From contig CM126209.1 of assembly GCA_052327205.1 (NCBI GenBank), positions 39,866,001 to 39,930,000 of the forward strand: a DNA stretch of 64,000 nt, in the 5' to 3' direction. The translations under genes and the position numbers were made by a program. This document shows positions 1 through 64,000 of this stretch, in pieces (positions within the stretch are counted from its first letter, which is position 1; the number at the start of each line of letters is the position of its first letter). The notes beneath the pieces are model-generated. The model was not told the origin of the DNA, ran no database searches, and saw nothing but the letters and a program-made list of their open reading frames with translations. The stretch comes from Somniosus microcephalus (taxonomy: Eukaryota).

Positions 1-137
1 ATTTTCTGACCAATGGCCCGAATGCTTTTGTTGACGGACTCCATGAAAAGTAGGATGATCTTTTCAGGATCCGAGGGCAGCCCATAATTCAAGGCTGGTG
101 CTACGGTGTGGATTGCTGAGCTTGTCAATGATTGATA

Positions 138-499
138 AGAAAGAAAAAAAATTGCATTTATATAGCACTTTTCACATCTTCAGGGCATCAATGGATTACT
201 TTTGAAGTGCAGTTACTGTTTTTTGAAGTGTAATCACTGCAAATGTGACATCCAATTTGCACACACCAAGATCCCGTACACAGCAATGAGATGAATGACC
301 AGTTAATTAGTTTGGTGGTGTTGGCTGAGGAATGAATGTTACCTAAGACAGCAGAACTCCCCGAACAGGCAGACATGACCTCAGTTTAATGTCTTATCTG
401 AAGGATAGCACTCCCTAATGCTGCACTTGGAGAGGGGCTTTGACCCCACAATTTTCTGACTCAGAGGCAAAAGGGCTACCACTGAGCCAATCTGACACT
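138..499 (-). mobile_element. tRNA-headed SINE (Deu-domain / SacSINE1-like) with L2-type tail, degraded
   Basis: The minus strand starts with an A box (TGGCTCAGTGG) and a B-box-like GGGTCAAAGCCC. It ends in GCTATATAAATGCAAT-(T)n like the copies at 11395, 41785 and 43345. Confidence 0.75.
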
Positions 500-827
500 G
501 TAATCCAGAAAACCTAGAAAGCAGTTAGAAAGAACAACTACAGCTCGCAAATAGGCACAAAGATGCAAAAATGGAACTGTAGACAATGTTGTCTATTATG
601 TTTTCATCATGGGTCAAGGTTTTTCAAACATTGTAATTTTAATGGCCCAGAAATTCGGGTCTCCACGGGTGAGTACGTGCTGGGTACTCACCCGTAGGCC
701 CAATGGAAGTGCCGGTTTCCTGCATGCATTGCACATGCACAGGAAACCGGCACTTCCGTTCCCCTGAAAGAAGAGGTTCACAGTTCGAACACGTGCGCAG
801 CAGAGGCAGCGCGTGCGCATCGAACTT

Positions 828-2490
828 AACATAGAAGCATAGAAACATAGAAGTCAGGAGCAGGAGTAGGCCATTCGGCCCCTCGAGCCTGCTCCGCCAT
901 TCAATGCGATCATGGCTGATCATCCAAATTCAGTACCCGGTCCCTGCTTTCTCCCCATACCCCTTGATCCCTTTAGCCTTAAGAAATATATCCAACTCCT
1001 GCTTGAATATATTTAATGTATTGGCCTCTACTGCCTTCTGTGGTAGAGAATTCCACAGGTTCACCACTCTCTGGATGAAGAAATTCCTCATTTCTGTCCT
1101 AAATGGCCTACCCCTTATCCTTAGACTGTGACCCCTGGTTCTGGACTCCCCGACCATCGGGAACATCCTTCCTGCATCTAGTCTGTCCACTCCTGTCAGA
1201 ATTTTATAAGTTTCAATGAGATCCCCTCTCATTCTTCTAAACTCCAGCGAGTATAAGCCCAATCGACCCAATCTCTCCTCATACGTCATTCTTCGCTGAA
1301 CTCCTTCCATGTGAAGAACATCCTTCCTCAGATAAGGCGACCAAAACTGCACACAATACTCAAGATGTGGTCTCACCAAGGCCCTGTACAACTGCAGCAA
1401 GACATCCTTGTTCCTGTACTCAAACCTTCCTGTTCTTGCCACCAAAGTGGATAACCTCGCATTTATCCACGTTATATTGCATCTGCCATGCTTTTGCCCA
1501 ATCACCCAACCTGTCCAAATCATCCTGGAGTTTCTCGGCATCCTCCTTACAGCACACACGCCCACCCAGCTTTGTGTCATCTGCAAACTTGGAGATATTA
1601 CATCTTGTTCCCTTGTCTAGATCATTAATATATATTGTGATAGCTGGGGCCCAAGGACCGATCCCTGCGGTACCCCACTAGTCACTTGCTTGCCACTCGG
1701 AAAAAGACCCGTTTATTCCAACTCTTTGCTTTCTGTCTGCCAACCAGTTCTCTATCCAAGTCAATACCTTGCCCCCAATCCCATGTGCCTTAACTTTACA
1801 CGCTAATCTCTTATGCGGGACCTTATCAAAAGCCTTCTGAAAGTCCAAATACACCACATCCATTGGTTCTCCCTTACCTATTTTACCAGTTACATCCTCA
1901 AAAAATCCCAGTAGATTAATCAAGCACGATTTACCTTTTGTAAATCCATGTGGACTTTGTCCGATCCTGTCACTGTTTTCCAAGTGCTCTGCTATTACAT
2001 CTTTTATAATGGACTCTAGCATTTTCCCCACTACCGATGTAATTCCCCTTTTTCTCTCTACCACCTTTTTTGAATAGTGGGGTAACATTAGCTACCCTCC
2101 AATCCATGGGTACTGTTCCAGATTCCATCGAATGCTGGAAGATGATCAGCAAAGCATTAACTATTTCTAGGGCCACTTCCTTAAGTACCCTAGGATGTAG
2201 ATTATCAGGCCCTGGGGATTTATCGGCCTTCAATCCCATCAATTTCCCTACAAATACTGATTTATTTCAGTTCCTCCCTTTCATCAGATCCTATGTTCCC
2301 CGATATCTCTGGGAGGTTATTTGTGTCCTCCTTTGTGAAGACAGAACCAAAATATGTATTTAATTGGTCTGCCATTTCTTTGTTCCCCATTATAAATTCC
2401 CCTGATTCTGACTGCAAGGGACCTACGCTTGACTTCACCAATCTTTTTCTCTTCACATATCTATAAAAGCTTTTACAGTCAGTTTTTATG
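828..2490 (-). mobile_element. CR1-clade LINE, 5'-truncated, with frameshifts
   Basis: Minus-strand ORF fragments include KSPGPDNLHPRVLKE, VYLDFQKAFDKVPH and LYRALVRPHLEYCVQFWSP. The 3' tail is (TTCTATG)n-like. Confidence 0.95.
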
Positions 2491-2653
2491 TTCGTTTTTT
2501 TTTGCAGGTTTTCCCAGGAGGGTAAGTCTGCAGAAGTTAGACATGTAAAAAGCAGGCGTAAGGCCCGCTTTTTACAAGGTAAGTGGTGAATTAATTAAAA
2601 TTAAAACATTTTTTCCACAGGTTTATTATTTTTAAATACTTTAAAGCAAGGTA

Positions 2654-2982
2654 CAGGAAACTTTGGTTTATCCAGAGGTTAACTGTCCGGAATGCTCGAG
2701 CCACCGGCAAAAATCAGGAGGCGTTTCGTTAGTTTTTTTTTCTTTTCGTTGCTTTTTTTTCACCAGTCAGGCTCTGCAAGGTCTCGCTGAAGCTGTTGCT
2801 AAGCTACAGAGACGCTTGCAAGGTACGGCCGACTGTTTAGAAGCTGTTGCTAACAGGGTTTGTTGTCAGATACGGAGCTCAAAATCTCCGTATGTTTCAA
2901 CATTAGCGCTGGTTTGTCCGGCAGTTTTGATGGGACGGCAACAGCTCGGTCCCGTCGGTGCCGGATAGCACAAAGTTTCCTG
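2654..2982. mobile_element. Tc1/mariner-type MITE
   Basis: TIR CAGGAAACTTTG...CAAAGTTTCCTG with TA target duplication (2652-53 / 2983-84). It is absent at the equivalent site of the 33352 copy. A second copy lies at 46184. Confidence 0.9.
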
Positions 2983-3469
2983 TAAGTTTATTTCTAGCCC
3001 CGTTAGAAAATAAAATTATTTTTTTCAAAAATTTAAATTATTGTTTAAAATAGTTATTTCATGTAATTTATAGTTTATTTAAAAAATGTGATGTTTTTAA
3101 AAAATTTATTTGAAGATTTAGTGATGTTTTAGGGCCGTAGTATTTATAAGTTTTGACAGCTCTTCCTGTCAAACTTATGAATGGAGCATTTCCATGGCCC
3201 ACGTGATCCCAGGGGACGCATCGAACTAACTGCGCCCCTGGGATACGCAAGCACTGTGCGCCGGCAGCTGGAGCAGGCCCAGGATCGCAATCCCACGGGG
3301 CCCCACAGCTCAACGGCCGGCGCGCTAGGTAAGTGCAGGTCGGGGGCTTGCACCCGCGGGAAGCCCCCGACCCAAGTTTCTGGGCCATTATGACCTTTTA
3401 GAAAACTTAGCCATGTGGATGATTCTGGTAACTCTACCACTCTTGTCCCACATGTCCATCACCATCATC

Positions 3470-3720
3470 CTCCAAGGTACTAAATGTAAAATCTTTGTCC
3501 CCGTCTATAAATCTCTCCACGGCCTTGCCCCATTCTATCTCTGAAAGCTCCTCTAGCCTTATAATTCCTCTTGAGCACTCTATTCTTCTGAATCCAGCCT
3601 TTTGATTATCCTCCCTTCTTTTGTCCCACCACCACGTGTAGAGACTTCAGTCACTTCAATCCTATTCTCTGGATCGCCCTCCCTAAACCTCTCTGCCTCC
3701 CACCTTTCTCTTCCATTGCC
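3470..3720 (+). mobile_element. Degraded L2 LINE 3' fragment
   Basis: Resembles the L2 3' end at about 24390-24620 (aaatctctccacggccttgcccc...ctatctctg). Confidence 0.6.
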
Positions 3721-4077
3721 CCGCCAGCCCAACCCCCCCCCTCCCCATATCCTTCTCCCACCACACACTGGAATTTGCAGTGCTTTTTGTGCAGGCAGAA
3801 ACCTGGAGGATCTGGGTTCTAACCCAATTTCGGGCTCCTCCGCTAAGCGATCCATCTGCTCTGACCACAGAATTTCAGTACCCAGGTCATCATTGCAGCT
3901 GGCCTTAACAAATCTGGTAGGTTTACCTTTGGTGATGCCATTGCCACTGTGCACAACAGGCACTGACATCAGGGACAGTATAAAAATGGCTTAATAGTGT
4001 TTGATGTAAGGGCAAAACATAATATGACATTATACACATATGGCAGCTTTTATGTGCTGATACTACTTAAACCTTAC

Positions 4078-4226
4078 CTTAATTTTCTGAACTGGATCAG
4101 CAAATTGTTTGATTGAGGTGTTTTTGATCAATTCTGTAGGCTCTGGTACCTGAAGCAGCCAGCAGTTGTCCTGGGAGGATACTCTGCCGTTCCAATTCCT
4201 CAGATCCAAACAGAATACTCCTTGTC
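4078..4226 (-). CDS. Internal coding exon of a NERD-like-domain host gene: (G)QGVFCLDLRNWNGRVSSQDNCWLLQVPEPTELIKNTSIKQFADPVQKIK
   Basis: Acceptor ttatattttag| and donor AAG|gtaagg. The exon is 149 nt and open only in the frame that matches the phase-1 end of the 10055 exon. The sequence is non-repetitive. Confidence 0.8.
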
Positions 4227-5138
4227 CTAAAATATAATCAGCCATGTCAACAAATTTGGTTACAAGCAGACTGAATATTGGGGTATTCACTGAACTGTGA
4301 TGCTTTACAGCAATAAACATCAAGTGTCGCAAAGAGTTGAACCAAATCAGAGACAAATAGTTCAATCAATAGAAAAATATAATTCATTTTTACTCAAACT
4401 CTGATGAATCGAGATACTTTTTTTTATTTGTCTCAGTCTAACCCCTCAAAATAACTATGAGATCAACCAATGTTAGATTCATTATCAAATGTATCAAGGC
4501 AACCAATCAAATCCAGAGTTGCACCAGTTCCATTCCATGGAACAAGGTCAGGTTCAATCCTGGTGAAGAAGTGAAATTATTTCTCTAGTTCACCCTCCCC
4601 CAAAACCACTTAAATAATTATAATGCAAGAATATAATTAAAAGGACAGTACACTCATCTAAATTTCTACATATAATTCTGATGTTCCTCAGTAAAGTGCC
4701 TGCACAGTTACTGGTGCACACCAATCATTCTTTGTTGCTATTAATTCTTCCAGGCAGGGTAGATCAAAGGTACATATTTTACGCAGGATCTTTCCTTCAG
4801 TAATATTATGAAGTTCAATGCAGTGACAGCAAGGGGCCGATAATTTGGCTGCCATGCAGTGCCGCCGATGCCAGCGTTGTTAAGGAGTTCCAAGCGCCTG
4901 CGCATGAAAGAGTTGACCTCACGCAATAACTCAAGGCCGTCTCATTACATCATTTACTAACACTCTGGGCGCATCTGTCATGATGCACCAGGTGTGCCAG
5001 GGCCACATTACTGGAAGTCAGCATCCAGTGAAGAACTCTGCCTGTTATGCACCTCGCAGTTTCCCATCGTGGGGTGGAGAGGGGCATAGGGCACAGGGCA
5101 GAGGCATAGGGACACCAGGCATGGAGCAGAGATACATA

Positions 5139-6910
5139 GGGCTGGGTTTTACCATCCTCGGTGCGTCCGTGGCGGGCAACGTCGGTGGCAGGTTCCGGCC
5201 TCACTGCTGGCTCCAGCCCGCTGTCCAAAATTATTTTCCCCTGATTGGGCTTGTTAAGGAATTTGTGCATTTGCTGGCCATTGAAGGAAGCGGGTCTGAT
5301 GACTTCATTCAATGACGCGTCATCAGCTGGTTTCCTTAAAGAGACCGTGCGCAAATTAATTTTGACATTGTGCTGTCAGTGTTTTACAACATTGAGCTAC
5401 TGCAAACACTGACAAGCACTGCACAAAGGTGCAGGGCTGCACCCAGGCTCTCCCATGACTCCCTCCATATGCATATGGAGGGAGTCACAGCACGCAGCGG
5501 GGTTCTCTTCCCTTCCAATGGGTGGAGGAGACCTGGCCAGGAGATCAACGCAGCCTGGTTGCACATTGCACAAGCAGGGATGTCATCAGGAGGACCAGGC
5601 TGCTGGTTGGCCAACCTTTCAATGATCACAGTAGATCACGAAAAGTTACTGCAAAGCCACACTCAACCTCATCCTACTGTGCCACTCATCACATCCATAT
5701 CACTCTGCCTTCCCTACCCTACTCCTGCACATCCTTACTCGCACCAACTTACCTTGCACCTCCACCCATCCCTCTCTATCTACATTATCCCCTCCCCATC
5801 TCACTAGCCACCCCACACACTCACCCTCATCCTAGTCCAATCATACCAACTAACAACACACAAGGGTAGGCACTTGTGTGTTTTAGCTAATGTTCATGTG
5901 AAGTTTCTGTTAATGTGCTGTCAAACATTGAAATCTTTATTTTCAACACGTTGCGTTCTTGGACAGATTTGTGTGAACATTTGGAAGTGGCTTATTGAGT
6001 TGCAGTGAATGGTGAGACATAACGGTACCCCCCGCAATGGTGATGAGTGTGAAAGGAATGGCTTGGGCATTGTAGAGATCCTTTATGGTGTAGGTGTGGG
6101 GTGGTGCCAACCTGGCACATCATGTGGCAGCCAGGGTGTACAGCGTCAAGTGAAGTAAATCTGGCCATGGTGATGCCATCCCTGGCATCCCGGGCAGCAA
6201 TGTGGTCAGGTGCTGATGCCCTGTGCAGCATCAGTTGATTGCGGGGAAGGTTGGTGTTGTTGTTGGTGCTGCTTGGTTGCCTGGTGCTGCTGTTGTTGGG
6301 GCTGATCATGGTGGGATTCTGAGGATCAAGGCGAGACAGTATAAACAGTACCCATTCTGATGTAATAGATGGCAGGTGAACTTGAGATGGCAGAAGCAAT
6401 CTGTCAATGGTGAGAGAGGTTGTTCCAATGAGGTGACACTGGATAGAGAGTTTGCGCCAAACACTTGCAACCTGCATAAAGCTCAAAACCTGTCTTCCAA
6501 ATGCAGTAAGCAACAACTTCTGAGCTTGGAAAGTAAACAGCTGTGAGTTGGGAGCTTTTATAGCACATATGCAGCTGTCAAGTAATGAGATGATTCCATG
6601 GTCATTCAGCTCCCGCCCTGCTTACCTGTGGTGATCCCTGAGCAGCATAGACCCCGTGGGCGACCTGGTAAACACTGAAGGTGAGCTGAAAATAGTTCTT
6701 AATCCTCTCGTAACAAGGTCATAATGACCTGAATTGCCTCCCCCGCCGCTGCGTGTCGGGTCTGCTCAGTAATGACAGTCCCGACATTTGGGAAAGGCAT
6801 GTGGTGGCGGGTTAACAGCGGGGTCCCAACCCGCTGTCAACATTTTTTTCCCCACCCGACCTGCCACCAATCGCGCCTACTGACCCCCCCGCAAATGTCT
6901 CCCCCCCCCC
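5139..6910 (+). mobile_element. Non-autonomous Harbinger deletion derivative (Myb/SANT exon remnant on +, degraded transposase-side sequence on -)
   Basis: Begins GGGCTGGGTTTT with ATA on both flanks. A remnant reads RAAPRLS...VLFPSNG...AAWLHIA. It is colinear with 26387-28204. Confidence 0.75.
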
Positions 6911-7193
6911 ATAATGTTTAAAGGCAGCCTCCCTTTCAGCGCCCATTCCCATTTTAACTTAAAGTCGGGTAACTAATGAGCCTAGGGTACAAGTTATGCA
7001 CTGGCTTCCGGCCCCCTCTGTGCTGGCCCCTTGCATTTGGGGCATGGTGAACATCTTGGGTACGTTGTAGGTTGGAAACACTGCCATTATATTATCAGCC
7101 GCTACGATTCTTACATCTGTCCCTCTATCCATATCAATGACATCATGAAGATCTGTTCCAATTATATCACGTAGCAGGCGATACCACACAAAG

Positions 7194-7375
7194 GGGTGAA
7201 ATTGGTTTTCACCAGTAGCGCGAAATGGGCGATTGCAAATGGGCAGCCTGTTTCACACCGCACTCGATTTTCTTTTCTCTTGATATCAATGGAGAAGAAA
7301 ATTGGGTCCAGTTCTAAATAGGCTGTCGATTCGCTATCACCTGTTTTGCACTACTGGCAAAGACCAATCTCACCC
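7194..7375. mobile_element. Old, fully palindromic MITE (Harbinger-like ends)
   Basis: Ends GGGTGAAATTGGT...ACCAATCTCACCC. The arms pair imperfectly along about 90 bp around a central TTGATATCAA. Confidence 0.7.
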
Positions 7376-7519
7376 TGAAAACATCTGTTTAAGTCTGCGT
7401 CTAACAGATAATTCAAAAATATAAAACACAGAACAAGGGGAGTTGAGACGAATCAGCAGGCAGACAATACTTTTCTTAATATTAATGATAGAATGATGTG
7501 GTAAATAAGCTGAATATAG

Positions 7520-7850
7520 ATTCGGCCTTGAGCTATGAAGTTAGACTTCATGCTTTGGGTTTGGATTCGCTGGAGAGGCACAGAGATAAAGGAGTGTCTG
7601 ATTCAGATATTTAAAATGATTAAGGTATATGATAGATGAATAGATTGCTTGAGGTGATGGGGCCAGTTTGAACTAGTAGCCACGCATTTAAAGTAAGGAA
7701 GCAGAGAGTGAGTTGGATGTGTGGAAGCTTTAATTTTCTCAAAAGGCTGATCGACCTGTGGAACGAGATTGTGGAGGTGGTAGTGAGGACTGATAGCTCG
7801 CAATCCTTCAAAAAGGCAATAGATACAGTTCTGGAAAAACTAAACATTCA
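7520..7850 (+). mobile_element. Degraded CR1-like LINE 3' fragment
   Basis: Remnant of the CR1 C-terminal region (SYE.RL..LGL.SLE..., FLKRLIDLWNE). Confidence 0.6.
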
Positions 7851-8988
7851 CGGCAGAAGGAAGTTAAGATTGCGGGTAATAACTAACAGGTTGGGGGCCT
7901 CCTCGGCCTTGCCCAATTGCCTATGAGGGGGTTGGAAAGTAATATGATAGCTGATTCCTGAATTGGCTACAAGTCTTTGTTATTTTCCTCGCCCAAGAGG
8001 TGTAGTGAGGATGGGTCAGTACGATAAGTCCAGCAAAGAGTGAGGCAAGCATGTATGAGCCTGATATCCTTTTCTCGTCCCAAGTACATAACAGAACACT
8101 GGCGCTAATAGCACGGAGATTTGCCCAAAGGAAGCATATACCAGGAAATCGAACTGAAGGTCAGCAGGATAAATCTACAGTAAAACTGTCTTGGTCATGC
8201 CTCACAGGGCAGTAGTACATGAAGCTACAGTCTCAAATTAGAGGTAAATATATCCAAAGACTATTATAAAGATTTAGTTCAGTATAGTTTGAAGAGAATG
8301 TGCTTCAAGCTTCATTGTTAATTCTTCTGTGTATTTACATTTATGTACATGAATTTGATCTCTTGCATTTAAAATATCTAAGGTTTATTGGTCTTTTGTG
8401 CAGTGAAAAAATTTTGACCGAAGGTTAAAATGTTACATTTATAATGACTTTCCTTTACTCGCTCCCCATTTCCATTTATTACTATTCCCTTTGATCATCT
8501 TCTTTGTGCTTTTAATTTGTGAGAAATTAGCACTAAATCAACAATTTTACTCAAACAGACCATAAGAGCTGACAATCACTAGTAACTGGGTTACGACTGC
8601 CTAACTTATTCAAACTTTGGTCCCACAGGAGAAAGTAAAGTCTTCAACACAGTGTACCACTCAGAGATCTTTCATGTTTGCTTTCAATTAGTTAATTTCA
8701 AATTTGTTAGTTGCCATTGGATATCACCCCTCTCCTCTGTTATTGACAATCACCAATCATTTCCACAGAGGTTCTCCTGATCATCCACAATATGGCATTT
8801 ATGCCGTTTCTCCGGGGTTTCCAAAGCTACTGAGGACAATCGGAAGAACCATTGTGGACATTCTACCCCAATATCTTTAAAGAGAAGTAGAAGTGCTTAA
8901 ACACCTTTTCCAAAATACTTGTAACACACCAGCAGTTTTTAAAGCATCCGGCTAAAAAATGTGTTCTGAACACAATGGCAGTAACATT

Positions 8989-9670
8989 CGGCCAGATATT
9001 CCGATCCCTACAGGTGGGTACATGCTGTGTACCCACCCGTAGGGACATCGGAAATGCCGGTTTCTGGCATGAACTGCGCATGCGCTGAAAACCGGCATTT
9101 CCAATCTGTCAAGAATGGTCTTGACAGATCCTCCGGCTGCCTGGGAGAAGAGCCTCTGCAGGCGGATAGTTCCGCTTTTTAGAGACCCTCTGCCCGCAGA
9201 AAACCCTTACAATTCTTACGGCTGGTAAAAGCAGGCGTAAGGTCTGCTTTTACCAGGATAAGAGTAGAAAAAAAGTTTAAAAACATTTTTTTTTCACTGA
9301 TTTATCATTTAAAAATACTTTAAAAAAGGTGATTATTTTTAGCCCTGTAAAGTACTTAATTATTTTTTCAAAAAATTACATTTTTGTTTAAAATACTTAA
9401 TTTATTGTAATTTCAAGTCATTTTAAAAATGTGATTTAAAAAAAAATGTATTTAAAGTTTTACTGTACTATGTTTTTTCATTGATCTCCATTCATATATT
9501 TGACAGGTCTTCCTGTCAAATGTATGAAGGGAGATTCCCTTCTGTGATTGGCATCTCATGGCCCATGTGATCCCAGGGACGCTGCGAACTACATGCGCCC
9601 CTGGGATATGTGGGCCCTGCACACTTGGAGTTTGGTGAGGCCCAGGAGCGGAAGTGTGTGCGTACGGGCC
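8989..9670. mobile_element. Divergent relative of MITE family A
   Basis: Same order of internal hairpins and AT-rich core as the 644 and 33352 copies. ATT on both flanks; the right TIR is largely lost. Confidence 0.75.
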
Positions 9671-10054
9671 ATTGTATTAGAAGAAAAATAAACAATAAGC
9701 ATGCCTGCGGTGTCTGTGATACTTTTGTAACTTTATAAACTTTAAGTGGAGCCAATACCTACAATTTATTCTTGCACTGTCCTGAAGCACTATATGCATG
9801 CTTAAACTTCACTCACAGCATGAGAACTGTCTAATTCAATAATAATGATGTTCCTGATGTTAAAATAATCTAACATTTAATAGTTATTTTTCCAGTCGTC
9901 ATATGACTTAATTTCAGTTTACATCGGTGATCTGTTACAACTGATAGCATCTCTTACTGCTTGCATGCAGACACAAGCTAAACATTATAGTAGTGAGTCC
10001 TTTAGAGGCATCAACAAAAAACTTTGTCTTACAGTTTGAAAACAAGATATGCAC

Positions 10055-10155
10055 CTGTGAGAACAACAACATTGATCTCCTCTTTCGATTTCTGAAACTG
10101 GTCTGGGACTCGCAGATTACAGAAAATTGCTTCTTTTGCCAATCCACCCAGCAAT
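10055..10155 (-). CDS. Internal coding exon of the NERD-like host gene: (R)LLGGLAKEAIFCNLRVPDQFQKSKEEINVVVLT(G)
   Basis: Acceptor ttttcttaaag| and a weak donor CAG|gtgcat. It is 101 nt, phase 2 to phase 1, and joins both neighbouring exons in frame. Confidence 0.78.
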
Positions 10156-10234
10156 CTTTAAGAAAATATATAAAGTAACAGTTTAATGAAAATGTATTTC
10201 CATTCATTTCTCTAAGCTTAACTTAAGGAATTAT

Positions 10235-10891
10235 GGCCTATAAATTCGGTGATGCCCCGCCAGCACGTTTGCGCTGGAAATTTAGCGCCCGCCGCCGAGC
10301 CAGTTGTGCCCACCCCAAATTCACTTTGTGGGTGGGCACAACTGGCTGAATTTCAGCGCTGCCGGTCCCGCTGCGTCACCCGATGCGGTGCGGCAGGCTG
10401 CTGTACTGCAGGCCTCCCCCTTCTCTTAAGGGGGAGCTGCCTGCAATGGCCGGAGCCCCGTTGAAAGTGCCGGCAAAAGAGCCCGGCACAACGGCGAAGT
10501 GCCGGGCTCCACGGAAACCAGCCGGCAATGCCGCGGGGGGGGGGGGGGTGGTGGAGGAGGCCGGGGAAGGAGGTGCGGGCAGGCGGCCGCCGAAAAAGCG
10601 GCCGGCCGCACCTCCGCTTTAAATAGCGCCTCTAAGGCTGCAGCACGGCCCGGTCTTCACAACGTTGTTAGCGGCCGCCAGGGAAGAGGCGGCCGCTACT
10701 GAGGATGGGGATCGGCGTGGTTTCGGCCGTTACCGGGGCACTGCGCACACCGATAACGTCATCGGTGCCGGCGCAGCGCTACCGGCTAACGCCGATGTTA
10801 GGGCGCACCTAATTTCGGACGCAGCGTTGCTTCCGGCGCAAACCACTGTAACGCCCCTAAGTGGGCGTAAACGCTACCGAATTTCTAGGCC
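10235..10891. mobile_element. GC-rich Harbinger-type MITE family B (divergent, opposite orientation to the 43793 and 56906 copies)
   Basis: TIR GGCCTATAAATTCGGT...ACCGAATTTCTAGGCC with TAT target duplication. Confidence 0.9.
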
Positions 10892-11394
10892 TATGTCTTC
10901 ACTGTTGGAGTCATTGACTTGTGGAATAGAATGCAGTAGATGCTGGCTCAGTTGAAGTATTCAGAAGGGATCTCAATCAATTCCTGATTTAACAAATGCA
11001 CAAGGGATAAAACAATTGGTTGGACTGAGTCATGAAACAGGACCTGGGTGACAAGAGTGAGCCAAATGGGGTGCTTTCTATTTTCTTATGTTCTTAACTA
11101 TTATTAATAATCACAATACAGGCAGTGTGGAGCACATCACATTGAATAGTAACTGCATGGATCAGTAGGACACAGGGTTGTACTGGGTATCACCACAGAA
11201 TACATTTTCAATCCTGGACATGCCACATGGAAAGCCCTGAGTGGATGCCATACATTTCTTCACAGGTAAGGAGGCAACTAATTATTCCTTCACACACCCC
11301 TCAGAGACCTAAGAGTAGATACTGCATCTGCTCAATTGACAAAAGGGTGATGGAGGCAAATTCAATGGTGCATAATACGGGGAGATCCAAAGCA

Positions 11395-11630
11395 AGAAAA
11401 AAGAAAGACTTGCATTTATATAGCGCCTTTCACGACCACCAGACGTCCCAAAGTGCTTTACAGCCAATGAAGAATTTTTGAAGTGTTGTCACTGTTATAA
11501 TGTAGGAAACGCGGCAGCCAATTTGCACACAGCAAGCTTCCACAAACAGCAATGTGATAATGACCAGATAATCTGTTTTAGTGATGTTGATTGAGGGATA
11601 AATATTGGCCAGGACACCGGGGATAACTCC
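11395..11630 (-). mobile_element. SINE 3' portion (Deu-domain-like core plus tail)
   Basis: Reverse complement aligns with 43345-43563 and ends GGCGCTATATAAATGCAAGTCTTTCTT. Confidence 0.8.
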
Positions 11631-12427
11631 AAAGGAAAACAGGCAAGGGAAATAACAATTGAACATTATTCAATGCCAGAAATAATACTGATTTTAAAAG
11701 TTAGAATACTTTTTTTGTTCAAGTATTAGAATATCATTTAAAAATCTAAAATGGAAATTCATTTTGATTTTGAATTTTGTATGTTATCCCGGCTTGCAAT
11801 TGGAATAACTGGATGTAGTAACTCCGACTAAAACCAGTAGGAGTTGTTCAGTTAACTGTCTAAGCAGCATTGAGCACTTGTAATGAGCTTGCATTATTTC
11901 TACACTGATTTTGTACAGTTTTGGCATGTACAAAACAAAAGTAAAATGGAAGATGAATTTTAATACAGAGAAGTGTAAACTCTTACATTTTGCTTATATA
12001 GTTCTGTGTTCCATTTGCTTTGTTGCTAGATACTCTTCAGTGATTGGGTATTCTGAGTCTACTAAAACACCTAGGGCTAGATTTTCAGTATAGACAGTTT
12101 TGGGGCGCTAACCTTAGCGCCCGCCCGAAGTTAGCGCCCGCCCCAAAGTAGCGCCCCGTTGCCGGAAATTCAGTGGCTTCGCCCTAAGAGATTGGTGGAG
12201 CGCTAAAAGAGGCGTTCCACTCCTATCTTTAGGCGCTAAGCCGGCGGTCCAGAGGGATAGCGCCCAGGCGGGGCGCAGCGCGGGTGCGGTCATTTTTGGA
12301 CTGACAGCAGACCCCGTGGCGCCGACCAGCTCTTAAAGGGGGAAGGGACGAATTGGTCTGCTGCCACGCCCTGCACACTGCAGCCTTGCAAAGAGGCCTC
12401 AACACTGCTGCTCAGCCCCAGGGAGTC

Positions 12428-14530
12428 ATGGCAACGCCAGAGAAGGCCCGTCAGCGTGCCCTGCGCTTCTCAGAGGGTGATCTGGACATAATGGTCACAG
12501 CTCTGGAGGTGAGGCACAAGATCTTGTTCCCAGAGAGTGGGAGGAATCCAACCCACCACGACTACACCAAAGCCTGGAAGCAGATCGCCCAGAGGGTGAC
12601 GTTCACCGGCGATGCCCCCAGGACCCACAAACAATGTCGTAAAAAATACAACGATCTGACCAGGATTGTGAAGGTGAGTAGCCTTTCCAGTCTCCTCCTC
12701 ATTCTTGCATGTACACCTGACATGATGGGCAAAGGGAGCTGAAAGTCCTATTGGCCAGCCCTCAGCCAGCAGCATTGGGACAGTCATGAGCATCACATGG
12801 CCATTCGGCACTCTACACTCTGTCCACGCTATTCCACCATGGGAGGCAGTGCACACTACATCAGGGCTTCACTCTGTCCACGCTATTCCACCATGGGAGG
12901 CAGTGCACACTACATCAGGGCTTCACTCTGTCCACGCTATTCCACCATGGGAGGCAGTGCACACTACATCAGGGCTTCACTCTGTCCACGCTATTCCACC
13001 ATGGGAGGCAGTGCACGCTACATCAGGGCTTCACTCTGTCCACGCTATTCCACCATGGGAGGCAGTGCACACTACATCAGGGCTTCACTCTGTCCACGCT
13101 ATTCCACCATGGGAGGCAGTGCACACTACATCAGGGCTTCACTGCGCACTTACAGCCCGTCCTTTCTCTTGCAGGCTAAAGTAGCGTTTAATCGCCAGGC
13201 GCGTGCCAGGGGTGGCCGCACCAAGCTGCAGAAGCTCACTCGGCTGGAGGAGCGCGTGTGTGTGCTCATGGGAGCCCGTGTGATTGTCCCCACAGCGTGC
13301 GGAGTATCCGACCCTCCACTGCCCGGCAATGGTAAGGACCTCGCCTTTTGGCCCTCTCGCGTCGCACTGGCCCATCCGAGCTACCTCCTTTGCCACTGTC
13401 CCAACAATGCGCTGAATGCCACCAGTCCTAACTCCCTCGCTGACGCCGTCTCCTCACTCTGAAGCTACTCTTGTGCATTCCTGCTTTCAGCTGGTGACGA
13501 CCAGGACCCTGAAGCTGCCAGTGACAGCACCTCCGACCAGGAGGAGGAGGAGGAGCAAGCCGGACCTTCGGGGGAACAGTCACGTCCCGCAGGAGAGGAG
13601 GAAATGCTTGACACCTCCTCACTGGACGAGTGCCTGGAGGAACTGTCGCAGGGCAATGCAGCTTCTGGGACCAGTGGCGTCCAGCCACCCAGGAGCCGTG
13701 CGCGTGGCCCGCGGCCTTCCCCCCAAAGGGGGGAAGGATCAGAGGGGAGTGCTGCTGTTCGGCACACTCGCCGCCACCAACGCTGCAAGGGTCCCCTAGT
13801 TCGGCCCCCTCCTCCCCAGCGGGAGAGTCGCGACTCCAGTCCGGACACCTTCACCTCGGAGGAGGTGCGGAAGCTGGATAAGATGGCCGAGGATTCGGAC
13901 CGGCGCCACACGGAGCTCATGAGCGTGGTGGGGCGCATGCCTGAGGCCATCGAGTCGCTGGCGACCAGTGTGCGCGAGTTCGGGGCAGCAACTGCCGCGA
14001 GTGGCCGCATGCTGACTGATGCCGTCAAGACCCTGGCGGCTGTGATGCGCGCGCACAGCAGGACCACAGGGGCACTCACTGCTGCCACACGCGCTGTCTC
14101 AGGCAGGCATCGCCAGGGCAGCCGCCGCGCTGGCCAATCCCAGCAAGCCGCCCCTTGGCTGATTGTTGCGGATCCTGCAGTGCGGGCCCGGCCGAGTGCC
14201 ACCGCGCCACAGCACCAGCCAGCGCATCCCAGACGCCAGCTGGCCCACATTGCGCCATCTGTCGCCGCCATTCCCCCACTGGGGCGTCAAGGGCAAGCAG
14301 CTGCAGCTGATGGTGGCCAGGCTCAGGTGCGCCACTCAGCAGACGGCCCCTCGAGGCCCAAACGCCGTGTAGGCCGCCCCCCAGCGGCATCTGGCGGAAG
14401 GGCATCTGAGCCTCAGGCGCCTTCCCCCAGCCTCGCAGCAGCCACTGGGCAGAGCTTGCGAAGGAGCAGCAGGCCGGGCAGGGGAGGCAAAAGGCTGGGC
14501 AAGGTCTCGCCCTCGCGGGCCACTCAGTAG
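12428..14530 (+). CDS. Harbinger Myb/SANT-like DNA-binding protein, 3 exons (12428-12673, 13175-13331, 13491-14530), 480 aa
   Basis: Exon 1 encodes RALRFSEGDL...AWKQIA...QCRKKYNDL. Junctions are AAG|gtgagt, ttgcag|GCT, ATG|gtaagg and tttcag|CT, with consistent phases. The spliced total is 1443 nt, open to TAG. Confidence 0.88.
12816..13143 (+). repeat. 54-bp minisatellite, 6 near-identical copies, in intron 1 of the Myb gene
   Basis: Unit CACTCTGTCCACGCTATTCCACCATGGGAGGCAGTGCACACTACATCAGGGCTT. I see one substitution, in copy 4. Confidence 0.97.
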
Positions 14531-14758
14531 AGGGTGTGGGCAGCTTTCCTTTTATATGGCGGTGGCCATCTTTATTTTGCCCATGGTTGTGTTGTTGGAG
14601 GGCTTATTTTTTGCGTTATGCTGACGTTGAGGCCCGGTTTGAAGAAAGGTGGAGTGACTCCTCCCCAGTTTGTGGGAGTGAGTCATTTGTTGGGCTTTTT
14701 GTGGGGCCCGTTTATTGTTTTTGGGGATTCATGTGGGAAGGGCTTTTCATTTTTGTGT

Positions 14759-14778
14759 AATAAAAAATTATCTTTATT
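14759..14778. terminator. Closely spaced polyadenylation signals of the two convergent Harbinger genes
   Basis: AATAAA on + at 14759-64 and AATAAA on - at 14773-78, between the two stop codons. Confidence 0.6.
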
Positions 14779-14893
14779 CATGCAGTCTCCATGGTTGTTC
14801 TTCTTAGTGTTTGTTGGCTTCGCCGGCTGAGGGCTTGCGGAGCGGCTGCATTCATCTTCCCTCATGGCCCCTGGCCATTCCCTGACAGGGGGC

Positions 14894-16036
14894 TTAGAAG
14901 TACCGTGTAATAAGGTGGCGTCGTGCGGCCCTTGGCCCTGGTCGCTCCCTCCTGGGAACGTACTCCTGCTCCTCCTCCTCCTCCTCCTCATGCTCCTCCT
15001 CCTGAGGTGCTGGTCCAACGTCAGGTGGCAGTGCCTGAGTCCTGCGGATAGCCAGGTTGTGTAGCATGCAGCAAACCACCACAAATTGGGAGACCCGGTC
15101 CGGCGAATACTGGAGAGCTCCTCCGGAGCGATCAAGGCAGCGGAACTGCTGCTTGAGGACCCCAATAGTTAGCTCGATGATGTTGCGGGTGGTTTGATGG
15201 CTCTCGTTGTAGGCCTCTTCAGCAGCGGTCCTGGGCGCGCGGAGCGGGGTCATGAGCCAGGTGCACAAAGGATAGCCTTTGTCCCCGAGTAGCCATCCTC
15301 TTGGGGGAGGCTGTGCCTGGAACATGTCATGCACAGTACTCTGCCGCAGGATAAAGGCATCGTGGCTGCTGCCTGGGAAGCTGGCATTGACTGCCATGAT
15401 GCGCTGCTTGTGGTCACACACCAGCTGCACATTCAGAGAATGGTAGCCCTTCCTGTTGCGATACTGCTCGCCATGCTCCAGAGGGGCCCGCAAAGCCACA
15501 TGCGTACAGTCAATGGCGCCCTGCACCAAGGGGAATTCCCCGAGTCTGGAAAATCCCAATGCGCGCTGATGCTGGCTCTCCAGGGCCATGGGGAAGGAGA
15601 TGAATTGGCTTCTCCTTCTGAACAGTGCTTCGGTCACCTGGCGGATGCAGCGATGCGCGCCGTACTGGGAGATGTTTGCTATGTCCCCAGCAGCGTATTG
15701 GAAGGAGCCGGTGGCATAGAAGTTCAATGCCACCGTCACCTTCACTTCCACCGACAGAGACGTCCTGCACCTGAGCTTTGGCCGCAGATCTCGGCAAAGC
15801 AGGTGGCAGATCTCTGCAATCACCTCCTTTCGGAATCGGAGCCTTTTAACACATCGCGCAGCACTCATGTTTAGGTAGGAGCGCTGCTGGCGGTATAGCC
15901 TGACTGGGTAAGGCCTACGTGGCCGATGCCTGTAGCCCCCTCTGCCTCTAGCCAGGGCTGCCCCTCTCACAATGCGTCTGCGAGCCCTACGGACATGGAG
16001 CTGCAGCTCCGCGTTGGCACCCCATGCAACCCCCAT
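14894..16036 (-). CDS. Harbinger (HARBI1-like) DDE transposase, 380 aa, intact
   Basis: Motifs [54 protein letters not shown] and CCMLHN. No stop or frameshift; first ATG at 16036. Confidence 0.96.
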   Translation of the reverse strand: MGVAWGANAELQLHVRRARRRIVRGAALARGRGGYRHRPRRPYPVRLYRQQRSYLNMSAARCVKRLRFRKEVIAEICHLLCRDLRPKLRCRTSLSVEVKVTVALNFYATGSFQYAAGDIANISQYGAHRCIRQVTEALFRRRSQFISFPMALESQHQRALGFSRLGEFPLVQGAIDCTHVALRAPLEHGEQYRNRKGYHSLNVQLVCDHKQRIMAVNASFPGSSHDAFILRQSTVHDMFQAQPPPRGWLLGDKGYPLCTWLMTPLRAPRTAAEEAYNESHQTTRNIIELTIGVLKQQFRCLDRSGGALQYSPDRVSQFVVVCCMLHNLAIRRTQALPPDVGPAPQEEEHEEEEEEEQEYVPRRERPGPRAARRHLITRYF

Positions 16037-16559
16037 CAAATCCTGGCAAACACTCTAATTTCCAAAAGGCCACTTGCAGCGCTCTGGCCTGAGTCCAAAA
16101 ATACCTGGCTCTTGCTGCTTGAAACCAGTTAGCTATCCTCCTTGTTGTGTCTCCAGAAATGCGTTGCACAAGAGTGTTTTCTGAAAAAAGGCTGGCCTTT
16201 ATACTGGAGAGTACGTCCCCTTTAATTTGCTCCCCCCGGGGCCCGCGCTGGTTGTGTTGCGTTTCTTTTTCCAAACGCTCCGGCCGCCAGCCGCACAATG
16301 GGGCGGTCCGACTGAAGTTTGGAATCGGGGCGCACAAAGGGCGTTGCACGAGGATGTGACGTCATTTTCTGCGCGCGCATCCGGGCGGGCGCTAAACTTT
16401 GCGCCGGCGCTAACGGGCAACTTAATTTGGGGCGGGGCGCAAACTGCGCTGCGCCCGGGCGCTACACGCATAGCGCCCGAAAATCACTTCTCTTAAGGCG
16501 CTAACTGCTGGCGCAAGCGACTGAAAATCTAGCCCCTAGATCTCTTTCAACATCATTCT

Positions 16560-17650
16560 TATCTATTTTGACACCATTCATGAAGCACTTATATTGTCCA
16601 ATTTTTCCTATGTGAAGTATTTTGCACTTCTCCATATTAAATTTAATCTGCCATGTTCTGACCACTTACACGTTTTGTATAATTTATTTTGTAGTTTACA
16701 AGATGCCTACTCAGATTCAACTGCTCCTATTAGTTTATCATTTGTAAATATGACGTTTGCATTAAGCTTCTGAATCTATATCATTAACATAAATTAGAAA
16801 CAGCATCAATCCCTACTGCACCCCGCTGACCAATTCTCCTCACTTCGACATAATAATACAAATACCCACTGCCTCTCATCCTTCTGATCCATTCCTGAGC
16901 TTTACCCTGAATTCCCACCACTTTAAGCTGAACTAATAGCCTTTCATGCAGAAGTTTATCAAACACTTTTTCGCAAATCACCTGAGGGCTTCCACGGTCC
17001 TTACTCAAAAAAATGAAGGAGGTTGGCCAGATGGAATCTTCCCCCTTCTGAACCTGTATCATACAGGTAGTTATGTTTACTCCTGCTAATCAAAGGCACC
17101 ATGAGGAAAAACTTTTTTACGCAGCGAGTGGTTATGATCTGGAATGCACTGCCTGAAAGGGTGGTGGAGGCAGATTCAATCGTGGCTTTATAAAGAGAGT
17201 TGGTAAAGTAAATGAAGGAAAATAATTTGCAGGGCTACGGGGAAAGGGCAGGGGAAGCTGAAGTGCTCTTGCAGAGAGCCAGCATGGGCTTGATGGGCCG
17301 AATGGCCTCCTTCTGTGTTGCACCTATTCTAGGATTCTAAGTCTATTCTTTAAACTAGTACTGACGGCACTAATTTCTGAAATTACTTAGGTCTGATAAA
17401 CAGTTACCACATTAGCCTATTATTCAGCAACTTCCTCATAATTAATGTCATTGGCTCACAAAACTCACCCCTTATCTCCCTTAGTACTTTGGGATAAATA
17501 CTATCCATTTCTATTTTTTTTTGCCAGCCTAGAGCTTCAATCTCATTTCTGTCATTAATTCTACTTGGATTATCACTCATTAAGGAAGGCATGCTGTTCA
17601 CATCTTCACTAATGAATATTTAGTGGAAGTAATCATTTAGTGTAGTAACC
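16560..17650. mobile_element. Cluster of degraded CR1 fragments (16560-17070 on -, 17100-17340 on +, 17400-17650 on -)
   Basis: Remnants KVFDKLLHERLL and IYPKVLREI, plus a CR1 3' UTR (gggccgaatggcctccttctgtg). Confidence 0.7.
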
Positions 17651-18269
17651 ACCACATGGTCACCTTCAATTTCAAGAAAGTTAGCATATCTTAGGGGTGC
17701 TCAGGAAATGCTCTTACTGTCTTGTTGCAATTATATTTGTGTCTGCAGTTGTTCTTTGTCTTAGGTTTCTCCTTTCCCTTATACCATAATAGAATAGTCA
17801 GTCCAATTATATTCTGTATTCTTCTGACATCAAGGTTAGGGGCAAATGTGCTATTAAGATTTTTTATGACTCTGGACAACATCTTTCATAGAAATAAGGA
17901 CAATTTACACATTAATAATTGCAAACGCATTAAACTCACCGTTATATTGCCAGAAAATTCTGGCCCAATATCTTACTACTGTTGACAAGGAAGGTGGGGA
18001 AAGAAGGACAGCACAGTTTAACTGCCCCTCTCTTGCTTCCACCCCACAATGACTTGGTTCTTTTTTTTTGTTACTTTGATATTTAAGCTAATAAACAGTG
18101 AACTTTCTGTAAACAACTGTACTATTAACAATTAAAACTTGGTAGAACAGCTGCTTTAAACCTATTCACAAAGTAATCACACTTCATTATTCTGGACCAA
18201 TATTGGGCTAATATTGGAGATTAAAAAAGAATGTAACTAATTATTAATGTTACTAACAATGCACTTTAC

Positions 18270-18405
18270 CTTAGCTTTAAAAGAAATTTCTGAAAAGCTT
18301 GCAGTTCAAAAAAATTTTCTTCATTTTCAGGAAATTCAGAAGGGCCACATGCTTGTTGAACCTGGACCAATCGACTTTCAAACTTCAACATCTTTCTATG
18401 TGAAC
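18270..18405 (-). CDS. Probable first coding exon of the NERD-like host gene: MLKFESRLVQVQQACGPSEFPENEENFFELQAFQKFLLKL(R)
   Basis: Acceptor ttttttgttaccag| and donor AAG|gtaaag. ATG at 18391 has A at -3. The exon ends in phase 2, matching the 10155 exon. Confidence 0.72.
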
Positions 18406-18891
18406 CTGGTAACAAAAAAATCTATAAATATACGGCATAAAACATAACAATATAAACAACAGTTCCATTAACTTTATTCTTTTTACTGTTCGTTAGCAAC
18501 AAGAATTTAGTATAACATATCCTATATTCTCTCAGCAATATGGCATATTGAACATGGGAAAAGGTATAAAAGGCATTTCACAGTTGGAGGGCAGGTCCTA
18601 CATGTGAGGAGCAGGAGGGGGACTAGGGAAGGTGGCTGAAGGCACTGTTGAAGAGGTAAGTTGTAAGGAGGTTTTTAAAGGTGGGGAGTGATGTGGAAAG
18701 GGAGTTTCAGAGAGTGGAAGTCAGATGGCAGACATCTCTGTCACTGATGGTAGAGCAGAAGGAGGCTAGAATGTGCAGTGGACCAGGGTTGAAAGACTAG
18801 CAGTTGTAGGCAGAGACACAGGGCTTGAGGAGGTTGCAAAGTTGGGAGGTGTAAGGCTGTGCAGCAATGTGGAGATAAATTCTAAGATATT

Positions 18892-21800
18892 GGGCTGGAC
18901 TTTAATGTGCAGGAGCGTGTGGGTTTGGGAGCGGGTGGGTGGTTAAAACTGGAGAAATTGACAGTGCGTCGGGAAGCCGGCTCCAACCCACCAACTTCCG
19001 GGTTTCACTGCAACGCGTTAGGCTGCGTGCAAGCAACACCCTTGGCAGAAGCAAGTTGCCACGTAACATATGTTAATCGCTCAATTATAGCGATATTGAC
19101 ATCAATTTTTCAGTTTAACATTGGTCCACGGGTTTCCCAGGCTTCCTGGAACTCACCAGTGAAAGCAAGGTGAGTACACAGCGGCAATTGAGGGGGCTGA
19201 AGCAATCTCAGGGAAATATACCAATAAATACTCAGTACTCACAGCTGCTTTCTTACCTGCTTGTGGGAAAGGGTTTGCTCTTTGTGCTGAGAGGTTACTT
19301 TACACACTTTGGAGGTATCATCTACACTTTGGAGCTTTGAAAGTCTGATCTGCACTTTGGATCAGGATGGGTGCTGCTTATGCTGCCTCAGATTGGATCT
19401 CAGATGAGGACCAAGATGACCAACAACAGCATCAGCAACAGCGGAAGCAGCAGCCTCCTGGTCACAGACCTGTAGCTCCACAGGAGAGAGGGCAGCAGTA
19501 GAGAGGTGTAGCTCGCAGGAGCCCATACCTGGCACACAGGATCTACAGGCAGAGGATAAGCTTCCTTGACATGTCTGAAAACCAATGGCTCAGGAGGCAA
19601 GAAGGAAGAAGAAAGGACACTTAACAATACAAAATGTGTAAGACACCCATGTGCATACCCTTGTACAACTACAAATCTTTACTCTTCCTTTTCCTAGTGC
19701 TTCTATGTGGTGCAACCCCTGTAGCTTGAGTAGAGGTAGAGTCAGGCTGCTCTTGGTCAAGGTCCTCTGATTTTGGAGGTTTTGGAGCCCGTGAGGGCCC
19801 CGCCAAAGACTGCTCCACCTGCACCTGTGCAGGGACAGACTCAGCCATCGCGACACGGGTACTGACTGGAGGGGTGGGGGGCGGGTGAGGCGACGGATGA
19901 GAAATGGAAGCGCTTTGAGCGGAGTCCCCACTTCCATGACCCCTTTCGCCATCATCCCTCTCATGGCCCAGCCACAATTCCCAATTACCACTGTGCTGGA
20001 GAGCACTTTGCTACAGATCAATGGGGCGCTGCAAGGCCAAGGCTAGGTTATCGTTCATCCTATTTAAGGAGTCATCCAGAGTCTACAAGCCCTTGTTGAA
20101 GGCCTGCATACACTTGTTCAATTGCCGTGTTTGATGCTCCATGCAGTTAGCCACTCTGTCCATGGAAAAAGACATCATCGCAATTACCTGCGACAGCATC
20201 CCACTCATGTTTGAGACAGACTGCTCCAATCTTGCTGCAATCGTGGACAGTGTGCTTAGAGCGCCTGTCAGTACATTGCACAATTTCTGCTGCTGCTCAA
20301 TGATTATCCTCTTCATCGACGGCTCCCGGGATACAGCATCTGCGTCCAGCTGAGCAGAACTTGGAGAGGGCTGCGCCCTCCGACCTGGACTCTCCACTGC
20401 TGTCCCTGACTCCACCATTTGCTCTTGCTCACTTGTGAAGTGCGAGTCACCAGGTGAAAACCCAACTATCTCTGTAACTGGTCCCACCAAAGTGCGAGTA
20501 TCTGAACTGGTGCATGGTCTGCATAAGTCCTGTGATGGTGCACCCTCAGAGGGATTGAGCTCCTCTGAGGAGTCAATCAAAATTGATATAAATTTTCAAA
20601 ATGGCTCCTGGTCAGGCAGCACCTTACTGAGCAGCTCTTCTCTTCAACTGCATCCTTGGTCATCCATTACCATCCTTTGCCCTTTCTTCCCCCAATCTCC
20701 TTTCTTCCATTGCTTAAGATACCCTGGTTCTGATAGTGAAGGCATTTTAGCCCAAAATACAAGTTTAAAGCTACTTTGAACTACACTGGATTACACCACT
20801 ACGCTTTTGCACTGGATTACACTGGATTACACTGTAAGACCTACCTGCTGTGTCTCTATCTCTGCTGCTAAAAGATTTTCTTTAAATAACTTTTAAACTG
20901 CGGCTGTGTCTCTGCTGAACTGGTTCTACTGATTTTTTCAGCTTTGTTGGCTTCTGACTAGCAGCTGCTGTTTCACTTGCTGTCTGGTAACTTGTTCTAC
21001 TGGTTTTCAGCTTTGCTGGTCGCTGGCTTGTGGTTTTACTTTTTCTCCGCCGCTTTGATCTATGGTGACCTCCAACTTGCGGCAATTTCGCCATCATCTT
21101 TCTTCACCGCTACCGACTCTCATTCCTACGGCAACAACCTCCATCCTCGAACTCTCGACCCTTCAAATAGCTTCTGGACTTCACTCGCCTGCTTTGGACA
21201 ACGGTTCATTGATGCTCCATGCCGGCTCTATCCTACTTACGTCGGCTTTGTCCCTCCATGGGACCTCTGATTTTGACCCTGGTCACCCTACTATTGTCTC
21301 CAACCGATTCGCTGCTACCAGGAAATATGTATCTCATTAATTAATAAATAACCAGGCCTATGTAACCTGAGTTTTTCCCTGTGTCCATTCGTGTGCGCAC
21401 TTTGGCTGCCGCTCCTGACCTGAGGCGTTCATTTCTTTATCCACCTTTTCTCCCCCTTTTCCTTTTCTCTCTATCCCTCCCTGACCACTCTCTCCTGTCG
21501 TCATGCCTCCTTTCATCTCTCCTCTCTGATACTCTGCCCTCCCAAATTCCTACCCCAATTCTTCATTACTCTTCGACCTTCCTACTCTCCTGCCGCCATT
21601 CCAGGCTTGACTCCCTCTTAGATAATCCTACAGCTTCCCTCTGTGCCTCTCTTGGCATCCTACGAAGGGCCCATCAAGGCACTAGTCGCTGCCTCCTTAT
21701 GAGCAGCAACCCCAACTGTCCCATCCTACTCTCTCACTGACCTTCCCGCCCAGCGCGGCCACTGGGGGATAATCTTGCCAGTCTCCTCCCTGTCCAACTC

Positions 21801-24800
21801 ACCCCTCCCAGCGCTGACCCTGTGGATGCTGGCAGTGGGTCAGCCATCACTGACCCTCTCCGCAACTCCGTCCAGAATGTCCGTTCACTTGCGAACAAGG
21901 CCCTTGCCATCCATGAGCTAATCGTGGATGATTGCATCGACATCATGGCCCTGACAGAAACTTGGTTGAGGGGTGATGACACCTTACCCTTAAATGAAGC
22001 CTCCCCGCCTGCCTATACCTTCCACCACTTGCTTCGCTCAGACCGCCGTGGTGGCGATGTGGCTCTCATCACCAAATCACACCTTGGTCTGTCCCCCTAC
22101 TCCTCCGGCACTTTCTCCTCCTTTAAGCATCTCACCTTATTCCACCCCCTCACCTCTCATTTAAAATTCTTGTTCTCTACCGCCCACCCAAATACCATAA
22201 AAATGTTAGTACTGAGATATCTTCACTGCTTTCCTCCCTCAGCCTCTGCACCGAGCAACTTCTCATCCTCAGTGATTTCAACCTTCATCTCAAATCATCA
22301 CGCTCTCTCTCCTCTGAGTTCACTAGCCCCCAATCCTCCCTTAATCTCTCCCTCCATGTAAACTCCCCAGCCCATATTCACGGCCACCCCCTCAACCTTG
22401 CCATCTCTCATGGCCTCGCTACTCCCATCATACCAATCGCAGATAAGGCCATCTCTGACCATTTCCTCATATCGCTCTCCACCCACATCCCCCATCCACC
22501 CATCTCCCAACCCTACTTGCTTCTGTGTCCGCCCTGGAAAAAATCTCTGTCCCAACTCTCTTACAACTGCACTTACGAAATCCCAATTTCCAGCCTTTGG
22601 TCCTCCATTCACTATGACATTTCTGCAGCTACTGATCTGCTCAACCACACCCTCACCACCACCTCTGATGCCCTAATCCCCATTAAAACAATTACTCCCG
22701 CTCACCCTGGCCATTCCCCCTGGTATGGCCCTCATCGTCGATCCCTTAAGTCTAAGGGACGCAGACTTGAATGGATATGGATATGGCAGACAACTGGTTT
22801 AGCCACATGAAGCATTATTGGGTCCTGCTCTCGTCTGCCAAAATTGCTCACTATTCCAGAATATTCCAGAATCATTCTGGAATGCAAAGATAAACCCCGG
22901 CTTCTATTCTCCACTGCTAACCGTCTTCTTAAAGCCCTCTCCCCTGTCTCCTCCACGCTCACCTCCAATAACAAGTGTGAGGAGCTCATGGGCTTCTTCG
23001 TCTCTAAGATCGCGACCATTGGTTCAGCTGCCTCTGCCACTTCCCTTCCTTCCCCTAGCCCACCGGGCCAAACTTCCTCTCAGGTTCCCCCTGCCCTAGC
23101 CTTGAACTCACATCTTTCTCCAGTTTCTCTCCAATCTCCCCTCATGACCTCTCCGCGCTCATCATGTCCATTAGACCCACTTTCTGCTCCCTCGACCCTA
23201 TTCCCACCAAACTGCTGGCCACCCAACTTCCTTTTCTTGCTTCCATGTTAGCTGACATTGTTAACAGTTCTCTCTCCTCGGGTACTGTCCCCCAAATCTG
23301 CCGTCATCACCCCTCTCAAAAAAAAACCTTGACCCCTCCATCCTAACAAACTACCACCCCATCTCCAACCTCCCTTTCTTCTCCAAAGTCCTTGAACATG
23401 TTGTTGCCTCCCAAATCCGTGCCCATCTTTCCCGCAACTCCATGTTTGAATCCCTCCAATCAGGTTTTCGCACCTGCCACAGTACCGAAATGCCTCTCAT
23501 CAAAGTCACAAATGACATCCTTTGTGACTGTGACAAAGGTAAACTATCCCTCCTCGTCCTTTTTGACTTGTCTGCAGCCTTTGATATGGTTGACCACCCC
23601 ATCCTTCTCCAACGCCTCTCCACCGTCATCCAGCTGGGCGGGGCTGCACTCGCCTGGTTCCATTCTTACCTATCTAATCATAGCCAGAGAATCACCTGGA
23701 ATGGCTTCTCTTCCCGCTCCCACATCGTTACCTCTGGTGTCCCTCAAGGATGAATCCCTGGCCCCCTCCTATTTCTCATCTACATGCTGCCCCTTGGCGA
23801 CATCATCCGAAAAGACAGCGTTAGTTTCCACATGTACGCTGACAACACCCAGCTCTACCTCACCACCACTTCTCTCAACCCCTCCACGGTCTCTAAATTG
23901 TCAGACTGCTTGTCCGACATACAGTTCTGGATGAGCAAAAATTTTCTCCAATTAAATATTGAGAAGACCGAAGCCATTGTTTTCGGTCCCCGCCACAAAC
24001 TCCATTCCCTAGCCACTGACTCCATCTCTCTCCCTAACATCTGGCTGAGGCTGAACCACACTGTTCGCAACCTTGATGTCATATTTGACCCTGAAATGAG
24101 CTTCCAACCATATATCTGCAGCATAACTAAGACCGCCTATTTCCATTTCCATCGCCCTTCTCTGCCCTTGCCTCTGCTCATCCGCTGCTGAAACCCTCAT
24201 CCATACCTATGTTACCTCTAGACTTGACTATTCCAATGCAATCCACGCCGGCCTCCCACGTTCTACCCTACATAAACTTGAGGTCACCCAAAACTCGGCT
24301 GTCCATGTCCTAACTTGCACCAAGTCGCGTTTATCCATCACCCCTGTGCTCGCTGACCTACATTGGCTCCCGGTTAAGCAATGCCTCGATTTCAAACATC
24401 TCATCCTTGTTTTCAAATCCCTCCCTGGCCTCACCCCTCCCTATTTCTGTAATCTCCTCCAGCCCCACAAGCCCCCGAGATATCTGCGCTCCTCTAATTC
24501 TACCTCTTGAGCATCCCTGATTATAATCGCTCAACTATTGGTGGCTGTGTCTGCTGTTGCTTAGGCCCTAAGCTCTGGAATTCCCTATCTAATCCTCTCC
24601 GCCTCTCTACCTCTCTTTCCTCCTTTAAGATGCTTCTTAAAACTTACATCTTTGACCAAGTTTTTGGTCATCTATCCTAATTTCTCCTTATGTTGCTCGC
24701 TGTCAAATTCTTTGTCTTATAATACTCCTGTGAAGCGCCTTGGGACGTTTTACTATGTTAAAGGCGCTATAAAAATACAAGTTATTGTTGTTGTTTAGTC

Positions 24801-25686
24801 GTCAGTGGCCTTGACCAACTCCTGCTGGACGCGTGAAGGCCCTGCACTCTTCTCCTGCAAGGAATAAAGAAGAGACCTATGTGAGAGTAAGGGCATGTGT
24901 TCACCCGATGGATGGAGAGCATTTGCTGAGGGTGACCATGAGGGAGAGGCATGACATTGCATAAGGATGAGGGTGAATGGGAGTGATGAATGGATAGATG
25001 GTGATGTGAGGAAGTGCACAGACAGAAAGGGATGGGTACACCTGCAAGGTAAGTGGGTGTGACGAGTGATATGCTGCAGTAGACTTGAGAGGGCAGAGTG
25101 AGGGGGTTGGGGGTGACAGCAGGATGTAGGAGAATGTGCCACTGCTCTCACTTTTCCTGCCCTGGTTAGATCATTGAACCGCTTTCTGCATTGGATCCCG
25201 GAGCATGGTACTACGCTCCTGCTGCTGACCTCTTCTGTTACCTCCAACCACGCCTTCTAGGTTTCCCCAGCAGGCTTCTACCTCCCGTTGGTAGGGAAGA
25301 GCATCTCTCTCCGGGTCCTCCCAGCGCCCAGCAGCACATCCAGGGAGGCGTCCGTGAAGCGGGGCGCAGCCTTTGACTGCCTCGCTTCGATTTCTGACCT
25401 TCCTCCTCTCTTTTTCCCAACTCCAACTGCTTTAACTTCCATGTTTGGATTGTCCCTTTAAATACTAGTGTTGAGATTGTGTCATGCGGGTTGTCATCAC
25501 ACCCACTGACGCTGATTGGACGGGAAACCCAGAAATAAAATGCTAATGAAGTGGCTGCGTTAAAAAGCCACTGACAGACGTGCCTAACATATTTACAGGT
25601 TTCCTGCACGCCCACCCACCACCTCCCCCCTCCCCCACCCATCCCACCCCCAACTCCCAACGCGTCTGCACATTAAAATCCAGCCC
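18892..25686 (-). mobile_element. Harbinger deletion derivative (Myb gene remnants on -, transposase N-terminal remnant on +) carrying a nested L2
   Basis: TIR GGGCTGGACTTTAATGTGCAG / CTGCACATTAAAATCCAGCCC with ATT/ACT flanks. Myb motif QCRKRFNDLTR; transposase remnant RIYRQRISFLDMSE near 19535-19580. Confidence 0.85.
20575..24796 (+). mobile_element. L2-clade LINE, probably near full length, with ORF2 (APE + RT) disrupted
   Basis: APE NVRSLANK...MALTETWL; RT QSGFR, DLSAAFDMVDH, GVPQG and MYADNTQLY; (GTT)n tail. AGTC is duplicated at 20571-74 and 24797-800. Confidence 0.93.
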
Positions 25687-26386
25687 ACTGAATTCAACAT
25701 GCTTGAGGAGGATGAGCCAATGGATGTCGGCAAGGACAGAGGATATATATGAGCTGGCATAGGGTGCAGGAGTGGATTTCAGTATGAGTTGAATTCTGTG
25801 TAGGGGGCAGCTCGGGAGGCTAGCAAGAATACCTCAACAGAAACAATAGGAGCATAAGAGGGCAAAAATTATCAATGCCTAGTTATGTAAACACAAACAC
25901 TTTACATTACAGTAGTGCCATGACTCTCAACATCTGGCTCCCTCACAGTTGATTACACTGTCAAACATAAATCTATTGGCTGCATAACAGCATAGGAGAC
26001 CTGGTTTTCCTCTGAAACTCAGAGATCCCTTGTCAGGCTTGTGTAAATGCTGTCACAATTCTTACATGATGTAAATACTGTCATAATTAAGAACATGAGA
26101 ATATAAGAATTAGGAGCAGGAGTAGGCCATACGGCCCCTCGAGCCTGCTCTGCATTCAATAAGATCATGGCTGATCTTCCAACTCAACTCCACTTTCCTG
26201 CCCGATCTCTCTATCCCTTGATTCCCCTAGAGTCCAAAAATCTATCTATCTCAGGTTTGAATATACTCAACAACTGAACAGCCACAGCCCTCTGGGGTCG
26301 AGAATTCCAAAGATTCACAACCCTCTGAGTGAAGAAATTTCTCCTCATCCCAGTCCTAAATGGCCGACCCCTTATCCTGAGACTAT

Positions 26387-28204
26387 GGCCGGAATTTTGC
26401 CTACCTTGGCGGGTCCAGTGAGAGCGACCCCGCTGCTAGCTCCATCCCGCTGTTGAAAATGAACTTACCTTAATGGGGTCTATTAATGGGGCGCGTTACC
26501 TGGGCCAATTAGATGGAGCGGGTCTGGTGACATCATTCATGATGTATTTTCAGACGTGATCTTTAAAGAGACTATGGCCACTTTGGATTTGAAGTTTAAT
26601 CTAACATAGTGCTGTCAGGGATCAAGGGATATGGGGAGAAAGCAGGGACAGGGTAATGAATTTGGATGATAAGCCATGATCTCATTAAATGGCGGAACAG
26701 GCTCGAGGGGCTGAATGGCCTACTCCTGCTCCTATCTTCTATGTTTGTGCACTATAGCATTGGAGTGCTGCAAACACTGACAATGACTGCACAGAGGCAG
26801 AGGGCTGCACCCAGGTTCTCCGATGACTCCCTCCACATGTTTGGGGCGGAAGAAACCTCTCCAGGAGACCAAGACAGCCTGGTTGCAGATTGCAGAGGAG
26901 GTCACAAGCAGGGATGTGGTCAAGAGGACCTGGGTGCAGTGCCTCAAACATTTCAATGATCTCATTAGATCAGGAAACGTGAGTACAAAGCCACACTCAA
27001 CCTCATCCTGCTGTGCCTCTCATCACATCCCCATCACTCTGCCTTCCCTACCCTACTCATGCACATCCTTACTCACACCAACATATCTTGCAACTCCACC
27101 CATCCCTCTCTAACTACATTACCACATCTCCATCTCACTGAACACCCCTCACACTCACCCTCATCCTAGTCCAATCATACCAACTAACAACACACAAGGG
27201 TAGCCACTTGGATGTTTTATCCAATGTTTATGTAAAGTTTCTGTTAATATGGTGTGAACATACAAAACTTTCCGCTCTTGGATAGATTTGTGTGCACCTT
27301 TGGAAGTAGCTTAGTGAGTTGCAGTGAATGGTGAGACATAACGGTACCCCCCGCAATGCTGATGAGTGTGAAAGGAATGGCTTGGCCATTGTAGGGAACC
27401 TTTATGGTGTTGGTGTAGGGAGGTGCCAACCTGGTGTCTCATGTGGCAGCCATATTGGTGTACAGAGTCAAGTTAACTAAATCTGGCGATGAGGCCATCC
27501 CTGGCCACCCGGGCAGCAATGTGCTCGGGTGCTGATGCCCTCTGTCCTGTGCAGCATCAGGTGATTGCGGAGGAGGTTGGTGTTGTTGTTGGTGATGCTG
27601 GTGTGCCTGGTACTGTTGGTGTTGGGGCTCATCGTGGTCAGATTCTGAGGACCAAGGTGAGACAGTATAAACGTCGCCCATGTTGATGGAATAGATAGTA
27701 GGTGAAGCAATCTGTCAATGGTGAGAGAGGTTCTTCCAATGAGGTGACACTGGATAGAGACTTTGCTTGAAAGACTTGCAGCCTGCAGAAAGCTCAATCT
27801 GTGTTGCCAATGCAGTGAGAAACAGCTTCTGCCTAAGGAAAGTGATCAGCTGTCAGGTGGGAGCTTTTATAGTACATTTCATCCTGTCAACTAATCAGCT
27901 GGAGCAATGGTCACTCAACTCCCGCCTCAGGTTTACAGACGTGCTTCCCGAGCAGCGTGGTCCCCGTGGCAATCCAGTTAAATGTGTTTAAAAACACTCA
28001 AGGGTCTGACAACAAGCTAATAATTGTTTAAATTGGGTTGCCCGCCTCTGCCGGTCAGGTTGGGTCCGCGATGACAGACGCACCTAGGGGAAAGGCGCGT
28101 GTGAGCGAGAGGACAGCGGGTTCCTGACCCACTCCCAAAAATAACAACTTTCCCACCCAACCCGCCACCAATCTCACCCGCTACCACCCCGGAAAATTCC
28201 GGCC
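26387..28204 (+). mobile_element. Non-autonomous Harbinger derivative related to 5139-6910
   Basis: TIR GGCCGGAATTTT / AAAATTCCGGCC with TAT target duplication. Myb remnant AWLQIAEEVTS...TWVQCLKHFNDL. Confidence 0.9.
26618..26745 (+). mobile_element. Short CR1 3'-end insertion inside the Harbinger derivative
   Basis: Matches the reverse complement of the CR1 tail at about 830-975 and is absent from the 5139 copy. Confidence 0.85.
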
Positions 28205-28512
28205 TATGTCCCCCTAGTTCAAGACTCTACAGCCAGGGGAAACAGCTTCTCAGCATCTACCCCGTCAAGCCCTCTCAGAATCTTACATGTTTCAATGAGA
28301 TCACCTTTCATTCTTCCATACTCCAGAGTGTACAGGCCTATTCTACTCAATCTCTCCTCATAGGACAACCCTCTCATCCCAGGAATCAATCTAGTGAATC
28401 TTCGTTGCACCGCCTCTAAGGCAAGTATATCCTTCCTTAAGTACAAAGACCAAACCTGTACACAGTACTCCAGGTTTAGAGCCATCACTTCTGAGGTCTA
28501 TGACCAGATTTA

Positions 28513-30106
28513 AGACTTCAAGAAAGGTGACAAGTCCGATTGCGGTAATTACAGAGGAGTTTCCCTGTTGTCTGCCACAGGGAAAGTCATTGCAAGAATC
28601 CTCCTCAATCACCTTCTCCCAGTGGCTGAAGAGCTCCTCCCAGAGTTGCAATGTGGATTCCGCCCACTAAGGGGCACAATGGACATGATCTTCACCGTGC
28701 GTCAACTACAAGAGAAAAGCAGCGAACAGCACCAACCGCTGTACATGGCCTTCTTTGACCTCACAAAGGCCTTCAACGCTGTCAACTGTGAGTGGTTATG
28801 GAGTGTCCTCCTCAAATTCGGCTGCCCTCAAAAGTTGGTCACCATCCTCCGCCTGCTTCGCGATGACATGCAAGCCGTGATCTTGACCAACAGATCCACC
28901 ACAGACCCAATTCACGTACAGACCGGGGTCAAGCAAGGCTGTGTCACCGCACCAACGCTCTTCCCGATCTTCCTTGCTGCAATGCTCCATCTCACCCTCA
29001 GTAAGCTCCCCGCTGGAGTGGAGCTAAACTACAGAACAAATGGAAAACTGTTCAACCTCCGTCGCCTCCAGTCCAGATCCAAGGTTGCCCCATCCTCTGT
29101 CATCGAATTACAGTATGCAGACGATGCTTGCGTCTGCGCACACTCGGAGGTCGAACTCCAAACCATCGTCAACACCTTCACCGAAGCGTACGAGAGCATG
29201 GGCCTTACACTAAACATCTGCAAGACAAAGATCCTCTACCAACCTGCCCCCGCCACATAGTACGGCCCCCCGATTATCAAAATCCACGATGAGGCCTTGG
29301 ACAACGTGGACCACTTTCCATACCTCAGGAGCCTACTGTCAACAAGGGCAGACATCGATGACCAAGTCCAACACTGCCTTCAGTGTGTCAGTGCAGCCAT
29401 CGGTCACCTGAGGAAGAGAGTGTTTGAAAACCAGGACCTCAAACCCAGTACTAAGCTCATGGTCTACAGAGCAGTAGTGATACCCACCCTCCTGTATGCT
29501 TCAGAGACATGGACCATGTACAGCAGGCACCTCAAAGCACTAGAGAGGTATCACCAATGCTGCCTCCGCAAGATCCTGCCAATGCACCAACGTCAGTGTT
29601 CTCGCTCAGGCCAACATCCCCAGCATCGAAGCTCTGACCACGCCTGATCAGCTCCGATGGATGGGCCACATTGTCCGCATGCCTGATACGAGACTCCCAA
29701 AACAAGCGCTCTACTCGGAGCTCCGGCACGGCAAGAGAACCCCAGGTGGGCACAGGAAACGCTTCAAGGACACCCTCAAAGCCTCCTTGAAAAAGTGTAG
29801 CATACACACCGACACCTGGGAATCCCTGGCCCAAGATCGCAAAAAGTGGAGGAGAAGCATCCGGGAAGGCACCGAACACCTCGAGTCTCTTCGCCGGGAG
29901 CAAGCGGAAGCCAAGCGTAAACAGCGGAAGGAGCGCACGTCAACCCAAGCACCTCACCCACCCGCCCCTTCAACCACCGTCTGCCCCACCTGTGACAGAG
30001 ACTGTAGGTCCTGCATTGGACTCATCAGTCACCTGAGAACTCATTTTTGGTGTGGAAGCAAGTCATCCTCGGTTCCGAGGGACTGCCTAAGAGAAGAGAA
30101 GAGAGA
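28513..30106 (+). mobile_element. RTE-clade LINE, 5'-truncated
   Basis: Motifs NYRGVSLL, QCGFRP, GVKQGC, LQYADD and a C-terminal CPTC...HLRTH finger; (GAGAA)n tail. A 16-bp target duplication TCTATGACC(A/T)GATTTA lies at 28497-512 and 30107-122. Confidence 0.93.
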
Positions 30107-32549
30107 TCTATGACCTGATTTATTTAAAAAAAACAAAGTTCATTGTTTTTAAAGCTGAAAAATTCTATGTTGTGCTGTGCCATTGATCTCCTAGTAACAC
30201 AACAGAGGCCAGTTTGGAAAATGGAAATGTACGTAAGACCAGTGAGGTGATTTTAACCCTACCCACCCGATGGAAAACATGCGGGTGGACAGTTAAAATC
30301 TCCCAGGTCAGTTACCCACCCTGGAGCCGCCGGAAGCTGACCTGCCAGGATTTTCACTGCAAGAGGCAAGGACACCCGCCCAAAGCCAGTGGAGTCCTCT
30401 TTAGCATATGTACGCTGGGTCCTAATGACGTTATCGGGACCCGACTGCAATTTTTACTAGTAGACATGAGCGGGAAGCGGCAGCGAGTTTCTCGCCAGAC
30501 CTACTCAGCGAGGAACCATATCGGGGCCAGAAGAGGCCCCAAAAGGTACGTTTAATCATTTAAAATTTTTTTGTTGGGCCAGGAGAGCAGAAGTGCTGCT
30601 CCAAGCCCCACAGGAAAATCGGAGATCTCCCCAGTGGTGACAGCACCCCCTCCTGATTTTGGGGACCCTCGCAGGAATGCTTGGCAACTGATCCCACAGA
30701 CCTTCCTGCTCCTGGCTGCAGGAATTTGCGCCGCTTCCTGATGGCTTTCCCCCTCGAACAGATGGGAATTTGGACAACAGCATTTGAATGAGGCCTGGGA
30801 GTTTAAAGTACCCCAGGCCTCACTTTTGCTGCAGCGGGTGTGTTTAGAACTGACATGGAAACTCACCTGCCGAAAACTAGAGCCCAGTTTAAATCAGGGC
30901 TCTCTGTTTTCTGAACTGGCCTCCAATAGACTACAGGATACCCAGAGGCACAGCACAGCATATAAATGTGCAACAACAACACAAGGATTGGTTTGATGAC
31001 ATTCTCCCAAAAAACCAAGACTAAAGTTAAAGCTCCTCAATAAAAGCATTTTGAACAACAAAACTGAAAATTAAAACCCAATCAAAGGTCACTTACTGGA
31101 ATAAAACATTGAGCTAGATGTGTTAGAAAAACATTATTGATCACAACATAGTTTTACACACCCTGCAAAGATGTGGACTCTGTCATTTTGTCTGCAATCT
31201 ACCTTCAATCTCATCTTGGTCAATAAGCTATTATTATATCACAAGGTAGAATGTAATTTAATTGCAATACTTTTTCAAATTTTATGGTTTTGACAACCCT
31301 GCACTAAAAATGGTGACTATGGGGCCAATTATGTGCTCCAGCCAGGATTGTGACAGGACCGCATTGCAACGGGACCACACTGCACTGACTAAGGAGTTCT
31401 GACCTTGCCTGAGTTTGAAAGGACAGCTCATTAATTGAACACGCTCTCTGCATACATTGGTACAAGCACAGGGATCGCAACTGATGTATGGGCAGGATAT
31501 CAAATGCATTTTTTAAAAGGATTAGCCATGGAAAGGTTGGTGGCCGCACAGAGTCAAAAATTCTTAGAGCCTTTAAAAGATCTCAAAATAGTGGTTAAAT
31601 ATTGGTCAACCTTTCTGAAGGCTGCATGGGGAAAATAGGTTGCAGGTGAATAGCAAGGGGCAGCACGTGCAACGTGGAGGCAAGAGTCTCTTGCGAGTGG
31701 CACAGCAAGTGGAGGTGCTGCTACATAAAGTGAGTGCAAGGAGAGTTGGCCCATTTACCCCAGAGTAACCTACACCCAAGATGGTAGTGCACCATGTCTG
31801 GCAGGAAGTGGCAGCCAGGTTTACAGGATCTGAGCTTAGATGTGGGAAAAGAGAGCACATTTTAACGAACCTGGTAAGGTAAGATCACCCAACAGTACCA
31901 TGTACCAGGTATGTCTGAAGATTGCTTGCCTCGTTTGCCTTCCAACCTGTTCTACATTTAATCTTCACCCATGCCAAGCCTTCACACAGCCTTACAGTTC
32001 TTTCATGGCATTTCATCCATACCCATACTTCAGTAGAACACATATTGGAAGTAAAATTAATACACTGACATATTCGAAAGGCTTCACACATCAAGTCATT
32101 GTAACACTAGCTACATAATGCATGGTAACTTACTGACATTCATGGGTAATTTTAACTTAACGCACCCAGCGGGATCGGGTTGGCCGCCCAGTTTACACCC
32201 CTCACGATTTTATTCTCCACTGACATTAATTCATTAATTCACTGGTTCCCAGTGCACCATTAATTTATTAATTTGGTGCTGCTCAATTATTTTGTTGGTG
32301 TGTCTGCTGCTTCGTGAATTTCTTAATTGTTGAAAAATGAATGTGCTACTGCTCCATTAATTTAGCGATTTGCTGCTTTCACTTTTTGTCATGCCTACTG
32401 CTACCTTCATTAATTAATTCACTGGTTCCCACTGTACCAGTAGTTTACTGATTTGTTGCTGTGCCTGCTGCTCTATTTATTTTATGTCTTGGTTTGCTCG
32501 CTGCTCTATGAATTTATTAATTCACTGTTGCTGGGCCCTGCAGTCCACT

Positions 32550-32825
32550 TGATCAGCAGCCCATCCACCAACCTAAACATCGAATCCCTCCACCACCGAT
32601 GCACCATGGCTGCAGTGTGTACTATCCACAGGATGCATTGCAGCAACTTGCCATGGTTTATTTAACAGCACCTCCCAATCCACGACCTCCACCAACTAGA
32701 AGGACAAGAGCAGAAGGTGCATGGGAACACAAACATCTTCAAGTTTCCCTCCAAGCTCACCACCACCTTCTCAAGAGCAACTAGGGATAGACAATAAATG
32801 TAGGCCTTGCTGAGAATGAATTTTT
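32550..32825 (+). mobile_element. 3' tail fragment of a second CR1-group LINE family
   Basis: Aligns with 50155-50580 (ccatccacca...gcaactagggat). Confidence 0.75.
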
Positions 32826-33351
32826 TTAAAACTCCACCATGATTGAGGATGACGACATTTATGGAAGCTCCTCCTCCTATCGGTTGCCTGACTATCCACC
32901 ACCATTCTGAACTGGATGTGTTAGAGCCAAAGAACTTCAGTTATGGAACTGCTCTGATCTGCCTATGCCTGCTGCTTTTGATGTTTAGCATACAGGTAGC
33001 CCTGTGTTGTAGCTTCAGTAGGCTGGTATGCCTGGTATTACTCCTGACACATCCTTCCACACTTCACATTGAACCAGAGTTGATCTCCTGGCTTGATGGA
33101 AATGGAGAACTGAGGGATGTGTGAGGCCATGAGCTTTCTAGCTAATCCAGTACTGCAACCACTAGGCTACAGTACCCATTAGTCATAACATCAGCAAATA
33201 AATTAATGCAACTGCAGGGTATCTGTGAATTAATCAATTAATGGAACTGTGGGCACTCCAAAAAATCAATAAATTAATGGAGTAGTGGGAACCAGACAAT
33301 TAATAATAAAGATCTTTAAAGTCAGCTTTTATTGCCAATTAAAAAAACATT

Positions 33352-34076
33352 GGCCCAGAAATTCGGGTCTCCACGGGTGAGTACGCACGGGCCCAATGGA
33401 AGTGCCGGTTTCCTGCATGCACTGCGCATGCACGGGAAACTGGCACTTCCATTCCCCTGAAAGCAGGGGTTCAGAGGTCGAACGCGTGTGCGGGAGAGGC
33501 TGCGCGTGCGCATCGAACTTCGTTTTTTTTACAGGTTTTCCCGGGAAGGTAAGCCTGCAGAATTTAGAAATGTAAAAAGCAGGCGTAAGGCCTGCTTTTT
33601 ACAAGGTAAGTGGTGAATTAATTAAAATTAAAACATTTTTTCCACAGGTTTATTATTTTTAAATACTTTAAAGCAAGGTAAACTTATTTTTAGCCCCGTT
33701 AGAAAATAAAATTATTTTTTCCAAAAATTTAAATTATTGTTTATTTAAAAAATGTGATTTAAAAAAAAAAATTATTTGAAGATTTAGTGATGTTTTGTAA
33801 GAAGGACCCGTAGTATTTCTAAGTTTGACAGCACTTCCTGTCAGACTTATGAATGGAGCATTCCCTGCTCCAATTGGCTCCCCGTGGCCCACGTGGTCCC
33901 AGGGGACACGTCGAATTAACTGCGCCCCTGGGATACGCTAGCACTGCGCGCCGGCAGCTGGACCAGGCCCCGGATTGGAATTCCACGGGGGCCCACAGTT
34001 CAACGGCCGGCGTGCTAGGTAAGTGCAGATCGGGGGCTTACACCCGTGGGAAGCCCCCGACCCGAATTTCTGGGCC
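33352..34076. mobile_element. Harbinger-type MITE family A, uninterrupted copy (725 bp)
   Basis: Perfect TIR GGCCCAGAAATTCGGG / CCCGAATTTCTGGGCC with ATT target duplication. Confidence 0.93.
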
Positions 34077-34099
34077 ATTTTTTCTGGGTTTTTGTAAAG

Positions 34100-35170
34100 A
34101 ACATCGATGAGGCCTCAAGTGAGTATTGTGTGCAGTCCTGGACACTCCATTATTGGGAACATATTAGAGCCGTGGAAAAGGTTATGGTTATGAAGAAACA
34201 CTTGAAAAAGTGGGGCTTTTCACCAGACCAGAGACTTAGGGAAGATTTGATAAAGGCTTTTAAAATTATGAAAGGTTTTGAGAGAGTAAATAAAGACTAG
34301 TGGGCAAACCAATAACAACGAGGCATAGACTCATGATTATCACAAGACGAACAAAGGGGAAAGTTAGAACTTTTTTTAACAAAGAAAATTGGAACATAAA
34401 ATGCTTTATCACAAGTGGCTATTGAGTTTGTGACATATTTAAAACTGAATTGGATAAATATTGAAAAAAAAAGACCGTAATGGCAGAAAAAATCAGAGAA
34501 ATGGGATTAAAGTAGATCAAAGAAAGACTTACATTTATATAGCGCCTTTCACAACCTCAGGACGTCTCAAAGTGCGAAAAAACCAACTAAGTACTTTCAC
34601 AAGTACGTGCCACTGATTCCATGCCCCTCCCTAGCCAGACTCTCAGGGTGAACCAGACTATTCACAACCTCAACGTCCTGTTTGACTCTGAGTTGAGTTC
34701 AGATCCCAAAATCCCCGTCATGAAGACCACGTACTTCCAGGCCCACAACACTGCCAGCCTCCATTCCTATACCAGTCCCTCCTCTGCTCCATGTATTTCA
34801 TAGAAAAAGATCCACCACCACATTCTCAGGGCAACTAGGGATGAGTAACAAATGACGGCCTTGTCAGCGATGCCAACATCCCAAGAAAGAATATAGCTGT
34901 TAAAAAAGTCCTTATCTGACTCCAGTCTCCGTTTGCCCCACCATTGGTGGCACAGCCTCCAGCCACCTATGTCCCACTCTCCAGAATTCCCTTCCTAAAC
35001 CCTCTTACATCTCCACCTCTCCTCCTTTAGAAGCCGCCTCAAAAACTCAATTCTTTAACCAAGTTTTTGATCTCCTCTTCAAATTGCTTCTTTCCTGGCT
35101 TGGCATCCATTTCCATATGCCTGTGAAGCACTTTGGAATTTTTTTGTTGTTAAAGGTGCTCTTAAAATGT
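34100..35170 (+). mobile_element. Cluster of degraded CR1, SINE-tail and L2 fragments
   Basis: EYCVQSW...RLREDLIKAFKIMKG (CR1); TIHNLNVLFDSELS and ctgtgaagcactttgg (L2). Confidence 0.6.
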
Positions 35171-37226
35171 TGTTCTAACAATAGTGCCTACCACATTAGA
35201 TTTGTGTTTAATTATATTAAAGATAGTGGTAACTATATGGTATATAGAAAAAAATGCCAACTGTAAAATGTAATTTGTATCCCACTCCTAAGACTGACCA
35301 GAACTCATTCACAACTTTGTCTCTTGCCAAACGACATTTCATAGTTGGCTATGACGCATCTTCCACATAATTTAGTTAACAATTTATTAGAAACAATTAG
35401 TTGTTCACTGAGATACTCCAGTAAAAAAAGAGTATCAATGAGAAATGTAAAGCCACTTCTCATCAAACCAAATATCATTGGCCTAGAGTTTGGTTGTTTT
35501 ATTGTTCTGAAAAGCAACAAATCTAAATTATTTTGAAATCACTGAGCACAATATTGCTATTGAGGGCTTTTAAACAAGACACTGATTGTAGTGAGACCAT
35601 TTTTGGAATGTCAAAACTGAAAGCTCTTTTATATTATATGCTGGGTCTTGGGAGAGTGCCCTAAAAGTGACGCCGATCTTCCTCTGAACCTGCAGCAAAG
35701 CGTGTTCCAGGAATTGCACGTGTAAAGAGCGGCTGTGGCAAATGGGTCACTGTGCATGTGCAATGTAATTGCATCATATTGCCATCAATAAATCATATCA
35801 TAATGTCACATCATGACGTCAGCAGCTGTTGTAACAATCCTTGAAGATGGCACTGCTGCTGTGCACAGCGCTATTAGTAGCCAGTTAGACCTCTGATAGG
35901 CAGTAATATGAGGAAAAAACAGGTCTTCCCAGCCAGCAATCTTGCGAGTTCCGTAATTTTGACCTTTAACTGGCCACCAGTTGCAGGAGATGAGATTTTC
36001 AGAAGCCAATTGCTGAAGATCAATATAAAAGTGACTTTATATGCACACAGAATACTGCAAGTGAAAATGCGTAACATGTTCTGTTATACAACTAACGGAA
36101 AACGAGCAAATAAATCTCAGTGGAACAATTGTATAACTTCCCATTCAGCATTTTATTTATGAGTATAGTAATATAATCACTCTCAACTCTGCCTGGCATA
36201 TCCCTTTCCTTGAAAATAATTTGACAACATGCTGCACAATTTCCAACCCAATATTGTTGAATGATTTACAAATGTAGATGTACTGTCTTTCGTTACACTT
36301 ACAATTGCATAAGCCACTTGCTAAACTACATGCATCAAAATAACAATGTCCATAAAATAGCATGAATCGACTGCCACACTGTAAATCTCCACTTCTATTC
36401 TTCCTGGACATAAAAATCTCTATTAAAGTACAGTACATCTAATACACTTGATCATACAGTCCATTCATCTGAGTCACTGATATTTAAGGAAAGATTACAC
36501 TCACATGGTACAGCATTACATCACATCACATGATGTCATAGAACTCAATGTTATAATGAAGTCTTCTTAATTTTATTTATATTTCCACAACATTCTCCAA
36601 TTTCTTCTGGAAGCTTCTAATGTTCTAACATTGTTGTAAAACATTATACTTAAATTAAGTAATTAAATAACTTTTACTAAAACAGCTACTAATAGTTACC
36701 ATGAGGTAAACATTTGATATAACACAACATGTTACAGCTTCTATAGTTTACATAAACAGAGATACAGGGCCTAATAGACAAAAAGAATAAGACTGAGGAT
36801 GCCCAATCATATGTAGTGATTCATGAAAAATATACTGTTAACTGATATCAGCTCTAGTTCTTGGGCTATTAAGATTGAGGTTTTGTTTCTCTTACAATAC
36901 AATAGCAAATGACCATCGCATAAGTAGTGATCATTATTCTTCGGTACTCTCCCTTACAAGGCCAGGCCACTGGATACTTCACTTCTTAACAAGAAGAAAT
37001 ACTTTTAAAGCATGTCACCATGTTTTGCTTCTCTTTTATTTTGGCACCTTTATATTCTGAGGATAATTTCTATCCTTTCTTCATAACCCAGATTTCCTCA
37101 GTCAGGTTTAATATTTAGTGGCTAACTCAAACTAACAAATGCTCCTTAAACTTGAAAATTGCCTGATTCAGTCAATTACTTCCAGACCATGAAATGACTG
37201 TCCCAGCAACTATAACTATAACTCAC

Positions 37227-37360
37227 CTCACCCTTGCAGAAGAGCCTTTCGCTAATGGTGCATTCACAGTAAAAGTAAAAGTAAAGTTCGGTAGTAGTGG
37301 GAAGCCTTTTCGGCTTCACACCAATGTTAAACTTGTGATGGGTAGATTGGATATTAAGAC
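37227..37360 (-). other. Candidate upstream (5' UTR or alternative) exon of the host gene
   Basis: Acceptor aatcatttcag| and a strong donor GAG|gtgagt, with an alternative AGG|gtgagg 5 nt upstream. Non-repetitive sequence; no homology support. Confidence 0.35.
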
Positions 37361-37923
37361 CTGAAATGATTCCAAAGTAAAGTGAGTGAGGCGACTGCCT
37401 CCGTGACTCTGGATTCTCAGCCTGCGCTTACCTTAAAGATGAAATTTTCCAAGACTGCACCACCAGCAGGGCCTCATACCCAGTGGGCAGCTTATTGGAA
37501 AATCACATGTGCACTCTTGCGATTTTCCACCCAAACCGGAATGTGCACCCGTGATTTTCCAATGAGTCGCCTAATGCTTTCAAGGCCCCGCCAGTGATGC
37601 AGGGCCTCTGAAAATTTCAACCTATAACTGGAGTGCTGGCGAGGAGTGAAACTGCTTTGCAGAACTGCTCCAGTTATTGTGAATACACCCTAATACACTT
37701 CAATGTGTCGTCATCGATTTTGATTAACCCTCTTACCTATTTTATCCTCATTCCTCCCTGTTATATACTTGAAGGCTGCTCACACAAGAGAAAGTATCAC
37801 TAAATGATTTATAATTCAGACTGTTAATCTGTAAATAAACAAACCAGAAATTCTGACCCAGTGGCATTGGTGCACTAATGCACAATCCCTCAGATTGCAA
37901 GGATACAGGTTTGTCCCTGTGAC

Positions 37924-38050
37924 CAATGTTCCCCGTATTTTTTTCAATTTTTTCAACTGCATGCACGTTTTTTTCAATTTAAAAGCCGGCTCATTGGGTG
38001 CGCAGGACCCCTGGAGCACTGCGTGGCCGTGCAGCTTATAGGGAACATTG
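37924..38050. mobile_element. hAT-type MITE (127 bp)
   Basis: TIR CAATGTTCCC / GGGAACATTG with a perfect 8-bp target duplication CCTGTGAC. Confidence 0.9.
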
Positions 38051-39254
38051 CCTGTGACTCCAACTCCCACAACTTAGTTAGCCATCAGGGCAAGGAGAAA
38101 AATTTTGTGAGTATATCAAACTAAGCTACTCATATACATCCCAGCAACTGGTTCTGTACTGTAACTGACATAGTGAATGGTACATGGAGAAGTACGAAAG
38201 AGGAGAAACAATGGACTCCAATCCCGGGTTAGGGAAGGTTGAAAATTGGGAGTTTTGTCCATAGCTGGGATTTGGGGCAGAACTTGGATCCAACATCAGA
38301 AGTCCTGAGCGGGAGCAGCACATCTTCTGTCTGCCTGCCTGGCTACCCCCCACCACCCCTCCAATTCCCAGCAGCAGTTTGGGGGTATGTTTGGGGAATT
38401 ACCAAACTCCCCTGCCTTTATATATTGAAATGCCTCCATCCCTACAATTTGGGACAGGGTTAACTGCCTGAACAGTCAGGGGACATAAGTCCCACCTTGC
38501 CACAATTCCAGCGGCAGAGTGGAAACCCAGCAATTTCCGGCTCCATAAATTTGGGGGAAAAGATAGTATTTGCCTCAATTTTCAAAGGTTGCAGATACTT
38601 GGTAATATTTGTATTGGAAATCTCAGGCTGAATCAGAGGAACTGGAATATAAAGGTAAATTATGCGAGGCACAGCCTCACTAGACAGCAGTTCAATCAGA
38701 GAATCACATGCAGAATTCAGTGCAGCCAATTCACAGCACTCTCCATTTTCCAGTGTTCTAATTGCAAAATTTATCCTAATCGTTCTGAAACTGCAATGTT
38801 ACTCTAACAGGGCTCTGACTACACACACATACTGCAAGGCACAATGGAAGCAATTCTGCTACATGCCTCTTTCAACCCTCACCATTCAATAGATTATCTT
38901 GCTCTTCGAAGGTTACCCATTGCTACTGTGACTTATCCTTCAAGTTATTATGAGAAGTGAAGAGTTGTTTTTTTATTGCATCTGAGCTACATTCTTTCCA
39001 AGTTGCATCCTCGGACTATTATAGCTCCCTCATAACCACCTCCATGGACTTTAAAGGATGCTCTCCATATTCCATTACTGTGAGACACATCTGTCATTTC
39101 TCCCACTTTATTTTATAAAGCTTATGACCTATGAAGTACCATTATTACTAGCACTGGCAGGGTTCAAATTTTTAATATTTACAGGTTCAAAGGTACACAG
39201 ATAATCTGTAGGTTACATCAACCTGAGTGTAGCTAACCAAGTTTGGAATATATG

Positions 39255-39997
39255 GCACCGATATTTTAACGGGGAGGGAGCAAGGGAACCCGGAAAGACG
39301 GAGGACCTGCCAAATTTAATGGCAGGACCTCATTATCATTTTTTAATTCCGTTTCCCGCCTGGCTGCCGGCCAGAGTGACAGGCTGGCAGGCGGGAAAGC
39401 CTGGGGTAGAAGGCTGCAACCGGAGACCGCTGGGGACAGTCCCTGGCAATCGGCAAAGATTGCTGGCCATGTGGTGGGGGCGCTGGGGGGGTGGTTCGGC
39501 AAAGATCGCAAGGCATAAGGGGGCGGGCGTCAGACCAGCAATCAGAGAGAGGGAACGATCGCAGGCAAAAGGCTTGGGATTACGGGCTTGGGGGGTTGGT
39601 TGGGCAGCCGATCGCTGCAGAAGATTTGTTTGAGGGGCCGGGGGGAGAACTCCTGCTCCTCTTGGCTCACCAGCAGTGCTGGAAATGCACTTAACTGCTT
39701 GATCCAGGTGTTCCTGTCTCCATTTAGCTGGCAGGTTTCCTCGGCCCTGGGAAACCCAGCCAGCCAGCGTTAAATTTAAATCAGTCTCCCAACTTCACTG
39801 TGGGAGCCTGATTTAAATATTATAATGAACTGTCCCGCCTCATGAGAGCGGGACACAGGCACAGCACGCAACTGCCACCGTAATGTTGGCGGCAAGTGCG
39901 TACGCGGTGGGTTGAGGTCGCATTATGTGCTTTAAAATTTTTAACCACACCTCCGCCTAACCCTCGCCAGCCTATCGTGGGGCGGTAATAATTCCCC
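39255..39997. mobile_element. Degraded GC-rich non-autonomous DNA element, probably Harbinger-like
   Basis: Sharp GC-rich block with gcgggtg / ttaaaat subterminal motifs like those of the 18892 element. Ends are ill-defined. Confidence 0.45.
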
Positions 39998-41034
39998 ACT
40001 ATATTTTTGGATTGGGCATTCACTACTGCATTATTTAATCTTCCCAACTTCCTATCTCTGTTAAGTTGGAACCTCATCAACTCCCTAGTAATCCTATCTT
40101 TCCACAGCTCGTGAATTTATCTCATGTGACTGGGTGACATTTGATGTGTTGTGTTATGTTATGTTTCATTCCATTCCATTCTGTTGTGTTGTCCTCCTGC
40201 TCTGTATTATTGCCCCAGTAAATGGGCAACTTGGTAAGTGGCTCAGAATTTGCATACATGAACTTAGTTCTGGGTCTGGCTCTCTGTCTCTTCTCCTTGG
40301 AGAAGCGATCGCATAATTGTGCCTCCATCTTAATCACTACTCTGTCACTCTAGTCAATATTTTTCTCAATTAAAGGTTCACTTTCTTAAGGAAGGCAGCA
40401 GGCAAAACTCACCTGCTACTGCAGAAACAAGGCCCAGGCTATTTTAATTCCCGGTCTTCACTTAAATCCCAACAGCTGAAGTCAGCAGGAAGCAGTGGAA
40501 AATGGCGTATTCTAGATGCCACCTGCTGACACAGATAGATAGCAGGATCAGGTTCCAGGGATGTCTTGTGGGGATCTCGCATTCAGGAAGGGGGAGAGGC
40601 GGCCCGGGGCAGGGGAAGCCTAAGCATTCCTTGTAGGGCCTGGAGGAGCATTCCTGCTCCAACTTTAGATGGATCACCAAAACTTAGCCCCAAAATTGCC
40701 ACAGGCCTGAGGGCAGAAGTCAAGCGAATTGCTCGCATGGTAGGTACAATTTGAGGCAGATCTGGGATTCCATCCCGTGTAACCAACATGACAAATTCCG
40801 GAGAGAGGGAGCAGACCACTCTTCCACATGTGCCAAAAGGCTGCTTTTGAGGTGTGCCTGGGGCTATTCCTGGGCTACCCTGCCAATTCTGCCCAATTTG
40901 CCACCATTGGCCCAACAGGTCAGCTGAAAACTAATACCGGTCACATACGCTCCTTATTAAGGTCCTAAAAAGGTTTGACAGCTAAGATAAACAATTTCAG
41001 AAGGGATCAATTACCGTTTTTCCCTTAAATTATC

Positions 41035-41610
41035 TGCTGCTGAAACCCTCAGCCATGCCTAGACTTGACTATTCCAATGCTCTCCTGGCCAGCCTCCCAT
41101 CTTCCACCCTCCATAAACGTGCGCTCATCCAAAACTCTGCTGTCCGTATCCTAACTCACACCAAGTCCTGTTCACCCATCACCCCGTGCTCACTGGCCTA
41201 CATTGGCTCCTGGTCCAACAATGCCTCAATTTAAAAATTCTCACCCTTGTTTTCAAATCCCTCTATTGCCTCACCCCTCCTTATCTCTGTAACCTCCTCC
41301 AGCCCTACTACCCTCTGAATTCTCAGTGCTCCTCCAATTCTGGCCTTTTCTGCATCCCTTATTTTAATCGCTCCACCATTGGCGGCCATGCTTTCAGCTG
41401 CCTAGGCCCTAATCTGCGAAATGCCCTCCCTAAACCTTTCTGCCTCTCTCTCCTCCTTTAAGACGCTCCTTAAAACCTACCTCTTTGACCAACTGTCGTA
41501 ATATTTCCTTATATGACTCAGTGTTAAATTTTGTTTGATAACGTTCCTGTGAAGCACCTTGGGACGTTTTACTACGTTAAAGGTGCTATATAAATGTAAC
41601 TTGTTGTTGT
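41035..41610 (+). mobile_element. L2 LINE 3' fragment
   Basis: Colinear with 24185-24796; motif LHWL...LKILTLVFKSL; (GTT)n tail. Confidence 0.9.
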
Positions 41611-41784
41611 TATGATTCTAAGACAACAGGCATCTAAACTTTATCTTTACTTAATTTTATTTTAAAATGTTAATTTTTGGTCATCATTTAATGTGCAACT
41701 TCTTATCCCATCAGTAGATAATTTTGAAAACAATACTGTAATTCTTTTTTATATGGGCTAAAAAGAGACTGACCACCTACTGAA

Positions 41785-42150
41785 TGCCAGTTTGGTTCAG
41801 TTGGGAGCAACCTCATCTGTATATCAGAACGTTGTGGGTTCAGGTCAAACTCAAGAATTTGAGCACACTTCAGTACAGTGCTGCATGGTCAGAGGTGCTG
41901 TCCTTTGGATGAGATATCTAAGTGAGGCTCTGTCTGCCTGTTCCTGGTGGATGTTAAAAATACCATGTCACTATTTGAAGAGTAACTTGAGTTTTCCTGG
42001 CTAGCATTGCTGCTTCAATCAACTCCACCAAAACAGATTAATTGGTGTTTGTGCAGACTTGCTGTGTACAGAATTGCTGATGTGTATCTCTACATAAAAG
42101 CCACTGTATGGGATGTTTTTGAAAGACATGATAAATTTAAGTCTTTCTTT
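41785..42150 (+). mobile_element. Degraded tRNA-headed SINE
   Basis: A box TGGTTCAGTTGG, B-box-like GGTTCAGGTC, Deu-like core and agtctttcttt tail. Confidence 0.7.
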
Positions 42151-42859
42151 TTAGAAAGTTACAAATCCTATGACCCTTACTAGACTGCCAGTCACTGGAT
42201 GTTCCTCCCATGACAGGAATTTTAAAAATAAAGTTATTCAGTTCTTTTAAGAAACATTTTTATTGCCATTACTCCATATGGCAGATATTGCACAAGGCTC
42301 CATTCAAAGCAGTGTAAGGAAACATGAAACAAACACGTGGAAAATAGTGTTGCATAATTCAAAAGGTCACTTTATCCGCACATGAAAGTATGACAGCTGC
42401 TTCCAAAAAGGAAGGCGTATTTATTCCAAACTCAAAGTTAACAGTGTCGAGTTAACAACGGCAAATGAGCCTGAAATGGCCCAACTCGCATCATTTGGGA
42501 TTATTAGTTATGTGCCCATCCCTATTTATCAGTTCAAGCGGAGTCATCAAATAGCAATACACTCTCATGTTTTAATACATTATATATATATATTTATGAA
42601 TATTAATATCCTGATGACCCGTGCTCTCCCATACACAGTTCATCAGCACACAGACGCAGCTTGTGCCTTGTGGAAAATGACTGGTGCAAATAGCGTGGGA
42701 TCCTTGTAATGATTTAGGACAAGAATCCAGAGCGGGCATGAGTGGCACCGGTGTCCCCTCGAGTACTAAACTCTATAACATTTCCTGCTGTTGCTGCCGT
42801 TAATCTTACAGCACTCGGAATAGTTTCGAATAACATGTTAAAACACACACACACACACA

Positions 42860-43260
42860 CAACGTTAAGCCGCGGCTGCAAAGGAATAAACAAGTAAAAC
42901 GGGGAAATAAAGCAGATCAGTACAGAGAGGGAGTCAGACTTACTTACAACTCGGCGCCCTTCAGTACCTGAGCAGCGACTCGCTGAGTGACAGCAAACCC
43001 CGCGCTCTCAGCGCATCATTGCCGCGGATGAAGCTGCCCCCCGGTAGCGCTGCCTTGCCTCATAGTGGCGGCAGTGCCGGGCCGGGCCGGGCCAGCTGTC
43101 AGCTTCCATCCGCCACGTGCGCCGCAATGTAAACAAGGCGCCACGTGCTGCACTCCGACAGTTGGTCAACAAAGGGCCGGCGCGCGCGTCAGTCAGTGCG
43201 CCGCGCGCCCCCCGGCCCGGGGGCCACCAGAGTGCTGCAAAGGTAGGGAGTCAACCTGCG
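42860..43260 (-). promoter_or_regulatory. CpG island: probable promoter and non-coding first exon of the minus-strand host gene
   Basis: Non-repeat CpG-rich block next to a (CA)n tract. It has a minus-strand donor GTT|gtaagt (exon end 42948), CACGTG at 43114 and 43142, and GTAAACAA at 43129. Confidence 0.65.
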
Positions 43261-43344
43261 CACCTCTTGTGTTTCGGAGTACCCTTGCCAAATTCAACCT
43301 TTTTTTTTTGTTTGTTCCAGTAATGATTCTGCTGGCGTCGTTTA

Positions 43345-43563
43345 TATGTCCTGGTCAATATTTCATCCCTCAGCCAACATCACTGAAACAGGTTACCTGG
43401 TCATTATCACATCGCTGTTGGCGGGAGCTTGCGGTGCGCAGGTTGGCTGCCGCGTTTTCTACGTTACAACAATGACTGCACTTCTAAAGTACTTCATCGG
43501 CTGTAAAGTGCGTTGGGATGTCAGGTGGCTGTGAAAGGCGCTATATAAGTGCAAATCTCCTTT
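43345..43563 (+). mobile_element. SINE 3' portion, CpG-enriched copy
   Basis: Aligns with the reverse complement of 11395-11630. Confidence 0.8.
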
Positions 43564-43759
43564 ATTTACAGCTGCATTAGACCCATCTTTTGTTTCTTTA
43601 CTTGTCCCATTACCACCCCCTTTTGCCTTGCACCATCATCCCTTTTGTCATTTAATCACTACTGCATTCCACCCTATCACAAATATTCCCTTTCCTCCCC
43701 TCCCCCACTTTCCCTGCCTCTGTACTTGCTTAAAACCTGTAACATCTCTAACTTTTTCC

Positions 43760-44488
43760 AGTTCTGATGAAAGATCATCGACCTGAAACGCTGGCCTAGA
43801 AATTCGGTAGGCTTAGCGCCGCTTTTGAGGCGCTAGAGGGCCTAGCGCCGGAGTTATGGCCAGTTTGGAAATTGAGTGGGTCCCTAAATCGGCGTTAGGC
43901 CGTTAGCGCTGCACCGGCACCGATGACATCATCGGTGTGCGCAGCGCCCCGGTTGCCATGGTAACCCGCCCGAACTCCGAAATTGACTTGCGGCCGCCTC
44001 GCCCGTGGCAGCCGCAAGCAACGTTCTGGTAGAGGTGCCTTACTGGACTTTGCGCCGGCGCATTAAAGGCCCCGCGGCGGCCGGCCGCTTTCCCGCCGGC
44101 CGCCTGGCCGCAGCTCCCTCCACGGACTTCTCCCCCCCCACCCCCCCCGGGACAGATGCAAGCCCGGCACTTGTCCGAGGTGCCGGGCTCATTTTTACAA
44201 TGATTTTCGCGGGCCGCGGCCGGGTGCAGGCAGCTCCTCCTTAAGGGAAGGAGGAGGCCTGCACTTCTCGAACCTGCCGCACCGCAGCGGGCGCCGCAGC
44301 GCCGGAATAGCGCCGCAATTCAGCGCGTAGCGCCAGTTTTCAGGCGCAAACAGCTTTCAGCAACGCCGGCAGCCGTTTGGGCGCAGAACTAGTGAATTTT
44401 TGGCCCGCCCAGCGCGACTTAGCTCCGGCACTAACTTCCGGCGCTAAAGCCAGCGCTGCGCCAAAACCCAATTTCTAGGCCGCTAACT
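43760..44488 (+). ncRNA. Minimal type I hammerhead ribozyme motif, disrupted by a MITE
   Basis: AGT(T)-CTGATGA-A-AGATC atc GACCT-GAAAC-GCT[MITE]GCT-A-ACT. Both conserved boxes, stem II (one mismatch) and a short stem I are present. Confidence 0.7.
43793..44481. mobile_element. Harbinger-type MITE family B
   Basis: TIR GGCCTAGAAATT / AATTTCTAGGCC with GCT target duplication. Highly similar to 56906-57588. Confidence 0.95.
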
Positions 44489-45506
44489 CTGTTTCTCTCT
44501 CTCCACAGGTGCTGCCAGACCTGATGATTATTTCCAGCATTTTCTGTTTTTATTTCAGATTGCCAGCATCCGTAGTATTTTGCTTTTGTATCAACTTTTT
44601 TTGTTTTGGTTTTGAGGTTAACTTTTTTTTGTGAGCGTGTTTGTGATTGCAAATGGCCTGGTGCTGTAACTACACATGCTAACATTTAATCTACACTGTA
44701 TAGATTTACAGTGATACCAACCTATAAGTATTGAAATCAGTGAGATAGCCTCTGTAAATCTTGTCGGGTCTGCAGAATTTAACAAGGAAGAAATCTGGGC
44801 AAGAAATAATCACTCAATGACCTTTAAAATATTTTTAACTCTGGGGCTGCAACTGTGAATGTGGAGCCATTTTATTTGGGGGCCCAATGGTTTTGCTAGG
44901 TACAAAGCAGCATCGCACAGTCAAACATCTGCAGATGCACCTGCTGGGATTACCTGTGCAGATTTCTTCCTTGTTGTATTCTGCTGGACTTGATTTCTTG
45001 GAGTTGCACCAATGCCATTTACTTCAAAATCAATTTTAAATGGTCGATGCTATAAAATGGAGCCAAAAAGCTAACTGAAATCTTTTAACTGATTTAAAGT
45101 ACAATTTTACATCAGCAATGGAATTTTACAGGAAGCAAATGACTAGCGGGCAGGTGATGTTACAAACCCAAAGTAGATCCTGTTACCTGACAGTGCCGGA
45201 AGCAAATAGGACTGACCCCACCATTTGCTCTGGCCTCAGTGAATTCCCAACCCTCATGCCTTGGGCGGGATTCTACTGGAATGGGCGATTGCTCTCCCGA
45301 GTGCTGCTGCTGGCGACTTGAGAGAAATGTACCCCGTTTACACGGTTCGCGCATGCGCAGTATCCCGGCTGTCATGGCTTGCAACCAAACCGCCTTATCT
45401 GGGCCCTGCTGGTCCCTTCACTGTATGGAAATACCTCTTCCTTACCGGTTGTGAGGATGACGGCATCGGGGCCAACGAAAATTGCCTGGAAATTCCGTGA
45501 CTCCTG

Positions 45507-45596
45507 AGAGAGCAACTGGGGGAGGGAGAGCAACACAAACTGGGGGGGAGGGAGAGCAACACAAACTGTGGGAGGGAGAGATAGCAACACAAACTG
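45507..45596 (+). repeat. Short minisatellite, about 25-27 bp unit, 3-4 imperfect copies
   Basis: GAGAGCAACACAAACTGGGGGGAGG-like units. Confidence 0.75.
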
Positions 45597-47460
45597 CCTT
45601 TGGCCCATATCCCTTGATACCTTTGGTTAACAGAAAGCTATCTCCGATTTAAAATTACAATTGATCTAGCATCAATTGCCATTTGCGGAAGAGAGTTCCA
45701 AACTTCTACCACCCTTTGTGTGTAGAAGTGTTTCCTAATTTCACTCCTGAGCGATCTGGCTCAAATTTTCAGACTATGCCCCTGTTCTAGAATCCCCAAC
45801 CAGTGGAAATATTTTCTCTCTATCTACTCTATCTGTTCCCCTTAATATGTTGAAAACTTGGATCAGATCACCCCTTAACCTTCTAAATTCTAGGGAATAC
45901 AACCCTAATTTGTGTAATCTCTCCTCATAACTTAACCCTTGAAGTCCAGGTATCATTCTGGTAAACCTACGCTGCACTCCCTCCAAGGCCAATATATCCT
46001 TCCTAAGGTGTGGTGCCCAGAACTGCTCACAGTACTCCAGGTGTGGTCTAACCAGGGTTTTGTATAGCTGCAGCATAACTTCTACCCCCTCGTATTCTCG
46101 TCCTCTAGATATAAAGGCCAGCATCCCATTAGCCTTTCTGATTAGTTTCTGTACCTGTACATGACATTTTAATGATCTATGTACAGGAAACTTTGTGCTA
46201 TCCGGCACCCACGGGACCGAGCTGCTGCCGTTGCCTAAAAAGTGCCGTACTCTCCAGAGTTAATGTTGAGAGATACGGAGATTCTAATCTCTGTATTTGA
46301 CAACAAACACTGTTGCTTAGCAACAGCTTCTAAACACTCGGGTGTGGCCCTAAAGCTCTGTAGCTGAAGCTGTTGCTATAGCTACAGACCTTGCACAGCT
46401 TGACTGTTCAAACAAAGCAAAAAAAACAAACAAAAAGAATAAAAAACGGCTGCTGATTTTTGCCGGTGGCTCCAGATTGCCGGATAGCTCACCTCCGGAT
46501 AGCACAAAGTTTCCTGTACCTGGATCCTCAAGTCTCTTTGGACCTCCGCTGTTTTTAGCCTTTCACCATTTAGAAAGTACCCTGTTCTATCCTTTTTAGG
46601 TCCAAAGTGGATGACCTCACATTTGCCTACATTGAAATTCATTTGCCACAGTTTTGCCCATTCACTAATCTGTCGATATCCCTTTGTAATTTTATGCTTC
46701 CATCTACACTGCCTACAATTCCACGTATCTGTGTCATCGGCAAATTTGGATATATGACTTTCTATGCCATCGTCTAAGTCGTTAATAAATACTGTGAATA
46801 ATTTGAGGCCCCAACACAGATCCCTGTGGGACAAGACTAGTCACCTCCTGCCAATTTGAATACCTACCCATAATCCCTACTGCCTGTCTCCTGCCGCTCA
46901 GCCGATTTCCTAACCAGGTCAATAATTTGCCCTCAATTCCGAAGGCTTCTACCTTAGTTAACAGTCTCTTATGTGGGAATTTATCAAATACCTTCTGGAA
47001 GTCCATATAAATAATCTAATTTATTAACATAATAACAAAAATAAATATCCCCTGTCCACTACTTTTAGTCACCTCTTCAAAAAATTCAATCAGGTTTGTC
47101 AGGCATGACCTACCTTTCACAAATCCATGCTGGCTCGCTCTGATCAAATGAAAATTTTTGAGGTGTTCAGTCACCCTATCCTTAAGTATAGTCTCTAGCA
47201 ATTTCCCGACAACAGATGTTAGGCTAACTGGTCTATAATTCCCTGGTTTCCCTCTGTCACCATTTTTAAATAGCGGAGTGACATGCACAATTTTCCAATT
47301 TAAAGGAACGGTGCCTGAATCAAGAGAACTTTGGAAGATTATGGTTAGGGCATCTGCAGTGTACTCACCTTCCTTTAAAACCCTGGGATGGAAACCATCT
47401 GGTCCTGTGGCTTTGTCACTCTTTAGTGCCATTATTTTCTTCATTATTGTTATTTTACTT
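45597..47460 (-). mobile_element. CR1-clade LINE fragment with a nested Tc1/mariner MITE
   Basis: Motifs GPDGFHPRVLKE, NYRPVSLTSVVGK, KFADDT and LVRPHLEYC. Confidence 0.93.
46184..46516. mobile_element. Tc1/mariner-type MITE, second copy, inverted relative to 2654
   Basis: 22-bp TIR CAGGAAACTTTGTGCTATCCGG with TA target duplication. Confidence 0.92.
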
Positions 47461-47624
47461 GTGGAACTGAGGCACAGACTATGCAACATCTCCTGCAATG
47501 CCCATCGTTAGAGGAACCCTGCACTGTTGCAGATCTTGCCGAATCCAACAACAAGGCGCAAAAATGTGTCCAGTCTGGCTGGGCTATGTATAGACTGTCC
47601 GTGGACACGATAAGAAGAAGAAGA
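47460..47624 (+). mobile_element. Extreme 3' end of a Vingi/Ingi-like LINE
   Basis: CGTEAQTMQHLLQCP zinc-knuckle remnant and a GGACACGAT(AAG)n tail. Clade assignment is tentative. Confidence 0.55.
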
Positions 47625-48649
47625 TTGATAGGAAATCTAAATTTTCCTGAAATTGTTTTCCAATATTTTACCAGATTAATAAAGGGAGGAGGGTGCAATG
47701 ACCTAATTGGTGAGGTGTTTGGCATAAAAAATTAAGAAAGTACAGGGTCGATCTTTGTCTTTAACACCTGGGCATTAGACATTGCCCAGGTGAAGCACAG
47801 AAACGAAAATCTGGCGGGGTGGATCTCACACCCCTTACAGAATCTGTCAGATATCCTTCAACTTAATAGAAAACACCCTCTACATATGCATTAATTAAAT
47901 GTTACACATGATAAGCACATTACAAAAGTGTAGGTGGCAACAGATTTTGAAACACTTGCACTTCTCCCAAAAGTCAAGTTGGCTGTGTTAAGGCAGACTT
48001 TTGAACCTAGACTGCTTGAAAAGTTTCCATAGAAGTACAATTTCCTTTAAAAGAGATATTATCCTCTTTATCCTCTGGTGATCAGCAAGTGGAATGTCAT
48101 GGGCACGTTTAATAAATCTCAGAGGTACTCCCGATGAACCACTGCTTGAACACTTCCAGTTCCTGTCCCTCGGCTCATTTCAGTCTATTTTGTTAAACAA
48201 AAGCCGTTCCATCTAACTATACTAGTCTGCTGGCTCAGGCTGTATCCCACTGATAATGTGTTGCCTGATCTCACGTGGCCTCTAGTTCTGTTCTGTTTAA
48301 CATGTGTAGACTTCACTTTTCAGTTGTACTTTGGAAGGTTTTGTGCTGAAAACCCATTGCTTCTTCACATAGCCTCATAAGATTCTAGACCACTGCAGCA
48401 GGAACCTTCTCCCACTCCAATCTTGATGTCCATCCAGATTATGGTTGTAAAAACCCTTGCTTCATCATGATGCAGTTAGTATCTGCTGTTGTCGGCTGCA
48501 TTGAAGGCACCTTGACCTGGCTTTACTATTCTGCAATTCAAATGCTTTTATGAATCCCCTTCATTTCATCTGGAATAAAGTTGGATTTACTAATGTATCA
48601 ACTACCAGAACATGGACTGGATATGCAGTATCTTCTCTTCCCTGGTTAG

Positions 48650-48845
48650 TAGCATTAAGTCGCTGGTCATTGGGTCAAAATCCTGGAACTCCCTACCTGA
48701 CAACACTGTGGGAGTACCTTCACCACATGGACTGCAGCGGTTCAAGAAGAAGGCCCACCACCACCTTCTCAAGGGCAACTATGGATGGGCGATAAATGCT
48801 GGCCTTGCCAGTGACGCTCATATCCCCAGAATTAATGAAAAAAAA
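48650..48845 (+). mobile_element. 3' tail of the second CR1-group LINE family
   Basis: GSKSWNSLP...QRFKKKAHHHLL; matches 50405-50580. Confidence 0.8.
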
Positions 48846-49719
48846 GTCCAGCTCTGCCAATTCTAGGGCAGATAAGTGCATTTGCTCCTCCTTGTACCAT
48901 CACTGTCTGTCCTTTTCTTTAACCTTATGCTTGTGCAGCTCCCTTTTCTATTGTAACGCTACACATTTCGGGATAATGTTGATGCTCACTTCACTGTATC
49001 ATCACCTCATCCAGTTCAAACACTTTATCCACTTCTTCCGGAGATCTAGTGCTCAGAGTATCTGCAGTTTGTTTCTGATAATTTACTTCAATTTAAACTT
49101 TAAACTGCCTGTTTGGTCTACAAGTAATATTGAACACACTTTAGTTGATACGGTTTGGGCCTTTCCCCAACCACACAGCCTGTTTCCTGTCCTCCATTTT
49201 GAAATATAACAAAGAGCTGCCTCCATTTTTACCTTAGGTATTTAAAAAAACCACATATAAAACACAACCATAAATTTCGCTATTTCTTACAATCCTCGCA
49301 AATACTTTGTTTTCCAGAATCCAGACTATATCAGATTTGAAGACTGTGAATGAAATTTCTTGACAAATATTGCAAAGGTGCAAATGTATGTGAATGAGTC
49401 CCTTGTTCAGTATATACATCTGAATCGGTTCTTTTTTGCTCACAATTTTGAAATGGTTGCAGTCCTATGAATTTATAGAATAGCTTCACTCTATTTGTGA
49501 GTGCACATTTTCCTCTTATTGCTCTTGGATGCAAGGGATTGCCTAGGATCAGCACATAGAAGAAAATTGGATTGGGAATGGGCCCACTCAATTTTCCATC
49601 CAATTAAATTAATGGACAACAATTAGGGCGGGCTCCATTACAGGCGTGAGATTCTGCCCACCGGATTTTTTTCTATGTGCTACATCCAGCCAACCCTTTA
49701 CACCCAAGAGCAATAAACA

Positions 49720-50580
49720 GTGTTCAGTTCCATTCACAACTCCTCAGATAATGAAGCAGTCCATGCCCGAATGCAGCAAGACTTGGACGACATTCAAGCT
49801 TGGGCTGATAAGTGGCAAGTAACATTCGCGCCACACAAGTGCCAGGCAATGACTATCTCCAACAAGCAAGAATCTAACCACCACCCCTTGACATTCAACG
49901 GCATTACCATCGCTGACTCCCCCACCATCAACATCCTGGGGGTCACCATTGATCAGAAACTTAAATGGACCAACCACATAAATACTGTGGCCACAAGAGC
50001 AGGTCAGAGGCTGGGTATTCTGCGGCGAGTGTCTCACCTGACTCCTCAAAGTCTTTCCACAAGTTAGGAGTGTGATGGAATACTCTCCACTTGCCTGGAT
50101 GAGTGCAGCTCCAACAACACTCAAGAAGCAAGACACTATCCAGGACAAAGCAGCCCGCTTGATTGGCACCCCATCCACCACCCTAAACATTCACTCCCTA
50201 AACCACCGGCACATTGTGGCTGCCGTGTGTACCATCTACTAGATGCATTGCAGCAACCCGCCAAGGCTTTGACAGCACCTCCCAAACTCGCTACCTCCAC
50301 CACCTAGAAGGACAAGGGCAGCAGGTGCACGGGAACACCATCACCTGCAAGTTCCCCTCCAAGTCACACACCATCTTGACTTGGAAATATATCGCTGTTC
50401 CTTCATCGGCGCTGGGTCAAAATCCTGGAACTCCCTAATAGCACTGTGGGGGTACCTTCACCTCACGGACTGCAGCAGTTCAAGAAGGCAGCTCAGCACA
50501 ACCTTCTCTAGAGCAATTAGGGATGGGCAATAAATGCTGGTCTTGCCAGCGACGCCGACATCCCATGAGTGAATAAAAAA
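49720..50580 (+). mobile_element. CR1-group LINE 3' fragment (second family)
   Basis: QQDLDDIQAWADKWQVTFAPHKC...ILGVTIDQKLKW, ending in gaataaaaaa. Confidence 0.85.
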
Positions 50581-51132
50581 ATGCTACACATTTTGCTTTA
50601 TGAAGAGGCCTCATCATGGAAGCCCCAAGGACAGCAGGAGGATCAGACAAAGGAGTAGTGGCAGCCTAAAGTGGATGTGGAGAAGAATCCATTGTCAACT
50701 CCAAGAGACATTTGTGCCACTCTCCTACAGGAGATCTTCTCTCAACTTTGCCATTTGGCCACTGCATTAACTCTTCCCTCCACAAAGATGTCACCATCTG
50801 CAGCTCCTTCTCTGTTCTCAACAACTCAGTATCCTCCCTGTTGATGGTACCTAATGTAACCAAATTGTTCAAAAACTAAGGGGTCAATTTTAACTCGGGT
50901 GCGGGAATTGTCGGGTTCCCCGAATTTAGTGTTTCCCACACGAATTTAAATGGGTCTGTGAGATTGATGCAATTTTAACTCAATTGGCCAATTGATTTCC
51001 AACGTGTGGGAACCCTTGGCAATTGAGTATTTCCAGTCAGAAAGTCGCAAAATATGACATCATCATTGCTGCTGCTTTTAAGGTTTCAGCAAGCCATGCA
51101 TCTTCTGTAGGCTTCCAAACTTTACCATTAAG

Positions 51133-54100
51133 ATGGCACGGGAGCCTGCAGGAGCAATGGCCAGCGGGAGGGCAAGAGCTGCCCCAAAATTTGATGAGGC
51201 TTCACTCCAGGCATTGCTGGATGGTGCTAGGGCCCACAGGGAGGTCCTGCTCCCTTCTTCAGGGAGGAAGAGGCCTCCCAGTCAGACCAAGGCTGTGTGG
51301 CTACAGGTGGCTGGGGAAGTCAACTCCTTGGGGCTCACACGGCGCACCTGGATGCAGTGCAGGAAAAGATTCCATGACCTTCATCGCACTGGAAAAGTAA
51401 GTATGAAGTTTCCATCATCCTCAATCTGATCCCCATTGCCTTTCCTCACCAGCACTCAGCTTTAGCAATCTCTTCCTCCACATCCCACTTGACACTCACA
51501 TCCATGCACCCTTAGCCATTCCCTCTCTCTCTATGCTCACATTCACCTAACTAATCGACCATGCAGCCCTCACACTCCCTCTCACTCTGATGCTTTGAAC
51601 ACAACTGACAACACACAGGGAGGGCCCTTGGTCTTGCAACCTCACTCCATCTTTGTCTCCTTTTAAGTATCTATGCTATGCAATCTCTACACTCCTTCAT
51701 TCTCACTCAACCTTCACTTGTCTCCCTCATTGCAGGAGAAGAGAGCTCACAACAGGAGAGAGCGAGCCAGGACAGGAGGAGGGCCACCCTCATCAGCCCA
51801 GCTCATCCCCTGGGAGGAAGCCGTCCTGGAGATTGTCGGGGCTGACAGAGATGCGGAAGTTGGGGAAGGACAGACAGGTGCATCCCTGCAAGCTGGTGAC
51901 AGAATAGTTTTCCATCTCATTGGCATTGCATGAGTAGCTGATAATGATTCTGAAGCTACATCATATGGACTTATGATCATCTGCAAAATGCAATGTGCAT
52001 GTAACCTTGGCATCACATCTCTAACTTTTTCCTTGACTCTCCCACAGGACCATCGAGAGCTCCCGTCCCCAGCGTGCAGGAGGAAGAGCCTGAGATTCCA
52101 GACTCCTTCAGAGTAATCTGCAACCTCTGAGGGCGCAGCATCAGCAGAAATAAGTGCACCCAGCACCAGCGCAGACACTCACACCTCGGTGGGACCTTCG
52201 GGACATAGAGTAGAGTTGTCACCTGGTGTATCACAGCTTAAAAGTGAGCATCAGCAGATTGTGGAGACAGGGACAGCGGTGGAGAGTCCTCGTCGGAGGG
52301 CGCAGGACTCTGCCAGCTCGGCTCAGCAGCATGTCGACCCTCTGCCTCTGGGTCCATCCGTAAGATCAGAGGTGATGGAACTCCATGCACAGATGCAGGA
52401 GTCTCTGGCAGGTTTTGTCTCCAGGGTCGCTGCGAGTGTGGAGTGAATGGAGGAGTCCATAGCGAACATGAGCAGAGCCTTTGTGGAGTCAGTGGCGCAT
52501 GAACGCATCAACACAAAGAATGGCTACCTACTTGGAAATGATTGCTGCCTCCGTGGTAAGGCTGGCTACCGTAGAGGAGAGGATGGCTATGGTAGAGGAG
52601 AGGAGGGCTACGGTAGAGGAGAGGAGGGCTACGGCCATGGAGGAGGTTAGTCGCCAGGGTATGGAAAACATGGTGGCCTTGATTTTCATTGGGCCGTAAG
52701 GCCGGCTTTTAGGCGTGCAGGGGGGTTAAAATCGCAAAACCTAGGGGTCGTGACCCCCCCCTCGCCTGGTTCCTGCCTCCACGCCATTTTAACCTAGGTG
52801 TGTCTGATTGACCCGAATCAGTCCTGCCTGCAACAGGCAGGACTGGTCTTTAGGGCCCTTAAACAGCACTGATTGGCCTTTATAATCCCATTTTAACAGG
52901 CCCTTGCCTGTTTAACCCTTTTCGCACGTAAAACGCGCCTGGTAGGGATGACGCCTGTGAAACCTGGCGTGAACACTATTGGCTTGCTGACTATCAGCTG
53001 CAGGTCCAACATTAAAGAGGAGATTTGATCAGTCATCATTTGCAGGTGGCAGGACTTTGTTGTCTCAGGTCTGGGGGAACTTTTACCAGGCCTAACCACA
53101 CCTGTGGAAGGTTGAAGCCTCACATACACCTCCAGTGTGACCTCCTGGGAAACCCCGCTCACCACCTTCACTCAGCGCTTCCTCAACGGAGTCATACACC
53201 AGAAGCATGGGAGCCATTTATTTCCTTCCTTTCTGAGCATTAGATGAGCTCGAACACCAGCTGCGGCACCAGCAGAACCAGGAACAACAGCAGCAGCAAC
53301 AGGAGCGCCAGGCTGCTGCTCACCCACCTGAAGCTGCACAGGCCAGAAGGGGCCAACGCTTGCAAGTGGCTTGAGAGCACCTTGCTGCACATCAGGGGGG
53401 CCATGGGGACCCGTATCTGCACTGGCAGTCCTACTCAGAAGGTCTGGTTTCTCTGTTCAATAGATGCCCATTGCTCCTCAAGAGATGTCATTCTATTATG
53501 AACACTCACCATGTTTTCCATACCCTGGCGACTTATCTCCTCCATGGTGGTTGCCATCCTTTCCATGGTGATGCATTCATGCGCCAATGACGCCACAAAG
53601 GCTCTGCTCATGTTCGCGATGGACTCCTCCATTCACTCCACACTCGCAGCTACCTTGGAGACAAAACCTGCCAGAGACTCCTGCATCTGTTCCTGGAGTT
53701 CCAGCACCGCTGATCTTATGGATGGACTCAGAGGCAGAGGGTCGACGTGCAGCTGAGCCGAGCTGGCAGAGTCCTGCGCCCTCCAACTAGGACTCTCCAC
53801 TGCTGTCCCTGTCTCCACAATCTGCTGATGCTCACTTGTGAGCTGTGATACACCAGGTGACAACAATACTCTATGTCCCGAAGATCCCACCGAGGTGTGA
53901 GTGTCTGCGCTGGTGCTGGGTGCGCTGAATTCTGCTGACGCTGCACCCTCAGAGGTTGCAGATTCCTTTGAGGAGTCTGGAAGCTCAGGCTCTTCCTCCT
54001 GGACAGTGGGGACGGGGGTTCTCGATGGTCCTGTGGGGAAGTGAAGGAAAGAGTTGGAGATGTGAGGTCAAGGTTACATTCACATTGTATATTGCAGATG

Positions 54101-55330
54101 ATCATAGGTCCATCTGTTATAGCTTCAGAATCATTATCAGCGAGTCATGCAATGTCAATGAGAGAGATGGAAAACTATTCTGCCACCAGCTTGCTGTGAT
54201 GCACCCGTCTGTCTGTCCCCCACTAGCGCCTCATCCTCCAGTCCTACGATCTCCAGGATCGCCTCCTCCCAGGGGGTGAGGTGGGCTACTGATGGTGACC
54301 CTCCTCCTGTCCTCGCTTCTCTTTTATTGTGAGCTTTCTTTTCCTGCACTGCAACCACCTTCTTCGTGTGAGCCCCATGGAGTTGACTTGACCTGCCACC
54401 TGTAGCCACAGAGCCTTGGTCTGACTGGGAGGCCTCTTCCTCCCTAAAGAAGGGAACAGGGCCTCCCTGTGGGCCCTAGCACCATCCAGTGATGCCTGGA
54501 GTGAAGCCTCATCAAATTTGGGGGCAGATCTGGCCCTCCCGCTGGCTGTTGCTCCTGCAGGCTCCTGTGCCATCTTAATGGTGAAGTATGGGAGCCTGCA
54601 AAGGAAGCAAGGCTTGCTGTGGACCTTAGAAGCAGCAGTAATGACGTCATATTCTGCAACTTTCTGACAGGAAATACTCAATTGCCAAGGCTTCCCACAT
54701 GCTGGAAATCAATTGGCCAATTGTGTTAAATTTGCATCAATCTCACAGACCCATTTACAATCGTGTCGGAATCACTAAATTCAGGGAACCCGCCAATTCC
54801 CTGCACCTGAACTAAAATCGAGCCCAGTGAGTGTTCAGAATAGAATGACATCTCTTGAGGAGCGATGGGCATCTATTGAACAGAGAAATCAGACCTTCAT
54901 GGAAGTCCTTCTGAGTAGGACTGCCATTGCAAATATGGGTCCCCATGGCCCCCCTGATGTGCAGCAAGGTGCTCTCAAGCCACTTGCAGGCACTGAGGGG
55001 GACCTGACCCATGAGAGGGAGGTTGGTGGCAGACCTCAAGGAAGTGGGGGCTCCTCTCCAAGCGCTCACACTTACATGCCACTGCAGAGCCCTCGGTCAG
55101 AGCCCCGCCGGAGTCCACACCCAACTGAGATAGACGTCTCAACTCCTGCACAGCTGCAGGAGCAGCAGACTGCTGACGAGCCCTCACAGGCTCGCCACCC
55201 CAGAGGACGCCCGCCAAAGGTGTCGAGACAGGAGCAGCAGGAAAGTGAGCAAGGGGCCTCCACATCTGCTGAAGCCACAGGGGAACCACTACATAGGAGC
55301 ACGCGTAACAGGAAAATAAAGCACAAATAG
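51133..55330 (+). pseudogene. Harbinger Myb/SANT gene, disrupted
   Basis: Exon 1 RAAPKFDEASL...WLQVA...QCRKRFHDL ends AAA|gtaagt. Later exons begin near 51736 and 52048 and contain stops; the gene is split by the 52675 insertion. Confidence 0.85.
52675..54825 (-). mobile_element. Internally deleted copy of the same Harbinger family inserted in inverted orientation
   Basis: Ends GGCCTTGATTTT / AAAATCGAGCCC with GGT/AGT flanks. 53360-54825 is an inverted homologue of the host element; the host sequence resumes at 54829. Confidence 0.9.
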
Positions 55331-56277
55331 TCACAAGGGTAGTCACTTGGGTGAAATGTGTATTTTGTAAAAATGCCATCAGTTGTTTTTTTTGCATAAA
55401 AATTCTGATGGCAACTGCTGCAGTTCTGGCGTGTGTCATTTCACGAATGGGGCTTTCACATTGAGGGCTTAGGATTACTTGCAGTTGTCAGGATTGTAAT
55501 GTATATACCTTTAAGGGGGGAACTACTTTTTACAGCTCATGTATACTGCAGTACCAGCAGTGACCACACCTGTATATAGCACTGAGTAGTAATCTGTACA
55601 GACCAGTTCCCGTGTGAGCCACGTTGAGTAAACACCTGTTACACCGTTCTCCTGCAGTCTGTGTCTTATTATACACAGACACAACATTGGCGACAAGGCA
55701 AGTTCGAACCTACCTTCAACTCTGCATCACCTCCCGGGGATTCGTTCCTGGAGATCAGTGGATTGGAGGTCAAGGCCAGAGACTCGGGCGTTGACCATGG
55801 GCAACCGCCCAGTCATCCAGCAGAGACTCGAGAATTGCGGGGGAGGCTGTCGAGAGCCAGGCTTAGCTTTCCAGTCGAGGTGGTCCAGCGAAACGGGCTG
55901 GCAACAGGTAGTGCGCAGACCTTTCCCGGACAGCGGTGGGCTGGAGCCCGACCGAGCGGCACAGCAAAGGGCCGAGCAGCGTCGACGGGGGAGAGAGAGA
56001 GGGCAGAGCGCACAGGGCGCAGTCAGTGTTCAGGGGCCAAGCAGCGTCAAAGAGAGGGAGAGAGAGACGCGCAGAAACCCGCGAGGCGCCGCCATTGCCA
56101 CGAGGACCGCCGACGGCGGCGTTGGCAGCAGCGCAGGAGAAGCGCGCGAAACCTACAGGGCGCCACCATTGCCATGAGAACCGCCGGGAGCGGCGTTGGC
56201 AGCAGCGGGGAAGGAAGGAAAGCGCGGGAGACGCCATTTTAAGCCATTGGGAGACACCATTTTAAACCACACCCAAA

Positions 56278-59200
56278 ATGCCGAAGAGTGGCAGTATCAC
56301 CGCATTTGACAATGAAGTCGAAGATTGGACTACATAATGTCGAACGAATAGAGGTATACTGCAAGGCAAATGAGGTGTCAGATGACAAGAAAGCGTCGGT
56401 ATTGTTAAATTTAATGGCTGCAAAGACGTATGGTTTATTATGAAATCGAGTAACCCCAACGAAGCCAATGGAAAAGAGTTTTGAAGACATAGTAATGATA
56501 CTACAGGAACATTTAAACCCCACACCGCTGCTGATAGCAGAAAGATTCAAGTTTCACAAACGGAACCAGCATAAGGATGAAAGCAATGCTGATTATTTAA
56601 CAGAACTGCGCAAACTATCGAAACACTGCCAGTTTGGAGCGGGACTGGCAGATACCTTAAGGGACAAGTTTGTGTGTGGGCTTCAAAGTGAAGGAACCCA
56701 GAAACGGCTTTTATCTGAAAAGGACCTTACGCTGGAAAAGGCTTTCAGCATTGCGGTATCATATGAAGCAGCAGCACGGGGCGCTGCAGAGATACAACAG
56801 AGACCGCAAGAATATGGCACAAACGAAATGTCATATGGAACAGAGAAGTGCTGTCGCTGCGGCAGAACAACACACGACCAGAATGATTGCTGGTTCAAAG
56901 ACAAAGGCCTAGAAATTCAGTGCCCTTAGCGCCGATTTTGCGGCGCTAGAGGGCCTAGCGCTGCAATTGGCGCCGAAATTGCCTGGGGCCCTTCCGCCGC
57001 GGTAGACCGGTAGCGCTGCGCCGGCACCGATGACGTCATCGGTGTGCGCAGCGTCCCGGTTGCCATGGCGACGGGCCCCAGCGCCGAAATTCAGTTGCGG
57101 CCGCCTCGCCCGTGGCAGCCGCAACTAAGACTCTGGCAACAGAGTCTTACCTGACTTTGCGCCGGCGCATTAAAGGCCCCGCGGCGGCCGGCCGCTTTCC
57201 CGCCGGCCGCCTGGCAGCAGCTCCCTCCCCGGACTTCCCCCCCCCCCCCCCCCCCGGAACAGAAGCAAGCCCGGCACTTGTCCGAGGTGCCGGGCTCATT
57301 TTTAAAACGATTTTCGCGGGCCGCGGCCGGGTGCAGGCAGCTCCTCCTTAAGGGAAGGAGGAGGCCTGCACTTCCCGAACCTGCCGCACCGCAGCGGGCG
57401 CCACAGCGCCGGAATAGCGCCGATATTCAGCGCGTAGCGCCAGTTTTCAGGCACAAACACCTCTCAGCAGCGCCGGCAGCCGTTTGGGCCCAGAACTATT
57501 GAATTTTGGGCCCGACCAGCGCGACTTAGCTCCGGCACTAACTTCCGGCGCTAAAGCCCTGGCTGCGCCAAAACTCAATTTCTAGGCCAAAGTGTGCAGA
57601 CAGTGTGGAAAAGTAGGACACATAGCACGAGTCTGCAGGTCGGGAAAGAAAACCAGCAATAAGAAACCTGCCAAAGGAAAGTACAAGAAGGTACATAAGA
57701 TGACGGAGAATAGTTCAGACGAACAAAAGAGTGATAACGACTCCAAAAGCAGGGAACTGAGTTGTCTGAAACTACATAATGTGATCACAATGGAGGATCA
57801 CCGAACCATTTGGGTCACTCTCAAGATAGCAGGAGTCCAGGTAAAGATGGAATTGGACACAGGATCAGCCCTAACAGTCATAAACCGACGGGACTACGAG
57901 CGGCTACTCTCACACATACCCTTGAGAGACACAAAAATTATTTTGAAGATGTACACGGGGCAAAAAGTCTACCGCAAAGGAAAAATAAGGGTGACCGTTA
58001 TATATAACGGTAAGGAAACACCAAAACTAGACCTGTATGTATTGCAAGATGGAGGACCACCATTACTGGGACGTGAATGGATCCGGAAAATACAACTGGA
58101 TTGGCATTCCACACAGACAATGACTATGGCTGACAAAAAGGATGACGACGTCACACCTGGGCGACTGTCAAAGATCCTAACTGACGCGAAAGAAGTGTTC
58201 CAGCAAGGACTCGGAACACGAAAAGGCATGTCAGCGACGATTAAAATTGAAGAAAACGCAAGCCCAAAAGTTTTTAAGGCCAGACCGGTACCTTATGTGA
58301 CCCGCCCAGCCGTCGAAGCAGAGCTGGAGAGTCTGGAACGTTCAGGTGTACTGTCCAAGGTAGACTGGAGCGAGTGGGCTACACCCATCGTCCCTGTCAT
58401 GAAAAAGTCGTTGAGCAGCACGCCTGCGGAACCAAGGAAGGTTCGCATCTGTGGGGACTTTAAGGTAACAGTGAACCCAGTCCTTCAAACCGTACAATAT
58501 CCACTTCCGCGGATTGAAGATATTTTCGCCTCGCTATCTGGAGGGAAACACTTCACTAAGATTGATCTGGCCCAGGCGTATCTGCAAATGGAGGTAGAAG
58601 AAGCATCAAAAAAATACCTCACAATCAACGCCCATAAAGGTCTCTACCAATACAACCGGCTGGTATTCGGGGTAGCATCAGCTCCGGCTATTTGGCAGAG
58701 GGCAATGGAACAAGTCCTGCAAGGGATCCCAGGGACCCAGTGTTATTTGGACGACATCCTGGTCACGGGCGAAAATGACAGTGATCACCTTGCCAACCTG
58801 GAGCAGGTGCTCAATAGATTGCAGGAATATGGGCTCCGAGCTAACCGCCCCAAATGCGAGTTTTTTAGAAAACAGATCTTGTATTGTGGCCATGTTATCG
58901 ATAAAGAGGGGTTCCATAAGTCCCCAGAGAAGATTGAGGCAGTAGTCAAGGCTCCAGCACCGGAAAATGTGTCACAACTGAGGTCGTTCCTCGGGCCGGT
59001 AAACTACTACCATAAGTTCTTGCCAAATTTGTCTATAATACTACACCCACTGAACACCCTACTGCAAACTGGGGTGCCATGGAAGTGGAGTGACGAATGT
59101 AGACAAGCTTTCCAGAAGAGCAAAACACTAATCACATCGAAAGAGGTATTGGCCCATTACAACCCGGCATTACCAATTCGGTTGGCATGTGATGCGTCAC

Positions 59201-60918
59201 CCTACGGCATTGGAGCGGTGCTGTCGCACAAATTCTCAGACGGCTCAGAGAGGCCAGTAGCCTTTGCGTCACGATCACTAACCTCAGCCGAGCGTAACTA
59301 CGCCCAGATTGACAGGGAGACCCTCAGCCTAGTGTGGGGAGTGAAAAACTTCAATCACTATCTGCACGGGCAGAAATTCACCTTGCTGACTGATCACCAG
59401 CCTCTTGTCTCCATTTTTAATCCGAAGAAGGGCGTTCCGGTGATGACTGCGCAACAACTACAAAGATGGTCACCTTTTCTAGGGGCGCACCACTATGAGA
59501 TTGAATATAAGGGCACGAAACAGCATCGAAATGCTGATGGGCTATCACGCCTGCCACTGCCTACTGCGGAGGAAGCACCAGCAGTGGATCCTGTCGAAAT
59601 ATTCCATTCGATTATAGTTGAATACCTACCGGTAACTAACGCTTGTATCGAAAAGGAAACCCGAAATGACCCGACACTGTCTCGGGTATATGATTTGACG
59701 GTGAAGGGATGGCCAGCACATGGCGACTCACTGTTGCCAGCATTCTCGACAAGGAGAGAACAGCTGTCAGTGTGCTGGGGGACCTTGATGTGTGGATCCC
59801 GAGTGGTAATTCCACCCAAGTTAAGGGATAGAGTGCTCAATGAGCTTCATGAGGGTCATCTGGGAGGGGTAAAAATGAAAAGCCTAGCCAGGGCTTATGT
59901 GTGGTGGCCGGGAATCGATAAACAAATCGAGGACCTGACCAAGAGCTGCTCAGGATGCCAGAAAGTCCAAAATGCACCACCACAGGCCCCTCTACACCCA
60001 TGGGAGTGGCCCTCATCTCCATGGCAACGGGTGCATATTGATTTTGCTGGTCCATTCATGGACTCAATGTTTTTAATAGCCGTGGATGCGCACTCGAAAT
60101 GGCCTGAGGTCATCAAAATATCCTCCACCACCACGGAGAAAACTATTGCAGTCCTACGGACCATTTTTGACAGGAATGGCTTGCCGGAACAGATTTGCTC
60201 CGACAACGGACCACAGTTTGTGTCCGAAGAGTTCCGGAGGTTCTTGAAAAAGAATGGGGTAAGGCATTACACATCCGCCCCATATCATCCAGCCACAAAT
60301 GGATTGGCTGAGAGGTTCGTACAAACCTTTAAGAAAGCAATAAAGGCTATGTACAATGACAACATTCCGCTGCAGCACAAGGTGGACAATTTCCTGTTCG
60401 CCTACCGGAATGCGACACATGCAGTCACCAACCAGGCCCCAGCCATGATGTTCTTTAACTGAAGGTTAAGATCTCGCCTGGATTTGCTCAGACCAAACAT
60501 ACGAAGAGATGTTGAGAGTAAGCAATTCCAGCACATCCATGAGAAGCCAACAAGGAGCTTCAATGTAGGGCAACCAGTCTTGGCCCGCGACTACCGAAGA
60601 GAAAAATGGCAGCCAGGAACGATATGCATATGGCAGGGCCCACTAATGTACACAGTGGACGTTGGGGAGAGCATCGTGAGACGCCATGCTGACCAGATCC
60701 TAGAGTCACAGGAACAAGTCAACCCCATGCCTCGCCCATACGTACCTGGTGATGAACCCGACGTACAGGTCGCATCTACCCCAGAAACAGTAGCATCGGA
60801 ATTTGATGAACCAACCGACGACAGGGGGCCAGAATCGCCTCCGCACCAAGAGCAAGACACTCGGGAAAGGCGCTATCCAGAAAGGATCAGGAAGCCTCCC
60901 CAAAGACTGAATATATAA
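56278..60918 (+). pseudogene. Single gag-pol ORF (two zinc knuckles, PR ELDTGS, RT YLDD, RNase H, HHCC-DDE integrase), inactivated
   Basis: Frameshift near 56337, TGA at 56441, MITE in gag and TGA at 60460. The 956-aa segment 57592-60462 is still open. Confidence 0.93.
56906..57588. mobile_element. Harbinger-type MITE family B inserted in Gypsy gag
   Basis: TIR GGCCTAGAAATT with AAA target duplication. Removing it restores CWFKDKVCRQC; the second Gypsy reads CWFKDKACRQC. Confidence 0.96.
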
Positions 60919-61314
60919 ATAGACTATTTTCAGCTAATGTTGCATGTTAAATGTGTTAATTGTAATTAGTTTGATATTTAATTGTCAAATGAGTGTTATG
61001 GTACTGTTAATCTGAAAGGGGAGGAATTGTAATGTATATACCTTTTAATGGGGGAACTACTTTTTACAGCTCATGTATACTGCAGTATCGGCAGTGACCA
61101 CACCTGTATATAGCACTGAGTAGTAATCTGTACAGACCAGTTCCCGTGTGAGCCACGTTGAGTAAACACCTGTTATACCGTTCTCCTGCAGTCTGTGTCT
61201 TATTATACACAGACACAACAAGGATGCTGGTCAAATAGCTCGGAATCCGCAGGGTTTGGCCATTGTCGATGCTCAGGTAAGAAGGTGCGAGGCAAAAGAG
61301 TTTGATTTACTAGG

Positions 61315-61900
61315 CTAAGCAAACCTGGCCAGGATGAGTGCGTTCCTTGCATCCTGGGCAGCAATGTTCTCGCGTAATGCTGCCGCTGGTTGATGGGCCT
61401 CTGCAGGATGCTCATTTTCGCCCTCCTCCTCCTCCTCCTCATCATCATCATAATCATCTGAGGAGGATTTGTGAGGAGCCACTTGGTCCTCAGGAATCTG
61501 CAAGCATGACGCTGTGTCATGTTGTGGAGTGCACAGCAAACCACGACGATTCTGGAGACCCTGGCTGCTGAGTACTGTAGGGCTCCACCTGATCTATCCA
61601 GGCATCTGAAGCGCATCTTCAGCAAGCCGATGGTTTGCTTGATTATGGATCTGATGGAAATGTGGCTGGAGTTGTAGCACTCCTCAGCTTCGTTGGCTGG
61701 CCTCCTCAACGGCGTCATTAGCCAAGTCCTCAGGGGATAGCCCTTGTCTCCAAGTAGCCATCCGTGAAGTTGGTCTGGTGGCCTGAATAGCGGAGGCACA
61801 CTAGACTGGCGCACTGTGAAGGATTCATGGCAACTGCCAGAGTACTTGGCACAAACATGCAAAATCTCCTTCTTGTGGTCACACACCAGCTGAACGTTAA
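61315..61900 (-). pseudogene. Harbinger transposase C-terminal half, frameshifted and cut by the second Gypsy
   Basis: NVQLVCDH...LLGDKGYP...[19 protein letters not shown]...CCALHN. Confidence 0.92.
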
Positions 61901-64000
61901 TGTAGTGTATGTACCTTTAAGAGGAACGATGTTTTTTTGAAGCCCCTGTGTACTGTAGTACCGGTAGTGACCACTCGGGTATATAAGCCTGTATAGCGTC
62001 TTGTATAGTTCGTTCACCTCCAGACTTTGTTCAGTAAACACTTGTTAAATCAACTCCTGCATTCCGTGTCTCCATTAACACACGGATTCAACAGTGGCGA
62101 CGAGTTAGAAACGAACTTACCTGCAATTCGGCAGCACCTCAAGGAGATCGATTCCTCAGACGAAGGTCGAAGAAAAAAAAACTGTGGTTTCACCAGCTAA
62201 ACGGGCTGGTGGCAGGTAGTGCACTGATCCTTCCTGGGCGGCTGGCTGGGGCTCGATCGGGTGGCTCTGCAGCGGGGCCGGGCAGCGAGTCGGAAAGCAG
62301 AAGCAAACAGAGACAGAGGGTGGAGCACTCAGCAGACGGCCGGCGCTGCAAAGCAGGTCGGCGTTCGGACCGAGCAGAGGGAGGGGAAAGTCCCAGAGGG
62401 TCCGACGGGAACGATTCTCCAAGTGACGGAGAAACTGTTCAAAATATATGTGTAAATAAAAAAATTAAAAAAAATTAAAATAGAAATACCGCAAAAAGCT
62501 GCAGGTCACAACGGGAACCACGGAGAACAGCGTTGGCAGCAGCAGCAGCGGCAGGAAAGCGCGGGAGGCGCCATCTTGACTCAGCAGGGAAGAAGGAAAA
62601 GCGCGGGAGGCGCCATTTTTGATTTTCAGGATGCCTAAGACTGGCAATATTACTGCTTCCGATAGTGATATAGAGGATTGGACCACATATGTGGAAAGAG
62701 TGGAGGTATATTGCAAGGCGAATGAAGTAGCGGATGATAAAAAGGCATCGGTACTTCTAAATCTGATGGGCGCATAGACATACGGGCTGTTACGAAACTT
62801 GATCACTCCAGCCAAACCGATGGACAAGAATTTTAAGGAGATTGTTGATACCCTACAGAAGCACTTAAACCCAACACCGCTGCTGATAGCGGAAAGATTC
62901 AAATTCTTCAGGAGGAATCAGCACAAGACTGAAAGTAACGCTGATTACCTCACCGAATTACAAAAGCTGTCAAAGCACTGCCAATTCGGGGCAGTACTGG
63001 CAGATTCTCTACGAGACAAATTCGTCTGCGGTCTCCTAAGCGAAGGAACACAGAAAAGACTACTTTCTGAAAAAGATTTGACACTGGACAAGGCTTTCAG
63101 TGTGGCTGTATCATACGAAGCAGCAGCAAGAGGAGCTGCAGAGATACAGCAAAAGCCACAGGACTTCGGCACCCATGAAATGACACGGGGTTTCGAGAAA
63201 TGTTATCGCTGTGGCAAATCCACCCATGACCAGAAGGACTGCTGGTTCAAGGACAAAGCATGCAGGCAATGCGGAAAGATGGGACACATTGCAGGTGTAT
63301 GCCGATCTGGAAAAAAATCCACTGACAGTAAAAAGGTCAATAAGGAAAAGTACAGAAAGGTACAAATGATGACGGACAGTAGCTCCGAAGACCAGAAGAG
63401 CGATAGCGACTCCGGAAACAAGAGACTAAGCTGTCTCAAATTACATAATGTAATTGCCAAAGAAGATTACCAGACCATTTGGGTTACCCTCACGATAGCG
63501 GGGTCCCCAGTTAAAATGGAACTAGATACAGGATCAGCTCTGACCGTCATAAGTCGACGGGATTACGAGCGGCTATTTCCACATATACCTTTGAAAGACA
63601 CATCCATTATCTTGAAGACATATACGGGGCAGAAAGTATACCCCAGAGGGAAAATAAGGGTGCCTGTTGTATACAACGGCAAGGAAATACAGAAGTTATA
63701 TTTATACGTTCTGCAAGATGGTGGTCCACCGTTGTTGGGACGTGAATGGATCAGAAAGATACATTTAGACTGGCACTCCATTCAGGCACTGACGGTGACC
63801 AGTAAGAAAAGAAATGATGACGACGTCATACCTGGACGATTAAAAGAAATCTTGGCTAACGCCAAAGAAGTGTTTCAACAGGAACTAGGAACCCTGAAAG
63901 GCGCCACCGCCTCAATAAAAGTGGAAGATGCGGCAATTCCCAAGTTTTTTAAGGCAAGACCGGTGCCATACGCAATTCGTCCAGCAGTCGAGGCAGAGCT
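61901..64000 (+). mobile_element. Second, related Gypsy element, truncated by the window edge
   Basis: LTR 61901-62093 and PBS TGGCGACGAG. Gag ATG at 62631, TAG at 62776, then a reading frame colinear with the first Gypsy through PR (ELDTGS). Confidence 0.93.

Follow-up and report, generated by a model that had tools for sequence, protein, structure and literature searches.

The window, the whole 64,000-nucleotide stretch of Somniosus microcephalus contig CM126209.1 that was analyzed, contains the first three coding exons of a gene that is, as judged by sequence, the cartilaginous-fish orthologue of the zebrafish gene si:zfos-911d5.4, which is listed as uncharacterized. Tentatively, the observations as a whole are best explained by a pseudonuclease derived from a family of probable RNA endonucleases, so regarded because relatives carry S1 or CCCH domains. 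The locus was already in databases and hence is not a discovery, and its function is unstudied.

All three window exons lie on the minus strand. Coding exon 1 (18270..18405) comprises 14 nt of 5' UTR, the ATG at 18391 and residues 1-41, including the motif I helix that bears E29 and F33, and its translation matched residues 1-44 of an orthologous protein in a tblastn-type search. Coding exon 2 (10055..10155) encodes residues 41-75 with the invariant R56, E67, and the motif II position 69, and coding exon 3 (4078..4226) encodes residues 75-124 with motif III, W86, and D118. They are separated by intron 1 (10156..18269, 8114 nt, phase 2) and intron 2 (4227..10054, 5828 nt, phase 1), with AG/GT at all ends and coding lengths of 122, 101, and 149 nt, equal to 124 codons. 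Positions 1..4077 of the window are the start of intron 3, also on the minus strand, with a total length of 23,230 nt. Exons 4 (39846619-39846847, 229 nt), 5 (39839898-39840118, 221 nt), and 6 (39635688-39635855, 168 nt, including the stop) were located outside the window on the same contig, reaching up to 230 kb to its left, with an intron 5 of 204,042 nt, and the six joined exons form an open frame of 329 aa. The sequence-only reading had proposed the three exons with phases 2 and then 1 and a continuation to the left, and both proposals were borne out; the exon translations agreed by eye with the peptide it had noted.

The junctions that it had predicted, 18270 to 10155 and 10055 to 4226, were both present in contig 1 of run X1 (skips of 8114 and 5828, CT..AC on the plus strand) and were not seen among the joints listed for the raw RNA runs X8 and X9. 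Contig 1 is transcript-like and from a close relative; the RNA nature of X1 was guessed, the run bears a different organism label, and 7 letters differed in 386 aligned. Expression in the X8 and X9 samples was low at most, since the depth was 0 and 0.44 in the exon 3 bin and 0 and 0 in the exon 1 bin. Three protein searches of the genome matched this locus only, among 12-22 candidates scored. A PF08378 family search of the genome returned no match and missed this gene itself, too, and so is uninformative on paralogues; a splice scan for neighboring host genes gave 17 candidates, missed the 3 true exons and was too blunt.

The gene was strongly conserved. The 124 residues of the window were identical to an annotated Pristiophorus protein at 118/124 positions and to Callorhinchus at 99/124, which together with the X1 junctions excludes an assembly of exons by chance. 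The Heptranchias protein named si:zfos-911d5.4 was identical at 267/284 positions, and over 329 aa the identity was 80-94% to cartilaginous fish and 63% to sturgeon. It is a spliced vertebrate gene, as had been claimed, but not a new one: NCBI and UniRef carry orthologues from sharks, rays, chimaera, lampreys, and ray-finned fish under the names "uncharacterized protein si:zfos-911d5.4" and "NERD domain-containing protein". Teleost single-exon open reading frames have, by eye, the same start and end points as exons 4 and 5. In a tree from a quick search, from which 20 near-redundant or partial rows were excluded and in which the product of the window was not itself a row, the nearest relatives formed a clade at 99 within a vertebrate clade at 99. 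The returned sequences did not include the zebrafish protein.

NERD domains had been described in the sequence-only reading as mainly prokaryotic with some plant cases. Members of the present family occur in amphioxus, an ascidian, echinoderms, a soft coral, moss, Coleochaete, Picozoa, and scattered bacteria; on this sequence evidence, it is not peculiar to vertebrates. The named matches listed included no coelacanth, lungfish, or tetrapod, but these lists are incomplete, and zebrafish was missing from them, too. In 44 bacterial loci, no neighbor recurred across clades; recurrence was confined to Oligoflexales, Singulisphaera, one prophage group, and a small number of further close sets. Of the loci scanned, 9/28 adjoined prophage, integrase, transposase, restriction, or toxin genes, counted without a background control. 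Matches to the defense systems of PADLOC 2.0 were confined to the NERD stretch of PglW and MkoA, and membership in a known prokaryotic defense system was rejected, as there was no full-length match to a system protein and no shared operon.

Assignment to NERD was upheld by Pfam PF08378 scores of 34.6, 35.8, and 38.4 bits against a cut-off of 22.1 on three orthologues that are 80-95% identical over the exons of the window; NERD was the only Pfam domain on the orthologues, and 0/3 single window exons matched. The N-domain of the structure model has a PD-(D/E)XK, restriction-endonuclease-like alpha/beta core, the fold that had been anticipated, and most of its fold matches were DNA nucleases. In Foldseek, neither model had a match at E 0.001. 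Compared with PF08378, the protein family scores over the cut-off with the same core fold and differs in its catalytic positions and an extra C-terminal barrel. The barrel weakly resembles Sm/Hfq (45-52 residues superposed, rmsd 1.6-2.8), the model sharing with Sm/Lsm/Hfq a helix followed by two strands that bear a GG turn and, at the C terminus, a pair of strands, and differing by ~55 residues inserted between the halves, by the lack of a sequence match and by fusion to a nuclease fold; on the model, an Sm-like nature is reasonably likely. Some LSm-fold matches were protein-binding domains (a NatC subunit and Edc3). Its motif TWD..L.GG..L.GD is limited to this subfamily and has no Pfam family, and on three orthologues neither LSM nor Hfq, the Pfam families of the Sm1 and Sm2 sequence motifs, matched at E 10. 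Against PDB sequences, profile A1 had no match at E 10 and profile A2 matched solely via the S1 domain of bacterial-type rows. In the ESM Atlas the whole protein matched only NERD clusters (chordate, plant), and the C-domain gave no usable match. An internal duplication of the C-domain was rejected (hhalign of the halves, probability <=1.5%), and a homodimer prediction without alignment scored 0.00, which speaks neither way. The best 19-residue hydropathy was 1.0-1.1 in seven animal proteins; in plant members, a hydrophobic segment (KD 1.8-2.0) lies at the N terminus.

In this shark, the four catalytic positions of NERD are occupied by F33/N69/D82/R84. Replacement of the motif II D by N (N69, codon AAT at 10073-10071) and of the motif III E-x-K by D-x-R (D82, GAT at 4206-4204; R84, AGG at 4200-4198) had been noted correctly, and a third change, the motif I glutamate to F33 (TTT at 18295-18293), had been overlooked. 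The full E/D/E/K set occurred in 0/64 vertebrate sequences and in 29/29 from invertebrate, invertebrate-like, and plant/algal groups, the ascidian included, which places the change on the vertebrate stem. None of 14 cartilaginous fish retained E, D, or K, leaving only the motif III acid, and in sharks K84R was added to the vertebrate changes. A D-D-K triad was found in 9/64 vertebrates, with sturgeon, paddlefish, gar, bowfin, and four teleosts as holders. Position 69 varied among N, S, and D in vertebrates; D82 and K126 were present in 64/64 and D118 in 63/63, and R56, K126, and K/R84 near the cleft were conserved. Where a residue was present at position 29, it was E in every cartilaginous fish and lamprey but in only 1/32 teleosts. 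Bacterial loci were fetched by a pattern requiring E-x-K (38/44 matched the regular expression), and motif III was not counted as evidence in them. Aspartate for glutamate at motif III is a permitted PD-(D/E)XK variant. The shark protein does not have the active NERD / PD-(D/E)XK set (E, D, (D/E)xK), and it probably lacks catalysis. Of the earlier wording "altered or dead nuclease", the altered sites hold, and "dead" is for sharks likely and no more than that, since D at motif III is permitted and some fishes have D-D-K.

In the pseudonuclease reading, a single-copy six-exon gene would produce a soluble 329-aa protein with a NERD-type PD-(D/E)XK domain (~22-185) connected by a helical linker to a small beta-barrel of Sm/Hfq-like type (~217-329). 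The family, with the full metal-binding E/D/E/K set in bacteria, plants, and invertebrates, would most likely be an RNA endonuclease whose barrel assists in RNA holding. Loss of the motif I glutamate and the change of the motif III E to D would have taken place on the vertebrate stem; lampreys, sharks, and most teleosts are also without the motif II aspartate, and sharks have R instead of lysine. The shark protein would then most likely bind RNA or a ribonucleoprotein in the old cleft without cutting, as an adaptor, shield, or sensor, and RNA is the predicted ligand with fair likelihood.

ZwsA, a Pseudomonas NERD RNA endonuclease acting against an RNA phage, likewise joins NERD and an RNA-binding domain in one chain and supplies the tested residue set E/D/E/K (10.64898/2026.04.06.716636); it differs in its VHS, DUF647, and S4 domains and intact site and was compared at the NERD level only. 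TbLrRP2, a trypanosome NERD protein of LSU rRNA processing which, in the available parts of its report, carries a membrane anchor and depends on its charged residues (PMC12702573), is likewise a eukaryotic NERD protein tied to RNA cleavage. The same parts give only bacterial relatives by BLAST/HHpred, treat NERD as a bacterial domain that turns up sporadically in plants and archaea, and do not mention the animal family; since its authors found only bacterial NERD relatives, TbLrRP2 is, to the extent of that text, a separate lineage. The domain sets of ZwsA or TbLrRP2 and a membrane anchor are absent from the shark protein, and its site is changed. By analogy only, fungal Ssd1 (PMC8097288, PMC8934651), of the RNase II fold, and RecC, a helicase-nuclease subunit (PMC3424549), likewise kept a nuclease fold with catalytic residues lost and a binding role. 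The plant GW protein called "NERD" in PMC13673822 is a homonym.

A rebuilt active site that cuts slowly or on narrow substrates, in which D82, E/D67, E29, or D118 would hold the metal and K/R84 or K126 would act as the basic side chain, is unlikely. It would accommodate the constancy of D82, K126, and D118, the E29 of cartilaginous fish and lampreys and the D-D-K triads; the triads and the conserved new acidic residues count against the pseudonuclease reading. Relocation of E and K onto the second core helix has been described in this fold (PMC3424549), as has residual activity of ZwsA K582A (10.64898/2026.04.06.716636). The changes at all four canonical positions in sharks, the switching of position 69 and the rarity of E29 in teleosts argue against it. 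It is also improbable that the dead fold is a scaffold with no nucleic-acid ligand that binds proteins or the surface of a membrane. The model for this is staphylococcal SmdA, in which, in the parts of PMC9040797 available, the NERD-like domain is needed despite lacking several conserved residues. Near-zero net charge, short hydrophobic aromatic helices (~184-200 and ~259-270), the hydrophobic segment of plant members, and the protein binders among the LSm-fold matches fit a scaffold, but the cleft residues R56, K126, and K/R84 are kept and the S1 and CCCH fusions of relatives suggest RNA.

These fused domains, as RNA-binding types, and the resemblance of the barrel to Sm/Hfq also weigh against a DNA family, acting in repair or defense, with a DNA-binding pseudonuclease in vertebrates, which is very unlikely. 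NERD was originally proposed for DNA processing, as the discussion seen of PMC12702573 has it, DNA nucleases dominate the fold matches, and mobile or defense genes stand beside the 9/28 bacterial loci, again uncontrolled for background; the shared fold, however, does not give the substrate. The near-zero exon depth in two raw RNA runs would suit a decaying pseudogene or chance exons, a reading of negligible probability that was ruled out by the open six-exon frame and exact X1 splicing, along with the 80-94% cartilaginous-fish identity.

The gene belongs to an unstudied animal NERD branch that has an extra, putatively Sm-like barrel and in which the active site, complete elsewhere, is cleanly altered from the base of the vertebrates onward; the domain class has members tied to RNA cleavage only recently. 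Its value would lie in a function that can be tested for an orphan zebrafish gene and in a natural series from enzyme to pseudoenzyme. No study of si:zfos-911d5.4 or its family was found among the titles, abstract openings, and passages covered by a search that largely did not extend to subscription papers; supplementary gene tables may name the gene. NERD with zebrafish turned up only Tiamat. At1g65020, a possible plant relative, was encountered there as a table entry only. The patchy bacterial spread, the 9/28 loci and the lack of coelacanth, lungfish, and tetrapod among the matches listed prompt a bolder and quite doubtful idea, that the NERD-Sm family is an unrecognized ancient RNA-cutting, possibly antiviral, enzyme of scattered bacteria, algae, mosses, and aquatic animals, disarmed once at the vertebrate origin and for ~500 million years an RNA sensor or decoy, which land vertebrates may lack. 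If true, active and inactive natural versions (amphioxus/ascidian, sturgeon, shark) would allow a direct test of how a pseudoenzyme is born, and the function could be learned from zebrafish.

A candidate noncoding 5' exon at 19257..19299 on the minus strand, with uncertain ends, is suggested by the 151 letters by which X1 contig 1 extends ahead of exon 1, by an X1 depth of 1.1 in bin 19199-19700, equivalent to ~43 letters at depth 12.9, and by a donor-like site at 19257/19256. Intron 1 houses a Harbinger-type transposon of 4.46 kb.

The three minus-strand exons proposed for a NERD gene in the sequence-only reading (18405-18270, 10155-10055, and 4226-4078) were confirmed in position; they are bounded by AG and GT, contribute 122, 101, and 149 coding nt, and are joined in phases 2 and 1. 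The gene was also said to continue left of the window, and a genome search with two orthologues located three more exons at distances of 19, 26, and 230 kb in that direction. Joined at real splice sites, the six exons gave 990 nt encoding 329 residues and a stop, without internal stops, separated by introns of 8114, 5828, 23,230, 6500, and 204,042 nt, in order. A search with exon 3 as the sole query picked out four of 6 candidate proteins, each with PF08378 and each from a cartilaginous fish; three were named "uncharacterized protein si:zfos-911d5.4." Identity of the product was 94% to Heptranchias (284 residues aligned), 87% to Stegostoma, 80% to Callorhinchus, 63% to sturgeon, 49 to 53% to two teleosts, and 42% to starfish; the Pristiophorus protein matched exons 1 to 3 at 118/124 residues, which places the host among cartilaginous fish near Pristiophorus. 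Within the 204-kb intron 5, a segment (L003, G000:C8:39765285-39765356) matched the alternative C terminus of the Pristiophorus X2 isoform, a type with a shortened C-terminal barrel.

The gene is spliced as predicted: a 537-nt contig from run X1, presumed RNA labeled as a different organism and differing from the window at 7 letters in 386, covered exons 1, 2, and 3 in order and skipped both introns exactly. Its 151 further letters ahead of exon 1 suggest an upstream noncoding exon, perhaps with its end at 19257. For the raw RNA runs X8 and X9 (24% and 31% read), the rows given contained no junction and the exons were barely covered, the many aligned reads being located on repeats; expression in these samples is weak at most. 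A CpG-richer patch at 18960-19180 (observed/expected 0.68 at 19000-19199 versus 0 to 0.43 in other bins of 18400-19800) contained a plus-strand donor-like site at 19169/19170; X9 depth in the patch was low and of mixed strand. The patch may act as a bidirectional promoter that also yields a divergent transcript.

A phmmer search of 1.84 billion representatives returned 161 matches at E 0.001, and a profile search returned 79 among 8000 candidates scored. Named members included sharks, rays, a chimaera, sturgeons, paddlefish, gar, bowfin, many teleosts, and two lamprey paralogues; amphioxus, the ascidian Phallusia, starfish, crinoids, a brittle star, and the soft coral Xenia; and Ceratodon, Coleochaete, and Picozoa. 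Coelacanth, lungfish, and tetrapods were absent from the named members found, which is a lead only, because zebrafish was missing from the same lists. All members share one layout, NERD followed by a C-terminal domain beginning TWD..L.GG..L.GD; one eukaryotic member (P0112) carried a CCCH zinc finger N-terminal to NERD. A tree from a quick search of 67 rows, with 20 others omitted, broadly matched animal relationships, with vertebrates at SH-aLRT 99. The locus is already known, since the gene and its Pfam domain are annotated in many fish genomes; among open-licence PubMed Central and bioRxiv main texts, no study was found of the gene, the animal NERD family, the NERD plus Sm-like layout, or the vertebrate change.

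NERD proteins carry E in helix 1, D in strand 2, and E-x-K in strand 3. For the Pseudomonas RNA endonuclease ZwsA, the equivalents are given as E535, D567, E580, and K582, and defense is reported to be weakened by four substitutions in its NERD domain (10.64898/2026.04.06.716636). The changes claimed for motifs II and III were borne out, the window reading N69, D82, and R84, and motif I was altered as well (F33). Among 95 aligned homologues selected for domain coverage, the full E/D/E/K set occurred in 0/64 vertebrates (14 rows from cartilaginous fish, 8 from lampreys, 5 from the sturgeon-gar group, and 37 from teleosts, 5 of these teleost rows having a motif I gap), in all named invertebrates (10/10), unnamed invertebrate-like rows (11/11), and plant or algal rows (8/8), and in neither of an unnamed long-branched pair. 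All four residues were present in Phallusia, which belongs to the vertebrates' sister group. The vertebrate rows are related, and the change therefore should be counted as a single event or a few rather than 64 times. From these residues, the simplest history would be loss of the motif I glutamate with E82D on the vertebrate stem, relaxation of position 69 to N, S, or D, and K84R in cartilaginous fish. Both lamprey paralogues (P0026 and P0227, one long-branched) had S at motif II and lacked the motif I glutamate; in a second degenerate lineage (P0031 and P0037), motif III read V or M and R, the latter recalling shark R84.

An active site rebuilt in vertebrates is unlikely, although several observations favor it. 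D69-D82-K84 was retained in nine vertebrate rows, D82, K126, and D118 were invariant in vertebrates, and G29 was replaced by E, one helical turn off the lost glutamate, in cartilaginous fish, lampreys, and sturgeons. Catalytic E and K of the PD-(D/E)XK fold are described as able to migrate to neighboring elements, and the helix 1 glutamate as contributing in some families but not all (PMC3424549); ZwsA K582A is reported to keep some activity (10.64898/2026.04.06.716636). For these reasons, catalysis is probably, not certainly, lost in the shark protein, and its loss is less likely in the sturgeon and gar proteins.

RNA is the favored family ligand because a C-terminal S1 domain was present in 9/28 and an N-terminal CCCH finger in 1/28 hand-picked relatives (Pfam scan), ZwsA is reported to cut phage RNA (10.64898/2026.04.06.716636), NERD residues of the trypanosome protein TbLrRP2 are described as required for rRNA processing (PMC12702573), and the C-terminal barrel, which is probably Sm-like, was better conserved than the remainder when sharks were compared with invertebrates (51% against 38%). 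A scaffold without nucleic acid is improbable, even with the example of staphylococcal SmdA, whose degenerate NERD-like domain is described as serving without an obvious nucleic acid role (PMC9040797), and DNA as the ligand is very doubtful. With RNA as the ligand, the ancestral protein would have gripped it with the nuclease cleft on one side and the barrel on the other, cutting it by metal ions on E/D/E/K. Since the shark protein retains the basic cleft residues R56, R84, and K126 and the barrel, and the metal-binding set is gone, it would bind RNA or RNP and then hold, shield, or hand it on without cutting. The whole scheme is tentative, its chances slightly short of even: it builds on a gene, a fold, and residue states that are established, and on a substrate, a loss of activity, and a role that are inferred.

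Of 55 loci from bacterial and archaeal genomes, 44 matched at E 1e-13 or better, in Planctomycetota, Hydrogenedentes, Oligoflexales, and scattered Proteobacteria. No shared operon was found across the bacterial homologues. As a raw count without control, 9/28 scanned bacterial loci (122 ORFs; L007, L022, L024, L028, L030, L035, L036, L037, and L039) adjoined defense- or mobile-type genes, namely, a PglW-like NERD kinase, restriction subunits, prophage head-tail genes, integrases, transposases, and HipA, which hints weakly at a defense past of the family. Three alphaproteobacterial genomes (L022, L025, and L028) had the homologue within a prophage head-tail module; in L007 it lay directly upstream of the PglW-like NERD kinase.

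Intron 1 contained an apparently young Harbinger/PIF-type DNA transposon (12074-16535) with perfect 16-nt terminal inverted repeats and identical 3-nt flanks (CTA), an open DDE_Tnp_4 frame of 386 aa (14894-16054, minus strand), a Myb/SANT-like gene (from 12305, plus strand), and a 54-nt tandem array (12816-13143); RNA reads of this family were abundant. Further elements were a Gypsy-type LTR retrotransposon (56444-60918) with a 958-aa open frame for protease, reverse transcriptase, RNase H, and integrase domains, a second DDE_Tnp_4 transposase piece (61203-61916), and a LINE reverse transcriptase piece (28514-29260). The rest of the window was filled with more LINE-like and Myb-like pieces.
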